DNA of 64,000 nt from the NCBI GenBank assembly GCA_964473465.1, contig CAYYPE010000011.1, forward strand, positions 555 through 64,554, read 5' to 3'. A program made the position numbers and the translations under genes. The notes below the pieces were generated by a model. The model searched no databases. It had not been told where the DNA came from and saw only the letters and a program-made list of their open reading frames with translations. Positions 1 through 64,000 of this stretch are shown here, in pieces; positions within the stretch are counted from its first letter, which is position 1; every line of letters starts with the position of its first letter. The DNA is from an uncultured Hyphomicrobiales bacterium (GTDB taxonomy: Bacteria; Bacteroidota; Ignavibacteria; Kapaibacteriales; UBA2268).

Positions 1-1404
1 TGCCTGAAAGAAGGACGATTTAACCCCATAAAAGGAATAATAGAACAGCATCCTTTGCTCGAAAAAATAAACAACCTTATAAGGTATTCGGCACTCGAAG
101 AAATTCAGCTAAGTTTGTTCAATAAAACTCAAATCAGAGACCTGATAAATGTAACCTTTCCCAGAAATGAATTTCCTGAAACCTTTGCATCGGACATATA
201 TAACCTTACAAAAGGGAATCCCCTTTTTGTTGATGAGACACTTAAAAATTTACGTGAGAATTTTTTTATATATCAGGATAAAAATAAAGTTTTTAGGTTA
301 AGAAATAAATTTACCATTAATGAAATTCCCAAAACTATAGCAGCAGTTCTAAATGACAGATTTATGAGGCTGAACGAGGAAATGCAATTATTTTTGCAGG
401 TTGCCTCTGTTCAGGGTGAAAGATTCTCTCTTGAGATTATATCGAGAATTCTTAGTGAAAATTTGGTAAAAGTAGAAAAAATCAATGCCAATCTTAGTGA
501 CATTCATAAAATGGTTCAAAAGTCTGATGTGATTGATGAGGACTTCAGAGAATATTATGAATTTTCGAACAATTTGCTTCAGAAATATATATATGAATCA
601 CTCAATCCTGATTTCAGGCTCTCACTCCATCGAAAAGTTGCAAATGCATATAAAGAATATCAGACAGAAGACGGACTTAAAAATTATGCCTTCCATCTTG
701 GAGTTGCTTCAAGGATTTTTGACCAAAAAGGTCAAATTCTGGAAAAAGTTTTTAATATCAATAGCGATGATGTAAAAGAGATACTTGTTGCTTATAAAAA
801 AATCTCAAACAATTATATTAAATCTTTCAGGTTAGAGGAAGCTAATATAATCTGTCATAACATAATTCTTCTGTCATCTTTAATTAACGATATAGAAACA
901 GAGATTGAATATATAACCGTAATCGGAAAAGGGCTAAAACTCGCAGGAAAATGGAATGAAGCAGAAAAATATTACAAATCAGCTTACGAAAAATCAAAAA
1001 ATCTTAGTAATGATGAACTATATCGCCGGGTAATCGAAAATTATGTAAGTTTTCTTGAATTGAAAGCCAGATCTTATGAGAAATCAAACAGAATCAATGA
1101 AGCAATAAATTCTTATATTACCGCTCTGCAAGTTTTGAAAAATATGCAATTCAGTATGATTGAACAAAGACTGACTAAACAACTTTTATGGCTTTATATG
1201 ATTTCAGGAAAAACCAATAATATCAAGACATTAATTGATGAATCATTATTTAAATCGAAGAATACCGAGTATTATGATGAATTTTACGGGCAACTTATTT
1301 CTCTTATAAGCAAGGGGATCGAATTCAATTCAAGTATTGGCGATGGAAGAAATAATAACAGATTAAATCAAATACTGACAACACTCCGAAATACTCCAAC
1401 TTAA
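1..1404 (+). CDS. 3' portion of a large regulatory protein (STAND/AAA-type NTPase C-terminal region followed by TPR-like helical repeats); 5' end lies outside the window
   Basis: Frame 1 is open from nt 1 with no stop before 1404, so the M at 55 is internal. The helical, repeat-rich sequence (…TKGNPLFVDETLKNL… followed by TPR-like LxxAxxYxxxG-rich stretches) resembles the ATPase-to-TPR junction of MalT/LuxR-like STAND proteins. No catalytic motif is visible. Confidence 0.45.
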   Translation, partial: CLKEGRFNPIKGIIEQHPLLEKINNLIRYSALEEIQLSLFNKTQIRDLINVTFPRNEFPETFASDIYNLTKGNPLFVDETLKNLRENFFIYQDKNKVFRLRNKFTINEIPKTIAAVLNDRFMRLNEEMQLFLQVASVQGERFSLEIISRILSENLVKVEKINANLSDIHKMVQKSDVIDEDFREYYEFSNNLLQKYIYESLNPDFRLSLHRKVANAYKEYQTEDGLKNYAFHLGVASRIFDQKGQILEKVFNINSDDVKEILVAYKKISNNYIKSFRLEEANIICHNIILLSSLINDIETEIEYITVIGKGLKLAGKWNEAEKYYKSAYEKSKNLSNDELYRRVIENYVSFLELKARSYEKSNRINEAINSYITALQVLKNMQFSMIEQRLTKQLLWLYMISGKTNNIKTLIDESLFKSKNTEYYDEFYGQLISLISKGIEFNSSIGDGRNNNRLNQILTTLRNTPT

Positions 1405-1487
1405 TTATCACTGCAATCTTACTAATTAATAATAAATTAGCTTTTTTTTCGTAAAACCTTTGTTTAAAAATAATTGTTAACAGGAAA

Positions 1488-4037
1488 ATGGCTGATTATC
1501 CTTTTAGAGAAATTGAACCAAAATGGCAACGTTATTGGGAAGAAAACCAAATTTATAAAACCAGTGATAACTTTGATAAACCAAAATTCTATGTTCTTGA
1601 TATGTTCCCCTATCCAAGCGGAGTTGGATTGCATATTGGCCATCCCGAAGGATATACAGCCACTGATATTGTTTCCAGATATAAAAGAATGAAGGGATAC
1701 AACGTCCTTCATCCAATGGGTTTCGACGCTTTTGGGCTGCCCACCGAAAGATATTCTATGAAAACAGGTATTCATCCAAATGAGGCAACAAGAAAAAACA
1801 TTGAGGTTTTCAAAAAGCAACTTAAAATGCTTGGGCTTGATTATGACTGGAGTAGGGAAATCAACACAACCGACCCGGATTATTATAAATGGACTCAATG
1901 GATGTTCTTGCTGATATATAATTCATGGTATGATGAAAAATTAAATAAAGCAAGACCTGTTTCAGAACTTCCAATTCCTGATTATATCAACGATGAAAAG
2001 GAAAAGACTGAATATATTGATAATCAACGGCTTGCCTATATAGCGATGATTCCTGTCAACTGGTGTGAGGAACTCGGAACTGTTCTTGCGAACGAAGAGG
2101 TTGATGAATGGAGGGAAAAAGGTTATACTGTTGAACGAAGACCTATGAGGCAATGGATGATAAGAATTACAAAATATGCCAACCGTTTGCTGGATGACCT
2201 TGTTCAGGTTGACTGGCCTTCTTCAACACTTGAAATGCAAAAGAACTGGATTGGAAAAAGTTTTGGTGCCGAAATTAATTTCCAGATTGATGGTTCAGAG
2301 AAGTCAATTAAGGTTTTTACAACCAGACCAGACACTATTTTCGGGGCTACTTATATGGTTCTTGCCCCTGAACACCCTTTAGTCAAGGAAATTACAACAC
2401 CAGACAACAGAGAAACAGTTGATGAATATATTAAGTTGACATCAATTAAAACTGATCTGGAAAGAACTGAGTTAAGCAAAGAAAAGACTGGTGTTTTTAC
2501 TGGTGGATTTGCAATCAATCCAGCCACCAAGAACAAAATACCCATTTGGATAGCTGATTATGTTCTCACTGGTTATGGCACAGGTGCGATCATGGCTGTT
2601 CCGGGGCACGACGATAGAGATTTCGAATTTGCTAAAAAGTATAATCTACCTATCATCGAAGTTGTTTCACCATATGGTCAGCCAACCGGTGAGTTACCCG
2701 CAGCATTTGTTGAAGATGGAATAAACGTTAATTCCGCCAATGATGAAGTATCCCTAAATGGACTCAGCACCAAGGAAGCATTCAATAAAATTATAGGATG
2801 GCTCGAAGAGAAAGGAATAGGGAATTACAAAATTCAATTTAAGCTTAGGGATTGGCTGTTTTCCAGACAAAGATACTGGGGCGAACCAATTCCAATAATT
2901 TTCTTTGAAGATGGAACAAGAAGATCACTCGAACTTGACGAATTACCATTGAAACTGCCTGATGTTCAGGATTTTGAACCAGCAGGAACAGGCGAATCTC
3001 CTCTTGCTAAAATTGAAAGTTGGATTAAATTCTATGACAAAAAAACGGGCAAATGGGGGAGATTTGAAACCAATACTATGCCGCAGTGGGCTGGTTCATG
3101 CTGGTATTATTTAAGATATATTGACCCGAATAATAATGAGATATTCTGCGATCCGACTAAAGAAAAATATTGGATGTCCCCAAGCGGAGTGGATTTATAT
3201 GTCGGTGGTGCTGAGCATGCTGTTCTTCATCTTCTTTATGCAAGGTTCTGGCATAAAGTTCTTTTTGATTATGGCTTTGTTTCAACGCTCGAGCCTTTTA
3301 AAAAGCTTTTTCATCAGGGTTTAATACTCGGAGAAGATGGCAGAAAAATGTCGAAGTCTCTGGGAAATGTTAAAAATCCAGATGAGGTTGTCCGAGATTT
3401 CGGTGCAGACTCTCTCAGACTATTCGAGATGTTTCTTGGTCCTCTTCAGGATTCAAAGCCTTGGTCTGAAAAGGGCATCGAAGGTGTTTTTAGATTTCTA
3501 AATCGTGTCTGGAGAATGATTGTTAACGAAAAAGGTCAGCTGTCTCCTGCAATTCAAGATATCGAGCCGACGCCTGAACAAGCCTACGTTCTAAATTATA
3601 CGATTAAGAAAATTGCTGACGATATCGAAAATCTGCACTTCAACACATCAATTTCGCAGATGATGATATTTGTAAATGAATTTACAAAGTCTGAGGTAAG
3701 ACCTCGAATAGCAATGGAAAAATTTGTTATAGTTCTTTCGCTATTTGCCCCGCATATAGGAGAAGAATTATGGAGAATTCTCGGTCATTCGGATTCAGTT
3801 ACTAAGCAAAGCTACCCTGAATATGATGAAAGTAAAATTGTTCTCAATCAAATCGAATTTGTCTTTCAGGTTAATAGCAAGATTCGAAGCAAGATTATGT
3901 TGAACTCTGGTATGTCTCAGGAGGAAATCGAAAAGATTGCACTCAAGGACAATAATGTTCTTAAACACATTAATAACCAAGCAATAAAGAAAGTAGTTTT
4001 CGTTAAGAATAAATTGATTAACTTTATTGTGGGTTAA
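1488..4037 (+). CDS. leuS: Leucyl-tRNA synthetase
   Basis: 849 aa. Class I HIGH motif ([16 protein letters not shown]), KMSKS motif ([11 protein letters not shown]) and a typical LeuRS editing-domain insertion. SD-like AGGAAA upstream of the ATG. Confidence 0.97.
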
Positions 4038-4046
4038 TTTTTAGCA

Positions 4047-5417
4047 TTATACATACTCAAATTTAGCTGTAAAATGCCTTAATAAAGGAGCTTCGTAAGT
4101 TAATCTCATGCCTCTTAATTTGTCTCTATTCTGATAGACCTCAATCACAGCTTCGGCAACGTAGTCAATATGACTCTTTGTGTAAACCCTACGAGGTATT
4201 GCAAGTCGGACAAGTTCCATAGTAGCAGGAATAAAGTTGCCAGACTCATCAGTTTTTCCGAACATAACAGAGCCAATTTCAACAACTCTGATGCCACCAA
4301 CCCGATAAATTTCGCAGGCTATGCTTTGTCCCGGAAATTGATGTCGCGGAATATGAGGAGCAAAACGTGCTCCATCCAAATAAACTGCATGCCCACCGGT
4401 AGGCACTAATATTGGAACTCCAGCACTGAGCAATAAATCACCAAGGTATTTGACCTGACCAACTCTATAAGCCAGATAATTATAGTTCAAAACTTCTCTG
4501 AATCCAATGGCTAAAGCTTCGAGGTCTCTTCTTGCAAGCCCACCATAGGTTGGAAATCCCTCCGTTACAATAAGATTGACTTTTAATAGTTCAGCCAGTG
4601 CATCATCATTAGTTCCGATAAAACCACCGGTATTAGCTAAGCCATCTTTTTTTGCACTCATTGTGCATCCATCTGCATAAGAAAACATTTCCTGTGCAAT
4701 TTCCTGAATAGTTTTATCCTGATATCCCTCTTCTCTCATTTTTATAAAGTAAGCATTTTCAGCAAAACGACAGCAATCAAGGAACAGAGGAATACCATAT
4801 TCGTTAAGTAATTTTTTTGTCTCACGGATGTTTTCCATTGAAACTGGTTGCCCTCCACCAGTATTATTCGTAACGGTAATAAAACAAAGGGGTATATTTT
4901 CTTTGCCATAAGTTTCAATAAGGTTTCTTAAAGCGGGTATATTCATATTTCCCTTGAAATCACCCGGTATTTCGGGTTTTGTTCCAATTTCAGTTGGTAG
5001 ATCAATAGCAGTAGCCCCTGAGAATTCAACATTACCTCTTGTTGTATCAAAATGAGTGTTGTTGGGAATTATGCAACCGGGTTTGCTAATGACAGAAAAT
5101 AAAATTCTTTCGGCTGCCCTGCCCTGATGTGTTGGTATAATGTGCTTGAAGCCAGTAATTTCTCTCAATATGCTTTCGAATTTAAAAAAACTTCTCGAGC
5201 CGGCATAGGCTTCATCCCCGTCGAGCATGTGAGCCCATTGCTTTGAACTCATTGCAGTTGTTCCGCTGTCTGTTAGCAAATCAATAGTAACGGTATCGGA
5301 TTTTAAGTAAAATGTGTTATAAAAAGCTTCCTTAATGTAAATATCACGTTCTTCTCTTGTTGTAATGGGAATTTCTTCAACTGTTTTGATTTTAAATGGT
5401 TCAATTGATGTTTTCAT
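4047..5417 (-). CDS. Beta-eliminating lyase (tryptophanase / tyrosine phenol-lyase family, PLP-dependent)
   Basis: 456 aa, near-collinear with Citrobacter TPL/TnaA (FKIKTVE…YNTFYL…DLLTDSGT…SYADGCTMSAKKD with the PLP-lysine context…RVYT..H.DYV). TnaA versus TPL cannot be resolved by eye. It ends 9 nt from the leuS stop, convergently. Confidence 0.85.
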   Translation of the reverse strand: MKTSIEPFKIKTVEEIPITTREERDIYIKEAFYNTFYLKSDTVTIDLLTDSGTTAMSSKQWAHMLDGDEAYAGSRSFFKFESILREITGFKHIIPTHQGRAAERILFSVISKPGCIIPNNTHFDTTRGNVEFSGATAIDLPTEIGTKPEIPGDFKGNMNIPALRNLIETYGKENIPLCFITVTNNTGGGQPVSMENIRETKKLLNEYGIPLFLDCCRFAENAYFIKMREEGYQDKTIQEIAQEMFSYADGCTMSAKKDGLANTGGFIGTNDDALAELLKVNLIVTEGFPTYGGLARRDLEALAIGFREVLNYNYLAYRVGQVKYLGDLLLSAGVPILVPTGGHAVYLDGARFAPHIPRHQFPGQSIACEIYRVGGIRVVEIGSVMFGKTDESGNFIPATMELVRLAIPRRVYTKSHIDYVAEAVIEVYQNRDKLRGMRLTYEAPLLRHFTAKFEYV

Positions 5418-5517
5418 ATTTTCTTAAATAATTCAATTTTGTAAAAACGAAAAAAACAATTTAATTAATCGTAATTAAATCCCGAAAGTATAAATAAATT
5501 GCTTTATAGAAAAAGCT

Positions 5518-7038
5518 TTATTTTCCCCAATCCGGAAAAATTATTGGGACGAAATTAAAAACCTTACTACCCAAAAAATACATGATTAATGATACAATGA
5601 TAATTCCAATTAAATTTAGCAAAATGCCGGCTTTCATCATTTCATTAATGGTTACTTTTCCTGAACTGAAAATTATTGCATTTGGTGGTGTTGCCACTGG
5701 AAGCATAAATGCGAAAGATGCTGAAATAGTAGCTGGAATCATCAGCAGGAGGGGATTAATTTCCAATGAAACTGAAAGTGCTGCAATAATTGGCAATAAT
5801 GTTTGGGCTGTTGCAGTGTTTGAAGTCAGTTCTGTTAAAAAAGTTAAAATTGTGCAGATAATTACTATCATAATAAAAGGATGAATTGTTCCAATGACGG
5901 ATAGCTGTTCTCCTACAACTTTTGATAATCCGGTTTGTTGAAAACCCTCAGCAAGTGCAAAACCTCCACCAAATAGCAATACAATATCCCATGGAATTTT
6001 TTTAAAGAGGGTATTATCAAGAATTGTTCTATTTGGCTTTGATTTTGATGGTATTACAAATAAAAGTAGCACCATAAATATTACTACTGTTCCATCATCT
6101 ATCCATTTATCAACTCCAAGAAAATTCGACCAACCCGGAATAACAGCAAAACCCAGATTTAGTTCTTGCCTGAATATCCAAAGGAATCCAGTGATTAATA
6201 AAATAATAAGTAAAACTTTTTCCTCGAAAATAGCTTTTCCCAGCTTTTTATATTCATCTTTAACAAAATTTTTATCAATTTGAATATTATGTTCTTTTTT
6301 AATGAAAAGCCTTGTTAAAATAAACCATGATGCGGTTAACATACTCAAAGAAATAGTCAAACCAATAGGGAGCCAATTGCTGAAGGTAATCTGAGGACCG
6401 TTAGGAAAGTTCATCTGGAAAATTCTTTGAAAAATCAGGTTTGGTGCAGTTCCAACTAAAGTTCCAACTCCGCCGATTGAACATGAATAACCTATCCCAA
6501 GCATAAGTGCCACGCTGAAACCTTTGACCAAATCCTTGTCATACTTTTCTTCAAGTTGAAGAATTATTGCATAACCAATTGGGAACATCATCACAGCCGT
6601 AGCTGTATTGTTGATAAACATAGATACCAATGCCGAAGCAAGCATAAAGCCAAATATAAGAGCTTTTTGACCACCACCTATAATTTTTATTATTTGTAGG
6701 GAGATTCTTTTATGTAGTCCCCAACTTTCTATAGCTACAGCTATTATGATACCTCCAAGAAAGAGAATAATTGTGCTATTAAAATATTGATTTGCAACCA
6801 TTTTAGCATCTATTATTTGAAGATATGGGAAAAGAATAATAGGAAGTAAAGCTGTAACAGCCAAAGGAACTGCTTCTGTCATCCACCATACAGCCATTAG
6901 GAGTGCAACTGCAGCCATCTTTGAAGCGGAAATATTTTCAGGTATTAAATTGAAATTGATAAAAATCAAAAATAAAACAATACCGGACAGAAGCCCTATA
7001 TTTTGCAAATTAGTTCTTGGACTTTTTTTATCACTCAT
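5518..7038 (-). CDS. SLC13/DASS-type (ArsB/NhaD superfamily) Na+-coupled anion permease
   Basis: 506 aa and polytopic. The N-terminal AAVALLMAVWWMTEAVPLAVTALLPIILFPYL hairpin motif is typical of DASS/CitT-like symporters. It lies 100 nt upstream of, and co-directional with, the lyase gene. Confidence 0.75.
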   Translation of the reverse strand: MSDKKSPRTNLQNIGLLSGIVLFLIFINFNLIPENISASKMAAVALLMAVWWMTEAVPLAVTALLPIILFPYLQIIDAKMVANQYFNSTIILFLGGIIIAVAIESWGLHKRISLQIIKIIGGGQKALIFGFMLASALVSMFINNTATAVMMFPIGYAIILQLEEKYDKDLVKGFSVALMLGIGYSCSIGGVGTLVGTAPNLIFQRIFQMNFPNGPQITFSNWLPIGLTISLSMLTASWFILTRLFIKKEHNIQIDKNFVKDEYKKLGKAIFEEKVLLIILLITGFLWIFRQELNLGFAVIPGWSNFLGVDKWIDDGTVVIFMVLLLFVIPSKSKPNRTILDNTLFKKIPWDIVLLFGGGFALAEGFQQTGLSKVVGEQLSVIGTIHPFIMIVIICTILTFLTELTSNTATAQTLLPIIAALSVSLEINPLLLMIPATISASFAFMLPVATPPNAIIFSSGKVTINEMMKAGILLNLIGIIIVSLIMYFLGSKVFNFVPIIFPDWGK

Positions 7039-7122
7039 TTATTACAGGTTTCATTATAAAAATTTAAAAAAGAATATTTTAAACTAACAAAATAATTAAT
7101 ACTGTTTAAATTCCTTTTCAAT

Positions 7123-7389
7123 TTAATATTTGAGGAATTTATGTTCAACAAGTAATTGACCCTTCCATAGTAAGTCAATATATCCATTTTGTCTGTAACC
7201 CTTTGTAACTTTTACTTCGAAAGAAGCTACTCTCCGTCTGTTTAAGCCGAAAACCTGAAAAAAATCATCCCAGAAAGTTTTTGCTTCAGCTTCTTCGGAA
7301 GTCTCTTTCTCCCATTCTTTTACGAATTCTGCTGCACGAGCCTTTATTTCATTCCAACTAAGTGACATAAACAAAAATGTTATTAACAA
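7123..7389 (-). pseudogene. N-terminal remnant (~80 codons) of an MmeI-family type IIL restriction-modification enzyme
   Basis: MSLSWNEIKARAAEFVKEWEKETSEEAEAKTFWDDFFQVFGLNRRRVASFE…GYIDLLWKGQLLVEHK is almost collinear with the MmeI N-terminus (MALSWNEIRRKAIEFSKRWEDASDENSQAKPFLIDFFEVFGITNKRVATFE…GFVDLFWPGILLIEMKSRGK). The ORF stops right after EHKF, where intact homologues run for ~900 more residues. The flanks are AT-rich non-coding sequence. Confidence 0.8.
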
Positions 7390-7557
7390 CTGAGTTAATA
7401 TAAAATTTCATAATAACTTTTTTTCAACAATTTAATAATTTCCTAATTGAAATTATATTAAATTTATTTTTATTTCTTTATCAAATAAAATTGAGATTCC
7501 TTGAAAAATCAATAATTTTGTAATGTTTATCAATTGTTTTATTCTTATAGAGGATTT

Positions 7558-9039
7558 ATGGAAAAATTCAAAAATTATATTAATGGTCAATGGCTTGAGC
7601 CAATTTCACAAAAGTATTACCAAAATATAAACCCAGCAAATATTGAAGATATTATTGGAGAATTTCCGGAGTCGGGCCTTGAAGATGTGAATCTGGCAGT
7701 TCAGGGAGCAAAAGAAGCTTTCAAAAAATGGAGGCTTGTGCCGGCTCCCAAAAGAGGAGATATACTGAGAAAAGTTGGTGATATTTTTACAAGACGAAAA
7801 AATGAGCTTGCAAGAATTATGACAAGAGAGATGGGAAAGCCTGTTTTCGAAACCAGCGGGGATATTCAGGAAGCAATTGATACAGCTTATTATGCTGCTT
7901 CAGAAACAAGGAGACTCTTCGGTTACAATGCTCCAAGCGAGATGATGAATAAAATGAATATGTCTTTTCGTGTTCCTGTTGGTGTTTGCGGTGTAATAAC
8001 AGCTTTTAATTTTCCTATTGCTGTTCCATCCTGGAAAATTCTACCAGCTATTGCAGCCGGTAATACTGTGGTTTATAAACCTTCAAAAGATGTGCCTCAT
8101 TCAGGATTTATTTTTGCAGAGATAATGGAAGAAGCGGGAATCCCACCCGGTGTTTTCAATGTTGTTTTTGGAAAAGGGTATATGGGCAATATGATAGTTG
8201 AGCATCCTGATGTTAACTTGATTGGATTTACCGGCTCAACTACCATTGGCTGTCAGATTGGAGAAATATGCGGCAGGTTAAACAAAAAAGTATCTCTCGA
8301 AATGGGAGGTAAAAATCCGCAAATTGTTATGGCAGATGCAAATCTTGAGCTTGCACTCGAAGGAGTTCTCTGGGGAGCATTCGGAACGACCGGACAGAGA
8401 TGCACTGCAACTTCCAGACTTATTATTCACAAGGATATTTATAATAATTTTATTGATATGTTGGTTGAGAGAGCTTCGAAATTACGTCTTGGTAATGGAT
8501 TAAACCCAGAAACTCAGGTTGGTCCGGTAATCCATAAACAACAGATTGATACTTGCGAGGAATATGTTAAGATTGGACTTGAGGAAGGGGCAAAATTAGT
8601 TTTAGGAGGAAAGAGAGCCACTGAAGGTGAACTTGCAAAGGGTTATTTCTTCGAGCCAACAATATTTGTTGATGTTACAAGGAATATGCGTCTGTTCAAA
8701 GAGGAAATTTTCGGACCCATTCTATCAATCACAAAAGCTGAATCATTCGAGGATGCCATAGAAATAGCAAATGATTGTGAATTTGGACTTTCCTCCTCGA
8801 TTTATACAACAAATGTAAATTACGCTTTTAATGCTATCAGAGATATTGAAGCCGGAATCACATACATTAATGCCCCAACAATCGGAGCCGAAGCACATAT
8901 GCCTTTTGGCGGTGTGAAAGGAACAGGTAACGGTCACAGGGAGGGTGGCTGGACGGTGTTTGATATATTTACAGAGTGGAAAACGGTTTATGTGGATTTC
9001 TCTGACAGGCTGCAAAGAGCTCAGATAGACAATTATTAA
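7558..9039 (+). CDS. NAD(P)-dependent aldehyde dehydrogenase
   Basis: ALDH superfamily: catalytic Glu motif LEMGGKNP, catalytic Cys motif GQRCTA, and a GxGxxG-like NAD-binding segment. The start is placed at the ATG at 7558, preceded by the SD-like GAGGA; the ORF-track start at 7534 has no RBS. Confidence 0.9.
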   Translation: MEKFKNYINGQWLEPISQKYYQNINPANIEDIIGEFPESGLEDVNLAVQGAKEAFKKWRLVPAPKRGDILRKVGDIFTRRKNELARIMTREMGKPVFETSGDIQEAIDTAYYAASETRRLFGYNAPSEMMNKMNMSFRVPVGVCGVITAFNFPIAVPSWKILPAIAAGNTVVYKPSKDVPHSGFIFAEIMEEAGIPPGVFNVVFGKGYMGNMIVEHPDVNLIGFTGSTTIGCQIGEICGRLNKKVSLEMGGKNPQIVMADANLELALEGVLWGAFGTTGQRCTATSRLIIHKDIYNNFIDMLVERASKLRLGNGLNPETQVGPVIHKQQIDTCEEYVKIGLEEGAKLVLGGKRATEGELAKGYFFEPTIFVDVTRNMRLFKEEIFGPILSITKAESFEDAIEIANDCEFGLSSSIYTTNVNYAFNAIRDIEAGITYINAPTIGAEAHMPFGGVKGTGNGHREGGWTVFDIFTEWKTVYVDFSDRLQRAQIDNY

Positions 9040-9195
9040 ATACATAAACATTTACACTTGAAATGCAAATTATACTGTATTTTTTAGGTTTAGTTAAAAT
9101 ATTTTAATTATTCCTTTGTCAATTCTTATGTTAATGCAAATTAATCATTCAAAACAAATATTTTTTAATTTAATTTCAAAGCTTGGAGCTAATTG

Positions 9196-10851
9196 ATGAA
9201 AAAGTATCTGATTATTACAGGTGCAATAATAATAGGTGTTTTAATAGGTTTTTTTATACAACCGCTTGTTTCTGGTGATTCAATATTTGATCAGGTCAGG
9301 AAATTTGATTATGTCCTGAATACTGCAGCTAAAAATTATGTGGAAGAAGTTGACACACAAAAGTTAACCGAGGCTGCAATAAAAGCAGCGCTTAATGAAC
9401 TTGATGTCCATTCTGTTTATATCCCTGCAGAAGAAATGAAAAGGGTAAACGAAGATTTTCAGGGAAGTTTCGAGGGAATCGGTATTGAGTTCGACATTAT
9501 TAATGATACCATAACAATTGTTACCCCTATTGCTGGTGGTCCGAGCGAAATGTTGGGGCTAATGTCCGGCGATAAAATTATCAAAATTGATGACGAAAAC
9601 GCTGTCGGACTCAGCAGGACAGAGGTTCCTAAAAAACTAAAAGGACCCAAAGGCACAAAAGTTAAGGTTGAAATTGTAAGACCGAGTCAAAAAGAAACTT
9701 TGAAATTTACTATAACACGTGATAGAATTCCGATTAATACAGTTGATGCTGCTTATTTAATTGATAATACCGATATCGGCGTTATTGTCGTTAATAGATT
9801 TGCCGCTACAACAAATGATGAAATGGTTGAAGCCCTTAACAATTTATCTGCACAGGGAATGAAAAAGCTGATACTAGACCTAAGGGGAAATCCCGGAGGA
9901 TTTCTGAATCAAGCTGTGCTAATGGCAGATGAATTTTTGAATAAAGGAGATACTATTGTTTATACAATTGGACGAAAAAATAAATTTGATGAGAGTTATA
10001 TTTCTACCGGTGGCAGTAAATATAAGAACCTGCCATTGATAGTATTAATAAATGCAGGTTCTGCTTCAGCCAGCGAAATTGTCTCGGGAGCCATTCAGGA
10101 CCTTGACCGTGGCTTGATAGTTGGAGAGACATCCTATGGCAAAGGCTTGGTTCAAAGACAATATGAAATCGGTGATGGTTCTGCTTTCAGATTGACTATC
10201 TCTAAGTATTATACTCCTTCTGGAAGAAGCATCCAAAGACCATATAAAGACAAGGACAAATACAGACACCTTGTTGGTAGATTGGAACTTGAGGAAGGGT
10301 CTTATCTTGAAAATGCTAAAGAAAAGATTATTCAGCAGGTAAATGAAATCAATAAAAAAGCAAAGAACGATGAAGAAAAAATTGATATTAATAACCTTCC
10401 AATCTATAAAACCAGAAGGGGAAGAGTTGTCTTTGGTGGTGGAGGAATTACTCCTGACTATATTATCAAGCAGGATACCATAACAAACTTTTCTGCTGAA
10501 ATCAGAAGGAAAAATTTATTTTTCGAATTTACTACCAGCATTATGCAATCACAGGGTAATTCACTAAAATCAAAATATTCATCTGATTTTTCTTCATTTC
10601 TTAAAAACTATCAGATTAGTGAGTCAATGATTGAAGATTTCAAAAAACTTGCTGCTTCTAAAGAAATTGAGTGGAATGATGAGTCTTATAAAATTGATGA
10701 AGAGTTTATTAAAATTTCAATTAAGTCAGCCATTGCAAGAATGATATGGGACAGAAATAAATTTATTGAGGTTTTTTATACAATTGATCCACAGATTAAA
10801 AAGGCAATTGAATTATTTCCCGAAGCTATCAAAATTGCAAGGCTTAAATAA
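9196..10851 (+). CDS. ctpA: S41 family carboxyl-terminal processing protease (N-terminal TM helix, PDZ domain, S41 catalytic domain)
   Basis: S41 signature GGFLNQAV…ASASEIVSGAIQDLDRGLIVGETSYGKGLVQ with the Ser/Lys dyad context and a PDZ-like GIGIEF segment. GGAG sits 8 nt before the ATG at 9196. Confidence 0.88.
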   Translation: MKKYLIITGAIIIGVLIGFFIQPLVSGDSIFDQVRKFDYVLNTAAKNYVEEVDTQKLTEAAIKAALNELDVHSVYIPAEEMKRVNEDFQGSFEGIGIEFDIINDTITIVTPIAGGPSEMLGLMSGDKIIKIDDENAVGLSRTEVPKKLKGPKGTKVKVEIVRPSQKETLKFTITRDRIPINTVDAAYLIDNTDIGVIVVNRFAATTNDEMVEALNNLSAQGMKKLILDLRGNPGGFLNQAVLMADEFLNKGDTIVYTIGRKNKFDESYISTGGSKYKNLPLIVLINAGSASASEIVSGAIQDLDRGLIVGETSYGKGLVQRQYEIGDGSAFRLTISKYYTPSGRSIQRPYKDKDKYRHLVGRLELEEGSYLENAKEKIIQQVNEINKKAKNDEEKIDINNLPIYKTRRGRVVFGGGGITPDYIIKQDTITNFSAEIRRKNLFFEFTTSIMQSQGNSLKSKYSSDFSSFLKNYQISESMIEDFKKLAASKEIEWNDESYKIDEEFIKISIKSAIARMIWDRNKFIEVFYTIDPQIKKAIELFPEAIKIARLK

Positions 10852-10882
10852 AGAATTTCCTTTAAAATAATTTTGACTTTAT

Positions 10883-10918
10883 GGAGGCTGTCATCATATA
10901 GACAGCCTCTTTTTTTTT
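10883..10918 (+). terminator. Rho-independent terminator after ctpA
   Basis: ggaggctgtc–atcatata–gacagcctc hairpin (9-10 bp stem) followed by T9. Confidence 0.65.
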
Positions 10919-11062
10919 CATCAATCATATAAATTATTTACTTTGTAATCTTATTACTTTGTATTAATTTTAATTTTTTAAAATTCAATTGAATTATTTT
11001 AAAAAAAATAATGAGATCAATTAAATATTTTAAATTGTTTTATTGAAATTTTTTTATCATTA

Positions 11063-12103
11063 ATGAAACAGAAATCCTATGGTTTACCACCTGAATCAAT
11101 AGTATTCATAGGTGAGAAGAAGACAGAGAAAATAACAATAAATGTTTTTGAATTTAACTCTGTTACCTGCAAAGAATATACCTTAGAGGATATCAATGAT
11201 TTAAAAATCAAGAAAGATGATACTAACTATTGGGTCGAGATTATTGGTCTCCACGACACAAGCATTCTTGAAAACATAGGTTCAAAATACAAAATTCATC
11301 CCCTGATTCTTGCAGATATTGCTAATACCGAGCATTTCCCAAAACTTGATATTACCCCCGATTTCGTTTTTATCGAGCTAAAGCTAATAAATTATTCCAA
11401 TGAGGAAAACGAGATTTCTTCAGAGCAAATAGCGTTTTTAATTGGCGATACCATTCTATTTACTTTTTTAGAGAGTCACACCGACATTTTCAATTTTGTT
11501 AAAGAAAGATTAAGAGGAAAACATTCTAACTTAACAAATTATAATATTGAATTTCTTAGTTACTCACTTATAGATTCTATTGTTGATAAATACTACCTGA
11601 TTCTTGGTGAAATCGGAGAAAAAATTGAAGAGCTCGAAGATGAAATGCTAAAAGGACCAAACCCCAAGACAATGGATATCATTCATAACTTAAAAAGAAA
11701 CATAATTTTTATCAGGAAAGCTGTCTGGCCACTTAGGGAGATTATCCGCAAGCTGGAAATGGACGTAAGGGATAATCATAATTCAATTGGAATCTATTAC
11801 AAAGATTTATATGACCATATCATTCAGGTCATTGATACTATCGAAACACAACGGGAACTGGTAGCAGAAATGATGGAGATCTATCTTTCGAGTGTCAGTT
11901 TCAAACTAAATGATATTATCAAGGTTTTAACTATCATTTCAACTATTTTTATACCTCTTACCTTTATTTCCAGTATTTATGGTATGAATTTCCATTATAT
12001 GCCTGAATTATCTTGGAAATGGGGCTATCCTCTAATTATGTTAATAATGTTTTCTATTGGTCTTGGTATGTTGTTATTTTTTAAAAGAAAAAAATGGTTT
12101 TAA
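11063..12103 (+). CDS. corA: Mg2+/Co2+ transporter CorA
   Basis: 346 aa with the conserved YGMNF (GMN) motif just before two C-terminal TM helices. The architecture is canonical CorA. Confidence 0.9.
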   Translation: MKQKSYGLPPESIVFIGEKKTEKITINVFEFNSVTCKEYTLEDINDLKIKKDDTNYWVEIIGLHDTSILENIGSKYKIHPLILADIANTEHFPKLDITPDFVFIELKLINYSNEENEISSEQIAFLIGDTILFTFLESHTDIFNFVKERLRGKHSNLTNYNIEFLSYSLIDSIVDKYYLILGEIGEKIEELEDEMLKGPNPKTMDIIHNLKRNIIFIRKAVWPLREIIRKLEMDVRDNHNSIGIYYKDLYDHIIQVIDTIETQRELVAEMMEIYLSSVSFKLNDIIKVLTIISTIFIPLTFISSIYGMNFHYMPELSWKWGYPLIMLIMFSIGLGMLLFFKRKKWF

Positions 12104-12335
12104 ACTCTTAGTTACAAACATATTTTTTGTATATAGTTCCGAAAAAGAATAGTTTATCCATAATTTTCCACAAATTATCAACACCGGCGTTTTAGCCAAG
12201 ATTTAATTTAATTTATGGTTTATTTTTTATTATGTTTGCATTGATTAAAAGGAAATATACAGATGGCAGGATGCTGAAAATTTTCTGTTCTTGTCAATGA
12301 ATAAATATCATAAAATAAACAAAAGGAGTTGGTTA

Positions 12336-13226
12336 ATGAAATGGATTGCTTTTATATTTGTGGCATCTTGTCTTATTTTAGTTACTCCAGAAAAATCCTT
12401 AGGATATAGCTGTAGTTACTATAGCGGCAATATACCAGAATTTTCACAAATGAGCTCCACTATGCTTTATACAGAAATAACTGAAATGTATAATGATGGG
12501 GTCTTCCTTGAAAAAGAATTAATTAGAATGGGATTAGAGCCTCCAAGACGCTTGCCAAATTTTCCTGACAATTTTCAAAGAATGAGAAGAAGTGAACTGG
12601 TGAGGTTTGCTGTTAGAATATGGACATTGGATTCTGTTTTCTGTGATTTATTAGGTGGAAAGGGAACAACTTCAGCTCCAAAAAAAGTTCAGCCAATCTT
12701 CTCTTTAGCTGGTTTTTTAAGAGGGGAAACAAATCTTGATTTCGATGTTGAATCAGGATTGGGATTTGGCGGCAGATTAGAGCTGAGTTTAGCTACAATA
12801 ATTGACATAGGTGATTATTTTGATGTATTTTTTGATGTTTATGTTCCTAAATTAAAGTTGAAATCATCTCAGGCAAAATTAACAGACCTTATCTATGCTG
12901 GTGGAGTTTCTCTAAAGCCCCCCCGTTATAAAGCAGGACCAGTTACTTTGGGTTGTGCCTTGGGTTTTGGATTCTACGGGTGTGAACTAAATGCGGTCGA
13001 AGGATTTAATCAAAATTCTACTCTTAGCGGCTTTCTTGGGTATGTAGAAGGAAATATAGTTCATGTTAGCAGTATTCCCATGGGCTTGTTTATCTCATAT
13101 TCAATTTATGATCCATGGGATGATATGCAATTTCAGGATATCAGGGGTATAAGAAATCTAAAAAACTCACCCTATGGCGCTGTAACAGTAGGTGTTCGTA
13201 TTTCTCCATGGGTTAAATCAAAATAA
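12336..13226 (+). CDS. Hypothetical secreted, Gly/aromatic-rich protein (possible beta-barrel)
   Basis: AAGGAG lies 7 nt before the ATG at 12336. MKWIAFIFVASCLILV is a signal peptide. No recognisable catalytic motifs. Confidence 0.55.
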   Translation: MKWIAFIFVASCLILVTPEKSLGYSCSYYSGNIPEFSQMSSTMLYTEITEMYNDGVFLEKELIRMGLEPPRRLPNFPDNFQRMRRSELVRFAVRIWTLDSVFCDLLGGKGTTSAPKKVQPIFSLAGFLRGETNLDFDVESGLGFGGRLELSLATIIDIGDYFDVFFDVYVPKLKLKSSQAKLTDLIYAGGVSLKPPRYKAGPVTLGCALGFGFYGCELNAVEGFNQNSTLSGFLGYVEGNIVHVSSIPMGLFISYSIYDPWDDMQFQDIRGIRNLKNSPYGAVTVGVRISPWVKSK

Positions 13227-13244
13227 TATTAAGAGAGGAAACAA

Positions 13245-14156
13245 ATGAAAAAAATAATTTTATTCTTAATTATTTTCCTGATATTTTCCGCAAAGGAGTC
13301 TTTTAGCCAATCAGGAGCCGAACTCGGCAAAAGATATTTAAAACTCGGGAATTCTTATCGTGAAGCAGATAACCTTACTCTTGCATTTGAGTATCTTGAC
13401 AAAGGTTTCAGAATTGTATCCGGAATTAAGGATAATTACTGGACAGGTGTTGCCTATGAATATTTAGGCTATTATTATAGGGATTTAGCAAAGAAAACCG
13501 GTAATAATGATAATCTTCGAATTGCACAGAGTTACTTTGATATGGCTTACAACTATTTCGATAGGGTTGTTTCCCAGCGTGATGGCAGCCCTTTAGCAAT
13601 TAATTCCATAAGAAACTCATTAAGAGAACAGATGATTAATGGCTCTACTAAGATTCCTGTTGAGGATCCTACAGTTAAAAATTCTGGTAATGGAAAGAAA
13701 AAGGAAACACCTGACCAAAATATTATCAAAAATAACGATGATAATCTTGGCTGCCCGGAAATTAAAAATTACATTGTCTATCAATCTTTCAAAGAAGCTA
13801 ATGCCGAACCTGAAAATGTTGAAATCCTTGATTTAACAGGTCAGGAACTAACAGAATTACCCAAAGACATTTTGAAATACACAAACCTGAAAGAATTAAT
13901 ATTGACAAACCTTGGACTTACTGATTTGCCGGAATCTCTGGGGAATTTGGAATTTCTTCAGCGAATCAATCTTGATGGAAATGATTTGACAAGATTGCCT
14001 GTAAGTTTGAAAAACCTGAAATGCCTCAAAACAATTTTTATTCGTGGCAATTTCATTGATTGTGATTATCTTCTATCATTACAAAGAAGATTACCTGACT
14101 TGCAGATTATTACCGATAGGGAAGAAGATAATATGACAACAATTAGAGGACGGTAA
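13245..14156 (+). CDS. Secreted TPR-like / leucine-rich-repeat protein
   Basis: Signal peptide, then an N-terminal helical TPR-like region (YLKLGNSYREADNLTLAFEYLDKG…), then ~5 LRRs (LTELPKDILKYTNLKELILTNLGLTDLPESLGNLEFLQRINLDGNDLTRLP). Confidence 0.7.
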   Translation: MKKIILFLIIFLIFSAKESFSQSGAELGKRYLKLGNSYREADNLTLAFEYLDKGFRIVSGIKDNYWTGVAYEYLGYYYRDLAKKTGNNDNLRIAQSYFDMAYNYFDRVVSQRDGSPLAINSIRNSLREQMINGSTKIPVEDPTVKNSGNGKKKETPDQNIIKNNDDNLGCPEIKNYIVYQSFKEANAEPENVEILDLTGQELTELPKDILKYTNLKELILTNLGLTDLPESLGNLEFLQRINLDGNDLTRLPVSLKNLKCLKTIFIRGNFIDCDYLLSLQRRLPDLQIITDREEDNMTTIRGR

Positions 14157-14180
14157 ATTCTAACATCTGATACTAATAAA

Positions 14181-14222
14181 AAAATAAAAGCTGTCCGAAA
14201 ATTGTTGGACAGCTTTTTTTGT
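14181..14222. terminator. Bidirectional intrinsic terminator between convergent genes
   Basis: aagctgtcc–gaaaattgtt–ggacagctt is a perfect 9-bp stem flanked by an A-run on the 5' side and a T-run on the 3' side, so it is usable from either strand. Confidence 0.7.
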
Positions 14223-14244
14223 GCTACTTATTAAAAATTTAAAA

Positions 14245-15102
14245 TTAGAGGGCAAACCTTATATCAACTCCAATCTGAAGAGCATTTACTTTCCAGCTTT
14301 GGGCATCTGTTGCATTGGTCAAACCGAGGTTATAAAATACTCCGGGAATAATATCGAAGATATTTCCTGTGATAATTTCATATTGAATGCCACCCTTCAA
14401 GCCAAATCTGAATCCGGCTGAATTCTCCTGTGGTGATCTACCGATATCTCCGTCATATACTATAATAGTTCTGTCGTTATTGATATATTTATAGCCTTTG
14501 TCCCTGATAGCATCTTCATCTCTTTTGAATTTAACATAGTTTGGTTCAATTAACTCATATTTCTGTTCAAGATTTTTTGTCATAGGAAAATCAAAAGTTG
14601 GACCCACTGTTAGGACAACTCCACCTGCTACTCTGAATTTATACATAATGTCGAAGGATAGCATATTATAATCTACATTAACAGAGTGCTTTGTCGAAGA
14701 GTAAACAATAGTTGTTTTTGTCGGATCGTTTGGATCTTCAACTTGTGAAGGATAAGTATCACCCTCTTTACTGAAAGAAGCTGGCAATACGTTATAAAGA
14801 ACTCTTGCAACAAGTGAATGTTTTGAATTAATACCACCAATAAATTGTTCATAAAAGGCACCAACAAAGAAGCCATTACCACTTCCATTTGTAAAGAAAG
14901 GACAGAGTGGGTCTTCGGCAAAAGATGAAAGGTCAACAGTGTGTAATGACCTATTGTATCCGGCAACCGGACCAAGATAAATTCTTGAAGTAGTAAATCC
15001 GGGTTCCAATGGGTTTGTTTCAGATTCTAACTGAGAGAACAGGAAGTTCAGATTTGAAAACAAAAAAAACGTTATTGCTAATAAAAGTAATCGAATCTTC
15101 AT
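14245..15102 (-). CDS. Small outer-membrane beta-barrel protein
   Basis: Signal peptide (MKIRLLLLAITFFLFS), then alternating hydrophobic beta-strand periodicity, Gly/aromatic-rich, with C-terminal …IGVDIRFAL. It sits 14 nt downstream of the 1335-aa T9SS cargo gene, probably in the same operon. Confidence 0.55.
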   Translation of the reverse strand: MKIRLLLLAITFFLFSNLNFLFSQLESETNPLEPGFTTSRIYLGPVAGYNRSLHTVDLSSFAEDPLCPFFTNGSGNGFFVGAFYEQFIGGINSKHSLVARVLYNVLPASFSKEGDTYPSQVEDPNDPTKTTIVYSSTKHSVNVDYNMLSFDIMYKFRVAGGVVLTVGPTFDFPMTKNLEQKYELIEPNYVKFKRDEDAIRDKGYKYINNDRTIIVYDGDIGRSPQENSAGFRFGLKGGIQYEIITGNIFDIIPGVFYNLGLTNATDAQSWKVNALQIGVDIRFAL

Positions 15103-15116
15103 ATTTTAATCCTTCT

Positions 15117-18100
15117 TTACTTTGAAATAATAAATAATTTTCTTCTGATAAAATCATTATTCGATATAAATAATAAATATAAGCCATCGTTAAGATGACT
15201 TATTTCAAAATTAATTGAATATAAACCTTTTTCCAAATCAAAAATTTTATTTTCGAAACATTTTTTTCCAGAATAGTCAAATATTTTAAATTCAAGTCTC
15301 TCTTTTTGGAATAATTGTAAATCAATTTTGAGGTTATCTGAGGCTGGATTCGGGTAAATTTCGATAACAGGTAAATCTCTTAATATTTCTATTGATCTTA
15401 CCCCGTAAGCACACACATCGGTTACGATAGCCAGAATGTCTTTGGTTCCGGGTTTGAAACAATCATCTGAATTTACTTCAATACTTACTTCCTGCAAGTT
15501 TTTTTCAGAAAGCAAAGTTAAAAAAGTTAGTTCTATTTCCCAGTCAGTCAAATTGGATATAACGGGGAATTTCTCAGAACTATGTAATGTAATGTTATTT
15601 TGTGATTGAGAAAATGAGATATCAATTAAATTAAATTTATCTTTGTCGGAAATAATTTTCAATTTAGAGCAGTTGAGAAGTAAAAAGGCATTTTGCTTGA
15701 TTTTGAGATCAATTGAAAAATCAACGGGTATATCTGTTTTGTTTGGAAATTTTCCGGATATTTTAATTTTTAATGTATCCCCGGGATTTGATTTTATCTC
15801 TTCGGGAGTTAAAATGATCAAATTATCATAAAATGGTTTAATTAGGATATCCATTGATCTATCGATGGTATCATTGAAAATAGCTTTAACACTGATATTG
15901 CCGTCATAATGCTGTTCAGGCAATATTTCAAGATCAAAGCTCAATATGGAATCCGGCAAAAAATCAACAGGAAGATTTATAGGTTGACTCCATTCTGCAA
16001 AATTATTTCCCTTATTCAAGATCAAATTGGTCAATTTTAACTTAACATTTCCAGTGTTTTGCAAAATAATATTTATTCTTGACTTTTTGCAATAAATAAT
16101 TCTATCGGGTATAAATATTTTAATTTCAGCATCCGCTGTGTCTAACGGATATGCTTCTCCCCATATTCGAATTCTATGATTTACTCTCTGATAATTTTCT
16201 GCTGCATCACTTGTTACATCAAGATAGAGTTCATGAATTCCTGCATACTCCGGGCTGAATTTTATAGATGAAGAAAGACTGTCATAAGGCTCAATTTTGA
16301 GATTCTTTGATTCTCTCAATGTAACATCAATAGATTGAATTGGATCTATTACTTTGATAGAATCAATTGTAAGGGTTTCGCTGCCTTTTGACCAGATAAT
16401 TGGTGCAGTGGTATCTAATGAGCTAAAGACAGGAATTTTGCCTAAGTATACATCTTTTACTTCTATTTCTGGTATTACGCCTTCTCCAAGTAATTCAATA
16501 TTTATTGGTTGATGAAATCTCCAGTCTGTTGAAAGATCCGAAAATGCTCTGTGTTGACCCTTAACCTTTGGATCAAAACTTAATTTTAAATGGACTGAAG
16601 AATCTGGCTGCAACAGAGTATCAAGTGATTCTAATTCATTTGTGATGAAATTATCATTCAGAACGGCAAACTTTTCGAATTTGATTCTGGCTTCTATCTC
16701 ACCGGAATTTGTTATTTTTACTAATGTATCGTTCGCTGTTCCAACTCGCCGCTTTTTCCAATCAACTACCAAAGAGTTGATTTCAGGAGCTATACCCTGA
16801 CCGGAAATGTATTCATAGTTTTCAATATTACCCTGATTTTTAACTTCAAATTTACTCTTGAATGTGCCTCTTTCCAAAGGGAAGAAGCATACAGGTATTT
16901 TCAAAGTATCTCCCGCAGATATCGTTTTCGGAAATAAACCGGTAGTATCATAGGATAGATATTTATCATACTCGAATACCATATAATCAAGTCTTATTGA
17001 TCTGTTACCATTGTTAATAGCATAGATATAACTGCAAACAGAATCCCCGACTTTAACCTTGCCAAAATCATAGCCAACAGTAAGGAGAGACCTTGATGAG
17101 ATAATGGCTTTTATAGGGATTTGTATCATTCTGTCGCAGTTTATATTTATCCTTAGCATAGAATTTAAAGATGTAGTGTCTCCCCGTGGCTCAAAGCAAA
17201 CAATAACATTGATAGTGTCATTTTTTCTGAATAATCTTGGCAGAGTTTCAAGAATCTGGAATCGAACTCTTTCATCATTCAGGATATTTGCATTAAGTAT
17301 TTCTATTGAATCTCCGGAATTGATAATTTTGAATTTGTAACAGACTGAATCATAAGAGTCAACCTCTCCAAAATGAATATCTCTTGGAAAGCTTAGTTTC
17401 AGTGCCTGATAATTAAAAATATATCTGCTTCCGTTGCCGTTTTTATCTCTTACTTCAATAGCAAACCTTCCATCCCTTAGCATATCAATCGGCTTTGCCT
17501 CAAATCTGAGTTCGTAATTTCCAGCAGTGATTTTGTCAATATTCCATTTATAATTATAAGTCAGATCATTAATAACATAAAACATGTCAAAACCAGAAGA
17601 ATTAGAATCAAGATGTTCCCTGACTAATCCCTTAATGTTTCCACATTCTTCGGTAATTATAATTTCAGGTGCTATTGTGTCCTTTTTATATGGATTGGCA
17701 AGAGAAGAACCCAAAATCATTGCATAGGCATCGGCTTTGCCATAACCGTAAATAATACCTGAAAAAGTGCCGGAATCAGCTCTTAAATGGTGAGTTCCGG
17801 GCTTCAGGTTAATCCATGTCCAAAAGTAATCTCCAATTGGTCTGCTTTCTATTAGCGTTGTGTTTTTTACGTATTGACCATCCAGAGTAAGGGTTTTGAG
17901 TGCAATTGCATCAGCAATAATTGCTATTGCATGCCCGGCAAATTGTTCAACTCTGGAAGGTGGTGAAAGAGTTACAATGTTACCGGGTGTTTCAAAAATT
18001 ATATTTGATACATACTGCTCTAAAGGAGGAACTATTACAAAGCTTGGATCATAATCAGGGGAATCGTCGGGGTCGTCAATATGCATCATATATTGTCCTA

Positions 18101-19124
18101 CCTGCACAGGATGATCTGAAGTTATAATTGCAGGAGTGCCAACTGGTGCAAAGTCAACAAAAGAACCAATCTCCGGAAGATGAGCACTTTTAGTTGTATT
18201 AGCATACTGAATAATAACATTTGTGTTTGGTTTGATATTTGTTATTCTTATTAAGTCACCATATTCATTAACACCAAAAGGAACTGTTATAAATTTTCGC
18301 CCCCATGAATCAGTAGGCATAAGCATTTCACATAAATGGTTTTTTGAGTCACGTGGAATATCCTGTGGAATGGCTGTTCTGACGTGTCCGGACAAAAAAC
18401 CAATGGGTTTATCTGACCGAACTATTGAACCCGTCAAATCTGATGTTCCTTTTTGTGAACCTAAGGACTGAACAAGATAACAATCACCTTTATTTAGTGT
18501 TACTTTATAAGATTGATTAATTTGTTTGCCTCTTGTTGTTATTGCTTTTGGAATGATTGTTATTTCAGTGTTGTCGTATGCAGCCATAATCATAAACTGA
18601 TTCTTTCGGGCTTCAAGAAGCATAAGGCTGTCTAATGGACCGATTGGGTCGTCAGGCAAATTATACTGATCATTTGGATAATTCAATGATATATATTCTG
18701 TTCCCCAGTGGCTGACGGGAATAACAGAGTAACTGTCGCCGGTCAGGTATTGAGTATTGAAAGCATAAACAGTAACAGGCACATCAGAAAAAATTTCTAC
18801 CCCTTTTCTGAGTATAATTTCAGATTCTCGATTTTCTAATCTGGTAGGTAGATCATAAACCAGAACTTTGTTCTTATAAAGATTAAACTTAAGAGTATCG
18901 TATATTTCTGTTGATCTGGGAACAGCAATTTTTATTTCAGCGTTCTGGGTTGAGGATATGAACAGTCTAAGGAATAAACCTCCGTATCGGCTGTCAATAG
19001 TGGTCTCATTTTGCATAAAACCAACGATAAAGTATGTTCCTTCGTAAGCGGATGTTTTCTGTGCTGGTAACTTTGACGCCGCAACAAGGAATAAATATGT
19101 CAGTATGAGTATAAATTTTCTCAA
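15117..19124 (-). CDS. Large T9SS-secreted surface protein with an IgGFc-binding-protein-like N-terminal domain, multiple Ig-like (ASH/choice-of-anchor-D) domains and a type-A Por C-terminal sorting domain
   Basis: 1335 aa with a signal peptide. The N-terminal ~300 aa resembles the IgGFc_binding domain (…DLTGSIVRSDKPIGFLSGHVRTAIPQD…CEMLMPTDSWGRKF). Repeated DFG.V.VGDS…I.N.G segments follow. C-terminal CTD: YPNPASDNLKIDL…GLYLLFISNND. Confidence 0.7.
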   Translation of the reverse strand: MRKFILILTYLFLVAASKLPAQKTSAYEGTYFIVGFMQNETTIDSRYGGLFLRLFISSTQNAEIKIAVPRSTEIYDTLKFNLYKNKVLVYDLPTRLENRESEIILRKGVEIFSDVPVTVYAFNTQYLTGDSYSVIPVSHWGTEYISLNYPNDQYNLPDDPIGPLDSLMLLEARKNQFMIMAAYDNTEITIIPKAITTRGKQINQSYKVTLNKGDCYLVQSLGSQKGTSDLTGSIVRSDKPIGFLSGHVRTAIPQDIPRDSKNHLCEMLMPTDSWGRKFITVPFGVNEYGDLIRITNIKPNTNVIIQYANTTKSAHLPEIGSFVDFAPVGTPAIITSDHPVQVGQYMMHIDDPDDSPDYDPSFVIVPPLEQYVSNIIFETPGNIVTLSPPSRVEQFAGHAIAIIADAIALKTLTLDGQYVKNTTLIESRPIGDYFWTWINLKPGTHHLRADSGTFSGIIYGYGKADAYAMILGSSLANPYKKDTIAPEIIITEECGNIKGLVREHLDSNSSGFDMFYVINDLTYNYKWNIDKITAGNYELRFEAKPIDMLRDGRFAIEVRDKNGNGSRYIFNYQALKLSFPRDIHFGEVDSYDSVCYKFKIINSGDSIEILNANILNDERVRFQILETLPRLFRKNDTINVIVCFEPRGDTTSLNSMLRININCDRMIQIPIKAIISSRSLLTVGYDFGKVKVGDSVCSYIYAINNGNRSIRLDYMVFEYDKYLSYDTTGLFPKTISAGDTLKIPVCFFPLERGTFKSKFEVKNQGNIENYEYISGQGIAPEINSLVVDWKKRRVGTANDTLVKITNSGEIEARIKFEKFAVLNDNFITNELESLDTLLQPDSSVHLKLSFDPKVKGQHRAFSDLSTDWRFHQPINIELLGEGVIPEIEVKDVYLGKIPVFSSLDTTAPIIWSKGSETLTIDSIKVIDPIQSIDVTLRESKNLKIEPYDSLSSSIKFSPEYAGIHELYLDVTSDAAENYQRVNHRIRIWGEAYPLDTADAEIKIFIPDRIIYCKKSRINIILQNTGNVKLKLTNLILNKGNNFAEWSQPINLPVDFLPDSILSFDLEILPEQHYDGNISVKAIFNDTIDRSMDILIKPFYDNLIILTPEEIKSNPGDTLKIKISGKFPNKTDIPVDFSIDLKIKQNAFLLLNCSKLKIISDKDKFNLIDISFSQSQNNITLHSSEKFPVISNLTDWEIELTFLTLLSEKNLQEVSIEVNSDDCFKPGTKDILAIVTDVCAYGVRSIEILRDLPVIEIYPNPASDNLKIDLQLFQKERLEFKIFDYSGKKCFENKIFDLEKGLYSINFEISHLNDGLYLLFISNNDFIRRKLFIISK

Positions 19125-19205
19125 TAATTTTCCATTTTTAGTTAAAATTAATTTAATCTTTTAATTAATTAAATCCAAATTAATTTATTAAATTTCAATC
19201 AATTA

Positions 19206-20693
19206 TTAAATAGATCTAATCTTTATTTGTTTTTTTGTCGGTTTTTTATCATTCCATATAAAATTAGGAAGAAAGTAATATTCAGGAGAATTAAACAGGA
19301 TGTTCTCGGGAATATATTCTCCAACCACAGAACCGAGCCAATGAATTTTGACTGCTTTGCCTTCTTTGAATTCAACATATAATGAGTCACAACCGTATCG
19401 TGACACACCTTCTTCGGATTCTTCGCTTCTCAGAAAATAAAGGCTCTTTGCATCTCCATAACTAAATAGACCGTTAATTGTATCATTTTCGAATTTAATT
19501 AAAATCTTTTGACCAAAAATTTGGTTTATTCTTGTTGGATTCAGTGTATCATCTCTTGAAGCTGTGAAAGCGTTTCCTAATGCAGTTATCTCATTTATTT
19601 TTTTATTTAATAATTTAACATTTAGGGTATCTCCTGCAATTTGAGTTGAATCATACCATACAATAGGGTTGCCAAGTAATTCAACCTTATCCTGAAGTCT
19701 GTCATAGATTACTAAATCAGCTTTTCCTTTAATACTTGACCCAAAAACCTGAACATTTTTTTTGAAAAAATACAATTCTTTTCCTCCTGAACGAAAGGAT
19801 TCCATTGTGTCGGCAGATATTATTATCGTATCGAGCCTGAAGCTAAAAATTGATTTATCGTCTGTTTGGGCGTAGTATCTGTTATTGAAAAAAACAGCTT
19901 GATTATTCCTTTGTGGGTTGATTTCGGGCAATTCTATGGCTTCTTCACGTTTATCTATTGTATCAATCTGAATAAGGGTTGGTTTTCCTGTTGCAATTGT
20001 ATATTTTTCCGAAGGATAATTCAATACTGAATCGCCGGTAAGGAAAACCTGCTGTAATTTCGATCGAATAAAAACATTTCCGAAAGCATTGCTCTGGCGA
20101 TCGTTACGATTGTATTCAACAATGTCTGCTAATATAATTGTTGAATCATCTTCGATTTGAACATTTCCATAAGCATAACTCAACCTGCTTTTTCTGAAAT
20201 ATTTTACTGAATCACTTTTTATCTTAACTGTGTCATCAGCTATTTGAACATTATTTATAAAATCTGCGATTTGAGTTTTTGTGTTGTATTCTCCGAACTC
20301 AGCATTGAGATTTGTATTTTTATCCCTAATAGAAATACCTTTTGGTGATTTTGCTATTCCTGTGTTTCCATCATAATAAATTTCATCTGATTGCAAAATC
20401 ATATCATCTTGAATAATCTTTACATTTCCGAAAATTTGAGCTCTGTTCTCGTCAATGAAATGAATTGCTCTATCTCCGCTAACGATTACATTACCTTGTT
20501 CGAAAACTACATTACCAATAAATTCCCTGATGTTTCCGGATTCTGTTTTGGAACCGAGCAGACTGTCTGAATTTCTTAGAATTATTGGTTGCGATGGGGT
20601 TTCTTCATTGGGTTTTTGGGCTAATAAAGCAGAAAAAAGCAAAAAAACAAGTAATATATTTAATGTTTTCGTCATTGAATTCAAACAATTCAA
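19206..20693 (-). CDS. Secreted protein with repeated OstA/LptA-like beta-jellyroll domains
   Basis: Signal peptide, then segments such as REFIGNVVFEQGNVIVSGDRAIHFIDENRAQIFGNVKIIQDDMILQSDEIYYD that match the OstA-like N-terminal domain pattern, repeated about three times. Confidence 0.55.
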   Translation of the reverse strand: MNCLNSMTKTLNILLVFLLFSALLAQKPNEETPSQPIILRNSDSLLGSKTESGNIREFIGNVVFEQGNVIVSGDRAIHFIDENRAQIFGNVKIIQDDMILQSDEIYYDGNTGIAKSPKGISIRDKNTNLNAEFGEYNTKTQIADFINNVQIADDTVKIKSDSVKYFRKSRLSYAYGNVQIEDDSTIILADIVEYNRNDRQSNAFGNVFIRSKLQQVFLTGDSVLNYPSEKYTIATGKPTLIQIDTIDKREEAIELPEINPQRNNQAVFFNNRYYAQTDDKSIFSFRLDTIIISADTMESFRSGGKELYFFKKNVQVFGSSIKGKADLVIYDRLQDKVELLGNPIVWYDSTQIAGDTLNVKLLNKKINEITALGNAFTASRDDTLNPTRINQIFGQKILIKFENDTINGLFSYGDAKSLYFLRSEESEEGVSRYGCDSLYVEFKEGKAVKIHWLGSVVGEYIPENILFNSPEYYFLPNFIWNDKKPTKKQIKIRSI

Positions 20694-20766
20694 TTATAAT
20701 TTCATAATTAGTAAATTAAATTAACCTAATTATTAAAAAAAAGTTACAAAAATTGAAGATAAAAAA

Positions 20767-22293
20767 TTAAGAATTATTCAACATTGAAATCTTGTTTTTA
20801 ATATAACTATGATAATCATCTACATCGAGAATTTTTCCAGTCAGCATTTCCATTAGAGTTTTTGGTTCATATAATTTTCCATGTTGATGAATATTTTCTT
20901 TGAGCCAGTTTTTTATTGGTATAAAATTTCCATTTTCTATCATGCTCATCACATCTGGCAAATCTTCCTTAATTTTTTTCCATAACATAGCAGAATAAAT
21001 CTTGCCCAATGTATAGGTCGGGAAATAGCCAAAGCTTCCATGAGCCCAGTGAATGTCCTGAAGGCAGCCTTCTCTGACGGATTCCGGGTTCAAACCAAAA
21101 TATTCATAAAATCTTTGATTCCAAATGTCGGGGATATCTCTGACCCTTATTTTTTTATTAATCAGTTCGTTTTCTAATTCAAATCTAAGGATAATATGTA
21201 GATTGTAGGTCAGTTCATCGGATTCAGTTCGGATAAAGGATTTTGAGATCTTGTTAATTGCCCGGAAAAAATCAAATGATGTTATATTTTTTAATTGTAA
21301 TGGAAAATTTTCTTTAAGAATAGGCAACAACCATGAAGAAAATTCTACTGTTCTGGCAATGATTTTTTCCCATAAGAGTGATTGTGATTCATGAATACCG
21401 TAAGAAGAACCTTCCTCAAGAAAAGTCCTGTAATAGTCATTACTGATATTTTGTTCATATAAGCCATGCCCTGCCTCGTGAATAGCAGAAAAAATACAAC
21501 TCCTTAGATCGTTTTCCAAAACTCTTACGGTGATTCTAACATCTTTTTGTGAAAAAGAAGTAGTGAAAGGATGAATAGATTTGTCGAGCCTTCCATAATA
21601 AAAATCAAATCCCATTTTTTCACAGATTTGTTTTGCTACGTTAAATTGAGCTTTTTTGTCATAATTATCGAACAAAAAATTGTCATCTATTGTTGAGCTA
21701 ATATCGAGTGCATCATCTAAGATATCTCTTGTAAATTCTCTAATTGTATCGAAGTAAGGGTGAAGAAAAGAATAAGTCATTCCCGGTTCATATATATCAA
21801 GTAGTGCATCATAAGGATTTTCGGTAAAGCCATAATAATTTGCCTGTTCAATTTTAAGATTTGTTAAATTTTCGAAGTCTTCTTCAAAAAATTTAAAATT
21901 ATTTTCCTGTCTGGCTTTTTTCCAGCTTTCTGTTGCATAAGTTCTTGCTTTGGTAATATTTTCAACGAATTTTTGTGGAAGCTTAACAGCAAGTCTATGT
22001 TCTTTGAGAAAAGTATAAAAAATTCTATTCTCGAATGGATTTGAATTTCCAGCATATTTTTTAATTTTATCAGCTAAAGTTTTTGCTTTTTTTGAGGTAA
22101 TAAGCTTATGAGCAATTGTTTCAAGGGTTACTAATTGACTTGCACGTGAGACAACAGAGCCGGGTGGCATATATGTTTCCTGATCCCACCCAAGAAGGGA
22201 GGAAGAATTATGAATATCTTTAATAATATTCATAAATTTCAAAACATCTTGCAACAAGGGGCTATTCTGCTTTCGGATATTTATAGTGTTCAT
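20767..22293 (-). CDS. M32 family metallocarboxypeptidase (carboxypeptidase Taq-like)
   Basis: 508 aa with the HEAGHGLYEQ zinc motif in the position typical of M32, plus the conserved DIHW and HGS motifs. Confidence 0.9.
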   Translation of the reverse strand: MNTINIRKQNSPLLQDVLKFMNIIKDIHNSSSLLGWDQETYMPPGSVVSRASQLVTLETIAHKLITSKKAKTLADKIKKYAGNSNPFENRIFYTFLKEHRLAVKLPQKFVENITKARTYATESWKKARQENNFKFFEEDFENLTNLKIEQANYYGFTENPYDALLDIYEPGMTYSFLHPYFDTIREFTRDILDDALDISSTIDDNFLFDNYDKKAQFNVAKQICEKMGFDFYYGRLDKSIHPFTTSFSQKDVRITVRVLENDLRSCIFSAIHEAGHGLYEQNISNDYYRTFLEEGSSYGIHESQSLLWEKIIARTVEFSSWLLPILKENFPLQLKNITSFDFFRAINKISKSFIRTESDELTYNLHIILRFELENELINKKIRVRDIPDIWNQRFYEYFGLNPESVREGCLQDIHWAHGSFGYFPTYTLGKIYSAMLWKKIKEDLPDVMSMIENGNFIPIKNWLKENIHQHGKLYEPKTLMEMLTGKILDVDDYHSYIKNKISMLNNS

Positions 22294-22299
22294 AAAAAT

Positions 22300-23427
22300 T
22301 TATTTTTTTACTCTTCTGAAAGACTGGTCTTTCCATTTTATTGTCTTTTTGAAAAGAAGAAAAGGGACAAAAATTTCTAACGTAATAAAAAATATTACCG
22401 ATGGGATAATCCATGGTATTAATTCGTGTTTTTTTAGTCTGATAATTGAAGGCAAGACAACAATATAATCTCCTATGATTCTGATAACGGGAAATAAAGA
22501 AGCAAGGAAATAGTTGCCGGTTACAATAGATATTATCAAACCTATCCATAAGGAAATTGAAGAAAGAACAAAGGTAAAAGCTTTCCACCCGAGTTCCATG
22601 CCACCAACAGCCCATCTGTGATGTTGATGTAAATATTCTCCGAGAGTTCGGCAAGGAAGTGTGTCAATATCGGCATCTTCATCAACAAGATAAATTATTC
22701 CTTTGCCTTGTTTGTGAAATTCAGTTATCAAGGCAAGATCTTCGGTAACAGAAAAGCGGATTTTTTCAAATCCTCCGATTTCATCAAAATCGGACTTCCT
22801 TACTGAAATATTATTACCAAAACAACCAAGCGGTTGCCCTAAACCAATTCCAGCACATGCTAAAGTATGCATATAAATCCATTCAATAGCCTGAATTCTG
22901 TTGAACAAACCTTTACCTTCAATATTGGTAAAAGAAGCCACAAAACCTATTTTTTTGTTTTTATAACATGAGGAAATTTTTTTAATCCAGTTGGGTCCAA
23001 CTTTGCAATCGGCGTCAGTCATAAGGATAATCTCACCATTTGCTTCATCAATCCCGGACTGTAAGGCACCCGGTTTGCCCTTGAGATTGATATGTAGATG
23101 AGCTTCGTCAATATTAACTACTTTAAGATTCTCAATTTTTTTGGATAGTTCAGTTAAAATTTCTCCTGTCTTATCAGTTGAGCGGTCGTTGACAGCTACA
23201 ATTTCAAAATTTTCAATTGGATAATTATTGATAGAGATTGAATTAATGCAGTTTTCGATGTTCTCTTCTTCGTTTCTTGCAGGAACCACAACTGAAACTT
23301 TTGGATATTCATTGTCCCCGAAGAAATCAATTTTTTTGTTTCTTTCAATATAAGAACCAAGGGAAAATATGATTGTTCGGGAAATTAGAATAGTAATTGA
23401 GATTATTATTATTATGTCAATAATCAT
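22300..23427 (-). CDS. Family 2 glycosyltransferase (membrane-anchored, processive-type)
   Basis: N-terminal TM helix, a DxD-type motif in …ILMTDADCKV…, the QxxRW motif (QHHRW) and C-terminal TM helices. Confidence 0.8.
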   Translation of the reverse strand: MIIDIIIIISITILISRTIIFSLGSYIERNKKIDFFGDNEYPKVSVVVPARNEEENIENCINSISINNYPIENFEIVAVNDRSTDKTGEILTELSKKIENLKVVNIDEAHLHINLKGKPGALQSGIDEANGEIILMTDADCKVGPNWIKKISSCYKNKKIGFVASFTNIEGKGLFNRIQAIEWIYMHTLACAGIGLGQPLGCFGNNISVRKSDFDEIGGFEKIRFSVTEDLALITEFHKQGKGIIYLVDEDADIDTLPCRTLGEYLHQHHRWAVGGMELGWKAFTFVLSSISLWIGLIISIVTGNYFLASLFPVIRIIGDYIVVLPSIIRLKKHELIPWIIPSVIFFITLEIFVPFLLFKKTIKWKDQSFRRVKK

Positions 23428-23552
23428 CTTCTAAGAATACGTTTGTTAAATTATGCTAAAAACATTTTAATAAAATTTCAATAATAGTTTGCTAAAATAA
23501 ACAAAAAAAGTAATTTTACTGAGTTGATTAGAGTAAATTTATTTTTTATAAA

Positions 23553-24902
23553 GTGAGCAAAAGCGTTAATCTAATATCAGGACCGATAGATTCATCACTT
23601 AGAAAGTTTGCCTTACCATTGGCTTTCAGCTTTTTAATACAAAACCTTTATACATGGGTTGATATGTATTATGTAAGTCGTTTGAGTCCAACAGCTATAG
23701 CCGCATTAAAAGTATGCGAGCAGTTAATTTTCTTCCTGTTTTCAATAGCAAGTGGTTTTGCCATTGGGTCAGGTGTTGTTGTTGCAAGGCGAATAGGCGA
23801 AGGAGAAAAAAGCAAAGCAAATCACACAGCTACTCAATCTTTATTACTAATGTTAATAATTGCTATAATTTTGGCAACATTTTTTTACTTTTTTTCTCCA
23901 CTGATTCTGAAGTTGATGAACATCAAAGGGGAAGTATTTGTCCTTTCGGTTCAATATTTATCAATGATTGTATTTGGGATACCGGCAAATTTTTTGATTT
24001 TTCATATAAACGCCATTGTGAGAGCTTCGGGGAACTCTGTTTTTCCGATGACTATATTAATAACTGCAAATGTGCTGAATGCAATTATAGCCCCATTTTT
24101 AATTTTTGGAATAGGTCCTTTCCCGAGAATGGAAATTTACGGAGCAGGTCTGGCAGCGGCTATTGCCCAGAATTTAGGCTTTTTGATTGCATTATTTTTT
24201 ATTCTCAAAAAGTTTGCTCCCATTGAACTTGAACTAAAATCTTTAAAAATTGATAATCTAATATTCAAAAAGATTATCAAAATTGGAGTCCCTGCCACTC
24301 TTCAGCTTATTGCAGTCAGTGTTAACAGAATTATACTCACATCCATTGCAAATATGTTCGGTGTTACCGTTCTTACTACCTATATGTTTGGTTTAGGAGT
24401 TGATTTGTTTGTGTTTATGTCTATTTTTGCAGTGGGTGCTGCTATAGAGATTATAACAGGTCAGAACCTTGGAGCCAATAAAATTGACAGAATTTTTAAG
24501 TATCACATGTCTTCAATCAAGCAGTTGACTGTTCTATTGGTGGTGTTGATTATACTCGTATTTCTTGCAGGTGAGTATTTCACTTCAATATTTATAAGTG
24601 ATTCTGTATTAATCAAGGAAATTGTTATTTATCTAAGAATAGCGGTCTTTTCATATATACCATTTGCTATTGGAATAGTCTCTTTGCGTGTTATCAGCGG
24701 TTCTGGTGATTATGCCAGAAGCTTGAGAATTGTTCTGTTTATTTTCTTTGGTGTGCAATTACCGGTATGCTTTATTCTTTCAAACTATACATCATTGAGT
24801 TATATGGGAATCTGGTATGGTATTTTGGTTAGTCAGTTAGTTTTTGCTTTTGTTAGCCTTAGAATTTTATACAAGAAAAAATGGATATCGACAAAAGTAT
24901 AA
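23553..24902 (+). CDS. MATE family multidrug efflux transporter
   Basis: 449 aa with 12 predicted TM segments. The N-terminal LRKFALPLAFSFLIQNLYTWVDMYYVSRL is typical of MATE/NorM. The apparent start is GTG. Confidence 0.88.
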   Translation: MSKSVNLISGPIDSSLRKFALPLAFSFLIQNLYTWVDMYYVSRLSPTAIAALKVCEQLIFFLFSIASGFAIGSGVVVARRIGEGEKSKANHTATQSLLLMLIIAIILATFFYFFSPLILKLMNIKGEVFVLSVQYLSMIVFGIPANFLIFHINAIVRASGNSVFPMTILITANVLNAIIAPFLIFGIGPFPRMEIYGAGLAAAIAQNLGFLIALFFILKKFAPIELELKSLKIDNLIFKKIIKIGVPATLQLIAVSVNRIILTSIANMFGVTVLTTYMFGLGVDLFVFMSIFAVGAAIEIITGQNLGANKIDRIFKYHMSSIKQLTVLLVVLIILVFLAGEYFTSIFISDSVLIKEIVIYLRIAVFSYIPFAIGIVSLRVISGSGDYARSLRIVLFIFFGVQLPVCFILSNYTSLSYMGIWYGILVSQLVFAFVSLRILYKKKWISTKV

Positions 24903-24950
24903 AAATCAAATACTATAAGTAATTTCGAATCTTATTTTGACTATGTTAAG

Positions 24951-26255
24951 ATGATAGAAAAATTTATCCTTAATTTTCATTTTTGTTCAAAGATAACAAT
25001 TTATTTATTTATATCCGGAACTGTTTTTTTTGCTACTAAACATAATCTCAAGTCCGAATGGGTAGATATAAGCCCAAAATCACTGAATCTGAAGGAGACA
25101 ATTTACGATATAAGCTTTGTAGATAATGATACTGCTTACGCTGTTGGTTGGAGTTCTTCCCGTTCCATTATTTTGAAGACAACAAATAGTGGCAAAGACT
25201 GGCAATTAAGGGAAATAAAGGGTTTTTATTTTTTTTCAGTTGAAGCTATTGCAGAAAAAATATTCATTGTAGGATATTCAGCCAGATGTATGTGTGGAGT
25301 TTTTTATTACTCTTTTGACAATGGTGAGAACTGGAATTTTTATGAATTTGATGGCGAAAAGATGCCTTTGACATTTGGAGCAATGAAGATAAGGAAAGAT
25401 CTTAGTAATAAATACTTCGTTACTGGTTTTAATGGCATAATTATCTTTTCGGAAGATGATGGGGAAAGTTGGGAATATGCCAAAACAGATAATAATACCG
25501 ATATTTTCCGGGATATTGTTTTTCTAAACGAAATAAATTATTTTTCAATAGCTGGCAAGAATTCAATCTTTTCAGATAAGATTTACATTTCATATAATTC
25601 CGGGGAAAAATGGGATTTATATTCAGATTTGTCAGATAAGCAAATCTCAATAAGCGGATTTCATTTTTTTAGTCCTGAGACTGGTTTCATTTTCGGAATT
25701 GGTCATGGTCAGGAGGCAATATATCATACTAATGATGGTGGAAAAAGCTGGAATCAGGTTTATCAGGGAGAAGTCGGTTATAATTTATTCAATGGATTAT
25801 TCATAAATGATAAGATAGGATTTACGGCAAAGCGTAAGGGGATGATATTTCAAACTACTGACGGGGGAAATTATTGGTTTGATGTTCAAACTCCATCAAA
25901 TAATAATATCAGGGGATTTAGAGCATATCAATATAATGGATTGCAAAATGTTTTTGCATTCGGAGAAAATGGGACAATTTTGAAATTTTCGATTGTTACA
26001 TCTGTTGATGGTGAGAATACTAAGTTTATCCTATCACCAAATCCAGCAGAGTCTTATATTGAATTTGATTTAGAAAATCATTTGCTCTATAAGAAAGGAG
26101 AAATATATAATTTACTTGGTGAAAAAGTTATCACCATAATGGATTTTAGAGAAAAAAATTTTGTAAATCTCGTGAATTTGAAAAATGGCTTATATATCCT
26201 TGTATTATATAATACTTACGGCGAAACAACCACAATAAAATTTCAAAAAAATTAA
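24951..26255 (+). CDS. T9SS-secreted beta-propeller protein (BNR/Ycf48-like repeats) with a type-A Por C-terminal sorting domain
   Basis: Repeated S/T-x-D-x-G-x-x-W motifs (TNSGKDWQ, DDGESWE, SGEKWD, DGGKSWN, DGGNYW). The C-terminus LSPNPAESYIEFDL…NGLYILVLYNTYGETTTIKF matches the T9SS CTD. Confidence 0.7.
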   Translation: MIEKFILNFHFCSKITIYLFISGTVFFATKHNLKSEWVDISPKSLNLKETIYDISFVDNDTAYAVGWSSSRSIILKTTNSGKDWQLREIKGFYFFSVEAIAEKIFIVGYSARCMCGVFYYSFDNGENWNFYEFDGEKMPLTFGAMKIRKDLSNKYFVTGFNGIIIFSEDDGESWEYAKTDNNTDIFRDIVFLNEINYFSIAGKNSIFSDKIYISYNSGEKWDLYSDLSDKQISISGFHFFSPETGFIFGIGHGQEAIYHTNDGGKSWNQVYQGEVGYNLFNGLFINDKIGFTAKRKGMIFQTTDGGNYWFDVQTPSNNNIRGFRAYQYNGLQNVFAFGENGTILKFSIVTSVDGENTKFILSPNPAESYIEFDLENHLLYKKGEIYNLLGEKVITIMDFREKNFVNLVNLKNGLYILVLYNTYGETTTIKFQKN

Positions 26256-26456
26256 AAAAATTAAAATTTTTTTGAGACCTTTTTGCATTTCATGTGTTTA
26301 ATATATTGAGATTGACAAAATATAAAAAAGTTATTTGAAAATTGGGAGAATTAAATCAGCAGAAAAAAAACTCTATTTTTGTTGGCTATAATCAAAGAAT
26401 TTAGTAAATTAAGAACTTGTTAACTTATTTGTTGTAAATATTTATTAAATTTTTTT

Positions 26457-28148
26457 ATGGAAATCAGAGATAAGAAAATCTTGGTACTTGGTGGATGGGG
26501 GCTGGTAGGTTCAGCGATTTGCCATAAACTTATGGAGCATAATCCATCGGCAATTATTATTTCGTCATTAAGAGAAAGCGAAGCAAAGGAAGCAATCGAA
26601 GCTCTTCGTAAAGAGTATAGCAGCAAAAATCCCGAAATGTTTATTCCGAAATGGGGTAATATTTTTACTCGCACAGAGTTTAAGGATAAAAACTGGTCAG
26701 ATGTTTTAGCCAACCGGGAATTGCGAAAGCTTGTTATCAATGATATATATGATGAACTTGACGATAGCATTCTGAAGGGTTCAGCCATATATGAATTAGT
26801 TAGTGAAACAAAACCGGATATTGTTATTGACTGTATTAATACTGCTACAGCAATTGCTTATCAGGATGTTTATAATACTTCGAGAGCAGTTCGAAACGAT
26901 CTGACAAAAAACAACCTCAACGAAGATTCAGTAGAACGTTTACTTGCAAGTATTTACATGCCGCAGTTGATAAGACATGTCCAGCTTGTTTACAGAAGCC
27001 TTGTTGATAATAACGTGAGAATGTATTTTAAGATTGGAACCAGCGGAACAGGCGGTATGGGATTAAATATACCCTATACTCACAGCGAGGAAAGTCCATC
27101 GAGAGTTCTTTTAGCAAAATCAAGCGTTGCAGGGGCTCAAACACTTTTACTTTTTTTAATGGCACGCACTCCAAACGCACCATTGGTAAAAGAAATCAAA
27201 CCTACAGCAGCTATAGCCTGGAAAAGAATTGCTTATGACAAAGTTTATCGCAAGGGCCAGCCAATCAGATTGGTTGATATGAATATCAATGACGCAAGGC
27301 CAATAAACGAACCCTTCCGCAAAGATGATTTGACTGGCGTTCAGGATTTAAACAAAGATTATGAGTCAGTTTTCATCGATACAGGTGAAAATGGCATTTT
27401 TTCCAAAGGGGAATTTCAGGCCATAAGTTCCTTAGGGCAGATGGAAGTTGTAACCCCCGAAGATATTGCAGTTTATACTATATTCGAAATTCTTGGAGGA
27501 AATACTGGCCACGATATTATTCAAGGACTTGATAGTTTCTCTCTCGGACCAACGTACAGAGGAGGTATGCTTCACAATCAAGCCTTGAGAAAACTAAATG
27601 AATTGGAGAAACAACATAATAATCATAGTATTGCCTTCGAAGCATTAGGACCACCAAGACTATCAAAGTTGCTTTATGAAGCTCACATTATAAATTTGGT
27701 TGTCGGGAAAATAAAAAATATTAGAAATTATTCTCCTGAAAAGCTCTCTGATGAAGCCTTTGAGGAAGTCAGCAAAAATAATGTTCTGAGAAGTGAAATG
27801 CTCTCCATTGGTTTGGGCATACTTTTGCCAGACGGGACAAAATACTTGAGAGGAAAAAATCTTATCGTTCCTAATATTGGTTCCGACGAATTGGTTGAAA
27901 TTACTGAAGAATTATTAAATTATTGGTGCAAGAAGGGTTGGATTGATTTAAGACCGACAAATATGCAACTATGGATAGATAGATTTAATAATATTATCTC
28001 TCAAGCTGAAAAAATTTCTGCTGATGAAACAAGTTCTCGCTACACATATAATTCAGATTACTGGGATAACTTTGAAGATATAGATGAAGGAAAGGTTGTG
28101 GGCTGGATTTTTGAATACGAAGATAAAGGCTGGAGATTTAAAAGATAG
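26457..28148 (+). CDS. Saccharopine-dehydrogenase-like NAD(P)-binding protein with a long C-terminal extension; function unknown
   Basis: N-terminal Rossmann motif KILVLGGWGLVGSAICHKL…SSLRESEAKEAIEAL, then KPDIVIDCINTATAIAYQDVY. This parallels carboxynorspermidine/saccharopine dehydrogenases (ILIIGAGGVGSVVAHK…KPQIVLNIALPYQD). The remaining ~350 aa has no recognised motif. Confidence 0.5.
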   Translation: MEIRDKKILVLGGWGLVGSAICHKLMEHNPSAIIISSLRESEAKEAIEALRKEYSSKNPEMFIPKWGNIFTRTEFKDKNWSDVLANRELRKLVINDIYDELDDSILKGSAIYELVSETKPDIVIDCINTATAIAYQDVYNTSRAVRNDLTKNNLNEDSVERLLASIYMPQLIRHVQLVYRSLVDNNVRMYFKIGTSGTGGMGLNIPYTHSEESPSRVLLAKSSVAGAQTLLLFLMARTPNAPLVKEIKPTAAIAWKRIAYDKVYRKGQPIRLVDMNINDARPINEPFRKDDLTGVQDLNKDYESVFIDTGENGIFSKGEFQAISSLGQMEVVTPEDIAVYTIFEILGGNTGHDIIQGLDSFSLGPTYRGGMLHNQALRKLNELEKQHNNHSIAFEALGPPRLSKLLYEAHIINLVVGKIKNIRNYSPEKLSDEAFEEVSKNNVLRSEMLSIGLGILLPDGTKYLRGKNLIVPNIGSDELVEITEELLNYWCKKGWIDLRPTNMQLWIDRFNNIISQAEKISADETSSRYTYNSDYWDNFEDIDEGKVVGWIFEYEDKGWRFKR

Positions 28149-28231
28149 GAAATTATATTTTTTTGAAATTAATATATTATACTAATTAACTTATGTTCAA
28201 TTTATTGCTTTTATTAACACAAGGAGTGCTT

Positions 28232-31200
28232 ATGAAAAAGAAATTACTACTTATTGCTGCTCTTTGCGGATTGTTGTTCTACACAAGCACAACATTTGCA
28301 AATGATAGCAAGCAAGTAGGCGACGAACTTCAAAGAAGAAGTCTTCTTTTTGAAGTTCCGGGATTTTATCAGGGTACAAGCTATCCAATGCCATTTCAGG
28401 AAATTGGAAACCCTGTAAATCGCCCACCTGTTTCCACAGGTTATTACTTTGTTGACAGCGATGACGAAGCTCCGGATTATTGGAGACCTATACCGGAAAT
28501 CGTTGATACAACAGTAGAACCCAACCTATGGCGAAGAATTTTGCCGGGTGCAAGACTTGTTGACCCTCAATACTGGATTGATAATCCACAGGAAGGTCTC
28601 AGGTTTTTCCGTAACCCAGCTTATCCAGCCTCAGATGGGAACTTCTTTACAGGTCCTACTGATTCAACCGATGACGCTATTGCCGGACCTATTCCAATAG
28701 GTTTCAGCTTTATTTTCAACGGTTTAAGGTATGACAGTTTTTATGTTTCAACAAATGGAATAATTGCTTTAACCAACAGAAGATACACTTACGATGCAAC
28801 AGGTCAGAAAGCTATTCTTCCCGGCGCAACCAGTTGTTATGACCCGATGAGCATGGACTGGTTCACAAGAGGAAGATCTGGGGATGGTTTAGCCGACAAC
28901 ACACCTGATAACTGGGGTTATCAGTATTCAGTTCTCGCTAATGCACCGACTTCTGCTACTGCCGGCATCAGAACAAGAGGCGGTTCGCTTGATCAGGCAA
29001 CATTCCAGACCAATAGATCAGCTTTGATTGCACCGTTCTTTGGTGATATGCATCTTTCACAGTTCAATCCTGATCTCAATCAGGCAGAAGATTTTGGGAA
29101 AGTCTATTTCAAACGCTCAAATTCTGCAGATAAACTGATAATTTACTTCATTAATATTGCTCCTCACAGAACACTTGCAACACCATTTGGAAATTATACT
29201 GGTCCAACTGATGCCCGTCCCGGTGTTCCTCAATATATTTCTGGTTCGGCACAGGTTGTATTGAACAGAATAGATAGTAGTGTTACTATTATTTATGAAA
29301 GATTCGAAGGTGTTGCTGTTGTTAGTGGAAGAGGCGTTCCTGCAAATACTGTTTTCAGATATAATACAACAGCAGGTGTATTCGGATATGCCCGCCACGT
29401 TAATTATGGTCAGACAACAGCTCCTGTTTATCCATGGGCAAGTGAATACTATCAGTCAACACACTATTTCATGAAATTTGCAAATGCACAGGCAACTTAT
29501 CCTCATAACTATTTAGCCGTTAAATTCAAACAATGGAAAAATACGGTTCGTGTTGTTGACATTCAATATCGTGTTAGAAAATCCGACCCAAATGCTGATT
29601 TGGATTTCTCAGAGCAAGTACCATCTTCACAGGTTAATAACTATGAATTGCTTGCTGGTGAAGAAAGAATCGGAGCCATTCAACCTGTTGCTTTGATTCA
29701 GAACCTTACCAACAACATTCAGGGACCGCAAGGCAAGAATTTTCAACCACAGCAGTTGAGATTCAGAGCACGTTTCAGAATTATCAACGAAGCTTCCGGA
29801 AGAATTATTTATAACCGTTTGGTTCCAATTGATAGTACCTGTTTGGCTCTTCCAGATTCATTATCTCAGGAATGTACCGGTGATCCGTTCGTAAGGGTAA
29901 GATACGTCAATGTTACCAAATCTGGTGCTAATTATTCCGCATCACCCCTTGCATTCCCTGGAACACAGAGATATAACGGTATTCCACCTTATGGCTATGT
30001 TCAGATTCTCTTCCCGCCATTTGAAGCAAACGAATTCGTTGCTAATCAGATTGGAAGAATGAGAGCTTATATTATAGCTGACCCAACTAACCCAATTACC
30101 AACGAGGGATTAGGTGATGAATGGCCATTTGATGATACGACATTTGTCAGACTTTTTGTTATGAAAAGATTGGATGATTTTAGCGATGATGTTACATCAT
30201 TCCATATCGTAAATAGAACTCCAATGCCTTCAACCTTGAAATGGGTAAATATAAATGCTGAGGTACAGGCTGGCGACGAAGTGTCAAAATATCCTTTACC
30301 CCCAAGAGGTGAATATTCAGCAACTAATAATAAAGATTTCACATTTTTGGATCCTAATTTTAGCACATTCAAACTTCAATCACCAGTAATAAGGATGAAC
30401 AGAGACCCTGAACCCCCTGCTAATTCCTACGGCGGTGATGAATTGCGTTCGTTCCCGATCAATTTGATTGGACGATACAATTCAGTCCTTTCTCTTTCTG
30501 TTCAACGTTCACTTTATCAACCTGATTGGCCCAGAGGCTGGAGCGATCAACAGTTAATAGCATGCGAACCGAGAACAGTGGTTAATGGTGATCCATTTAC
30601 AGTTTGGACAAATTATGCTGGTTCTGCTGCATCATTCCCCGATGAGTTTGCTGTTGAGTTGATGCAACCAAGCCCCAACGGAATTCAATATATTACTAAC
30701 GTTGAAGACAAACGCTGGAGAAACCATCCAAGACGTGGAGGAGCAAAAGCAGTAACTAATATGGCTGCTTATATTCTCTATGGTGCTGGTGGTGCTATGA
30801 GAGGTTTCCTCGAGGGCGACAAAGACTCTGCTCTTTCCCCGCCAACTGCAGGTTTCCTTAATGGTTTGAGACCTGATATTTATGACGATGGTATTGACTA
30901 TGAATACAAGAAAATCTTTATTCCAATACCTGATACTTTCATATCAGCTGAAAAAGACGGAGCCAAGAATTTCCGATTCAGATTGAAACTATATTCAAGA
31001 AATCAAGGTTTCGGAGGAAATAAGAAATGTATTTCCTGTATTCCTGACGATGATGACCCATTCTTTGTTGATAACGTAAGGATATTATTCCCGTCAGAAA
31101 TTACAGACCTTGAGATTTCGGTTGTAAAAGCTCAATGGCCTTACACAATAGCACCTGCTTCTCAGGCAGATAAGATTCCAATAAGAGTCAAGATGAGCAA

Positions 31201-32920
31201 TAACACAAGTGTTTATGCTCCTTCATTCCTTGTAAAAGTTATGATATATCGTAATGCCGGTGATCCCTATCCAATCTATTGCCGTGTTCAACCACTGCCC
31301 GGACTTGCTCCCGGAACAGTTCTTGAATATGCTATGCCGGATTGGAATGCAAGAAAAACAGGTCCCGGAAGATATTTCATGCTTGCTAATTTAATCGTTC
31401 CCGGTGGTGATATTGAACCATTGAACGATACTACATTCACTTTCTTCGATTTAAGATTTGGTGATGTTTTCGCTTATGATCCAGCACAAAACCCGAGAAA
31501 TGATGTTCCTGATAACTCATTCACCGGAGTTGCCGGTCGTGGTTTGAACCTTTATGGATTTGCTGCTGGTGGTAATGGTTCTATATATGGTCCTTCCGGC
31601 GGATATGACGGAAACACACTTGGTGCAGGTTATGTTGGTGGTAGCGGTTCCGGTCAGATAGCTGTTAAGTTTACATTGACCAGACCTGACACAATCAAAG
31701 GATACAAGGCATACTTTGGAGAATTAAACCAAGCCGGAGATGATATTTCATTTGAAGTGTATACAGATCAGGGACAACCCGGTTCACCTGTCCCCGGTAC
31801 TTTAATTTACAGACAACGTGGCTATGACGAAGATAGAAGAGACTTCCACTTTGGTGAATATGTCCAATTTAATTTACCAAGGCCTGTTGTTCTAAACGCT
31901 GGAAGTTACTGGATGGCTATCGGTCAAATGGGTGAAACTGGTCTTGAGCTTGGTGCGTCGAAATCAAGAGTTGGAATGAGAACAACAAGTATTTACATTC
32001 CACCGCCAGTTACTGCAGTTGGTCCTGTCGGAGGAAGCGGTTATCATCTTGTTATTGAAAAAGACTTTAGAAGAACTAATCCAAGTGGAAACTTGATTAA
32101 TAATAACTTCTTTGCCTTTGAAAATACAAGAAAGAGCGGACAATGGATTCAGTTTATGCCAACAATTGGTAATCCTGCTTATGCTCACTTACATCACTAT
32201 GGTATTTCACCAGCTGATAATTATACAGCTACACTATCCAGAGGAACATGGATTCCAATGATTAGACCATACTTCGGCAATAGAACTCATAGTACAAACC
32301 CAGAATACGAAATCTGCCCAGATATACCTGTTGAACTTACCAGCTTCGATGGTCAGGTGAGAAGTGGCGGTATTGACCTCTTCTGGGAAACTGCATCTGA
32401 GCATAATAACTATGGTTTCTATGTTGAAAGAAGAGTTGGAACAAAAGAAGATACAGATTGGAATTCAATTGGCTTTGTTAAAGGTGTTGGAAACTCTGCG
32501 GTTGTTAATAGATATAATTACCTCGACAAAGAAGTGGTTCCATTTACTACCTACCAATATCGTTTGAGACAGGTTGACAGAGACGGTATCGAAAATTGCG
32601 AGACCTTCTCCAAGATAATCACCTTGACATATGATAATGTCGAAGAGCTAACTTTAGCTCCTAACTCACCAAATCCATTTACAACAAGCACTCAAATTTC
32701 ATTCTATCTGCCAACAGATGACAATGTTAAACTTGAGATTCTTGATGTCTTTGGAAATGTTGTTAAGACATTATTCAATGGTAATCTACCTGCAAAACAG
32801 CATATCTACAACTGGGATGGTAGAAATGAAGCCGGTTCCTTTGTATCCAGTGGTACATATATCACAAGATTGATAGCCGGTGATCAGGTTAGAACAAGTA
32901 AGATGACATTGGTAAGATAA
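28232..32920 (+). CDS. Giant T9SS-secreted surface protein (1562 aa from the preferred start) with a type-A Por C-terminal sorting domain
   Basis: GGAG precedes the ATG at 28232 (MKKKLLLIAALCGLLFYTSTTFA is a signal peptide). The C-terminus …LAPNSPNPFTTSTQISFYLPTDDNVKLEILDVFGNVVKTLF…SGTYITRLIAG is a CTD. No catalytic motifs are evident in the body. Confidence 0.75.
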   Translation: MKKKLLLIAALCGLLFYTSTTFANDSKQVGDELQRRSLLFEVPGFYQGTSYPMPFQEIGNPVNRPPVSTGYYFVDSDDEAPDYWRPIPEIVDTTVEPNLWRRILPGARLVDPQYWIDNPQEGLRFFRNPAYPASDGNFFTGPTDSTDDAIAGPIPIGFSFIFNGLRYDSFYVSTNGIIALTNRRYTYDATGQKAILPGATSCYDPMSMDWFTRGRSGDGLADNTPDNWGYQYSVLANAPTSATAGIRTRGGSLDQATFQTNRSALIAPFFGDMHLSQFNPDLNQAEDFGKVYFKRSNSADKLIIYFINIAPHRTLATPFGNYTGPTDARPGVPQYISGSAQVVLNRIDSSVTIIYERFEGVAVVSGRGVPANTVFRYNTTAGVFGYARHVNYGQTTAPVYPWASEYYQSTHYFMKFANAQATYPHNYLAVKFKQWKNTVRVVDIQYRVRKSDPNADLDFSEQVPSSQVNNYELLAGEERIGAIQPVALIQNLTNNIQGPQGKNFQPQQLRFRARFRIINEASGRIIYNRLVPIDSTCLALPDSLSQECTGDPFVRVRYVNVTKSGANYSASPLAFPGTQRYNGIPPYGYVQILFPPFEANEFVANQIGRMRAYIIADPTNPITNEGLGDEWPFDDTTFVRLFVMKRLDDFSDDVTSFHIVNRTPMPSTLKWVNINAEVQAGDEVSKYPLPPRGEYSATNNKDFTFLDPNFSTFKLQSPVIRMNRDPEPPANSYGGDELRSFPINLIGRYNSVLSLSVQRSLYQPDWPRGWSDQQLIACEPRTVVNGDPFTVWTNYAGSAASFPDEFAVELMQPSPNGIQYITNVEDKRWRNHPRRGGAKAVTNMAAYILYGAGGAMRGFLEGDKDSALSPPTAGFLNGLRPDIYDDGIDYEYKKIFIPIPDTFISAEKDGAKNFRFRLKLYSRNQGFGGNKKCISCIPDDDDPFFVDNVRILFPSEITDLEISVVKAQWPYTIAPASQADKIPIRVKMSNNTSVYAPSFLVKVMIYRNAGDPYPIYCRVQPLPGLAPGTVLEYAMPDWNARKTGPGRYFMLANLIVPGGDIEPLNDTTFTFFDLRFGDVFAYDPAQNPRNDVPDNSFTGVAGRGLNLYGFAAGGNGSIYGPSGGYDGNTLGAGYVGGSGSGQIAVKFTLTRPDTIKGYKAYFGELNQAGDDISFEVYTDQGQPGSPVPGTLIYRQRGYDEDRRDFHFGEYVQFNLPRPVVLNAGSYWMAIGQMGETGLELGASKSRVGMRTTSIYIPPPVTAVGPVGGSGYHLVIEKDFRRTNPSGNLINNNFFAFENTRKSGQWIQFMPTIGNPAYAHLHHYGISPADNYTATLSRGTWIPMIRPYFGNRTHSTNPEYEICPDIPVELTSFDGQVRSGGIDLFWETASEHNNYGFYVERRVGTKEDTDWNSIGFVKGVGNSAVVNRYNYLDKEVVPFTTYQYRLRQVDRDGIENCETFSKIITLTYDNVEELTLAPNSPNPFTTSTQISFYLPTDDNVKLEILDVFGNVVKTLFNGNLPAKQHIYNWDGRNEAGSFVSSGTYITRLIAGDQVRTSKMTLVR

Positions 32921-32948
32921 TTATCTTGCTGACTGATTAATAATAAAG

Positions 32949-32982
32949 TCCCTCGCTCGTTTATGAGCGGGGGCTTTTTTTT
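32949..32982 (+). terminator. Rho-independent terminator after the giant cargo gene
   Basis: ccctcgctc–gtttatga–gcggggg hairpin (9-bp stem with one G·U pair) followed by T8. Confidence 0.7.
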
Positions 32983-32997
32983 AATACTTAGAGATAT

Positions 32998-33648
32998 ATG
33001 TTTACAGGTTTAATAGAAGAAATTGGTGAAATTTATAATATATCCTCTATTGGTGGAGGTTATAAAATTTCTGTTAAATCAAGTTACATTATAAATGATC
33101 TGGCAATTGACGACTCAGTCTCTATCAACGGAGCTTGTCAGACAGTTGTTCAGGTTAAAAATAATTTATTTGAGGTTGAAGCTGTAGAAGAAACTTTGAG
33201 AAAGACTACACTCGGTGGTTTCAGGAATGGAAAAAAAGTAAATCTCGAAAGGGCATTAACTTTAAATAAAAGGCTTGGCGGTCATATTGTTCTTGGTCAT
33301 GTTGATTGTGTTGGAACTGTCCAATCTATCCAACCAGAAAGAACCGGTATCCTGATTAAAATCAAATATCCTAAGGAATTCAGCAAATATGTCATCAGTT
33401 CAGGCTCAATTTGTATGGATGGAGTAAGCCTGACAACTGCAAGAACCGATAACGACTGGTTTCTGGTCTCAATTATACCGCACACTTGGAACAAAACGAC
33501 TCTTAATTTATTGAAAACTGGTGATCAGGTGAATCTTGAATTCGATGTTCTTGGCAAATATATTGAAAAGCTCATTAATAACAGACAAATCTCTTCTTCA
33601 GGTAACGAAGAATTCTGGAAAGAAATGCTTTCTGACTATAATTCATAA
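32998..33648 (+). CDS. ribE: Riboflavin synthase alpha subunit
   Basis: 216 aa. It begins with the diagnostic MFTGLIEEIGEI and carries the duplicated lumazine-binding halves (…SLTV… repeated). Confidence 0.95.
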   Translation: MFTGLIEEIGEIYNISSIGGGYKISVKSSYIINDLAIDDSVSINGACQTVVQVKNNLFEVEAVEETLRKTTLGGFRNGKKVNLERALTLNKRLGGHIVLGHVDCVGTVQSIQPERTGILIKIKYPKEFSKYVISSGSICMDGVSLTTARTDNDWFLVSIIPHTWNKTTLNLLKTGDQVNLEFDVLGKYIEKLINNRQISSSGNEEFWKEMLSDYNS

Positions 33649-33682
33649 AATTTTAAACCCCATCTTTAAAGTATCCTTTTAA

Positions 33683-33716
33683 AATAAAAAGGCTATCTCT
33701 TGAAATTGAGACAGCC
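33683..33716 (-). terminator. Rho-independent terminator of the 33742-35583 gene (minus strand)
   Basis: On the minus strand, ggctgtctc–aatttcaa–gagatagcc (9-bp stem, one mismatch) is followed by TTTTTATTTT. Confidence 0.55.
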
Positions 33717-33741
33717 CCTTGATTTCTTATGGAATTAGTAA

Positions 33742-35583
33742 TTATTCAAGAGAAATTAAAGGTAAAATATATCTTTCACCTTTATATTGAGCTACAAGAA
33801 AATATAAACCCTGACTTGAGTTAAAATCAATCTTTATTGAACCTTCACCTTTTGAAATAGCTTCAAAGGTATTATATTGCTGATTTCCAAATAAATCGTA
33901 AATTGAAAACTCAACCATTTCCGTGAGATTTTCTATTGCTTTGTAATTGATATTGAAAGAATTATTGAATGGATTTGGTGATGCCCAAATCTCAAAAAGA
34001 TTATTATCAAAACTCATAACATCATTATCAGCAGATAGGCTTGAGACCACTTCACCTTCAAGTTCAACAAAGAAATCTTTTTCGTTGAAAGCATCGCTTG
34101 ATATTTTTATCAAGCCTTTATATACTCTTTCTTGCGGACGATAGGAAAATCTTACAATGACTTTAACAGAATCTTTTGGCTTTATAGATATTGGAACCTT
34201 AACAACTTGATGAAAATTAAATGCATCGTCATCATTCTCTTCAATTTTTAAATAATTGATATTGAGTTCCATATCACCGTCATTACGGATATATAAGTCA
34301 ATATCTTTTTTCAAATCGCTTTGTTTGATCTTACCAAAATCCACCTTTTTGCCGTAATTAGTTGCGATTATTGGACCCTGATTGCCTTTTCCTGCCGTTC
34401 CTACAACATCAACGTATCTATAGTCAGGATTAGAATTGGTATAAATTGATAATTGAGCACTGTAAGATTGCTTATCAACCTTAGGAGTGAATCGAATCAC
34501 TACTTTATGAGACTGACCTTTTTTAAGTGTAACGGGTTTATTGGTTTTTACCTCCCCGTCAACGATCTGGAAAGCAGCATCTTCTTCCCACCATGATGTT
34601 TCCTTAATTATCAGGTTTTCCGTTCCAATGCTTTTAAGTTCTAATTCAATATCTCTTGTTGAATCAACAGGAACATGCCCGAAATCAATTCTCAATGGTT
34701 CAATTGAAAGAACAGGACCATCAGGAGGGATATTTCCCAGAAGCCATACCATTGCACGATAGAGGAGAGAACCTCTCGGAATATCACCTGCAAATCCTTC
34801 GAAACCCATACTCCATGCAGCAATTCTCGATTTACCCCATTCAGCTTTAATTCCTACTAAAGTATCGGTTGCATAAGCGTTGTTCTTTCTAATTATGTGA
34901 TCAACAGGCTGAAATTTATTTCTGTCCATTGTCTCGAATACAATAACACTTAAATAATTTGCGAGGGGCCACCATACTTCATCTCCAGCATTGAAACCAA
35001 TATTACACCACTTAACGATGTTTTTTCCTATCTGGCATTCCAGATCTCCACGAACCCAGAATGACCACCACATGATAGTATTTCCCTGAATTTGGTGGAA
35101 TGGAAGAACCCCGATGTATTTAATGCCGAGTGTGTCAGTGAGAAATTTTTGGACTTCTGTGCTTTTATTGCTGCTTGCTGGGTCGAAGGCATACCAGACG
35201 AATTTTCGCCCGGTTATCATAACGTTCTTTCCTGCTGCTATCATCTCCCTGATTTTTTCCAAAACGTTAAGCCCCCCGACACTTGCATTCAAAGGCAAAT
35301 CTCCAAGTGGAAATACTGCTAAATCATAGTCGGTTATTTTGTATTGACTGAAGGTTGAAGATGAAAAACTTGCCACCTTCGCATATTTAGCGTAAGTGTC
35401 TGTATGAGCCTCATCGGTGAAATATTTACCATAAGCTTCGTTTGCAAATTCTGTGTCAAAATTATTGAAAAGGATGTATTTATAGGGATTCACCTGTAAA
35501 TCGTATTTTTTATCTTCTCCTTTAGCAATAAATAAGGGGAAAATTAAAATTATAATAATGAAAAATTGTAACTGCTTTTTCAT
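33742..35583 (-). CDS. T9SS cargo protein, paralog A: shared ~250-aa N-terminal alpha/beta domain + 2 ASH/choice-of-anchor-D Ig-like domains + Por CTD
   Basis: Signal peptide. N-terminal domain motifs DYDLAVFPLGDLPL…GKNVMITGRKFVWYAFDP…FLTDTLGIKYI…RAMVWLLG. Ig-like segments IDFGHVPVDSTRDIELELKSIGTENLII and VDFGKIKQSDLKKDIDLYIRNDGDMEL. C-terminus …ASPNPFNNSFNINY…GLYFLVAQY. Confidence 0.75.
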   Translation of the reverse strand: MKKQLQFFIIIILIFPLFIAKGEDKKYDLQVNPYKYILFNNFDTEFANEAYGKYFTDEAHTDTYAKYAKVASFSSSTFSQYKITDYDLAVFPLGDLPLNASVGGLNVLEKIREMIAAGKNVMITGRKFVWYAFDPASSNKSTEVQKFLTDTLGIKYIGVLPFHQIQGNTIMWWSFWVRGDLECQIGKNIVKWCNIGFNAGDEVWWPLANYLSVIVFETMDRNKFQPVDHIIRKNNAYATDTLVGIKAEWGKSRIAAWSMGFEGFAGDIPRGSLLYRAMVWLLGNIPPDGPVLSIEPLRIDFGHVPVDSTRDIELELKSIGTENLIIKETSWWEEDAAFQIVDGEVKTNKPVTLKKGQSHKVVIRFTPKVDKQSYSAQLSIYTNSNPDYRYVDVVGTAGKGNQGPIIATNYGKKVDFGKIKQSDLKKDIDLYIRNDGDMELNINYLKIEENDDDAFNFHQVVKVPISIKPKDSVKVIVRFSYRPQERVYKGLIKISSDAFNEKDFFVELEGEVVSSLSADNDVMSFDNNLFEIWASPNPFNNSFNINYKAIENLTEMVEFSIYDLFGNQQYNTFEAISKGEGSIKIDFNSSQGLYFLVAQYKGERYILPLISLE

Positions 35584-35596
35584 TTTCTCCTCTATG

Positions 35597-37369
35597 TTAT
35601 TTTAATAGAATTACTGGTTTTGAATATAATTTATTGTTGTTTTCTATAGTAATATAATACAATCCGCTGCTTAATACTTTGTTTATCTGAAATTTTATTT
35701 CGTCCTGAATTATTGGCTCAACAGACGTATTAAAAACTAATCTTCCATCTGAAGAAACCAAACTTATTTTTATAGGTGAATAAGCAGGCTTAATTAATTT
35801 GATAATTATCTCAGATTTGTCAGTCATAGGGTTAGAAATAACATTGAATGAAAAATCGGTATAATTATCATCATTAACCTGACTTGGGGAAGTGCCCTCA
35901 CCAGTCAGTTGAATTTCAAATACTGGGGAATTCAGTGCATCAGAATAAATTCTTAGTGTGCCGTTATAGATTTTTTCCTCTTTGGGCTGGAAATATACTT
36001 CTTTTAATTTTTTTCCTCCGGGAGGGATTTTTGCACTTGTAACTCCGTCTCCAAAGAAAATTTGATCGGCATCATCGAAGATTAACATACTATCTACGCT
36101 TAAATTAACATTACCTGAATTAATAATATCAAAGGACCTGGAAACTTTTTCTCCTATTGGGGTTTTTCCAAAATCTAATTTATTACCAGTCAAACTAACG
36201 GAAATAAGCCCACCAGACCTGATATCTCCGTTTCCGGTAAGATTCACTGCTTTTTCGGACTCTGTTTGAGAATTCGATTTAATGATTAAAAAATCAGCGT
36301 AATAGCCCTTTTCTTTTGGTTTGAATCGGAGTGTTACGGTGTGAACCTCTCCCGATTTGAGAGTTAAGGGATTTCCCCCATCAATAATTGAGAAGGCATT
36401 TTTGCCGCTGAAATTTTCGACTTCAATTGAACTTACTATCAAATCCTGAGTGCCAATATTTCGAAAGCTAACAGTTGATTCGGAGCTATCACCAACATAA
36501 ACATAGCCAAAATCAACATTTTCGTCAAGAGATTGAATCTGTGCACCGGGTTGAAGCTCTCCTTCGGTTAACCATTTCATACCTCTTTCAATGATGGAGT
36601 AACGATAGATATTTCCTGCAATATTTTCAAATCCATAACTCCAAAAAACAATCTTTGATTTTCCAACCTGAGTTCTGATTCCGAGTAATGTGTCATTCAA
36701 AGGTGCCGGGTGTGTCCTTGTGAAAATATCTACCGGAAAATATTTGTTTGGGTCTTTGGTTTTAAAAACATCAACATAAAGAACTGTGTCTAATGGTGTA
36801 TGCTTGGTTGAGCCTTGTATATAAGTCTGATTGCAGAACCTGACATCAGCTTTGCCAATTGGGTCTTTTGGAGACCCTCTAACAACATATCCCTGAAAAT
36901 AAATTGTATTACCGCTAATGTAGTGAACGGGCATCCTTTTAATAAATTCGACACCAAGAATATTTGTAAGAAAATTATTGACTTCAGGATGTTTCACTTG
37001 TGATTTTGGATCAAATTCTCCCCATAGACCATTTTTGGCAATAATCATCACACTTCTTCCTGAATCAATCATCATTTTGATTTTGTCTATCACATAGTGT
37101 TTGCCTGATGGTGTTCTTACACTTAAAGGATATTCACCCATTGCAAAGATTGCAACTTTGTAGTCTGTTATTTTAATTACATCAAGAATTTCATCAGCAA
37201 AAGGAAAAGATTCAACTTCAATTCCGCAATATTCCATCAAATTATTTTCATATACTCTGGGACCGTATTTAACATCCAGATTATTGAAATAAATATATTC
37301 GCAGGAAAACGAGTAAAATAATGGTATAAATAAAGAGAGTAAAGAAAAGAGAAGATTTTTAAGTTTCAT
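35597..37369 (-). CDS. T9SS cargo protein, paralog B (same architecture as paralog A)
   Basis: DYKVAIFAMGEYPL…GRSVMIIAKNGLWGEFDP…FLTNILGVEFI…RGMKWLTEG aligns motif for motif with paralog A. Ig-like segments VDFGYVYVGDSSESTVSFRNIGTQDLIV and LDFGKTPIGEKVSRSFDIINSGNVNL. CTD …VISNPMTDKSEIII…GLYYITIENNN. 13 nt from paralog A. Confidence 0.75.
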   Translation of the reverse strand: MKLKNLLFSLLSLFIPLFYSFSCEYIYFNNLDVKYGPRVYENNLMEYCGIEVESFPFADEILDVIKITDYKVAIFAMGEYPLSVRTPSGKHYVIDKIKMMIDSGRSVMIIAKNGLWGEFDPKSQVKHPEVNNFLTNILGVEFIKRMPVHYISGNTIYFQGYVVRGSPKDPIGKADVRFCNQTYIQGSTKHTPLDTVLYVDVFKTKDPNKYFPVDIFTRTHPAPLNDTLLGIRTQVGKSKIVFWSYGFENIAGNIYRYSIIERGMKWLTEGELQPGAQIQSLDENVDFGYVYVGDSSESTVSFRNIGTQDLIVSSIEVENFSGKNAFSIIDGGNPLTLKSGEVHTVTLRFKPKEKGYYADFLIIKSNSQTESEKAVNLTGNGDIRSGGLISVSLTGNKLDFGKTPIGEKVSRSFDIINSGNVNLSVDSMLIFDDADQIFFGDGVTSAKIPPGGKKLKEVYFQPKEEKIYNGTLRIYSDALNSPVFEIQLTGEGTSPSQVNDDNYTDFSFNVISNPMTDKSEIIIKLIKPAYSPIKISLVSSDGRLVFNTSVEPIIQDEIKFQINKVLSSGLYYITIENNNKLYSKPVILLK

Positions 37370-37519
37370 ATTTGTCTCCTTTAAATAATTGAGACTAATT
37401 TAAAAAAGCATTTTTGGATTCCAACTTTGATATTTAAAAAGGGGAAGAATCCATCTTTTTGTTGAAGATGGATTCGACGCCCTGAATTAATAATAATAAA
37501 TTAAAAGAAATCACAAGAT

Positions 37520-40276
37520 TTACTTATTGATAATAAGGGGTAAATTAACCCTTGTTCCCTCAATATTTGCTAAAATGAAATAAATACCTGAGCTTAAACT
37601 TTCGGCATTAATATCCAATTGATGATTTCCGGGGTTAGTTGTTTGTTCATAAAGTGAACTTATAACTTTTCCACTCATATCAATCAATTGAATGTTAATA
37701 TTCTTAGGTGTATATCCGCCAAGTGTGAAGTCAATTTTACCGATTAAAGATATTGGATTTGGTGTTGCTTTGATCTTAAACAATCCATTCTCAGAAACGG
37801 CCTCGCTAACGGAAGAAGCGACGTCGGATTCACCTACCAATTGAATTTCGAAACTTGGGAAGTTTTTAGCATTTGAAGTTATACTAATTGTTCCCTCGTA
37901 TTTTTTATTTTCCTCTGTTGGGCTAAATTTGACTGTAATAGTTCTGCTATCATCTTTTGGAACAGTCCCGGGTTCGCTTCCATCAACAAATGAAAATACT
38001 TCGTTATCATTTTTTGTGAATTTGATTTCACTAATAACTAAATCTTCACTGCCATTATTGAAAATAATTACATCTTTATTCATAGATTTTCCGGGCTTAA
38101 CCTTAGGCGAAGTCCATTCAAGTTTTTGTTTATTTGCAGAAATTTGAGCACCAGCACCGGGAGCACCTTCGGCAATAAGATTGACAACTTCATCTTTGGC
38201 ATTTTCAGCATTTGAAGTGATAAAGATTGAACCATCATATTTCTTGGCTGCCTTGGGGGTGAATTTTACTGTAACTGCAATCAGTTGTCCTGGTTTTATT
38301 GTTACGGGAGTTGTGCCACCCTCAGTAATTTCAAAAACACCATCTGGGTCGTAATCGGGGTCATTATAAAGTTTTGAAATTATTAAATCTTTGTCGCCAT
38401 CATTTTTTATTGAGAAGGACATTTCTTTGGAAGAGCCAACCTGAACCTTGTCAAAATTCAATGTTGAATTAGATAAAGTAATTTTTGGACCACCAGAAGA
38501 AGTAGTCGTGGTTAACCATTTCATTGCCTGCGAAAGCAATTTAGCCCTTGAACCCTGATCATCGAAAGCTCCTAAATCAAAGCCGCAATAAATAAGTTTT
38601 GCAAATCCATTATCAAACTTAAATCCAGCAATATCAGATGGCTTATTATTATATACGAAACAAGCTGTGGATTTGCTGTTTGATGGTATAGAGAAAATAT
38701 CAGAGAAGAAATTATAACCATTCTGCGGATTTGCATTGCTTGGGGCTATTATATTCATCCCGACGGGGTCTCCATCAATCCCGTTAACATTGTAGCGAAG
38801 CAAACTTATCTGGTTGTTATTCACAGAGTATCTTTGATCGGCTCTTACCCAGTTAACTCCTAATATGTCAGTAAAAAATGTTTTATATTCCCATGGTGCA
38901 TTAAATTGAGCGGTATAAGTATAAAATCCAGTGCAATCCGAGAAAATTAACACGTTCTTTCTCATGCTGATCATTGAATTAATCGTGTTCAGCATTGATT
39001 GTGATAATGGATTGATTATAATATTGCCACCAAAATATGAAGATGTGCTGAAAATTGCTACATCAAAGTTAGTCGGTGGATATGCCTGAATAGTTTCGGT
39101 AGCGTAGGGAATTACAGCTAAATCCTTATTGTATGTTGCCAATTGAGCAAAGGCATTAATATAGTGTGTAATCCATGGGTTATAACCCGAATATAAAGCA
39201 TATTTGGTGTCCTCAGTAAGGATATAAAAATCTGCCGTTGTGGGAGCACTTGCCGAATTTGTATTTGGTGTTGCTTTTATTATTATTGCGGCAAAACCAG
39301 CGTTATCTTTGGTCTTCACTGTAACAGTCAATTCTGTGGAAGCATTAGCTGCCAACGTTGTTGATGTTGGGCTGACAGTTGCTGTCCATCCTGTTGGGAG
39401 GAAGCTTGTCGGGTCAACAACAATATCAAACTTAAGGCTTGATTTATTAGGATTTGTTAAAGTAATTTTCTTTGTCAAAGTATTATTTCTGGCAGATGTG
39501 AGGAACCTATCGGCGATTGTTTCGAATTTGCCGGTAACCATACTCTGAGCAGCCTGATATACTTCTTTTGTTGCATCATCCTGAACAAAAGCGACAACAT
39601 AAATTTTCGCTTTATCCCAACCGGACTGAATTGTGTAAGTATGTGTAAATTTCTTAGTTTCATCTGCTGCAAGATTAATAGTTGTTCCATTATGATCGGG
39701 CAACATTTTTCTAACAACCCATGGAAATTCTTTTTCACCGTTAGAGCCCGGTGGTGTTGAAAAAACAACATTTTGTTCAACCACGCAAATTCTAAGCTTC
39801 TTGTTTGATAATGCTTGTGAAGTGTGAATTTCAACATCAACAGATGAGTTTGAACCAGTCCTTGTCTCTGTTACATTGAGTGTAATCGGAGACATTTGAG
39901 TTCTTAATGAAGCAAGTGAGGAGCCAATATTTGCTATACTTGCGGGATGACCCCGAACTGTTCCAAGAAAAACATAATGAGGAACACCATTAACTTGATA
40001 ATAACTCGTCCTTCCATTATGCATTGTAGGGTTCTCGGCATTAAAAGGGTCGGAACCGGGAAAATTAGGATGGAATACTATTGGTATTAATACATCCAGA
40101 TTATTACTCACGTAACTTTTAAAAGTTGGATTTGAAGCAGCACAAGGTCCGCAAGATGCATTAGTAAATTCCTCCAGAAGTCCTTTTTTGGGGGAATCTG
40201 CAAAGCTGAGATGAATACAAAACAGGAAACTGATTGAAATCATCAATAAGCTTGTAAAGCGTTTTAAATTAATCAT
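37520..40276 (-). CDS. T9SS cargo protein, paralog C: N-terminal thioredoxin-like (CGPC) domain + Ig-like domain + shared N-domain + 3 ASH/choice-of-anchor-D domains + Por CTD
   Basis: 918 aa. Near the N-terminus, EEFTNASCGPCAASNPTFKSY…NGVPHYVFLG has the thioredoxin-fold pattern, including the cis-Pro position. Shared-domain motifs DVAIFSTSSYFGG…RKNVLIFSDCTGFYTYTAQFNAPWEYKTFFTDILGVNWV…QAMKWLTTT. Ig-like segments LNFDKVQVGSSKEMSFSIKNDGDKDLII and similar. CTD ATPNPISLIGKIDF…GIYFILANIEG. Confidence 0.75.
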   Translation of the reverse strand: MINLKRFTSLLMISISFLFCIHLSFADSPKKGLLEEFTNASCGPCAASNPTFKSYVSNNLDVLIPIVFHPNFPGSDPFNAENPTMHNGRTSYYQVNGVPHYVFLGTVRGHPASIANIGSSLASLRTQMSPITLNVTETRTGSNSSVDVEIHTSQALSNKKLRICVVEQNVVFSTPPGSNGEKEFPWVVRKMLPDHNGTTINLAADETKKFTHTYTIQSGWDKAKIYVVAFVQDDATKEVYQAAQSMVTGKFETIADRFLTSARNNTLTKKITLTNPNKSSLKFDIVVDPTSFLPTGWTATVSPTSTTLAANASTELTVTVKTKDNAGFAAIIIKATPNTNSASAPTTADFYILTEDTKYALYSGYNPWITHYINAFAQLATYNKDLAVIPYATETIQAYPPTNFDVAIFSTSSYFGGNIIINPLSQSMLNTINSMISMRKNVLIFSDCTGFYTYTAQFNAPWEYKTFFTDILGVNWVRADQRYSVNNNQISLLRYNVNGIDGDPVGMNIIAPSNANPQNGYNFFSDIFSIPSNSKSTACFVYNNKPSDIAGFKFDNGFAKLIYCGFDLGAFDDQGSRAKLLSQAMKWLTTTTSSGGPKITLSNSTLNFDKVQVGSSKEMSFSIKNDGDKDLIISKLYNDPDYDPDGVFEITEGGTTPVTIKPGQLIAVTVKFTPKAAKKYDGSIFITSNAENAKDEVVNLIAEGAPGAGAQISANKQKLEWTSPKVKPGKSMNKDVIIFNNGSEDLVISEIKFTKNDNEVFSFVDGSEPGTVPKDDSRTITVKFSPTEENKKYEGTISITSNAKNFPSFEIQLVGESDVASSVSEAVSENGLFKIKATPNPISLIGKIDFTLGGYTPKNINIQLIDMSGKVISSLYEQTTNPGNHQLDINAESLSSGIYFILANIEGTRVNLPLIINK

Positions 40277-40401
40277 AAAATATCCTTGATAATAATTAAA
40301 AAAACAATCAGATTTATTTTTCTATAACACAAATATAATATATAAAGTTACAAGTTTCATAAATTATTTTTATCTACATTAAATTTTTTATAAAGAACAG
40401 A

Positions 40402-41595
40402 TTAAGGAATTGCAATAACACCTAATATTGCTTTGCGGTGAGCTCCTGTTGCTGAGGGTATGTTGCCATGCAAACGACCAATTGTTCGCCATGCCAGATA
40501 AGCGAAGCATAAAGCTTCTTTCGCATCGTAAGGTACTCCAAAATCATCTGTTAAATATAATTCGACTTCAGGTAAATACGCTTTTATCCTATCAATAATA
40601 AATAAGTTTTGAGAGCCACCACCTGAAACTATCAATTTACCTCCGAAATTTGTATATCTTTTTATATTTATGTAAATACTCCATGCGGTAAATTCTGATA
40701 AAGTACAGATAAAATCATTATAATCAAATTTTTCAAGACCTGTCCAGTTCATAATTGAAGAAATATAATCTTCGTTAAAGAGTTCCCTGCCTGTTGATTT
40801 GGGTGGAGTTTTATGAACAAATTCATTCTGTTTTAGGACTTCGAACAAAGGTTCAATTATTTTGCCGCTTCTGGCGTGAAAACCCAAATCATCATAAGGT
40901 TGATTCAGATATTTCTGCATAAATGTATCAATGAGAACATTACCGGGACCGGTGTCGAAAGCTATTACCTCATCTTCACTTGAGTTAGCTGGTATATAAG
41001 TTATATTAGCCATTCCACCAATATTAAGCATTATAATATTTTCAACTTTACTTGCAAAAAAATTATAATCAAATATTGGAACTAGGGGAGCACCCTGTCC
41101 GCCAAGTGCTATGTCTGCAGTGCGAAAATCGCCAACAACAGGCACATTAATAATATTTGCAAGAAAGGAGGCTGAACCTAACTGAAGTGTATGTCCCTTT
41201 GAAATTGAATTAACATCCATATTTATTTGAGGTTCATGCCAGACTGTTTGTCCATGAATACCTACCGCATCGAGCTCAAAAGGGGATAAATTAGCACTTT
41301 TAAGTATTGATTTGACTGAATGAGCGTATAATCTGGATAATTCCGAATTTACAAATGACAGTTCCGATATACTGGAGTCTGACTTGATAATTTTATGGAT
41401 TAGTTTTGTTATTTTATCGGGTATATCGGATTTATGCTGCTCAATCAAAGTGAATTGATGCTTACCGAAAATATCAACTGAAAATGAAGCTAAAACGGAA
41501 TCAATTGAATCAATGGAAGTCCCGGTCATTAAGCCACAAATAAGTCTTGGCTTTGAGAACCATTGTTTTGGATGGAGAAACAAATAATCACTCAT
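40402..41595 (-). CDS. anmK: Anhydro-N-acetylmuramic acid kinase
   Basis: 397 aa. The N-terminal …ICGLMTGTSIDSIDSVLA matches the AnmK GLMSGTSLDGID motif, with an ASKHA-fold ATPase pattern throughout. Confidence 0.88.
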   Translation of the reverse strand: MSDYLFLHPKQWFSKPRLICGLMTGTSIDSIDSVLASFSVDIFGKHQFTLIEQHKSDIPDKITKLIHKIIKSDSSISELSFVNSELSRLYAHSVKSILKSANLSPFELDAVGIHGQTVWHEPQINMDVNSISKGHTLQLGSASFLANIINVPVVGDFRTADIALGGQGAPLVPIFDYNFFASKVENIIMLNIGGMANITYIPANSSEDEVIAFDTGPGNVLIDTFMQKYLNQPYDDLGFHARSGKIIEPLFEVLKQNEFVHKTPPKSTGRELFNEDYISSIMNWTGLEKFDYNDFICTLSEFTAWSIYINIKRYTNFGGKLIVSGGGSQNLFIIDRIKAYLPEVELYLTDDFGVPYDAKEALCFAYLAWRTIGRLHGNIPSATGAHRKAILGVIAIP

Positions 41596-41610
41596 TTTGT
41601 CTAAATTGTA

Positions 41611-41640
41611 AACAAGGGGTTAAAAAACCCCTTGTTAAAT
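41611..41640 (-). terminator. Strong hairpin between the OPT transporter and anmK; possible weak terminator or attenuator
   Basis: aacaaggggtt–aaaaa–aaccccttgtt is a perfect 11-bp stem. On the minus strand only a short, interrupted U-run follows (UUUACAAUUU), so termination is probably partial. Confidence 0.35.
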
Positions 41641-41659
41641 TTTTGTTATTAGAAGAATA

Positions 41660-43957
41660 TTAAACCATAGCAGCGGGCGGTGCAGGTTCGTCAGGACTAC
41701 CCGCATTTTTTACAGGGGTTCTGACCAGTATCCAGCCAACTACAAGAAATACAAGCAAACTAATAAAGAATGTTGGATTATCAAATAATGTTGGAATCTT
41801 CCATTCTAAAACAGCAAACAGAGCAAAAAGCAATCCAATTAAAGCTTCTCCTGCAATTAGACCAGCGGCCAGTAAGACGCCGGTATTACCAACTCTTGCT
41901 TGTTGAGCCTCGTTGAATTTTTTCTTTTCTACAACTTTATCGAGTATGCCTTTTATCAAACCGCCGATGAAGATAGCAAATGAGGTTTCGAGCGGGAGAT
42001 ACATACCAACACACACAAGCATCGGACTTTTAACTTTAACGAGAATAAACCCGATTGCCATTAAAATTCCAACAATAATCAAGCCCCATTCCATACTGCC
42101 TCCAAGAATACCCTGAGAAAGGATTGCCATCAATGATGCCTGTGGAGCCGGATATTCTTTTCCACCGAGACCTGTAACTCCGGGTGTGTAAGATCCATTG
42201 CCATTTTCCTGAATATCACCTTGATGTAGGACGAGCAACGGAAAAAACATTACAGCAGCAGCCAGAATAATACCAAGTATATCTCCGATCTGCATTTTCC
42301 ATGGCGTTCCACCTATGATATGACCGACTTTCAAGTCCTGAAGCATTTCACCAGCGACAGCAGCTGCAACACATACAACTGCCGCAACACCGAGAACTGC
42401 CGGAACTCCTGCTTCTCCTTTTGTGCCGAGAATTACCATTAGTACCGCTGCAATCAATAATGTTGATATTGTTAAACCACTTATTGGATTATTGCTTGAA
42501 CCTATCAAACCAACCAAATATCCAGAAACTGCAGCAAAAAAGAAACCAGCTATCACCATTACAACTGTAGCAATCAGAGCCGGTATTAAGGTTCCCGAAA
42601 ACCAATAATAAATAAAGAAAGTAGCAACCGAAGCCAGGAGAATTAAAATAAACACCCACTTGAAATCCATATCCTGCTGTGTTCTGTCCTCAGCAACAGT
42701 GCCACCTGCGGCTTTTTTTGTATCTCTGACAGCTCTTCCAATGCCTTGAATCAAACTTTTTCTCATTCTCCACAATGTGAAGGCAGCACTCATTAGCATT
42801 CCACCGATTGCAATTTTTCTAACAACATTTTTCCATGTTGACTCGCCGACCTCAACCCAAGACTCATTATTCATTTCGTTATAGCTATTTGCCATTTCTG
42901 ACTCACTTCCACTTTCGTATTCAGATTTTGCTTTTTGGAATCTACTTTCAGCTTCTACCTGGGCTGAAGAATAAATCAATACTTCTTCTTCTGTAGCTTT
43001 ATTACTTTCCAAATGAACTAGAATCTTATTCTTTTCTTTTTGAGCTAAGTCAAATAATTCACTATCGGAAAGACCAGGATTTTTGGCTTTTTTGTTTTCG
43101 ATAATTTTTTCAATGAAAACTGAATTAAAATATTTATCTTTATTTATATTGTCAATGTTGATGGCAGGAGCAATGAAAAACATCAAAACAGGTACGAAAA
43201 GTCCCCACGCAAGCAAACCGCCTGTAAAGTTTAGTGCGGCAAGATTTGGTCCTATAATATAACCAACACCCATATATGCAGGACTAACGCCTGGCGTACT
43301 GATTATTGAGCCGCCACCTGTTCCGATTGAGGTTCCTCCGATTTTGATTGAGCCGGTAGCAAATGGGAAATAATGCGACCAACTTGCAGCGAATAATTTT
43401 ATTTGCTTTAAAACTTGAATCAAGGCACCAATACCCATAGCTGAAAATAAGAATTTTGCACCGCTTGAACCCGTTCTCCCAGCTTTATGAATTTCAGCAG
43501 CTGCAACTGATTCAGGAAAAGGAAGCTCTCTATCCTCGACCATCACCCTTCTTATTATTGTAATAAAAAGAATACCAAACAAACCTCCTACAAGCAATAC
43601 TGCTGAAGTTTGAAGATAGTTCGATACTGACCAGAAATTCTGTCCATCCCAGACACCAGCAATTATAAAAGCTGGTATGGTAAATATGGCTCCCGCAGCT
43701 ACTGATTCTCCTATTGAACCGACAGTTCTGGCTATGTTTTCTTCAAGAATAGATCCCTTAAAAATTTTCAAGAATGCCATTCCTATAACTGCTGCTGGAT
43801 AGGTAGCGGCTATAGTCATTCCTGCTTTTAAACCAAGATAAGCATTTGCAGCACCAAGCACAACAGACATAATTAATCCAATGACTAATGCACGTATCGT
43901 CATTTCTGCCATTGGCATATCAGGGGGGACAAATGGGACGTATTTCTTATCTTCCAT
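41660..43957 (-). CDS. OPT-family oligopeptide transporter
   Basis: 765 aa and polytopic. The N-terminus MTIRALVIGLIMSVVLGAANAYLGLKAGMTIAATYPAAVIGMA and the overall Gly-rich TM pattern are typical of the bacterial OPT superfamily. A central acidic hydrophilic insertion accounts for the extra length. Confidence 0.8.
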   Translation of the reverse strand: MEDKKYVPFVPPDMPMAEMTIRALVIGLIMSVVLGAANAYLGLKAGMTIAATYPAAVIGMAFLKIFKGSILEENIARTVGSIGESVAAGAIFTIPAFIIAGVWDGQNFWSVSNYLQTSAVLLVGGLFGILFITIIRRVMVEDRELPFPESVAAAEIHKAGRTGSSGAKFLFSAMGIGALIQVLKQIKLFAASWSHYFPFATGSIKIGGTSIGTGGGSIISTPGVSPAYMGVGYIIGPNLAALNFTGGLLAWGLFVPVLMFFIAPAINIDNINKDKYFNSVFIEKIIENKKAKNPGLSDSELFDLAQKEKNKILVHLESNKATEEEVLIYSSAQVEAESRFQKAKSEYESGSESEMANSYNEMNNESWVEVGESTWKNVVRKIAIGGMLMSAAFTLWRMRKSLIQGIGRAVRDTKKAAGGTVAEDRTQQDMDFKWVFILILLASVATFFIYYWFSGTLIPALIATVVMVIAGFFFAAVSGYLVGLIGSSNNPISGLTISTLLIAAVLMVILGTKGEAGVPAVLGVAAVVCVAAAVAGEMLQDLKVGHIIGGTPWKMQIGDILGIILAAAVMFFPLLVLHQGDIQENGNGSYTPGVTGLGGKEYPAPQASLMAILSQGILGGSMEWGLIIVGILMAIGFILVKVKSPMLVCVGMYLPLETSFAIFIGGLIKGILDKVVEKKKFNEAQQARVGNTGVLLAAGLIAGEALIGLLFALFAVLEWKIPTLFDNPTFFISLLVFLVVGWILVRTPVKNAGSPDEPAPPAAMV

Positions 43958-44021
43958 AATAGCTCCTTATTTAATTTAATACTATAAAACAATAAATCTA
44001 ATATCCATTATTTATTAAATA

Positions 44022-45389
44022 TTATTTGCCGAATTCATCCAGAAACAGAGCAGAAACTTTAATACCGCCGAAGAAATTCTCAATAGTAAAATTTTCATTT
44101 GGGGAATGTATATTATCTCCCGGCAAACCCATACCCATCAATACTGATGGGGCATTTAATACTTCAAGAAATGTTGATACAATAGGTATCGAACCACCCT
44201 CTCTTGTGAATAGAACCTCTTTGCCAAAAGCACTTTGGAAAGCTTTTACGGCAGATTTTATTCCTTTGCTGTCCAATGGAACCAGAACAGGATTGCCACC
44301 ATGTAGCTTTTTTATTTCGATTTTAACAGTTGGTGGAGCAAGATTTTTTAAATGTTTTTCAATTTTATTAATGATATCGTCAGGCTTTTGGTCGGGGACC
44401 AATCTCATAGAAATTTTTGCTGTAGCTTTCGAAGGAATAATAGTTTTTGCACCTTCACCTGTGTAGCCTCCATAGATACCGTTTAGATCAAGAGTCGGTC
44501 GGGCAGAAACTCTTTCGAGGGTAGTAAATCCGATTTCACCATTGACCATAGCAATACCCAGATCTTTGCAATATTCCTCTTCATCAAATGGCAGTTTTTT
44601 GAAATTTGCCCGTTCTTCGTTTGATAGTGGTCTAACATCATCATAAAATCCGGGTATGGTTATTCTACCATAATCATCTTTAAGTTTTGAAATCATCCAA
44701 CAAAGAACATTCAAAGGATTATCAATTCCTCCGCCATAAGTTCCTGAATGAAGGTCCCGATTTGGTCCTGTAATAGTCAGTTCGACAAATGCAATGCCAC
44801 GCAATGAGTAGCATATCGAAGGTTTTCCTTCGGCAAACCATTCTGTATCTGAGATAAGAACTGTATCGCAAAGTAGCATTTCACGATTGTTTTCTATGAA
44901 TTCATCTAAATGGTTGCTCCCGGCTTCTTCTTCGCCTTCTATAAGGAATTTTATATTAACAGGGAGCTTTCCAACTGTTTTTAAGTATGATTCCACAGCT
45001 TTGACATGAATAAACAACTGCCCTTTGTCATCTGCACTACCTCGGGCAAATATTTTTCCATTTTTGACAATAGGATCGAAAGGTGGAAATTCCCATAAAT
45101 TCAATGGGTCAACGGGTTGAACATCGTAATGGCCATACACAAGGACAGTCGGAGCTTCGGTTCCGGCTTCGAGCCACTCTCCATAAACGATTGAGTGCCC
45201 TGCTGTTGGTATAATCCTGACATTATTCAATCCTGCTGATTTCATATTTTCAGAAAGCCATTCGGCAGCCTGAGTCATATAATCTTTATATGATGAAATG
45301 CTGCTGATGCTTGGTATTCTTAAGAATTCGATTAGCTCATTTAGAAATCTATCTTCGTTATTTGAAATGTAATTTAATATTTCATTCAT
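44022..45389 (-). CDS. M20 family metallopeptidase (dipeptidase / ArgE-DapE-like)
   Basis: 455 aa. HYDVQPV…WEFPPF…RGSADDKGQ matches the M20 metal-binding/active-site signature, followed by the EGEEE metal-ligand segment. Confidence 0.88.
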   Translation of the reverse strand: MNEILNYISNNEDRFLNELIEFLRIPSISSISSYKDYMTQAAEWLSENMKSAGLNNVRIIPTAGHSIVYGEWLEAGTEAPTVLVYGHYDVQPVDPLNLWEFPPFDPIVKNGKIFARGSADDKGQLFIHVKAVESYLKTVGKLPVNIKFLIEGEEEAGSNHLDEFIENNREMLLCDTVLISDTEWFAEGKPSICYSLRGIAFVELTITGPNRDLHSGTYGGGIDNPLNVLCWMISKLKDDYGRITIPGFYDDVRPLSNEERANFKKLPFDEEEYCKDLGIAMVNGEIGFTTLERVSARPTLDLNGIYGGYTGEGAKTIIPSKATAKISMRLVPDQKPDDIINKIEKHLKNLAPPTVKIEIKKLHGGNPVLVPLDSKGIKSAVKAFQSAFGKEVLFTREGGSIPIVSTFLEVLNAPSVLMGMGLPGDNIHSPNENFTIENFFGGIKVSALFLDEFGK

Positions 45390-45465
45390 AACTATTTAGG
45401 TAAATAATAAAAAATTAAAAATATAAAAAATTTATGAATTATTATTAATACATATTTTTTAATTA

Positions 45466-45500
45466 ATAAAAAAAGTGAAAAGTCCTGAAAGTCTTTTCAC
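45466..45500 (-). terminator. Rho-independent terminator of the lipoprotein gene (minus strand)
   Basis: gtgaaaag–(tcctgaaagt)–cttttcac is an 8-bp stem. The A7 run on the + strand gives a U-run on the minus-strand transcript. Confidence 0.6.
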
Positions 45501-45543
45501 TTTTGTAGTTAAGAGTTGGATTAGTTCCGCTTTAACAAGGCTC

Positions 45544-46047
45544 CTATTGAATTGGTCTGCCAGTTCTGGCAATGCTAACTATGCCACTAACAATAACCCA
45601 TTTACCGCCTTCTTTCTTAAGTGTTCTGTTAACCCTGAAAAAATAACTTTCCGGAGATGGAGCTCCAACCATTTTGTATGTTGTAGGAATTCCGAAAATA
45701 ATTGAGGCGAGAGTCCCACGGCTGTCCATTTGTATCGATATATCAGACATTTCGCCGTAAGATAAGTTTTCTACTGCGTTGAACTGTTCAGTAATAGCTT
45801 TCTTGAAATCACTCAGTGATTTAATTATTTCGCTTGAGTCAGTTCCAAAAAATATAACATCTTCAGAGAGATATGGCACTAATCCTTCGAATCTTTCCTG
45901 CTCCATTGCTTTGTTGAAGGCTTTAATAGTAGCAATAATTTCTTCTTTTTCTTTTGCTATTTCAGCAGTTGAAAGTTCATCAGGTCTTGGTCCGCAACTA
46001 ATAATTAAAAATAACAAAAAGGGAATAAATAGTAAGAATTTTAGCAT
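45544..46047 (-). CDS. Small lipoprotein, NTF2-like (DUF4440/SnoaL-like fold)
   Basis: Signal peptide with lipobox LIISC. The ~150-aa body follows the NTF2-like pattern. Function unknown. Confidence 0.5.
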   Translation of the reverse strand: MLKFLLFIPFLLFLIISCGPRPDELSTAEIAKEKEEIIATIKAFNKAMEQERFEGLVPYLSEDVIFFGTDSSEIIKSLSDFKKAITEQFNAVENLSYGEMSDISIQMDSRGTLASIIFGIPTTYKMVGAPSPESYFFRVNRTLKKEGGKWVIVSGIVSIARTGRPIQ

Positions 46048-46225
46048 AAGCTCACCTATAATTATTATAAATTCATATTTTAATAAATAATTAAATTAAC
46101 CTGTGCTAAATATAAACATTTTTATTAAAAAACAATAATATTTTTTTTCAAAATTCATATTTTATATTTTATAAGTTGGTATGTTAATTGTATTATATCA
46201 ATTGTAAATTTATTGAAAGGATTTT

Positions 46226-46567
46226 ATGAGAGTTCAAAAAATTAACAATACTCAAATTAATGATATTGATTATCAGAGTATAATCATTGATAAACCAACA
46301 AAAGTTGATAAAAATAAAGTTATTGAAACAGAAAAAAAGGAGACAGGAGCTAATCTTGAACCATTGCTCAAAACATTAGAGCATCTGGAGAATAATATAC
46401 AGATGGACAATAGTCATCCTCTTAGTAAATCTGCAAATGCTCCGATTGAATCTTTCGAAGAAGCATTGATTGAGCTTGGTTATTTTAAATCCCCATTTTT
46501 CAAAGTGAATGCATCTGCGGCTCAGGCAAATTTGAAAAATCAGGATATTCTTTATCTTTTTAAATAA
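46226..46567 (+). CDS. Hypothetical 113-aa protein
   Basis: ORF only; no recognisable motifs. It lies immediately upstream of rpmG. Confidence 0.35.
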
Positions 46568-46626
46568 ATTTTGTAATTTTAAAAAATATTGCTATTTTTG
46601 TAGTCCTAATTTTTTTTGGATCAAAT

Positions 46627-46806
46627 ATGGCAAAGAAAGAAACAAGAGTAATAATAACTTTGGAGTGCACAGAGGCTAAAAAAGAAGGCAAACCAGCCTC
46701 TCGTTATACAACAACAAAAAATAAAAATAATACTCAGGAAAGATTGGAAATTAAAAAATATAATCCTTTTTTAAGAAGGCACACAATTCACAAAGAAATC
46801 AGATAA
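46627..46806 (+). CDS. rpmG: 50S ribosomal protein L33
   Basis: Not in the ORF track because it is 59 aa. [59 protein letters not shown] carries the L33 signature YTTTKNK…ERLE.KK..P..R.H. Confidence 0.9.
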
Positions 46807-46839
46807 AAATTTAGAATTTTTCTTTGTGTAAAATTGTTA

Positions 46840-46866
46840 GGGTCTGAGGTTCAAGACCCTTTTTTC
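46840..46866 (+). terminator. Rho-independent terminator after rpmG
   Basis: gggtct–gaggttca–agaccc hairpin followed by T7. Confidence 0.7.
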
Positions 46867-46867
46867 A

Positions 46868-47221
46868 TTAGTAATCCAGACCCTGTTCTTTCCTGCGAAG
46901 TCTGATTTCTTCGATTATCTTAAGTTTTTTTATAAGCGAGCTAGCCAAATTTATGTTTCTCGAATTGCAATAATTTATTAATGCAATGAAAACATCTGCT
47001 GCTTCATCAGCAAGATCATCTTCAGAAATAGTTCTGCCCTTCCATACCTTTTTCTCTAAATTTGCCAGTTCACCTGCTTCGCCATTAAGTTCAAGGCAGA
47101 AAAATTCAGGAGGCTTTTGTTTGAAAAATTGATTTTGATAGAAATCAAAACCTTGCTGAATGACAGGTAGATTATTATCAATCTGTAAAATCAGTTTCTG
47201 GAGAGTATCCATATTAAACAT
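46868..47221 (-). CDS. MazG-like nucleotide pyrophosphohydrolase (all-alpha NTP-PPase)
   Basis: 117 aa. LELNGEAGELANLEKK…DLADEAADVFIALINYCNSRNINL…KKLKIIEEIR matches the MazG-domain pattern E..GEL…E.aDvlf.l..la…gidl…K…R. Its start codon overlaps the response-regulator stop codon (ATGTTTAA). Confidence 0.65.
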   Translation of the reverse strand: MFNMDTLQKLILQIDNNLPVIQQGFDFYQNQFFKQKPPEFFCLELNGEAGELANLEKKVWKGRTISEDDLADEAADVFIALINYCNSRNINLASSLIKKLKIIEEIRLRRKEQGLDY

Positions 47222-47918
47222 CTACTGTTGATTCATCATCCTGCGGAAGGTCTCGCATTCGGTAACCAACTCCCCTGATACTTTGAATCAAGGGTTTTGT
47301 TCCATCTTCACGTTCAATTTTAGCTCTTAATCGTTTAATATAAACATCAATTATATTGGATTCGGGGTCAAAATTATGTTTCCAAACGTGCTGTGTAATT
47401 GTGCTTCTACTTAGTATTCTGTTTTTATTCCTGATAAGATATTCAAGAAGGGCATACTCTTTAGTTGTCAATTCAATTTCTTTTCCGAAGCGATATGCAA
47501 CATGAGAAATTGTGTCCAGAAGCAAATCGCCGCATTTCAGTTTGGTTGACTTTTCGGTGCTCGATCGCCTGAGGATTGAACGAAGTCTTGCGGCTAATTC
47601 TTCGAAGCTAAAAGGTTTTGGTAAATAATCATCAGCCCCAAGGTCAAGCCCCTGAACTCTGTCTTCTGTGGTTCCCCTTGCAGTAAGCATCATAATTGGA
47701 GTGGAAATTCCGGCATTTCTTAATTCGTTAAGTACTTTGAATCCATCCATCCCCGGAAGCATAACATCAAGCAGGATAGCATCAAACTGATTGTTCATTG
47801 CCATTTCGAGTCCTGTCTTGCCGTCTGAGGCTGTTTCAACTATATATCTTTCTTCTTCCAGTCCATTTTTGATAAAACTTGCAACTTTTCGCTCATCTTC
47901 GACAACTAAAATTCTCAT
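47214..47918 (-). CDS. OmpR-family two-component response regulator (receiver + winged-helix DNA-binding domain)
   Basis: MRILVVEDE…D52-like LLDVMLPGMDG…KPF; the C-terminal winged helix ends …RGVGYRM. GGGAG lies upstream of the ATG. There is no histidine kinase anywhere in the window. Confidence 0.95.
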   Translation of the reverse strand: MRILVVEDERKVASFIKNGLEEERYIVETASDGKTGLEMAMNNQFDAILLDVMLPGMDGFKVLNELRNAGISTPIMMLTARGTTEDRVQGLDLGADDYLPKPFSFEELAARLRSILRRSSTEKSTKLKCGDLLLDTISHVAYRFGKEIELTTKEYALLEYLIRNKNRILSRSTITQHVWKHNFDPESNIIDVYIKRLRAKIEREDGTKPLIQSIRGVGYRMRDLPQDDESTVDV

Positions 47919-48004
47919 AATTATTTTCTCCCAGATGGAATAAAAATAAAAAATAAATATAATAATTAATTATTAATTAATCAATGTTAATTTCTTTTAT
48001 ATTT

Positions 48005-50962
48005 TTATTTTCCGATAAAAACAGGATGGATTTCTTTTGTTCCGTCTGATAATTCAAGGCTAATATAATAAAGACCATTAGAAACCAACATTCCGGCGTG
48101 ATTTTCACCTTTCCATCTATCGCAATAAGCTATATTTGGCATTCTTAAAACATTTTTTACCGGTTCGGCTACCAATCTGTTATTTTGATCATAAATTTTG
48201 ATTGATAAATTTGATTCTTTTTTCAGTATATAAACAATTTCTAATTCTTCTGCTGGCGGTTCAAAAGGATTTGGAGCCACCATTATTATAAATTTTGGTT
48301 TTGAATTCAGTAGAGTTGTGTCCTTTTGCAAACACGAATTCTCGCAACAAAATCGAAATATCAAGTCATCGGGATAATCACTTCGAGCTTGCCAGATATA
48401 TTTTTCGTCATCAATTGATTTTTTTGCTACCTGATTGTAAGTTTGTCCATAATCATTCGAAACAAGAATCGAAACGCTATCACAAGGAAACTCTATATCA
48501 TTTTTGTCCCAGAAAAATTTATAATCACAACATAATTCATTGTTTGGTTCTAATTGAACTGGAAATTGTGCTGGTAAAAGTGAAGAACTTATAGTGTCAG
48601 AAATAATTGTGATATTACTGCTTTTTGCAACAATTCTTATAAATAAGTTATTATTTTTAGTATTGCTGGAGCAATCAAAAATATCAAGACAAGGAATGTT
48701 GATTTGATTCTCAAACAAGCCATCGGAGTCCATCAGCAATCTTTGAAAACTTATCCAGTTTAAGCTGTCAATAGAATATTCAATATTTGCAGAATCTATA
48801 CATTGATGTGTTCCGTTCAACATAATTGACTGACCTGAAACTATAGGCTTCGTTCCGAAATCATTCAATGTAACAAAAGGGGTAGATATTTTAATTAACG
48901 AGGAGGAATCATTTATTACGTTGGCATGATCAGCTCTATAAACGATTAATTTTCCTTCTTTGCCAATTAGTAATTCATTAACTTTATAATCATATGAACC
49001 GAAATCACCGGAGTTATCAATATTTTCAGCGATTTCAATCATTTTATTGATAGGTTTACCATCACTATATTCCTGAAATCCAATATTTACTTTCCCATAA
49101 TTTCTGATTATATTTTTCCATCTGATTTGAATTATATCACCGTTGCAATAAACTGCAGGGCGGTCATCTGTATATTTTGGAGCAGTTAGCTGGATTGTAT
49201 TTTTATTAATGGAGCCAATAACATATAATTTACTAAATGTAGTTACAATCAGGTCGTTAAAACCATCCCCTTCAATATCAGCGACAGCTACGTCGGCAAT
49301 AGTCTCATTAGGAAAATCGGTTGAAAAAACAGTTGAAAAGGGTTTTCCAGAACGAAAATCATTACTAAAATAATCATTCATACGAAGAACCTTCAGATTA
49401 GATCCATCTACTATGACTATCTCATCTTTTTGATCAGAAGCACCATCCAGATCATTAACAACTGCAACCCATCCATTGATTTTTTGCGTGGCAATTGTGT
49501 CGAATGGCAATAGATAAGAATCTGGAGGGGTGGTTTTTGGTATTCTGTTCTGACTGTTATATCTTAAAACCAATAACTTGTTACCAGCCACAGACAGTTT
49601 TGGGGAACTATATGTAACTATTAATTCATTGCCTTTATTATTTGGATAATAAGGAAGCCAGCTATTATTGGCATTTCCGTCCACGTTTCCTTTAGCAATT
49701 GACCAGTAATGATTTTTAAACCCGATTAATGGAGGATTTAAATTTTGTGGTTGATAAGAATTAGTTAAGATGTTTCCCTGACTGTCGCAAAGGTAAATTT
49801 TTGGGACTCCAATGGAACTATCAAGTCCAGTGTATTCCTCTAACAATAAAATAAAACTGCTATCAGTATTTTTTGATTGATCTTTAATATCCAGATAGTA
49901 AGTTCTTATTTGGGGTCTTTTAGATAAAGTGTCCAGAAGTGAACTTAGATCTTTGGGACCAATATCCCTTCCGATTTTTGAACTGGTAATATCTGCAGAC
50001 ATTAAATAAGGTTTATTGGCTGATGTCGAGTCATTTAATAAAATTTTATTACCAACTTTTTCATTTATATCAGGAGATGGAAAGTTTGGGAATAGCAAAG
50101 CTGTTTTGATATTTCCAATATTAGTCATAGAAGGCTGGTCGAAGTTTACTTCCGGACCAACTAAAAATCTTGTCGTCGTATCATCCCCGATATCAGGCAT
50201 TGGATAATTATATAAATCAAGACTTGTATTGAATTGTAATAAACCTCTCAGAAATTTATTTTCCGTAAGTGGTGTAAAATTCAAATCAGGTTTTGACATA
50301 TTAATTATTCCGTAAATAATCAGATTTGAACCGGATTTCTTTCCAAAAATCGGTTTTAGACCTGCAAATGTATTTGGTTTATACTTCCTCAAATCCACTG
50401 CTAACCTCCTGATAATAGCTATGGAATCGGCAAATTGATCGAAGCCTGCTATATAGCAGTAAACAAGAGAATCTCTGATATTTTCGAATTCCATTGTTTC
50501 AATTCCAAGAACAAGTGGAGCAGTAACATTATAGCTTAAACCAAAGGATAGAGTATCGAAAAGCACAGAAACATCTTTGATATAAGGTATAGGAAATGAA
50601 TTCTCGGTTCGTTCCCTTCCCATTGCATCAACAACAAGAATTTTTCCTGAGACTACCGCAGTAATCTCATTTGGAGCGTATAAATAGTCAGAATGAATTT
50701 TAGGATTATTAATAATATTACCAATCAATGGTTTCAAATTGCCATGAATTTTTGCATTTGCCCACTTAATTTTGAATTGACTGACATCCTGATTTTTCGA
50801 AGGGTAAATTTGTTGCCTTGTAGCTTGTGGATTTTGTTCTGGATATAACCTGTTAGCAGGGCTTGAATGAAAAACCTGCGAATAACTGTTTGATGTAGTA
50901 ATGAACAGAAAAATTCCTAAAATAAAAAGAAAAAATGGATTTATATTTTTAGTCATATCCAA
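48005..50962 (-). CDS. T9SS-secreted surface protein (FG-GAP-like repeat, Cys-rich C-terminal module, type-A Por CTD)
   Basis: 985 aa with a signal peptide. VAVADIEGDGFNDLIVTT is an FG-GAP-like motif. The C-terminal CTD is VAPNPFEPPAEELEIVYIL…NGLYYISLELSDG. Confidence 0.7.
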   Translation of the reverse strand: MDMTKNINPFFLFILGIFLFITTSNSYSQVFHSSPANRLYPEQNPQATRQQIYPSKNQDVSQFKIKWANAKIHGNLKPLIGNIINNPKIHSDYLYAPNEITAVVSGKILVVDAMGRERTENSFPIPYIKDVSVLFDTLSFGLSYNVTAPLVLGIETMEFENIRDSLVYCYIAGFDQFADSIAIIRRLAVDLRKYKPNTFAGLKPIFGKKSGSNLIIYGIINMSKPDLNFTPLTENKFLRGLLQFNTSLDLYNYPMPDIGDDTTTRFLVGPEVNFDQPSMTNIGNIKTALLFPNFPSPDINEKVGNKILLNDSTSANKPYLMSADITSSKIGRDIGPKDLSSLLDTLSKRPQIRTYYLDIKDQSKNTDSSFILLLEEYTGLDSSIGVPKIYLCDSQGNILTNSYQPQNLNPPLIGFKNHYWSIAKGNVDGNANNSWLPYYPNNKGNELIVTYSSPKLSVAGNKLLVLRYNSQNRIPKTTPPDSYLLPFDTIATQKINGWVAVVNDLDGASDQKDEIVIVDGSNLKVLRMNDYFSNDFRSGKPFSTVFSTDFPNETIADVAVADIEGDGFNDLIVTTFSKLYVIGSINKNTIQLTAPKYTDDRPAVYCNGDIIQIRWKNIIRNYGKVNIGFQEYSDGKPINKMIEIAENIDNSGDFGSYDYKVNELLIGKEGKLIVYRADHANVINDSSSLIKISTPFVTLNDFGTKPIVSGQSIMLNGTHQCIDSANIEYSIDSLNWISFQRLLMDSDGLFENQINIPCLDIFDCSSNTKNNNLFIRIVAKSSNITIISDTISSSLLPAQFPVQLEPNNELCCDYKFFWDKNDIEFPCDSVSILVSNDYGQTYNQVAKKSIDDEKYIWQARSDYPDDLIFRFCCENSCLQKDTTLLNSKPKFIIMVAPNPFEPPAEELEIVYILKKESNLSIKIYDQNNRLVAEPVKNVLRMPNIAYCDRWKGENHAGMLVSNGLYYISLELSDGTKEIHPVFIGK

Positions 50963-51187
50963 ATAATAATAATTATGAATAAATTCAACTCTTTAAATTA
51001 GCATAAATTATACCAAAAGTAAAAGATTCATTATCAAAAAATTTTATGAATTATTATCCTATTTGTTTAAAAAGAAAAAATTAATACCTGATATGATTTG
51101 TTAATTATAATTAGAAAAAGGCGATTAATTAAATTAAAAAAAATTGTAATTTAGTAGAAAAATCAGTAAAAATCTCAGAGGTTAATT

Positions 51188-52147
51188 ATGAAAAGGATAG
51201 CAGTATTAACCAGTGGTGGTGATGCACCCGGAATGAATGCAAACGTAAGAGCAGTCGTTAGAGCTGGCAGACATTATGGTCTGGAAGTATATGGAGTTAT
51301 TGGAGGATATTCTGGCTTGATTGAAGGGAATTTTATCAAACTCGATACAGCTCAAACAGCTAATATTATCTCAAAGGGTGGCACGATTCTTAAAACCAGT
51401 CGCTCAAAAGAGTTTATGCAAGCCGGTGGCAGGATGGCTGCATTAAATAAACTTAGAAATGCTGGTATTGATGGGCTTGTTACCTGTGGCGGAGATGGAA
51501 CATTTCATGGGGCTCATGCTCTTTGGGTTGAACATAAGTTTCCTGTTGTTGGAACTCCAGGAACAATAGATAATGATCTATTCGGAACTGAATATACAAT
51601 CGGATATGATACTGCCATAAATACATGTGCTGAGGCAATTGATAAAATAAGAGATACTGCAGAATCTCATGGAAGGGTCTTTATTATTGAGGTAATGGGG
51701 AGGCATGCCGGATTCATTGCTATGGATGTTGGCGTTTCCTGCGGTGCTGAATTTATCGCGGTTCCGGAAACTGTTACAAATACTGATATTCTTTACCAGA
51801 GAATTCTGGAAAATGGAAAAAATAAACGAACAATAGTTATCGTTGGAGAAGGCGATGAGCTTGGAGATGCTCATCAGCTAAGTTTAATCCTGAAAGAAAA
51901 ATATGACATAGCCTCCCATGTAACCATTTTGGGTCATATTCAACGTGGAGGAAGCCCGACCGTCAGGGACAGAGTTCTTGCAAGCCGTCTGGGGGTTGAA
52001 GCAGTCAAAGCTCTATTAGATGGAAAAACTGATGTAATGGTTGGAGAAATCAATAATCAAATAGTCCTCACTCCATTCGAAGAAACATGGATGAGGAAAA
52101 AACCTCTCAGAGATTATCTGATTGAACTTTCCGATATACTCGTTTAG
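51188..52147 (+). CDS. pfkA: ATP-dependent 6-phosphofructokinase
   Basis: MKRIAVLTSGGDAPGMNA…GGDGT…PGTIDND…MGR are canonical PfkA motifs. Confidence 0.95.
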   Translation: MKRIAVLTSGGDAPGMNANVRAVVRAGRHYGLEVYGVIGGYSGLIEGNFIKLDTAQTANIISKGGTILKTSRSKEFMQAGGRMAALNKLRNAGIDGLVTCGGDGTFHGAHALWVEHKFPVVGTPGTIDNDLFGTEYTIGYDTAINTCAEAIDKIRDTAESHGRVFIIEVMGRHAGFIAMDVGVSCGAEFIAVPETVTNTDILYQRILENGKNKRTIVIVGEGDELGDAHQLSLILKEKYDIASHVTILGHIQRGGSPTVRDRVLASRLGVEAVKALLDGKTDVMVGEINNQIVLTPFEETWMRKKPLRDYLIELSDILV

Positions 52148-52153
52148 CTCTGA

Positions 52154-53986
52154 CTATTCAACTGTAACACTTTTAGCCAGATTTCTCGGTTGATCTACAT
52201 TGCAGCCAAGTTCAACAGCTATATAATAAGCAAGTAATTGAAGTGGTATAACCGAGAGAATTGGAGTAAGCATAGGCAGTGTTTCGGGAATATAGATCAC
52301 ATGATTAGCATATTCCTTAATTTGCTCATCTCCTTCAGTTGCAATAGCAATCACCTTTCCTTTTCGAGCTTTTACTTCTTCAATATTTGAAATTACTTTG
52401 TCGTAAATTTCATCCTTAGTTGCAATGAAAACAACAGGCATATTTTCATCAATCAAGGCAATCGGACCATGCTTCATTTCTGCAGCGGGATAGCCTTCGG
52501 CATGAATATAGGAAATTTCTTTAAGTTTGAGGGCTCCTTCCAAAGCAACAGGGAAATTATAACCCCTTCCGAGATAAAGAAAGTTCCTGGCTTTGCAATA
52601 TTCCTTTGCAATGGCTTTAATTTCATCTGCGGTATTGAGAACCTCTTCGATTTTTTTTGGTAATTCACTGAGAGCTTTCGTAATTTTTAAGCCGTCGGGG
52701 AGTGTGATACCTCTCATCCTGCCTATATAAATCGCTATGAGTATCAATACGGTTAACTGAGACGTAAAAGCCTTGGTTGAGGCAACTCCAATTTCAGGTC
52801 CTGCGTGGATATAAACCCCTGCATCGGTATCACGGGCAATTGAACTACCAACAACATTTACAACACCTAATACAGTAGCCGATTTTTTCTTAGCCTCTCT
52901 TAAAGCTGCTAATGTGTCGGCTGTTTCCCCGCTTTGTGAGATTGCAATAACGACATCATCAGGATATATCACAGGATTTCGATATCTGAATTCCGAAGCA
53001 TATTCAACTTCAACAGAAATATTACATAAATTCTCGATAATATACTCACCAACAAGAGCCGAATGCCACGAAGTTCCGCAAGCAGTAAAAATTATTCTTT
53101 TGGCATTTTTTAATACATCTGCAACGGGTCTAAGTCCACCTAACCTCACAGTGCCTTCATTAACCTGCAATCTGCCCCTGAAAGCATCCTGAACTGTTTG
53201 TGGCTGTTCGTAAATCTCTTTCAACATAAAATGCTCAAAGCCGCCCTTTTCAATCTGACTGATGTCAAAATCAATATGTTGAATTTCATTATTAGTGATT
53301 TCATTATCTATTGTTTTTGTTCTGATGCCATCATATGATATTGTAATCATCTCATTATCAGAAAGGTAAATCACATTTCTTGTGTGTTTAATAATTGCAG
53401 AGGTATCTGATGCAAGGATAAATTCGTTTTCACCTACACCGCAAACCATAGGACTACCACGTCTTGCGGCTATTATTTTGTCAGGTTCATAAGTAGATAA
53501 AACAACCAGACCAAAGGTTCCGTCAACTTCTGATAATGCCAGCCGAACAGATTCCTCTAAATCATGAACTTTGTCATAAATATAGCTGATGAAAACAGCT
53601 AATATTTCTGAGTCAGTTTCTGAACGGAAGAAATAACCTTTGTCCGAGAGGTTCTTCTTTATTGCTTTGTAATTTTCAATAATCCCGTTGTGAACTATGA
53701 CAATATTGCCTGAATTATCAGAGTGAGGATGAGCATTAATATCATTAGGTTCGCCGTGTGTAGCCCATCTTGTATGTGCTATTCCAATATTTGCTTTTAA
53801 GTCATTACCTTCAAGTAATGTTTTTAAATCTGCGACCTTGCCTGCTTTTTTACGGGTAAATAACTGGTTGTTCTCAAGAACTGTTATACCAGCTGAATCA
53901 TACCCCCTGTATTCAAGTCTTTCGAGTCCATCAATTAAAACGTTTATTGCTTTATTTCTTCCGATATATCCAACTATTCCACACAT
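52154..53986 (-). CDS. glmS: Glutamine--fructose-6-phosphate aminotransferase
   Basis: 610 aa. It begins MCGIVGYIG, with Cys2 as the glutaminase nucleophile, carries two SIS domains, and ends …VTVE. Its stop lies 6 nt from the pfkA stop, convergently. Confidence 0.97.
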   Translation of the reverse strand: MCGIVGYIGRNKAINVLIDGLERLEYRGYDSAGITVLENNQLFTRKKAGKVADLKTLLEGNDLKANIGIAHTRWATHGEPNDINAHPHSDNSGNIVIVHNGIIENYKAIKKNLSDKGYFFRSETDSEILAVFISYIYDKVHDLEESVRLALSEVDGTFGLVVLSTYEPDKIIAARRGSPMVCGVGENEFILASDTSAIIKHTRNVIYLSDNEMITISYDGIRTKTIDNEITNNEIQHIDFDISQIEKGGFEHFMLKEIYEQPQTVQDAFRGRLQVNEGTVRLGGLRPVADVLKNAKRIIFTACGTSWHSALVGEYIIENLCNISVEVEYASEFRYRNPVIYPDDVVIAISQSGETADTLAALREAKKKSATVLGVVNVVGSSIARDTDAGVYIHAGPEIGVASTKAFTSQLTVLILIAIYIGRMRGITLPDGLKITKALSELPKKIEEVLNTADEIKAIAKEYCKARNFLYLGRGYNFPVALEGALKLKEISYIHAEGYPAAEMKHGPIALIDENMPVVFIATKDEIYDKVISNIEEVKARKGKVIAIATEGDEQIKEYANHVIYIPETLPMLTPILSVIPLQLLAYYIAVELGCNVDQPRNLAKSVTVE

Positions 53987-54063
53987 GTGTAAGTTTATTT
54001 TATTGAAAATAATTAAATTGAGTTCTACGAAATAGTAAATTTATTAGTTTATCACCAAAAAAT

Positions 54064-55929
54064 ATGATTGAAAGGATTAGTCAAATTCCTGTACTTAGAA
54101 TAATTATTCTTTGTACTATAGGCTATTTCATTTCAACATTATTAGCATTACCATCCAAATATATTTTTTATATATTAATTTCCAGTTTGATTGTTGGAAT
54201 AACGCTTTTATATTTTAAGCAAAATTTCCTTTCATTAATTATCATTTGTTTCTCGATTGGATTTTGGTTTGCCAATCAGATAGAAAACATAAAATCACCA
54301 GCACCAGATAAAATTATCGGCGAATTCCCGGCTATATTTGATGGAAAAATCTCAGAAATATTAAGATATGATTCAAACAAAGCAAGAATTATACTCAAAG
54401 GCAATATTGATACAAAATTTCTTCCTGAGATTAAAAGAACAAGTATTCTGCTCAATATTTATGGTGATAAAACAGGTGAGTATAATCTTAAAAATGGATA
54501 TGTCATAACGGCGAAACTCAATGCGAGATTACCATCTAAGAGAATTCTGAAAGAAGATTTTGATGAAGCTCTTTACTGTTCATCTCTGGGAGTTCAGTGG
54601 GTCGGCAGAGCCCGAATTCAGGATATTTCAATAGTTGATATACAGGAGGAAAATGATTTTTTTAAAGACATAAAAGAAAAAATAAGCAATAAAATTTCCA
54701 TTCTTTTCAGGGATAATCCCGAAGCAGTTATTAATGCAATGATTCTTGGTGATAAATCCCTTATAAGCAATGAATTGAAGGAAGTTTTCTCATTATCGGG
54801 AACAGCCCATTTACTCGCTGTTAGTGGTTTGCATGTAGGAATTATAGCTTTTTTTATATTTTTTCTATTGTCTTTTATCAGGCAAAAATGGCTTAAATTT
54901 ATTATATTTTCTGTTCTGACAATAAGCTATGTTATCATTTCAGGGATGCATGAATCAGCTATCAGAGCAGGTTTTATGAGCATTCTTGTGGTTTTTCTTA
55001 TTACAATTGAAAGACAAATATATCCATTAAATTTAATGTTATTTGTCTTTTTTATTCTTGTTATAATCAAACCTTCGTTTATCTATTCTGCTGGATTTCA
55101 GATGTCTTTTGCTGCTATAGGAGGGATTATCCTTTTTTTTAAAGCTATAAAAAATTTTTTTGATAGATTAATTAAATCCGAAAATAAATTAATTAATAAA
55201 ATTTTATCATCATTTGCCTTAACTATTTCTGCTTCGATTATTGTATCACCAATTGTAGCCTACTATTTCGGTGTCTATTCAGTTGTTTCACCAATTTCAA
55301 ATTTAGTAGTAGTTCCACTTATGAGTTTGTCATTGATATTCGGAGTAATATCTATTGCTTTGTCTTTTATCAACATACAAATCGCAGAAATATATGCTTT
55401 AACGACGACTTTCCTGTTGAATTTATCAGAAGAAATCAATAGGTTTTCAATTTCATTGCTATTTGCTTATTGGAAGAATCTCGAGAACTTTTGGATGATT
55501 GCATTACTTTCCCTGATTACGCTTTATCTTATTTCTTGCAGGAATATAAAACAGTTCGTTTTCAGGTTAGTTGTTTCGGTATTAATTTTCTTATTTTCTT
55601 ACTATTTAATATTGCCAGAGGCGGAGTTCAAAATAATTCCAAGAGATAAATATGTCCTTTTGATATCAGATGATTTGTATCAGGAAAAAATTGTAATTAT
55701 CATTGACAGAAAACCTCATCAGAAATATGCTTATGATTCCGGGTTGACAAAATATATTAGGTCTTCCGACAAGGATTTTATTATTGCACATAATGGACTT
55801 GCAGGGTCTTCAATCATTGATAAAATAAAAAAAATTAAACATGTCAAAACGATAGAATTAAATAATCAGGATGTAAGATTGATTAAAAAAATACTAAACC
55901 TGAATGAACATATTCCCAAATTAATTTGA
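54064..55929 (+). CDS. comEC: ComEC/Rec2 family DNA internalisation channel protein (no C-terminal metallo-beta-lactamase domain)
   Basis: DUF4131-like N-terminus plus the competence domain, with the hallmark LSGTAHLLAVSGLHVGIIAFF. Confidence 0.88.
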   Translation: MIERISQIPVLRIIILCTIGYFISTLLALPSKYIFYILISSLIVGITLLYFKQNFLSLIIICFSIGFWFANQIENIKSPAPDKIIGEFPAIFDGKISEILRYDSNKARIILKGNIDTKFLPEIKRTSILLNIYGDKTGEYNLKNGYVITAKLNARLPSKRILKEDFDEALYCSSLGVQWVGRARIQDISIVDIQEENDFFKDIKEKISNKISILFRDNPEAVINAMILGDKSLISNELKEVFSLSGTAHLLAVSGLHVGIIAFFIFFLLSFIRQKWLKFIIFSVLTISYVIISGMHESAIRAGFMSILVVFLITIERQIYPLNLMLFVFFILVIIKPSFIYSAGFQMSFAAIGGIILFFKAIKNFFDRLIKSENKLINKILSSFALTISASIIVSPIVAYYFGVYSVVSPISNLVVVPLMSLSLIFGVISIALSFINIQIAEIYALTTTFLLNLSEEINRFSISLLFAYWKNLENFWMIALLSLITLYLISCRNIKQFVFRLVVSVLIFLFSYYLILPEAEFKIIPRDKYVLLISDDLYQEKIVIIIDRKPHQKYAYDSGLTKYIRSSDKDFIIAHNGLAGSSIIDKIKKIKHVKTIELNNQDVRLIKKILNLNEHIPKLI

Positions 55930-55930
55930 A

Positions 55931-56665
55931 TTGAAAATGAACAGTGTTGAAATAATAAAACCAGATATATTTCCTGAAGACATAATAATTTCAGGTGTAA
56001 CCAAAAGGAACCTTGAGTTATTTCCACCTCGGGGATTTACCCTAAGCCATGTCGGAATTTCAGAGGAAGAATTCAAAAAAAATCTGCTTGTATTTTCGAA
56101 CTTTATCGGTGTTGAGGTTTCAAATCTTCGTTTCAATCACCAAATTCATAGCGACAGAATTGTTATTGCTGAATACACTCAAAAGATTGAAGCTGCAGAT
56201 GCTTTAATTACAAACAAGAAGAATTTTGTCTTATTTGTGAAAATTGCTGACTGTGGAGGAGTTTTGATTTATGAACCTAATGTTCAATGTATTGCAGCAA
56301 TTCACTCAGGTTGGAAAGGGTCAAAAGAAAATATTGTTGGAAAAACTATAAAAATGCTACAAAAACAATATCAAGCCCAGCCATCTTCTATGATGGTATA
56401 TTTATCACCGATGGCGTCAGCAAAAAATTACGAAGTCGGGGTCGAATTCTTGCAATTCTTCCCATCGGAAGTTATTTATAAGATTGATAATAAACTTTAT
56501 TATGATAATCAAAAGATGATACTTCATCAATTGAATGATGCTGGGGTTAAACCCGAAAACATAGAATGTTCAAATCTTTGCACAATTGATAATATTGATT
56601 TACATTCTTATAGAAGGGATAAAGAAAATTCTGGCAGGATGGCTGCTTTTATATGCATGAAATAG
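55931..56665 (+). CDS. pgeF: Peptidoglycan editing factor PgeF / YfiH (DUF152 purine-nucleoside phosphorylase/laccase-like)
   Basis: 244 aa. …KIADCGGVLIYEP…AAIHSGWKGS… matches the YfiH His/Cys/His motifs. The start lies 2 nt after the comEC stop. Confidence 0.85.
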   Translation: MKMNSVEIIKPDIFPEDIIISGVTKRNLELFPPRGFTLSHVGISEEEFKKNLLVFSNFIGVEVSNLRFNHQIHSDRIVIAEYTQKIEAADALITNKKNFVLFVKIADCGGVLIYEPNVQCIAAIHSGWKGSKENIVGKTIKMLQKQYQAQPSSMMVYLSPMASAKNYEVGVEFLQFFPSEVIYKIDNKLYYDNQKMILHQLNDAGVKPENIECSNLCTIDNIDLHSYRRDKENSGRMAAFICMK

Positions 56666-56670
56666 AATAT

Positions 56671-59145
56671 TTATCTTGGTTTAAATAAAATTTTTAATAT
56701 AAACTCCTTGTCTGGTTTGGGGTTTGTTCCTATTCTGATGAAACCTCCATTGAGCCAGAGTTGAACCTGATTAAGGAAGTTAGGACTGACAGGGTCGCCA
56801 GAGCTTCCACCGGGCAAAATAAAATAAATATAATTTTCTTCCATGTCTGTGATAAATCTCATCGAAGCCCCAAAATTGATATCCTTTGGATTTGAAATAT
56901 TTCCAGAAAGTACGTTGATTGTGCTAAAATCGCCGCCTAATTGGAAAGGACCAATTTCAAGAGTTGGTTTCAAAAGCAAGTTACCGCTTAAAAAATGTTT
57001 TAAAATGAGCTGATGATTTTCTCCATACTTCCATAAATTTGGATTGTCGGAATCATAAAGTGCTTTCAATGCTTCTATGGCTTCATTATAACTAATCATT
57101 ATTATTTGCTCTTTATTTTCGACAGGTTTTGTTCTCTTATCGTCAAACCAATGCAAGGTCGAATCAGTTGCTCTTAATAATTCAAGAATTTTACCCGCAG
57201 GAAAGGCAGAAAATGAAGTGTAGTCATAAAAGAGATTTTCCTTTAGCTCATCAGAAAAAGTATTATAAATCACTTTTTCAAAAAATTTTGTATATATGCT
57301 GGCAGATGTGCTAATAGGTGAAAGAATAAGATCCCATTTTTTTAATTTATTTAATCCTTCTTTTTCGGTTACATTAAGAAACTTATAATTTCTCTCGAGG
57401 TATGGAATTGTTAGCTCAAGAAATTCTTTGGCATAAAGAGATAGTAAATCCATTTGCATGATTTGAGCATCTCTTGCATAATATTCCTTGTGCTGAGTAA
57501 GTATTTCGCTTATTCTTTCAGCACGTTTATTCAATCCATAATAACTCGAGAAATAAGATAAATAATTAAAATCCATTTTGTTATTGGCTGCAACAACAAA
57601 TTTATTTTGGGGGTTAAAATACGAAGGAACTGACTCGTTGGATAATTCTGCTGACCATGTTTTTCCTTGCTTCCATCCTTCATTTATGAAAACTGGATTT
57701 GTTAAGTTTCTTGAAGGAAGTTTGACAGCTGATTTTAGACCATAATTTCCCTGCTTATCTGCATAAGAGAAAATAATTCCAGGAGTAGCCCATAGTGACA
57801 ATGCATTTTCAAATTCATTTTTATTTTTTGCCTTATTTACTAAATACATAGCTTTGAATTCGTTACTTGGATATTGTCCTGTCCATGAAAATGAAATACA
57901 ATTAGACCAGAAAAGGTTCTTTGGTTCAAATTTCGCATAAGCGTCAGAGATTACAGCAGATCTTTCTGTTTCCCTAAGGTAGTATTTCAAAGATTCCTCT
58001 CCTCTAATTTTAATAGTATCTTTAAGGTAGTTGAAAGCTTTTTTTACTCCATTTAAATAATAATAGTCACTATCAGCTGAATCTACCATTTCAACAAAAA
58101 AATCACAATCATCAACCATTGATGATGTCATACCCCAAGAGATAAAATCGTTTCGTCCAACCAGAACCAAAGGCATTCCGGGAATTGACATACCGGTAAC
58201 ATTAAAACTCGGGCAGGTAACATGAATTTGATACCAATATGAAGGAAGCCCAAGTTTCAAATGAGGGTCATTTGCCAGAATCAAATTATTGTTTATACTG
58301 TCAATTTTTCTTGTAACCCATGTATTGCTGCCCCCAGCTAATACCTCTTTGTTTAATATTTTATCTTTTTTCTTGAGTGTCAAAGAAATGTCAGACAGCA
58401 ATTCAGCTAAATGCTTAGAAAATGATGTATTATTTGACTGATTGCTATTCACTTTTTGGCTTTGATTAATTGTTTTAGCTATTGATGTATCATTATTCTT
58501 CAATATTTCAAAATTTGGAATCAATTCCTGAGCCTCTTTCATTCCAAGCCGTAATGCAATCTGGCTCATTGTTATATCCATAGAAAAAGCAACACTTTGT
58601 TCAAAAGCAAGAAATCTTTGAACAATAATCGAATGAATCGGTTCCCATTTTTCGGGCACAAAGTTTAAGGTATTAAATTCGAGTGGTAATTTATTTTTGT
58701 TTTCTTCAATAAAATAATTAACACCTTCAGAATATGATTGAAGCATTAGCCTTGTGTCTTTGTCCATCTGAGACCAAATTTTTTTAGCTATTTTTTTGAA
58801 TTGCATTAAGCGATAAAACCTGTCAATATCGAGTTTATCAGGACCTAATAATTCAGCGAGAGAACCTTGTGAAATTCTTCGATACAATTCCATCTGCCAG
58901 AGACGGTCAAGAGCATGTTGATAGCCCATCATAAAAAAAACATCTCTCTCATTTTTGGCTATGATATGTGGAATTCCATATTGATTGGTATAGACTTTTA
59001 TTGTATCTTTGATGTTACTTACCTTTTCTTCGATATAATCTGAGGGAAGGGATATATATGCTAATTTTATCGCAAAGAAAAAAAAGGCTGCAAATATAAC
59101 AGCCAAACTTAGCAATAAAATCAGAAAACGTTTCAGCCTGAACAT
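56671..59145 (-). CDS. Penicillin acylase / AHL-acylase family Ntn-hydrolase (S45), membrane-anchored or secreted
   Basis: 824 aa. N-terminal hydrophobic segment, then YGIPHIIAKNERDVFFMMGYQHALDRLWQMELYRR (the classic S45 N-terminal block), and an SNTW-type region consistent with the nucleophile Ser of the beta-subunit. Confidence 0.88.
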   Translation of the reverse strand: MFRLKRFLILLLSLAVIFAAFFFFAIKLAYISLPSDYIEEKVSNIKDTIKVYTNQYGIPHIIAKNERDVFFMMGYQHALDRLWQMELYRRISQGSLAELLGPDKLDIDRFYRLMQFKKIAKKIWSQMDKDTRLMLQSYSEGVNYFIEENKNKLPLEFNTLNFVPEKWEPIHSIIVQRFLAFEQSVAFSMDITMSQIALRLGMKEAQELIPNFEILKNNDTSIAKTINQSQKVNSNQSNNTSFSKHLAELLSDISLTLKKKDKILNKEVLAGGSNTWVTRKIDSINNNLILANDPHLKLGLPSYWYQIHVTCPSFNVTGMSIPGMPLVLVGRNDFISWGMTSSMVDDCDFFVEMVDSADSDYYYLNGVKKAFNYLKDTIKIRGEESLKYYLRETERSAVISDAYAKFEPKNLFWSNCISFSWTGQYPSNEFKAMYLVNKAKNKNEFENALSLWATPGIIFSYADKQGNYGLKSAVKLPSRNLTNPVFINEGWKQGKTWSAELSNESVPSYFNPQNKFVVAANNKMDFNYLSYFSSYYGLNKRAERISEILTQHKEYYARDAQIMQMDLLSLYAKEFLELTIPYLERNYKFLNVTEKEGLNKLKKWDLILSPISTSASIYTKFFEKVIYNTFSDELKENLFYDYTSFSAFPAGKILELLRATDSTLHWFDDKRTKPVENKEQIIMISYNEAIEALKALYDSDNPNLWKYGENHQLILKHFLSGNLLLKPTLEIGPFQLGGDFSTINVLSGNISNPKDINFGASMRFITDMEENYIYFILPGGSSGDPVSPNFLNQVQLWLNGGFIRIGTNPKPDKEFILKILFKPR

Positions 59146-59157
59146 AGAAAATTTAAT

Positions 59158-60153
59158 TTATTTAAGCCAATTATTTGCTTTATACCAATCTATTGTTTCT
59201 TTTAGACCATCCTCAAGAGGGATATTTGTTTTAAAATTAAAATCCTTTTGTGCCTTTTCGACTGAACAAATCCAATATTCCTGAATGAATTCCACAGCTT
59301 TTTCATAGTAGAAAATTGGTGGCTTTTTTGAAAATTTACCAAAGAAGCCCGATAAAAGACCTATGCCAAGAACAAGAAAATGTGGAATTTTTAATTTAAG
59401 AAGAAATTTTTTATTCAAATGTTTCTTCAAAATGTTCATAATCTGGTCCCAAGAATAAGCCTCTTCGGAGGCAAGAAAGTATATGTTACCGGTTGTTTTA
59501 TTACTCTCCATAGCATCAGCTATTGCCTTAACCAGATCTGTCGAATGAATTAAGTTAATATGATGGGGTTTAAAACCTATAAGAGTAACAAGACCTTTAT
59601 TCACCATCTGAAAAATCTCAAGAATTGCGGGGTCTCTGGGTCCATATACTGCCGAAGGTCTAAGAATAAGAATTGGAAAGTTCTCTTTTTTACTTAGAAC
59701 ATATTCTTCAGCAGCTTTTTTGCTACGAGCATAAGGGCTTAAAGGATTAAAACCATCTTTTTCTCTTACAGGTTTATCAAAAGTACTGGCTGGTCCCGAA
59801 ACAGTCTGGCTACTGATGAAAATAAACTTTTTAAGGTTAGGAGCAAGTTCAATAGCTATGTCCAAAAGATTTTTTGTTGCAGTAAAATTACTGTTCATAA
59901 AATCTTCTTCACTTTTAGCAGCTATGGCACCAGCGTTATGGATGATATAATCAACTCCATCAACGGCTTTCTTTATCTGTTCCAAATTATTGAAGGAAGT
60001 TTCGATAAGTTCAATAGGTTTATCCTTCAACCATTGCAAGTTACTGGTTTTTCGGATTGTGCATCGAACTTGATAGCCTCTTCTGAGTAATTCATCAGCA
60101 ATATGACTTCCGATAAAGCCAGTAGAGCCAGTAACTAATACTTTTTGATTCAT
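59158..60153 (-). CDS. NAD-dependent epimerase/dehydratase (extended SDR)
   Basis: The N-terminal VLVTGSTGFIGSHIADELLRRGYQV Rossmann motif and a downstream YxxxK-containing segment (SPYARSKKAAE). Confidence 0.85.
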   Translation of the reverse strand: MNQKVLVTGSTGFIGSHIADELLRRGYQVRCTIRKTSNLQWLKDKPIELIETSFNNLEQIKKAVDGVDYIIHNAGAIAAKSEEDFMNSNFTATKNLLDIAIELAPNLKKFIFISSQTVSGPASTFDKPVREKDGFNPLSPYARSKKAAEEYVLSKKENFPILILRPSAVYGPRDPAILEIFQMVNKGLVTLIGFKPHHINLIHSTDLVKAIADAMESNKTTGNIYFLASEEAYSWDQIMNILKKHLNKKFLLKLKIPHFLVLGIGLLSGFFGKFSKKPPIFYYEKAVEFIQEYWICSVEKAQKDFNFKTNIPLEDGLKETIDWYKANNWLK

Positions 60154-60181
60154 ACTTGAAAATCTAAATGTATTATAACAA

Positions 60182-62203
60182 TCATGAATTGGTTTGAACT
60201 TTTTCTAATAGAATTTCAGCGATATCTTTGACTTTAACTTCATCTATCTTTTCTTTTGCCTTGACTCCGTCTGTTATCATTGTCATACAGAATGGGCAGT
60301 TAACAGCTATAGTATTCGGATTTGTGCTGAGCAATTCTTCGGTTCTTTCGATATTTACTCTTTTGCCTTGGGTTTCTTCCATAAACATTTGACCACCCCC
60401 AGCACCGCAGCATAAACCTTTGTCTTTTGAACGCTTTGGTTCCTTAATGGGTTTATTGGAAACAGAACTAAGGATTTCCCTTGGCTCCTCATAAATATTA
60501 TTATATCTACCAATATAACATGAATCGTGATAGACAATACTACTCTCGACATTTTCTAATGGCTTAAGCTTTAATTTGCCTTGAGCAATCAATTCTTTAA
60601 GAAATTCAGTATGATGTTTGACTTCGAAATTTCCTCCAAATAATGGATACTCATTTTTCAGAGTATTATAGCAATGAGGGCAAAAAGTAACAATCTTGCG
60701 GACATTATACCTTTTCATAGTTTCAATGTTCGCTTTAACCAGCATATCAGCTAAATACTCCTGTCCGGTTCTTCGGGCAACATCACCATTACATTGCTCT
60801 TCGGTTCCCAGAATAGCAAAATCAACATTAGCAATTTGCATCAATTTAGCAAAAGCTAAGGATATTTGCTTGGCTCTGTCGTCGAAACTTCCTGCACATC
60901 CAACCCAGAAAAGATACTCGAAATCAGGCTTTTCTGCTGCTGTTTGAACCCCTGTTCCCTGTGCCCAGTCAGCTCTTTCAGAAGCAGGAAATGCCCAAGG
61001 AGTCGCATTGTTTTCGAGATTGGTGAAAGCAGTTTGAAGAAGATTTGGAAAGTTAGCTTCCATCATTACTAAAGATCGCCTCATATCAACAATAGCAGGA
61101 ACATGCTCTATCATAACAGGACATTCCTGCATGCAAGCCCCACAAGTTGTGCATTGCCATAAGGCTTCAATGTTTTCATACTCCCCGATGAATTTTTTAT
61201 TCAGGATTTCTTCATCTTTTGCTTCAAGAGAGGGATTGTTATTATTTTTCTGTTTCAATAATATTGGCATTCTGCCAGTAGTTCTTTCCCTGACTTCAAT
61301 AATTACATTTCTTGGACTAAGGACTTTTCCGGTCAGATTTGCCGGACAAACGCTATCACAACGACCACAATGAGTGCAGGTGTAGGAATCAAAAATAGTT
61401 TTCCATGTGAAATCCTCAACATCAACAACTCCGAATTTTTCAATACCTTCTTTTTCAAAATCAATCGGTTTCAATTTATTTGCTGGTTCGAGAGGAGCAA
61501 AAAACACATTCAAAACGGAAGTATAAACATGAAAATGTTTTGAATATGGCAGATAGTTCATAAATGACAAAATAAAGATGATATGAACCCACCAGCTAAC
61601 ATTATATATATCAATTGCCGAGGAAAAACTGAAAAAGCTGCTGATATAATGAGAAATTGGTCTTAAAGAAGTTATTCCCCCATGGAAGTGAAATTTCTCA
61701 ATTGCTGCATTTTGAAATAATAGTGAAGAAACTATTATAAATATTGTAACTAACACAATGACAGCGTCCGTTTTCTCTTTGCCGTCTCCTTGCAATCTCT
61801 TCACCTTGAAAACGAATCTCCTTAGAAGTGCCCATATCACTGCAAACATTATCAATACGCAGAAAATGTCAGTTGAAATTGTGATAGCAGTAAAAAATGG
61901 TCCAAGAAAGCTCCATGTGAATGTTCTGTCAAAACCCTGTATTATTGATTCTGAAGCTGAAAACAGCAAGACAAGAAAACCCCAGAATATTGCGGCGTGA
62001 ATAGGACCAGCTATTTTGTCCCTGAAAATCTTTGATTGTCCTATTGCAACTTTCAGTGTTTTATTAATTCTTTCGAGAGGTCTGTCCCATCTGATTTCGG
62101 GCTGAGCTAATTTCAGGTATAAAAAAAATCTTCTAAGATTGTAAAACAAAAAACCAAATGCAGTTATTAATATTATCAGAAAAATAATTGAATCAACTCT
62201 CAT
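60182..62203 (-). CDS. Membrane-bound Fe-S oxidoreductase: N-terminal NarI-like polytopic (probable heme b) domain fused to a GlpC/HdrD-like domain with two 4Fe-4S ferredoxin motifs and CCG domains
   Basis: 5-6 TM helices with conserved His (HFHGG, HYIS, WWVH). CTHCGRCDSVCP and CTTCGACMQECP are ferredoxin motifs. A CCGAGGG cysteine-rich CCG domain follows. Confidence 0.8.
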   Translation of the reverse strand: MRVDSIIFLIILITAFGFLFYNLRRFFLYLKLAQPEIRWDRPLERINKTLKVAIGQSKIFRDKIAGPIHAAIFWGFLVLLFSASESIIQGFDRTFTWSFLGPFFTAITISTDIFCVLIMFAVIWALLRRFVFKVKRLQGDGKEKTDAVIVLVTIFIIVSSLLFQNAAIEKFHFHGGITSLRPISHYISSFFSFSSAIDIYNVSWWVHIIFILSFMNYLPYSKHFHVYTSVLNVFFAPLEPANKLKPIDFEKEGIEKFGVVDVEDFTWKTIFDSYTCTHCGRCDSVCPANLTGKVLSPRNVIIEVRERTTGRMPILLKQKNNNNPSLEAKDEEILNKKFIGEYENIEALWQCTTCGACMQECPVMIEHVPAIVDMRRSLVMMEANFPNLLQTAFTNLENNATPWAFPASERADWAQGTGVQTAAEKPDFEYLFWVGCAGSFDDRAKQISLAFAKLMQIANVDFAILGTEEQCNGDVARRTGQEYLADMLVKANIETMKRYNVRKIVTFCPHCYNTLKNEYPLFGGNFEVKHHTEFLKELIAQGKLKLKPLENVESSIVYHDSCYIGRYNNIYEEPREILSSVSNKPIKEPKRSKDKGLCCGAGGGQMFMEETQGKRVNIERTEELLSTNPNTIAVNCPFCMTMITDGVKAKEKIDEVKVKDIAEILLEKVQTNS

Positions 62204-62237
62204 AGTTTAAATCTTAAGTTAAACAAAATATAAAACC

Positions 62238-62265
62238 CTTTGTTTTATTTTTCGAAAAAACAAAG
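62238..62265. promoter_or_regulatory. 28-bp near-perfect palindrome in a divergent promoter region (candidate operator)
   Basis: ctttgtttt-a-tttttcgaaaaa-acaaag, containing the self-complementary core tttttcgaaaaa. It lies 35 nt upstream of the Fe-S oxidoreductase start and ~200 nt upstream of the divergent + strand gene. No flanking U-run, so it is not a terminator. Confidence 0.3.
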
Positions 62266-62472
62266 TTAAAGCAAAACAAGTTAATTATTTCAAACAAGAT
62301 AAGCAAAATTTATGTTCTTACTTTTTCAATGATGTTGTTTTTGGTTTACTAAAAGGCTCACTTCCTTTACTACTAATAAGTATTTAATTTTATTAAAAAA
62401 ATAATTTTACAAATTGATTTTTATTTTTAATTTTGACTCATAAATATTTCATTGTATAATTTTGGAGGAATA

Positions 62473-64000
62473 ATGAAACATTTTATCGCAATTCTCGCAA
62501 TGGCTATCTTTTTATTCTTTGTAACCATAGTAAAAGCTGATGAAATATGGGATGACCTAAATCTTCCGGACGGGCTTAATGCTGATATAACAAGCATTGC
62601 TATTGATGCTCAGGAAATATTTCTCGGAACCAATGGTGCTGGTCTTTATTATTCCAATAATTATGGAAAATCATGGCAGCATCTTAGCCATAAATTATTA
62701 GATCAGGATATAATTCAAAATATCTACTTATCGCCAAATGGATTTATATTTGTCATAGGACAAAGTCTTATTTACAGTTCTTCCAGAAAACAGATAAACT
62801 GGGAAGTGAATTATTTTTTCCAGCGCAATCAAGAGCTTATTAATTGCTCCGATATGAGCATCGAAGGTGATTTGGCTGTTGGTACAGATAATGGAATTTA
62901 TAAATCCGATGCAATCCTTAATGGGACCCAATGGACCAGAATAACAGGCAATCTTGAAAAAATCAAGGTTACAAAAGTTAAGTTTGATGCTTTTTTGAAT
63001 CCTTTTATCTGTGCCATCCGAAAAGAACAATACTCAATCTATGAATATTCAACCAGAAACTGGCAGGAAGTTATTGAAGGTATCAAAGAACAACCAAACG
63101 TTAATCAATTTACTTTTGATGAAGCTCAAAATTTTTTCGCTGTTATAGGTAACAATATTTATCAATATAACTACAAGGCAAAGAACTGGTCATTATTCAC
63201 ACAAAGCGGGCAAAAGGTGATTAGAAAAATCAAATTCTCCAAAAGTAATTTGATTTCGATCTCTGATTTTGATATAAGAATTTATGATAAAGAAAAAAGA
63301 AAATGGTCAGATGAAAACCAGGATTTAATATTCGAAGATAGAATTATTGACTTGTTAGTTGATGACGAAGATAAAATAATAGGTTTAACTAAATCAAAAA
63401 TAAAGATTTCAAAATTTGATATTCCTGGAATAGTTGACTGGATTCTAAGAAAAAAATTCAGGGTTTACGATGCAAAAAATTATCTGATGACAAATACAAC
63501 ATTCTCTCTTTACAAAGGTAGTTGCGATAATAATGCTGTATATTTAACAGATGTAACCACAAATAGTTCTGGCATATTTTCAATTGATGCTAATAGTCTG
63601 GGTTTGGCAACCGGTGATCAAATAAAACTCGAGAGATCAGTTTCACATCTAAATTCCATTAAAACAGGCCATGAAGCAGTCAATAACAGAATGTATGAAA
63701 TCAAGTTGAATAATTTGAAATTCGATGTGGATGGACAACCTTCCTACCAAGTTTTAACAAATGATTTATATCAGGATATCAAGATGGATCATACTCAGCT
63801 ATTATTCAATCTTGTTATTTCGGTGGAATGGGATGCTAAACCACAATTTTTGGATACTCTTAAGAGTTGGGTTAAATTGATGTCATCTTTTCTATGGGAT
63901 GTTACTGATGGTCATCTTTTTATAAAGAAAGTTGCAATTTATGATAATGGACAAAAATGGAATCAAGCTGATATTAGAATCTTTGTTAGCAATGTTGTTT
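62473..64000 (+). CDS. Secreted beta-propeller (BNR/Ycf48-like) protein, 3' end outside the window
   Basis: GGAGG lies 4 nt before the ATG at 62473. MKHFIAILAMAIFLFFVTIVKA is a signal peptide. The frame stays open to nt 64000 (509 codons). Motifs NNYGKSWQHL and TDNGIYKSD are BNR-like. Absent from the ORF track because there is no in-window stop. Confidence 0.6.
   Translation, partial: MKHFIAILAMAIFLFFVTIVKADEIWDDLNLPDGLNADITSIAIDAQEIFLGTNGAGLYYSNNYGKSWQHLSHKLLDQDIIQNIYLSPNGFIFVIGQSLIYSSSRKQINWEVNYFFQRNQELINCSDMSIEGDLAVGTDNGIYKSDAILNGTQWTRITGNLEKIKVTKVKFDAFLNPFICAIRKEQYSIYEYSTRNWQEVIEGIKEQPNVNQFTFDEAQNFFAVIGNNIYQYNYKAKNWSLFTQSGQKVIRKIKFSKSNLISISDFDIRIYDKEKRKWSDENQDLIFEDRIIDLLVDDEDKIIGLTKSKIKISKFDIPGIVDWILRKKFRVYDAKNYLMTNTTFSLYKGSCDNNAVYLTDVTTNSSGIFSIDANSLGLATGDQIKLERSVSHLNSIKTGHEAVNNRMYEIKLNNLKFDVDGQPSYQVLTNDLYQDIKMDHTQLLFNLVISVEWDAKPQFLDTLKSWVKLMSSFLWDVTDGHLFIKKVAIYDNGQKWNQADIRIFVSNVV

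Follow-up and report, generated by a model that had tools for sequence, protein, structure and literature searches.

The described systems with which the locus treated here can be compared are MmeI of Methylophilus methylotrophus (type IIL/IIG, PDB 5HR4) and the other members of the MmeI family. Residues 1-155 of MmeI form its nuclease domain, cleavage requires dimerisation of that domain, and mutation of any one of the residues D70, E80 and K82 abolishes cleavage (PMC4833311). The fold order and the motif positions of the family have also been set out (PMC2731913). The intact orthologues present in relatives of the organism studied here have the same five-domain order as MmeI (MmeI_N, MmeI_hel, MmeI_Mtase, MmeI_TRD and MmeI_C) and stand alone without a companion methyltransferase, as has been described for the MmeI family (PMC2731913). 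Three genes of the family, those of NmeAIII, DraRI and ApyPI, were found by Morgan et al. in 2009 to be natively disrupted in their sequenced hosts, which was read as active and inactive states coexisting in natural populations (PMC2731913).

The locus described here lies in a stretch of 64,000 nucleotides, to which we refer as the window, from a lineage that a permease scan of species-representative genomes identified as Candidatus Kapaibacterium / Kapabacteria. Like the NmeAIII, DraRI and ApyPI genes it shows more than one state, since its clade holds intact, deleted and empty alleles. The lesions of those three genes are point lesions or frameshifts that can be repaired by a single base change, whereas 92% of the window gene has been physically deleted, so that it could be restored only by recombination with an intact allele. 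The first 77 residues of the window copy are collinear with MmeI, including the catalytic D...ExK, but unlike MmeI the copy is half a nuclease domain with the other four domains absent, and it cannot be such an enzyme.

The remnant ORF and its full-length relatives

The mechanical ORF at 7123..7389 (- strand) encodes 88 aa from a TTG codon. A reading made earlier from the letters of the window and their ORFs (the sequence-only reading) had taken this ORF as its object; the ORF exists, but its upstream TTG start is unsupported. The N-termini of the homologues all read MSLSWNEI or MPLSWNEI, which places the true start at the ATG of 7368, and because the homologues all begin at the residue opposite that ATG, the seven additional N-terminal residues are a mechanical extension encoded by an in-frame TTG stretch (7369..7389, - strand) that lies outside the gene. 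The gene-like unit is accordingly 7123..7368 (- strand), with 81 aa from the ATG at 7368-7366. Within it, 7138..7368 (- strand) holds the first 77 codons of what was once an MmeI-family type IIL restriction-modification gene, and the tblastn match ends at 7138.

The remnant peptide matches the Pfam family MmeI_N (PF20464) with E=8.1e-16 and 59 bits (cutoff 27) over profile positions 2-70 of 181, and its residues 1-77 align with residues 1-82 of MmeI (PDB 5hr4) at E=8e-18. These strong matches to MmeI/type IIL N-termini confirm the proposal of the sequence-only reading that the ORF is collinear with the start of MmeI and then ends. Residues I64-D65 and E75-H76-K77 align with V69-D70 and E80-M81-K82 of MmeI, which are the catalytic PD-ExK residues; the motif D65...E75-H76-K77 is kept, with the K77 codon at 7140-7138. 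When a full-length relative is used in tblastn, family similarity ends exactly at K77 (window 7138), which by the fold order of the family is the end of beta-strand 3 (PMC2731913). The rest of the ORF (7123..7137, - strand) is an out-of-family tail of FLKY and a TAA stop at 7125-7123, read from what was formerly the 3' untranslated end of the cassette that carried the gene. The final 24 nt of that original cassette, past the old stop, remain at 7113..7136 (- strand); they are missing from empty sites and unconstrained. Four substitutions and a 1-nt insertion in them are specific to the window, in a neighbourhood that differs from the intact allele of locus L180 by only ~1.5-4%, and this cluster made the early TAA that closes the tail. 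A reading of the 57 nt after codon 77 as decayed coding sequence was rejected, since this stretch consists of the final 24 nt of the cassette 3' end followed by the permease leader.

The NCBIfam scan assigned the remnant peptide to no family, tblastn with a 933-aa full-length relative found no other MmeI-like pieces in the 64-kb window, such as might have been moved by rearrangement, and the window gave no match in tRNA and Rfam scans. Of the features by which the MmeI family is recognised, the remnant has a PD-ExK motif aligned to D70/E80/K82 (PMC2731913), and it has no companion methyltransferase gene, the intact loci being one gene directly between the aldehyde dehydrogenase (Aldedh) and permease genes. 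Its nuclease domain is incomplete, as the profile coverage shows, and similarity over the whole length of ~900-1000 aa, which the genes of L010, L178 and L180 display, is lacking in an ORF of 81 aa. Judged by its domain content, the window ORF is a remnant derived from an MmeI-family member and would not be a functional member.

The proteins obtained from a word-indexed homologue search were all short (81-142 aa), and many of the best 150 representatives from an exhaustive HMMER scan (1.84 billion representatives, 2,356 matches, top 150 considered) have 95-300 aa, as would be expected if the remnant belonged to a naturally short (~90-130 aa) stand-alone MmeI_N family and no truncation had taken place. 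The short matches, however, leave the family consensus at differing points, their tails are unrelated, and many lie on contigs of 1-5 kb. The best HMMER match is a protein of 933 aa (P0016) with 76% identity over residues 1-122 and all five MmeI domains, and ~25 of the best 150 of the 2,356 matches measure 875-1030 aa. Scanning metagenome contigs with an intact orthologue yielded 80 more full-length relatives, at 50-59% identity only. The MmeI-type family is naturally ~900-1000 aa long, as the sequence-only reading had stated of its intact homologues, and a natural length of ~90 aa does not apply to the full-length homologues among the best 150 matches or to those of 949 aa in the syntenic slot. 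With that slot holding a 949-aa gene whose N-terminus is identical, and with the missing 2,637 bp mapped to the nucleotide, membership of a short family has next to no probability, and for the window locus it is refuted by the syntenic intact genes of L010, L178 and L180.

The gene for P0016 itself (L009:10001-17814, GCA_022865305.1) has an unrelated context, an apparent defence island, where its neighbours are an HTH protein, a HATPase_c_3 protein, an AAA_15/AAA_21 ATPase and an N6_N4 methyltransferase; it was set aside as of no use for synteny with the window slot. Five short MmeI_N-only metagenome proteins of 89-131 aa (P0007, P0009, P0010, P0014 and P0015), on contigs of 2.7-14 kb, each diverge from the consensus of the family at a residue of their own, an indication that metagenomes often contain MmeI-family genes that are truncated or frameshifted.

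The slot, its four states and the deletion junctions

The remnant lies between a gene for an SLC13/DASS (Na_sulph_symp) permease (5518..7038, - strand; Pfam E=1.3e-72) and one for an aldehyde dehydrogenase (7558..9039, + strand; Pfam Aldedh E=1.3e-169), where the sequence-only reading had placed it. Its flanks are AT-rich (15% GC) but are not the junk that they had been taken for, consisting of native intergenic sequence on one side and a conserved permease leader on the other. The intergenic region (7369..7557, 189 nt) separates the divergent Aldedh and MmeI-family genes, is conserved in relatives and presumably holds the promoters of both. About 90 nt of it nearest the ATG belong to the cassette, homology to empty sites stopping ~95 nt from the Aldedh start, and it differs from the intact L180 at ~6 positions (7510, 7459, 7396, 7394, 7392 and 7387). 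The leader (7039..7112, - strand) is outside the cassette and is conserved in occupied and empty sites; within it a block of 21 nt, TATTAATTATTTTGTTAGTTT at 7081-7101, is conserved in both kinds of site even in distant relatives, and may be a promoter or regulatory element. A sigma-70 consensus scan upstream gave nothing above shuffles, the consensus being uninformative for this phylum. No terminator-like site was found by a scan between the remnant ORF and the permease, and to judge from the sequence, read-through from the old promoter into the permease is possible.

Further loci were gathered through exact-protein look-ups and cluster members, and among them the slot between Aldedh and permease is found in four states, namely intact, two deleted states that we term Δ1 and Δ2, and empty. 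In the intact state, L010 (Ca. Kapaibacterium sp. SKW166) carries a 949-aa ORF with five Pfam domains, deposited as MCX7735465.1 (P0285), 'class I SAM-dependent DNA methyltransferase', of a Candidatus Kapabacteria bacterium, and the same gene order is seen in L178, L179/L180, L181 and L182. The alignment with syntenic loci that the sequence-only reading had called for has thus turned up, in exactly this slot, an MmeI-family gene that is intact and encodes 949 aa (L010 and L178-L182); this ORF of L010 and the 949-aa alleles of L178 and L180-L182 differ from the window copy in being of full length. The first 77 residues of the alleles in L178 and L179/L180 are identical to those of the window (77/77), and L010 shares 70/77. 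The Δ1 state is that of the window and of L006-L008 (81 aa), and also of L170 and L173-L175, termed Δ1b, in which the early stop is lost through a 1-nt difference past the junction and the ORF has 105 aa. The Δ2 state is a 125-aa remnant in a sister lineage (L001-L005, L176 and L177). Three more distant relatives (L017, L171 and L172) are empty, with an intergenic region of 154-195 nt.

Comparison with the nearest intact allele, L180, gives a BLAST identity of 96.4% up to 7137 and of 96.1% from 7139, and defines Δ1 as a loss of 2,637 bp comprising codons 78-949 and 19 nt past the stop. The junction (7137..7139, - strand) is AAT, a perfect microhomology of 3 nt that sits within the imperfect repeat GAG(C)AT[A/C]AAT. 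The left parent reads ...GAGCATAAAT|CATCAGG, where the left T is position 1 of codon 78, and the right parent ...GAGATCAAT|TCCTCAT, where the right T lies 19 nt beyond the TAA stop; joined, they give ...CATAAAT|TCCTCA. The breakpoint does show what was lost, as the sequence-only reading had supposed it might, and of the possibilities that it raised the lost unit is a single-gene cassette and no larger island. Set against the empty sites, the cassette amounts to ~90 nt upstream, a gene of 2,850 nt and ~45 nt downstream, or ~3 kb, and the G+C content of the gene, 33.8% (GC3 25%), equals that of the host (34.5%).

The junction of Δ2 is GATGAAAATA|T(A/T)CTTTTTT, with a microhomology of 6 nt (AAAATA); ~2,563 bp are lost, from codon 123 to ~80 nt past the stop, and codons 1-122 are kept, followed by a tail of ILF and a stop. 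Since Δ2 removes TATTAATTATTTTGTTAGTTT, which the window keeps, and retains codons 78-122, which are missing from the window, neither deletion is nested within the other. Each arose independently, and in their common ancestor the gene was complete.

Several observations on the neighbouring sequence may be added here. In the L001 lineage, where Δ2 has deleted the TATTAATTATTTTGTTAGTTT block, the permease may rely on the old promoter of the MmeI-family gene. Δ1b lacks the cluster of changes at 7113-7136, and a 1-nt difference there gives it a tail of 28 residues that ends 11 nt before the permease ATG; a 50-aa ORF of the window at 7035..7187 is the alternative frame that matches this tail. Elsewhere in the window a CorA-family gene of 346 aa (11063-12103, + strand) lies between an S41 peptidase gene and a gene for a 296-aa protein; it is present at that site in L171, L172 and L180, whereas the L001 lineage, syntenic in other respects, lacks it.

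The source is evidently a metagenome-assembled genome, and the coexistence of intact and deleted alleles in close populations can confuse assemblers, so an artefact of assembly or binning, with the full gene present in the real genome, has to be weighed. The Δ1 junction, however, is also carried by 8 other contigs, which come from 7 samples and 4 assembly sources (L006-L008 and L170 from Logan, SRR runs; L173 from ENA ERZ505355; L174 from ENA ERZ27245573; L175 from JGI 3300010289); these are independent assemblies, made in several studies and with several assemblers. Both flanks are collinear, and across the junction the window matches L006-L008 at 99.97-100% identity. We regard an artefact as extremely improbable.

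In our view the ORF is, with high probability, the leftover of a microhomology-mediated deletion in a single-polypeptide MmeI-family (type IIL) restriction-modification gene. The ancestral gene had 949 codons, encoding a PD-ExK nuclease, a helical spacer, a gamma-class N6-adenine methyltransferase, a target-recognition domain (TRD) and a C-terminal bundle, and sat between the aldehyde dehydrogenase and SLC13 permease genes in its ~3-kb cassette. One deletion between the two AAT triplets in GAG(C)AT[A/C]AAT took codon 78 and all that followed, as far as 19 nt beyond the stop. What survives is the upstream region with the start codon and the first 77 codons, to which 4 fortuitous codons and a stop are now joined. 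An 81-aa product, should it be made at all, is predicted from its domain architecture to have no restriction or modification activity: with the spacer, methyltransferase, target-recognition and C-terminal domains absent it cannot bind its target, methylate or cleave (domain limits from PMC4833311). The activities that characterise the family, those of an endonuclease cutting at a distance of ~20 nt from an asymmetric site and of an N6-adenine methyltransferase, would thus be missing from the fragment. As restriction and modification reside in one polypeptide, the strain would have lost both together. Expression of the peptide is possible, to go by the native upstream region and start codon that are kept and by the lack of a terminator before the permease. 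The sequence-only reading had spoken of a decayed fossil; a remnant of a defence gene it is, but decay overstates the case, the 77 residues still being identical to those of intact alleles, as fits a young and clean deletion remnant. We infer that the remnant is young and that its pristine look is mainly due to youth.

Selection and recombination at the retained codons

Over the 77 codons, the window and L001 differ by 18 synonymous and 0 nonsynonymous changes, with a dS of 0.57 against 0.76-0.96 in the flanking genes. This pattern was rejected as a sign of selection on the fragment, the deletions not being nested, the ancestor having been intact, and intact alleles carrying the identical 77 aa; because the deletions are independent and the intact alleles encode the same 77 residues, it represents constraint on the full enzyme. 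The intact 949-aa alleles are under purifying selection outside the TRD (omega 0-0.09), and for codons 1-77 the intact phase shows 0 nonsynonymous against ~25 synonymous changes. Changes that followed truncation were taken to be those within the crown groups of Δ1b and Δ2. The Δ2 crown has a nonsynonymous to synonymous (N:S) count of 5N:2S (Q38H, V54I, H76R, D120N and L124F), H76R being a change inside the ExK triplet, and the Δ1b crown has 0N:3S. The pooled crowns (5N:5S) differ from the intact phase (0N:~25S) with Fisher p=0.0008, a comparison of small counts in which recombination is a confounder. For remnant sequence 74-80% of changes are expected to be nonsynonymous under neutrality, with which the pooled crowns are roughly compatible (p=0.03-0.15), and an omega of 0.03 is rejected (p=0.003). 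It appears from these counts that constraint was relaxed after truncation, truncated copies gaining amino-acid changes at about the neutral proportion and intact copies gaining none.

The comparison of the window with Δ1b (L173), which shares its junction, gives 1N:6S over codons 1-77, with a neutral probability of 0.0004-0.004, although the upstream spacer has diverged by ~7% and the 24-nt tail shows 5 differences. Taken together with the 0N:3S of the Δ1b crown, this at face value resembles purifying selection on the remnant. We do not take it as a sign of function. With L001 as outgroup, 63 quartet sites support a pairing of the window with L180, against 17 for the window plus Δ1b and 29 for L180 plus Δ1b. 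The grouping of the window with L180, which carries an intact gene, holds on both sides of the junction, and the dS of the permease gene is 0.12 between the window and L180 and 0.26 between the window and Δ1b. Since the flanks place the window nearest to the intact L180, a single clean vertical origin of Δ1 is not seen. The quartet sites of both flanks revealed no patch near the junction that groups the window with Δ1b and would mark recombinational import of the deletion. About 40% of the quartet sites conflict, and the dS of the gene body between L178 and L180 (0.17-0.32) is below that of the flanking genes (0.56-0.79), from both of which it follows that the locus exchanges DNA. Recombination at the locus is the likeliest cause both of the presence of the Δ1 junction in a lineage that is not the window's closest relative and of the mostly synonymous differences between the two. 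Three scenarios would fit, in which Δ1 arose twice at the imperfect repeat, was spread by recombination, or was followed by re-acquisition of an intact allele in L180. In all three, much of the divergence between the window and Δ1b arose in, or came from, intact genes, which would give a synonymous-only pattern without selection on the fragment.

Between the intact alleles L178:35-2884 and L180:7035-9884, both encoding 949 aa, the nuclease, spacer, methyltransferase and C-terminal domains are 95-100% identical, whereas the target-recognition domain agrees at 146/225 positions, with ~55% identity over aa 648-825 and sharp boundaries, and has a dS of 1.03 against 0.17-0.32 elsewhere. This looks like a replacement of the TRD between the two alleles, and different recognition specificities probably segregate at one locus.

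Against this background it may be asked whether co-option has made the N-terminal fragment into a functional small protein under purifying selection, for example one that interferes with nuclease-domain dimerisation of incoming or resident MmeI-like enzymes, or that acts as a leader ORF of the permease. The synonymous-only or nearly synonymous-only counts (0N:18S against L001, 1N:6S against Δ1b with its shared junction, and 0N:3S in the Δ1b crown) would be expected of such a protein, as would a native upstream region and start codon that are still in place, the lack of a terminator ahead of the permease, and a Δ1b ORF that ends only 11 nt short of the permease ATG. Since MmeI cleavage needs nuclease-domain dimerisation (PMC4833311), one can conceive of a dominant-negative role. 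Identity of the 77 residues in intact alleles, however, assigns the 0N:18S to selection on the full enzyme, and in a locus that recombines, variants that are synonymous only can be imported from intact alleles. Δ1 and Δ2 also keep different lengths, 77 and 122 family residues respectively, and end in differing tails (FLKY and stop, 28 aa, and ILF and stop); the Δ2 crown has gained its 5N:2S, including H76R in the ExK triplet, and the fragment ends halfway through the nuclease fold (PMC2731913). We therefore think co-option quite unlikely. A broader alternative is that either the 77-residue piece is selected as a small protein, such as a decoy that poisons dimerisation of MmeI-type nucleases, or Δ1 is a recurrent, sequence-directed 'off switch' at GAG(C)AT[A/C]AAT; this we hold to be unlikely.

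Turnover of a defence gene at one slot

The window ORF, taken as the leftover of a deletion, is a real but ordinary, young gene remnant, and the locus is a well-resolved case of ordinary defence-gene turnover. Inactivated restriction-modification genes are common, and natively disrupted genes of the MmeI family were described in 2009, so that the remnant alone matters little. An annotation should call the 81-aa ORF a pseudogene fragment rather than a small protein or a methyltransferase, and the strain should be assumed to be without the methylation motif of the lost system. If a recurrent Δ1 'off switch' were true, then together with TRD-swapped alleles and re-acquisition it would amount to a long-lived polymorphism of a defence gene, in on and off state and in specificity, at one slot. 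The value of the locus lies in a clean, nucleotide-resolved record of defence-gene turnover in an uncultivated Candidatus Kapaibacterium lineage, in which one slot shows an intact type IIL system, alleles whose TRD appears to have been replaced, two independent microhomology deletions and empty sites.

Follow-up and report, generated by a model that had tools for sequence, protein, structure and literature searches.

What is the domain shared by three neighbouring genes, A, B and C, in the 64-kb stretch of DNA analysed here (the window), whose products look like cargo of the T9SS, and what could such a domain do? The features of the locus are collected in Table 1, and we refer to the shared domain, which spans ~250 residues, as the head. 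The window resembles contigs of metagenome assemblies.

Table 1. Features of the A-B-C locus in window coordinates.
Feature	Residues	Position	Strand	Description
Hairpin downstream of A		33687..33720	minus	terminator-like, 13 pairs, T-rich tail; just downstream of A; found by terminator scan
Gene A		33742..35583	minus	613 aa; signal peptide followed by head, Ig-like repeats (two) and a probable C-terminal sorting domain
C-terminal tail of A		33745..34038	minus	equivalent to the CTD of C
Ig repeats of A		34039..34728	minus	equivalent to the two repeats of C
Head of A	30-285	34729..35496	minus	39% identity to B head; class-I GATase-like fold, without catalytic triad
Gene B		35597..37369	minus	590 aa; signal peptide followed by head, Ig-like repeats (two) and a probable C-terminal sorting domain
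C-terminal tail of B		35600..35884	minus	equivalent to the CTD of C
Ig repeats of B		35885..36553	minus	equivalent to the two repeats of C
Head of B	20-272	36554..37312	minus	sequence used for the structure model
C-B intergenic hairpin and U-run		37436..37483	minus	dG -20.8 kcal/mol, z -6.9, 0/200 shuffles as stable
Gene C		37520..40276	minus	918 aa; signal peptide, Omp28-like CxxC, Ig-like, head, two Ig-like, type-A Por CTD
Type-A Por CTD of C	823-918	37523..37810	minus	PF18962 and TIGR04183 above cut-off
Two choice-of-anchor-D/ASH Ig repeats of C	593-822	37811..38500	minus	Pfam and NCBIfam
Head of C	350-592	38501..39229	minus	E ~1e-12 to A/B heads; deep 'internal-head' clade
Extra NEW3/BACON-like Ig domain of C		39230..39532	minus	between Omp28-like domain and head; weak Pfam matches
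Omp28-like domain of C	~26-248	39533..40201	minus	PF11551 61.5 bits at residues 28-248 (cut-off 34.9)

Three consecutive genes share a homologous head

The ORF list contains A, B and C as consecutive open reading frames with exactly the strand, lengths and gaps (13 nt between A and B, 150 nt between B and C) given in the earlier note on this DNA. Full-length comparison of the products resulted in E values of 5e-85 (A-B), 6e-43 (B-C) and 7e-45 (A-C). Since these scores might be due to the Ig-like repeats and the C-terminal domains, the heads were compared on their own (A residues 30-285, B residues 20-272, C residues 351-592), yielding 39% identity and an E value of 2e-58 for A-B, 24% and 1e-12 for A-C, and 22% and 6e-12 for B-C. 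The observed head scores of 50-174 bits lie above every one of the 50 composition-preserving shuffles made for each head pair, in which 23.5 bits was the maximum. This supports the proposed homology of the heads of all three genes and rejects the opposite possibility, which the note itself had raised, of the heads being non-homologous. The sequence motifs ascribed to the heads are found in the three-way alignment as DY/NF-x-x-A-(V/I)-F, (K/R)xV(M/L)I, F(L/F)TxxLG(I/V) and (A/G)M(K/V)WL, with the exception of W/FxxF(D/N)P, which is present in A and B but not in C. The family HMM detects the heads of the window (A with E 2e-79, C with E 1e-65) and finds no fourth head copy when the window is translated in all six frames.

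Domain architecture and secretion signals

The head, thought to be N-terminal in all three proteins, takes this position in A and B but is internal in C, where it stands behind the Omp28-like and an Ig-like domain. The Omp28-like domain contains a CGPC motif (residues 42-45, nt 40142-40153), and judged from the profile scores its membership is at the domain level only, the more specific models NF045500 (Omp28-related selenoprotein; 72.7 bits, cut-off 200) and NF033782 (lipoprotein subfamily; 57.5 bits, cut-off 150) remaining below their cut-offs. A PDB sequence search with the N-terminal 324 residues of C gave no significant match. The extra Ig domain of C is matched weakly in Pfam by NPCBM_assoc (E 0.003) and, at residues 260-327, by Cep192_D6 and BACON_2, and the same element is carried by the homolog P0037.

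Behind the head, where two or three Ig-like repeats had been described, we find two in each protein, the third of C being the one preceding the head. All three proteins contain choice-of-anchor-D/ASH repeats as judged by NF012200 (choice_anch_D, cut-off 45) or PF22544 (HYDIN_VesB_CFA65-like_Ig, cut-off 25.5) scoring above cut-off. NF012200 reaches 85.4 bits in C, next to Cep192_D4 with 83.4 bits and HYDIN_VesB_CFA65-like_Ig with 74.1 bits, and 81.1 bits in B; in A it reaches 39.1 bits, but PF22544 scores 48.5 bits.

Inspection of the translations reveals a Sec signal peptide in A (MKKQLQFFIIIILIFPLFIA), B (MKLKNLLFSLLSLFIPLFYS) and C (...FTSLLMISISFLFCIHLSFA), built of a basic n-region followed by 12-16 hydrophobic residues. 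A type-A Por CTD had been assigned to each protein as well. This stands for C, which passes the curated cut-offs of PF18962 (32.6 bits, cut-off 27) and TIGR04183 (27.4 bits, cut-off 23), while A (Por_Secre_tail PF18962 25.4 bits) and B (PF18962 22.9 bits, TIGR04183 22.4 bits) fall slightly short of them, which counts against A and B being T9SS cargo; the tails of both align with the CTD of C. Taken together, the sequences predict the triad proteins to be secreted or displayed at the cell surface, and apart from the head they look like common secretion cargo: as in generic T9SS type-A cargo, a signal peptide and a functional head are combined with spacers of the Ig-like type and a Por_Secre_tail CTD (probable in A and B), and the difference lies in a head family undescribed in Pfam and NCBIfam. 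No core T9SS machinery genes are present within the 64-kb window; use of a T9SS is implied by at least two further Por-CTD proteins encoded in it, at 15117-19124 and at 24951-26255, the latter with 26.9 bits (cut-off 27). The 1575-aa protein encoded at 28193-32920 has a C-terminus of the FlgD_ig type instead of a Por CTD.

Fold of the head and loss of the catalytic triad

The heads of A, B and C match nothing in Pfam or NCBIfam, even at E<=1, so the domain is indeed unassigned as had been noted. Searching 25 diverse family members against Pfam one by one gave a sole match, to ThuA, with a sub-threshold E value of 0.022, and PDB sequence searches with a single head and with the head profile returned nothing significant, the best being PfpI with E 0.085. 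An AlphaFold model based on the three paralogs only has a pLDDT of 64, with residues 129-177 disordered and non-significant Foldseek matches. Using 132 family members, the head of B was modelled with a pLDDT of 96.4 and a pTM of 0.93; Foldseek matches this model to the ThuA-like structure 4e5v (E 3e-7, TM ~0.5), and GIFT, ThuA-like, STM3548 and GH mid-domain structures are the closest known folds. The model has the flavodoxin-like alpha/beta arrangement with a central parallel sheet and the nucleophile-elbow topology of the class-I GATase-like superfamily, and it places the likeness of the head to GATase proteins at the level of this superfamily.

Of the structural motifs of GATases, the head keeps FDxAxF..G, GKxVxI and a small-residue 'nucleophile elbow'. 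A profile alignment with PfpI/PH1704, itself non-significant, pairs FDxAxF..G with FDALVLPGG and GKxV with GKPVA, from which the nucleophile position was deduced to lie six residues past the conserved Lys. In the 132 heads this elbow column is occupied by Gly (62), Ser (46), Ala (14), Thr (7) and Cys (3), i.e. Gly accounts for 47% and Ala for 11% family-wide, with Ser reaching 52% in the clade of internal heads described below. No Cys or His column at >=40% exists among the 132 heads. Where GATases have His-Pro-Glu, the family has SxGFE: the His is mostly replaced by Gly, and of the triad only an acidic residue survives (E/D, 75%). The absence of a family-wide nucleophile and of a Cys or His column, together with Gly at the His position, identifies the head as a pseudo-amidotransferase lacking the Cys/Ser-His-Glu triad of the catalytic class-I GATases and of the C26, C56 and S51 peptidases, in line with the GATase/ThuA-like fold without a Cys-His pair suggested before. 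The head is a distinct, formerly unannotated family in the class-I GATase-like superfamily that has lost the catalytic triad.

With this triad missing, we rejected a head working as a class-I glutamine amidotransferase or as a Cys/Ser peptidase (C26, C56/PfpI, S51) and regard it as extremely improbable; GATase or peptidase families have no Pfam match in the head, and an extracellular location would offer an amidotransferase no synthase partner. A plain glycoside hydrolase was rejected likewise, because GH structures match solely via their GATase-like mid-domains and no glycoside-hydrolase domain was found by Pfam in A, B, C or 10 sampled homologs.

The head is distinct from each of its known structural relatives. 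The ThuA-like proteins (PF06283; 4e5v, 4jqs, 1t0b) are among the best fold matches, yet share only 10-14% identity, and PF06283, which accounts for the one match among the 25 family members, misses A, B and C at E<=1; in contrast to ThuA, the triad head is joined to Ig-like repeats and a CTD of the T9SS type and has no conserved ThuB-like neighbour. STM3548/'GATase1-like' proteins (2gk3, 3rht), whose function is unknown, show 10-11% identity and no sequence-level match, and 2gk3 is described as cytoplasmic, whereas the members of the head family are predicted to be secreted and are modular. The GH mid-domains (Glyco_hydro_42M) provide strong fold matches in GH42 (3tts, 4oif, 4ucf, 1kwk), GH164 (6t5o) and GH151 (6tvk), the GH35-like/GH42-type mid-domain structures also including 7vkw, but the head comes without a TIM barrel and without a Glyco_hydro_42M match. 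For the GIFT domains (GldG, IFT52, OST48/Wbp1; 5fms, 8bd7, 6s7o, 6c26) no sequence-level relationship was detected; GIFT proteins are subunits of membrane complexes, whereas the head family sits in CTD-bearing cargo.

A small family with two architectures

An exhaustive HMMER profile search of 1.84 billion cluster representatives revealed 211 family proteins at E<=1e-3 and 131 at <=1e-10, the family thus being small, with ~200 clusters at 50% identity. Among the best 150 of the 211, the head is N-terminal in 78 (median length 660 aa) and internal in 72 (median length 811 aa). The sampled internal-head members have an Omp28 domain ahead of the head, and 62 of 74 internal-head members contain a CxxC within residues 1-120, most often as CGPC, CPPC or CGWC. 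Ig repeats and a Por CTD are present in most of the 10 homologs sampled. In a midpoint-rooted neighbour-joining tree of 132 heads, the deepest split separates 56 heads that are all N-terminal, A and B among them, from 76 that are mostly internal, C among them; by their sequences, the paralogs belong to two deep clades following architecture. Conserved over both clades is a set of polar or charged residues (B numbering: K105 90%, D169 89%, N180 94%, D/E200 88%, R/K232 92%, R/K239 97%, E/D248 75%), as are W266 (92%) and structural Gly, Pro and hydrophobic positions. The 1,879-aa outlier P0103 has no CTD and combines three divergent head-like domains with a C25 peptidase and a CARDB domain, showing that the head domain is reusable as an accessory module.

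In public records the family goes by no other names than 'hypothetical protein' and 'choice-of-anchor D domain-containing protein', and literature searches on T9SS with a GATase-like domain, on Kapabacteria with T9SS and on Omp28 with a thioredoxin-like domain or selenoprotein gave nothing about the head family. A locus search with the three-sequence alignment matched 7 loci; the genome matches are Candidatus Kapaibacterium/Kapabacteria, Ignavibacteria and Chloroherpeton MAGs, Kapaibacterium being placed in Bacteroidota.

Evolution, genomic neighbourhood and transcription

Is the triad, as the earlier note proposed, a locally expanded, diversifying family? Two other Kapabacteria MAGs (L002 and L003) contain the C-B-A triad in the same order and with the same sizes; upstream synteny (M20 peptidase, OPT transporter, AnmK) is kept between the window and both of them, and the downstream genes differ. 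Orthologs of the triad are 71-85% identical, those of gene A 82-83%. In the heads and Ig repeats of the orthologs, pN is 0.05-0.14 compared to a pS of 0.6-0.86, and with dS being saturated omega is only rough while the direction is clearly purifying; the fastest-evolving parts of the proteins are the signal peptides and the CTDs. Gene A has relatives outside the triad that are ~50% identical, whereas A and B share just 39%, and being closer to outsiders than to its neighbour argues for an old, maintained triad whose paralogs have diverged. We therefore rejected a recent local expansion under diversifying selection: it is contradicted by the syntenic orthologs, by pN far below pS and by the deep split of the paralogs.

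The A-B gap of 13 nt and a good Shine-Dalgarno-like AAGGAG preceding the start codon of B fit a B-A unit, and the two genes are probably co-transcribed. The hairpin between C and B was not picked up by the consensus terminator scan. In L002 and L003 this position is likewise occupied by a hairpin, whose stem shows compensatory changes. The C-B hairpin is a probable intrinsic terminator separating C from the B-A unit, and its conservation together with the U-run suggests that C is probably transcribed at least partly alone.

Elsewhere, a tandem pair of family members is found on an unrelated contig (L013), and one assembly has two N-terminal-head paralogs on separate contigs. Among distant members there is no conserved gene neighbourhood, the neighbours including LemA/DUF3137, isocitrate/isopropylmalate dehydrogenase, Hsp90, an S8 peptidase and a TetR regulator. 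At one locus (L009) the family member has a Gfo/Idh/MocA (ThuB-family) gene 14 nt upstream, intriguing in view of the ThuA-like fold; such a neighbour is absent from the window, L002-L008 and L010-L013, i.e. it occurs at 1 of ~11 independent loci. A ThuAB-like pairing as a general feature was rejected because this neighbour does not recur.

Possible functions of the head

With moderate confidence we favour a model according to which the triad encodes ligand-binding or docking pseudo-amidotransferase heads on Ig-like stalks, displayed by the T9SS as old, non-redundant paralogs. The proteins would be exported by the T9SS and the Ig-like stalk would hold the head off the cell surface, where it could bind a ligand or serve in docking, the most plausible target being a glycan or a partner protein. 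K105, D169, N180, D/E200, R/K232, R/K239 and E/D248 may form a putative binding site or a stabilising network. C-type proteins would couple their head to what is probably an extracytoplasmic thiol-redox module, and the three paralogs would represent long-established, non-redundant versions. Binding or docking is suggested by the non-catalytic structural relatives, the missing nucleophile and the repeated accessory use of the head in P0103. ThuA is the non-catalytic partner of ThuB (PMC8121099), and GIFT domains are among the non-catalytic partner, docking or putative sugar-binding relatives (PMC7226087). By analogy, the role of the head would most plausibly mirror that of ThuA with ThuB, of the GH42-type mid-domains and of the GIFT domains of GldG, IFT52 and OST48.

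The seven conserved polar or charged residues, being under strong purifying selection, would suit an unconventional enzyme equally well, and their 75-97% conservation over both deep clades, as well as the very low non-synonymous change in the head, could be explained by a non-canonical active site on the GATase-like scaffold. Possible forms are a hydrolase or lyase with extracellular glycans or peptides as substrates, and a ThuA-like subunit taking part with a Gfo/Idh/MocA oxidoreductase in 3-keto-sugar chemistry. The rank of ThuA-like proteins among the best fold matches, the frequent elbow Ser of the internal-head clade and the GFO_IDH_MocA gene upstream in L009 also speak for an active head. 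We consider an active head possible but doubtful, since neither a nucleophile nor a His is conserved family-wide, the Gfo/Idh/MocA neighbour is confined to a single locus, the three divergent tandem copies beside the C25 peptidase of P0103 resemble accessory modules, and the superfamily members closest to it in structure are the non-catalytic ones.

In GH42 structures the mid-domain is a trimer interface. The strong fold matches to the mid-domains of GH42, GH164 and GH151 would accordingly fit a head serving mainly in oligomerisation, into trimers or higher assemblies. This is unlikely, as the STM3548 and ThuA-like matches score equally or higher and a purely architectural role accounts less well for the conserved polar residues.

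In a more speculative reading, which we regard as quite improbable, the head would be no inert scaffold but would recognise the substrate, or provide catalysis, in a new class of T9SS-displayed surface enzymes in Kapabacteria, Ignavibacteria and Chlorobi-related lineages. Here the older, Omp28-fused subfamily would be redox-active outside the cell, head and thioredoxin-like module together carrying out thiol/disulfide or other redox reactions on a bound polymer or mineral substrate, and the A/B-type proteins would be derivatives keeping the recognition or catalytic head alone.

Implications

As a summary, we describe a new sequence family within a known fold superfamily on a known kind of secreted protein. 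This leaves the understanding of T9SS and amidotransferases unchanged, and its value lies in defining a domain of unknown function: a compact, well-modelled domain family formerly without annotation, known so far from Kapabacteria, Ignavibacteria and Chloroherpeton. For annotators we provide the domain boundary, the fold, the two architectures and the diagnostic motifs (FDxAxF..G, aGKxVxI, FxxxxLGI, GxxxDP(I/V)GxG, N, GxR, SxGFE, aMxWL). The family extends the non-catalytic part of the class-I GATase-like proteins (ThuA, GH42M, GIFT), whose own functions are poorly understood, by a branch predicted to be secreted and surface-displayed, and its recurrent fusion with an Omp28-like CxxC domain may point to extracellular redox biology.

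Distribution and detection of the head-domain family

The tandem paralogs A, B and C share a class-I glutamine amidotransferase-like head domain. Neither a single head sequence nor a 25-sequence profile used as the query returned any match for this family in a word-indexed homolog search, while an exhaustive HMMER search gave 211 relatives. Since the collection behind the word-indexed search does contain the exact head-family proteins, its empty result does not mean that homologs are absent.

At other loci, the head-family genes are found in different arrangements (see table). On one metagenomic contig, L009, a gene for a Gfo/Idh/MocA oxidoreductase lies 14 nt upstream of the head-family gene, an arrangement recalling the pairing of ThuA, a structural relative of the head, with ThuB; no such neighbour was found in about 10 loci other than L009. 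A second tandem pair at locus L013, the upstream gene of which is incomplete and interrupted at the contig end, includes P0016, showing 36% identity to the head of B. An outlier among the family matches, P0103 (1879 aa, ENA metagenome, outside the window), combines a gingipain-like peptidase of family C25 with a CARDB domain, after which come three divergent head-like domains; it ends in repeats of the form GW-G-x-PV-GDW-G-DG...VG-Y and is without a Por CTD.

Features of the window and of related loci
Feature	Location	Strand	Remarks
Gfo/Idh/MocA oxidoreductase (ThuB family) gene	L009:6986-7987	+	adjoins L009:8001-10124 (head-family gene)
Second tandem pair of head-domain genes	L013:1-1530, L013:1553-3373		distant lineage
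P0103 head-like domains	residues 763-925, 1050-1274, 1457-1628		
C-B intergenic hairpin	window 37436-37483	-	counterparts L002:9794-9937, L003:9793-9937
Omp28-like domain, N-terminus of paralog C	window 39533-40201	-	thioredoxin-type CGPC at 40142-40153
1,575-aa secreted-looking protein	window 28193-32920	+	sole Pfam match: C-terminal FlgD_ig
T9SS-type cargo, 1,335 aa	window 15117-19124	-	IgGFc_binding, choice-of-anchor-D Ig repeats, Por CTD
T9SS-type cargo, 434 aa	window 24951-26255	+	BNR/Ycf48-like beta-propeller, Por tail

Genomic surroundings of the triad

The hairpin between C and B keeps its position across three genomes with compensatory stem changes, and is followed by a U-run in the window and in L002, this being not clear in L003. 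It is probably a terminator or attenuator, and was missed by a consensus terminator scan.

Secreted proteins are abundant in this region; no T9SS machinery genes lie within the 64-kb window. The Por tail of the 434-aa cargo scores slightly below the cut-off (26.9 versus 27 bits). In the 1,575-aa protein, which has an ortholog of 1,564 aa in L003, about 1,500 residues are assigned to no family and the FlgD_ig domain is a CTD-like sorting tail. The nearby ORF 26457-28148 (563 aa) and ORF 48005-50962 (985 aa) have no Pfam matches.

A putative redox module in internal-head proteins

Sequence comparison of the Omp28-like domain of paralog C with solved structures gave no match; its closest NCBIfam model is 'Omp28-related selenoprotein'. 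A CxxC motif (CGPC, CPPC or CGWC) is present in the corresponding N-terminal region of 62 of the 74 family members with an internal head. The CGPC motif of C, these CxxC motifs and the closest NCBIfam model suggest that an extracytoplasmic redox module is joined to the head in these proteins.

Follow-up and report, generated by a model that had tools for sequence, protein, structure and literature searches.

The closest solved structure of the protein module described here is that of HBP35 (the 35-kDa hemin-binding protein) of Porphyromonas gingivalis (PDB 5y1a). In insulin reduction, recombinant HBP35 is faster than E. coli thioredoxin; this activity is lost in the C48S/C51S mutant, and hbp35 complements an E. 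coli dsbA mutant (PMC2907840). The hemin binding of HBP35 maps to M135-P344 and is unaffected by C48S/C51S (PMC2907840), and the protein is brought to the surface of the cell by the T9SS (PMC3120885). Other described systems that can be compared include the lipoprotein Omp28 of P. gingivalis (PDB 2r2c; families PF11551 and NF033782), the Omp28-related selenoproteins (NF045500) and DUF1223 (PF06764; e.g. Agrobacterium Atu2684, PDB 2axo). DUF1223 occurs mainly in proteobacteria. A further group is formed by extracytoplasmic oxidoreductases with a thioredoxin fold, namely DsbA, the ResA/TlpA-type proteins and the pneumococcal surface lipoprotein Etrx2 (PDB 4hqz); these remain in the periplasm or at the cytoplasmic membrane, within reach of DsbB or CcdA/DsbD, which can recycle them.

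In the window (the whole 64-kb stretch of DNA that was analysed) we found a gene on the minus strand that encodes a protein of 918 amino acids (37520..40276; delimited by the ORF list, Pfam and NCBIfam scans and full-length orthologues). Residues 28-248 of this protein constitute a single Omp28/HBP35-type module, placed at the N-terminal end of a multi-domain T9SS cargo protein, and by analogy with HBP35 we consider it likely that the module acts as a thiol-disulfide oxidoreductase. An earlier note on this DNA had recognised the thioredoxin part, and had overlooked that this part is one half of a two-lobed Omp28-type module.

The protein starts with a Sec-type signal peptide (residues 1-26, 40199..40276, like all features below on the minus strand) that could be read from the sequence as MINLKRFTSLLMISISFLFCIHLSFA followed by DSP, with cleavage probably after SFA; in the AlphaFold2 model residues 4-25 form one N-terminal helix. 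A canonical lipobox was not found by eye in the stretch SFLFCIHLSFA preceding DSP, where the FLF before C20 does not fit. Next come the thioredoxin-fold lobe (residues 28-125, 39902..40195) and the beta-sandwich (Ig-like) lobe of the module (residues 126-248, 39533..39901), the latter being the region covered by the Pfam Omp28 model. They are followed by an extra Ig-like beta-sandwich (residues 256-345, 39242..39511), for which Pfam gave sub-threshold matches only (NPCBM_assoc and BACON_2) and which appears in the AlphaFold2 model as all-beta across model residues 1-108 (pLDDT 93.3), and by an alpha/beta domain that is GATase1-like (ThuA-like, GH42 middle-domain-like; residues 346-592, 38501..39241). 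This domain of about 250 residues, situated between the Omp28-type module and the Ig repeats, had also escaped the earlier note. The Ig-like repeats that the note did report are two choice-of-anchor-D / HYDIN-type Ig domains (residues 597-702, 38171..38488, and residues 720-816, 37829..38119), matched as separate stretches by the same Pfam and NCBIfam models (PF22073, 83.4 bits; PF22544, 74.1 bits; NF012200, 85.4 bits). The protein is closed by a T9SS type A C-terminal sorting domain (CTD; residues 838-918, 37523..37765) ending in ...LPLIINK. The transcript likely ends about 45 nt past the stop codon, at an 11-bp hairpin followed by UUCCCCUUUUU (37436..37475), with a folding energy of -19.8 kcal/mol and a z-score of -5.8 (0 of 200 shuffles were equally stable); a simple terminator scan made no call at this position.

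The complete architecture, from the Omp28 module via the Ig-like, GATase1/ThuA-like and two choice-of-anchor-D Ig domains to the T9SS CTD, is kept in full-length orthologues (30-92% identity, about 100% coverage) in Kapaibacteria MAGs, and the nearest named relatives are environmental MAGs of these Kapaibacteria, which are placed in Bacteroidota. It is this multi-domain architecture that is specific to the 918-aa protein, and not the exported thioredoxin-like module.

The assignment of the module to the Omp28 family follows from the Pfam model PF11551, which scores 61.5 bits (cut-off 34.9) with residues 91-248 aligned on model positions 6-168 of 171. An unbiased, word-index-free search for the domain recovered 4,902 cluster representatives (50% identity), and in a sample of 67 of these the Omp28 model was matched by all but one (66/67). 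The best-scoring NCBIfam model was NF045500 (Omp28-related selenoprotein; 72.7 bits, below its cut-off of 200; E 3.4e-20; residues 28-248), and NF033782 (Omp28 family outer membrane lipoprotein) scored 57.5 bits, below its cut-off of 150 (E 1e-15; model positions 34-262 of 264); together, the two alignments span residues 26-248. The lipobox that belongs to the definition of NF033782 is lacking in the 918-aa protein. Lipoboxes of the form ...SAC/GC were seen in relatives with PEGA domains. There is no in-frame TGA in the gene, and both active-site codons specify cysteine (C42, TGC, 40151-40153; C45, TGT, 40142-40144), so we are not dealing with a selenoprotein. Since selenocysteine occurs almost exclusively at sites that are redox-active, the fact that NCBI curates a model for Omp28-related selenoproteins suggests that some relatives at least make redox use of the module. 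In a literature search we found no paper that treats the Omp28 family as thioredoxin-like or that covers its selenoprotein members.

The thioredoxin fold proposed in the earlier note was borne out by structure prediction. In the AlphaFold2 model of the module (pLDDT 90.2) the first lobe has a beta-alpha-beta-alpha-beta-beta-alpha topology (strand 32-37, CGPC, helix 43-57, strand 63-68, helices 77-92, VP, strands 100-103 and 107-109, helix 114-124), that is, a four-stranded sheet with three flanking helices. C42-C45 are located at the start of helix 43-57, and P99 directly precedes strand 100-103, where the cis-proline loop is expected. The fold matches were strong and the best structural matches of the module were oxidoreductases. 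At the sequence level the Pfam models Thioredoxin and Thioredoxin_2 (residues 26-117) scored 12.1 and 12.6 bits (cut-offs 23.5 and 27), which is not significant, and the same holds for a local alignment of thioredoxin h with LLEEFTNASCGPCAASNPTF (E 1.8), in which E36 is aligned with the site of the buried Asp of thioredoxin. Sequence searches of the PDB with the domain and two family profiles yielded only non-significant thioredoxin matches and DUF1223, and recovered neither HBP35 nor the Omp28 domain; the kinship to the HBP35 and Omp28 structures thus rests on structure comparison. In these searches one of the family profiles (A3) recovered 2axo and not 5y1a at E<=10 (HMMER). That HBP35, the sole relative tested experimentally, is linked to the module by structure only counts against reading the module as an oxidoreductase. 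So do the sub-threshold scores of the Pfam Thioredoxin models and, as described below, the serine in place of the Trp of WCGPC, the relatives with an incomplete CxxC and the absence of a redox partner gene beside this gene and two orthologues.

The region after the signal peptide reads ...KKGLLEEFTNASCGPCAASNP...YYQVNGVPHYVFLG and contains C42-G43-P44-C45 (40142..40153), a dithiol at the N-terminal end of helix 1 that is putatively redox-active, and V98-P99 (39980..39985), located where the cis-proline loop is expected, immediately ahead of strand 3. Both motifs could be located by codon within the 39900-40200 given in the earlier note, CGPC directly behind the signal peptide; the distance of about 60 residues given in the note turned out to be 53 (C45 to V98). 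In a six-frame translation of the window CGPC turns up a single time, and the number expected by chance is 1.6e-4 per protein of 918 aa, given the composition of the window's long ORFs. Conservation of the cysteines, on which the proposal of a thioredoxin module also depended, is clear. Among 159 domains from the word-index-free search, C42 was found in 149, C45 in 154 and P99 in all 159, with CGPC (91), CPPC (29) and CAPC (16) as variants of the motif. Both cysteines are invariant in two of our alignments (A1 and A4), and all full-length orthologues have CxPC, as CGPC everywhere except for one CSPC. The relatives are only about 30-45% identical, yet CxPC and P99 stand out as much better conserved than the remainder of the domain. 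A few of the 159 domains have SxxC or lack both cysteines, which implies that a scaffold deprived of the dithiol can be maintained. The position of the Trp in the WCGPC motif of thioredoxin is taken by a serine (S41), the CxxC is found together with three conserved acidic residues (E35, D76 and E181), and the other cysteine of the module, C164, is not conserved; in the remainder of the protein there are just four more cysteines. Within the beta-sandwich lobe, conservation is highest in the loop P175-P-G-S-N-G-E181 (39734..39754; N179 in 155/159, G180 in 154/159 and E181 in 153/159 domains), a candidate contact with the thioredoxin lobe.

The T9SS sorting domain that the earlier note had assumed scored above threshold in both libraries (PF18962, 32.6 against 27; TIGR04183, 27.4 against 23), which together with the N-terminal Sec signal makes the protein a type A cargo of the T9SS. 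At least five ORFs in the window carry such a CTD; no T9SS component was found among the window ORFs scanned. T9SS cargo proteins fold in the periplasm prior to export. The 918-aa protein would accordingly be exported by Sec, fold in the periplasm and cross the outer membrane via the T9SS through its type A CTD, and its final place is probably the cell surface. In the module, the thioredoxin-fold lobe with C42-G-P-C45 and the P99 loop would be packed against the beta-sandwich lobe. If the module works in the way of HBP35 and of thioredoxin folds generally, Cys42, exposed at the N-terminal end of helix 1, would be the nucleophile for the attack on a disulfide of the substrate, the mixed disulfide would be resolved by Cys45 and the substrate backbone would be held by the P99 loop. 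The fold, the family membership, the conservation of these residues and the sorting domain follow from the data, and catalytic activity, be it as a reductase or as an oxidase/isomerase, is inferred. Taken together, the data support a module that is thioredoxin-like and probably redox-active.

We know of no pathway by which reducing equivalents could reach the external side of the outer membrane, which leaves sustained reductase turnover at that place unexplained. The lack of a known reductant supply at the cell surface would fit a module that is mainly a scaffold for binding or adhesion (e.g. of hemin), the CxxC being a stabilising disulfide outside the cell without catalytic turnover, and so would the near-invariant loop (xGxNGE) that the beta-sandwich lobe has of its own, the relatives in which one or both cysteines are missing and the hemin binding of HBP35 at M135-P344, which survives C48S/C51S. 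We nevertheless consider such a scaffold unlikely, since CxPC and P99 are conserved far beyond the rest of the domain, the Omp28 family has a curated selenoprotein branch, an invariant His, Met, Tyr or Cys suited to ligate heme was not found in the beta-sandwich lobe, and HBP35 is catalytically active in vitro (PMC2907840). Complementation of the E. coli dsbA mutant by hbp35 (PMC2907840) might indicate that the module does its work in the periplasm, prior to export, and serves as a DsbA-like oxidase or isomerase for the protein itself or for other T9SS cargo, so that the surface location would be irrelevant to its chemistry. To us this seems improbable, as it would be wasteful to tie a general periplasmic catalyst to a multi-domain protein exported to the surface and the export domain in 46 of the 67 sampled relatives suggests that the destination matters. 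Folding of the cargo in the periplasm and the presence of only four further cysteines in the rest of the protein agree with action before export, but the dipeptide in CGPC is of the reducing type and differs from CPHC, which is typical of DsbA.

The CxxC of thioredoxin-fold proteins can also bind metals or bridge 2Fe-2S clusters. A role of the motif in binding a metal ion (Cu, Zn or Hg, for example) or, where two subunits of a dimer meet, an Fe-S cluster, in surface metal binding or sensing, might be read from the acidic residues E35, D76 and E181 alongside it; this is very improbable, however, with just two conserved cysteines (C164 is not one of them), a thioredoxin-type CGPC with a putative cis-proline loop, oxidoreductases as the best structural matches and no metal-handling genes found near the gene. 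Finally, the non-significant scores of the Thioredoxin models in Pfam could be taken to mean that CGPC and VP match by chance in a sequence that is not a thioredoxin. This was virtually ruled out by the low chance expectation of CGPC, the confident structure model with its strong fold matches and the near-invariance of the residues across thousands of relatives. A thiol-disulfide oxidoreductase of the Omp28/HBP35 type remains the likely reading.

The gene neighbourhood is not conserved in comparison with two orthologous loci. Together with the environmental origin of the nearest named relatives, this leaves the host or matrix substrates suggested in the earlier note without support. An OPT transporter, an M20 peptidase and AnmK adjoin the gene and are absent from both orthologous loci examined, and for that reason we abandoned the idea of a connection with peptide uptake. 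Neither a CcdA/DsbD-like gene nor one for any other redox partner was found adjoining the gene or the two orthologues, and no conserved TonB-dependent receptor or heme genes were found in the neighbourhood at this locus and the two orthologous loci.

The GATase1 alpha/beta fold of residues 346-592 was identified by structure alone, as Pfam had no match for the middle of the protein (residues 330-595). Its C448, which follows the strand NVLIFS, is replaced in both paralogues encoded downstream, no invariant Cys, His or Glu was found in the alignment of the domain (A2), and the conserved catalytic nucleophile Cys of class I glutamine amidotransferases is absent; the domain is probably non-catalytic. 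Both paralogues share the GATase1-like and Ig-like domains and lack the redox module. These domains probably form a stalk, or a platform for oligomerisation or binding.

It is conceivable, though quite unlikely, that the architecture of about 920 residues specific to Kapaibacteria represents a true extracellular disulfide reductase that uses environmental reductants (sulfide, thiols, Fe(II)) in anoxic habitats, with the substrate held by the platform shared with the paralogues. If so, it would be a surface redox enzyme without a link to the cellular electron supply.

The earlier note had called a T9SS-exported thioredoxin module unusual. With the Omp28 membership of the module, the precedent of HBP35 as a textbook T9SS cargo, the 4,902 cluster representatives and the CTD in about 69% of the sampled relatives (46/67), that view does not hold: the exported thioredoxin-like module belongs to a named and very large family (Omp28-related) for which export by the T9SS is routine, which makes the CGPC finding correct but ordinary. 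By itself the finding matters little: an already very large group of thioredoxin-like modules exported to the surface gains one member, whose architecture is longer. To our knowledge HBP35 is the only structural relative ever assayed, as against about 4,900 cluster representatives at 50% identity. How the CGPC dithiol is recycled beyond the outer membrane is a question for the whole Omp28-type group; a tractable environmental member leaves that question unchanged and shows how widely it is spread.

In comparison with the known systems, the 918-aa protein differs from DsbA, the ResA/TlpA-type proteins and Etrx2 in that it is predicted to cross the outer membrane, and it has the beta-sandwich lobe in place of the helical insertion of DsbA. 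DUF1223 is a separate sequence family and carries no T9SS domain. The Omp28-related selenoproteins provide the best NCBIfam model for the module, yet both active-site residues of the 918-aa protein are cysteines. Unlike the lipoprotein Omp28 of P. gingivalis, the protein has no lipobox and has the T9SS CTD as an anchor instead of a lipid, and it is more than three times as long. The thioredoxin lobe and the Ig-like lobe can be superposed on those of HBP35 (5y1a), at an identity of only 17-18%, and the third motif residue, which is Tyr50 in HBP35 (PMC2907840), is the proline of CGPC here. The host of HBP35 is an oral pathogen, whereas the 918-aa protein belongs to an environmental Kapaibacteria-like bacterium, and nothing indicates a role for it in heme acquisition. 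HBP35 consists, in 344 residues, of the module and the CTD only; in the 918-aa protein these two are separated by about 590 residues that comprise the Ig-like, the GATase1-like and the two choice-of-anchor-D Ig domains.

The region 39900-40200 lies within a minus-strand ORF (37520..40276) encoding a protein of 918 aa, which starts with a Sec-type signal peptide (residues 1-26, read from the sequence; MINLKRFTSLLMISISFLFCIHLSFA) followed by DSPKKGLLEEFTNASCGPCAASNP, the segment bearing the CGPC cysteines. The codons of C42 (TGC, 40151-40153 (-)) and C45 (TGT, 40142-40144 (-)) were located, as were those of V98-P99 (39980-39985 (-)), contained in YYQVNGVPHYVFLG at 53 residues past C45. The motif reported in the earlier note was thus confirmed, and CGPC occurs nowhere else when the whole window is translated in six frames (1.6e-4 occurrences expected by chance in a protein of the same length and composition).

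The motif is part of an Omp28/HBP35-type module (residues 28-248), delineated by Pfam, NCBIfam, an AlphaFold2 model and structure comparison. The module is a member of Pfam Omp28 (PF11551; residues 91-248, 61.5 bits versus a cut-off of 34.9). With NCBIfam, residues 26-248 align to 'Omp28-related selenoprotein' at E 3.4e-20 and to 'Omp28 family outer membrane lipoprotein' at E 1.1e-15, each score being under the strict cut-off of its model. Membership of the lipoprotein subfamily was rejected because of this score and the absence of a lipobox, and membership of the selenoprotein equivalog because both active-site codons encode Cys. A thioredoxin match of the module was sought at the sequence level and none was significant. 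The AlphaFold2 model of residues 1-255 (input 29 homologues) was confident (pLDDT 90.2, pTM 0.84) and showed two lobes, the first being a textbook thioredoxin fold, as the earlier note had proposed (strand 32-37, CGPC starting helix 43-57, strand 63-68, helices 77-92, the VP, strands 100-103 and 107-109, and helix 114-124), and the second (residues 131-244) a beta-sandwich. Judged from the model, the module is a structural homologue of HBP35 (the 35-kDa hemin-binding protein of Porphyromonas gingivalis, PDB 5y1a) and of DUF1223 (PF06764, PDB 2axo). Among PDB sequences the module-family profile found DUF1223 (E 2.6e-4) and did not detect HBP35, so that the relationship with the latter rests on structure.

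C42, P44, C45 and P99 were invariant in the alignment of 29 homologues, and a CxxC was present at the equivalent place in 152 of the 155 proteins from two word-indexed searches, the other three having matched via Ig or C-terminal domains only. Because word-indexed searches are biased towards proteins that share exact words (e.g. SCGPC), we recounted with HMMER, scanning 1.84 billion cluster representatives without a word index, and obtained 4,902 matches at E<=1e-3 (2,499 at E<=1e-10). Among the best 150 of these 4,902 proteins, which have 159 domains between them, P99 was never replaced, C42 was retained in 149 domains and C45 in 154, the motif reading CGPC in 91, CPPC in 29 and CAPC in 16; the loss of the cysteine pair in orthologues, which the earlier note had named as a refuting outcome, was therefore not seen. 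A second set of residues (E35, D76, R89 and N179-G180-E181) was nearly invariant in the same domains (each in 152-155 of 159). Part of it sits in the beta-sandwich lobe (residues 175-181, 39734..39754 (-)), and together with the CxxC it may form a composite site.

The module is followed by an Ig-like sandwich (residues 256-345, from the structure model), a GATase1-like alpha/beta domain assigned on structure and without Pfam match (346-592), two choice-of-anchor-D/HYDIN-type Ig domains (597-702 and 720-816) and a T9SS type A C-terminal domain (838-918), the last three recognized by Pfam and NCBIfam. The second of these Ig domains (37829..38119 (-)) also gave a weak match to NF041425 ('OS_HP2 family (seleno)protein', 31.8 bits versus a cut-off of 100), the second selenoprotein-associated family name within the protein, which probably reflects general Ig-domain similarity only. 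The gene is followed by a hairpin with a U-rich tail, which folds stably (-19.8 kcal/mol, z -5.8), and probably terminates its own transcript.

The two downstream genes (35597..37369 (-) and 33742..35583 (-), 590 and 613 aa) are paralogous to it from about residue 360 onwards (26-27% identity) and share the GATase1-like, two choice-of-anchor-D Ig and T9SS C-terminal domains; both are without the Omp28 module. They are separated by only 13 nt and followed by a terminator-like site (33720..33687). The source genome appears rich in T9SS cargo. Elsewhere in the window, three more large secreted proteins are encoded: ORF 15117..19124 (-) (1335 aa) carries IgGFc_binding, HYDIN-type Ig and Por_Secre_tail domains, 24951..26255 (+) (434 aa) is BNR/YCF48-like with Por_Secre_tail, and 28193..32920 (+) (1575 aa) has a C-terminal FlgD_ig-like domain as its sole domain; the long ORFs 48005..50962 (-) (985 aa) and 26457..28148 (+) (563 aa) had no Pfam match at E<=1e-5. 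Full-length orthologues (about 912-947 aa, 29-92% identity, coverage about 100%) were found in MAGs labelled Kapabacteria or Kapaibacteriota at NCBI, whose taxonomy places this class in Bacteroidota. The gene neighbourhood is not conserved: a 610-aa paralogue lies directly downstream in one orthologous locus and is missing from another, and no redox-partner, TonB-receptor or heme genes were adjacent in the orthologous loci compared.

By analogy with HBP35, and given the intact active-site set, we infer that the module is a predicted thiol-disulfide oxidoreductase, in which C42 would act as the nucleophile, C45 as the resolving cysteine and the P99 loop as the contact to the substrate backbone. 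Selenocysteine occurs almost exclusively at redox sites, and the existence of an NCBI-curated selenoprotein model for relatives therefore supports redox use within the module family. The main rival explanation casts the exported module as a scaffold for binding whose disulfide is static; a metal-binding function, or action confined to the periplasm ahead of export, is less likely. HBP35 provides the experimental precedent: the recombinant protein reduced insulin faster than E. coli thioredoxin, an activity lost in C48S/C51S, and the hbp35 gene complemented an E. coli dsbA mutant. Hemin binding was assigned to M135-P344, with the cysteines dispensable (PMC2907840).

The earlier note regarded a thioredoxin module fused to Ig-like repeats on a T9SS-exported protein as unusual, a view that did not hold: Por_Secre_tail was present in 46 of 67 sampled cluster representatives, Omp28 in 66 and choice-of-anchor-D-type Ig domains in 19. 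A subgroup of relatives (P0028 and P0030-P0034) are lipoproteins whose lipobox reads ...SAC/GC; they carry a PEGA domain ahead of the Omp28 module and lack a T9SS domain, so that there are two ways of attaching the same putative redox module to the cell. In several others (among P0157, P0159, P0162, P0175, P0198, P0200, P0204 and P0290) two or three separate stretches match the Omp28 module, and in some very large relatives it is internal (e.g. residues 1569-1793 of the 3613-aa P0198). In HBP35 itself, a single thioredoxin motif is combined with an Ig-like fold and a C-terminal T9SS domain, and the protein is carried by the T9SS to the cell surface, where it is glycosylated with A-LPS (PMC3120885); a further T9SS thioredoxin-plus-Ig protein was termed HBP35-like in a 2026 preprint. 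The feature is thus real and rightly read as thioredoxin-like, and its kind is already known. The 918-aa protein is particular solely in its long architecture, which includes the GATase1-like platform. This architecture already carries a generic annotation, and uncultured bacteria of one clade conserve it.
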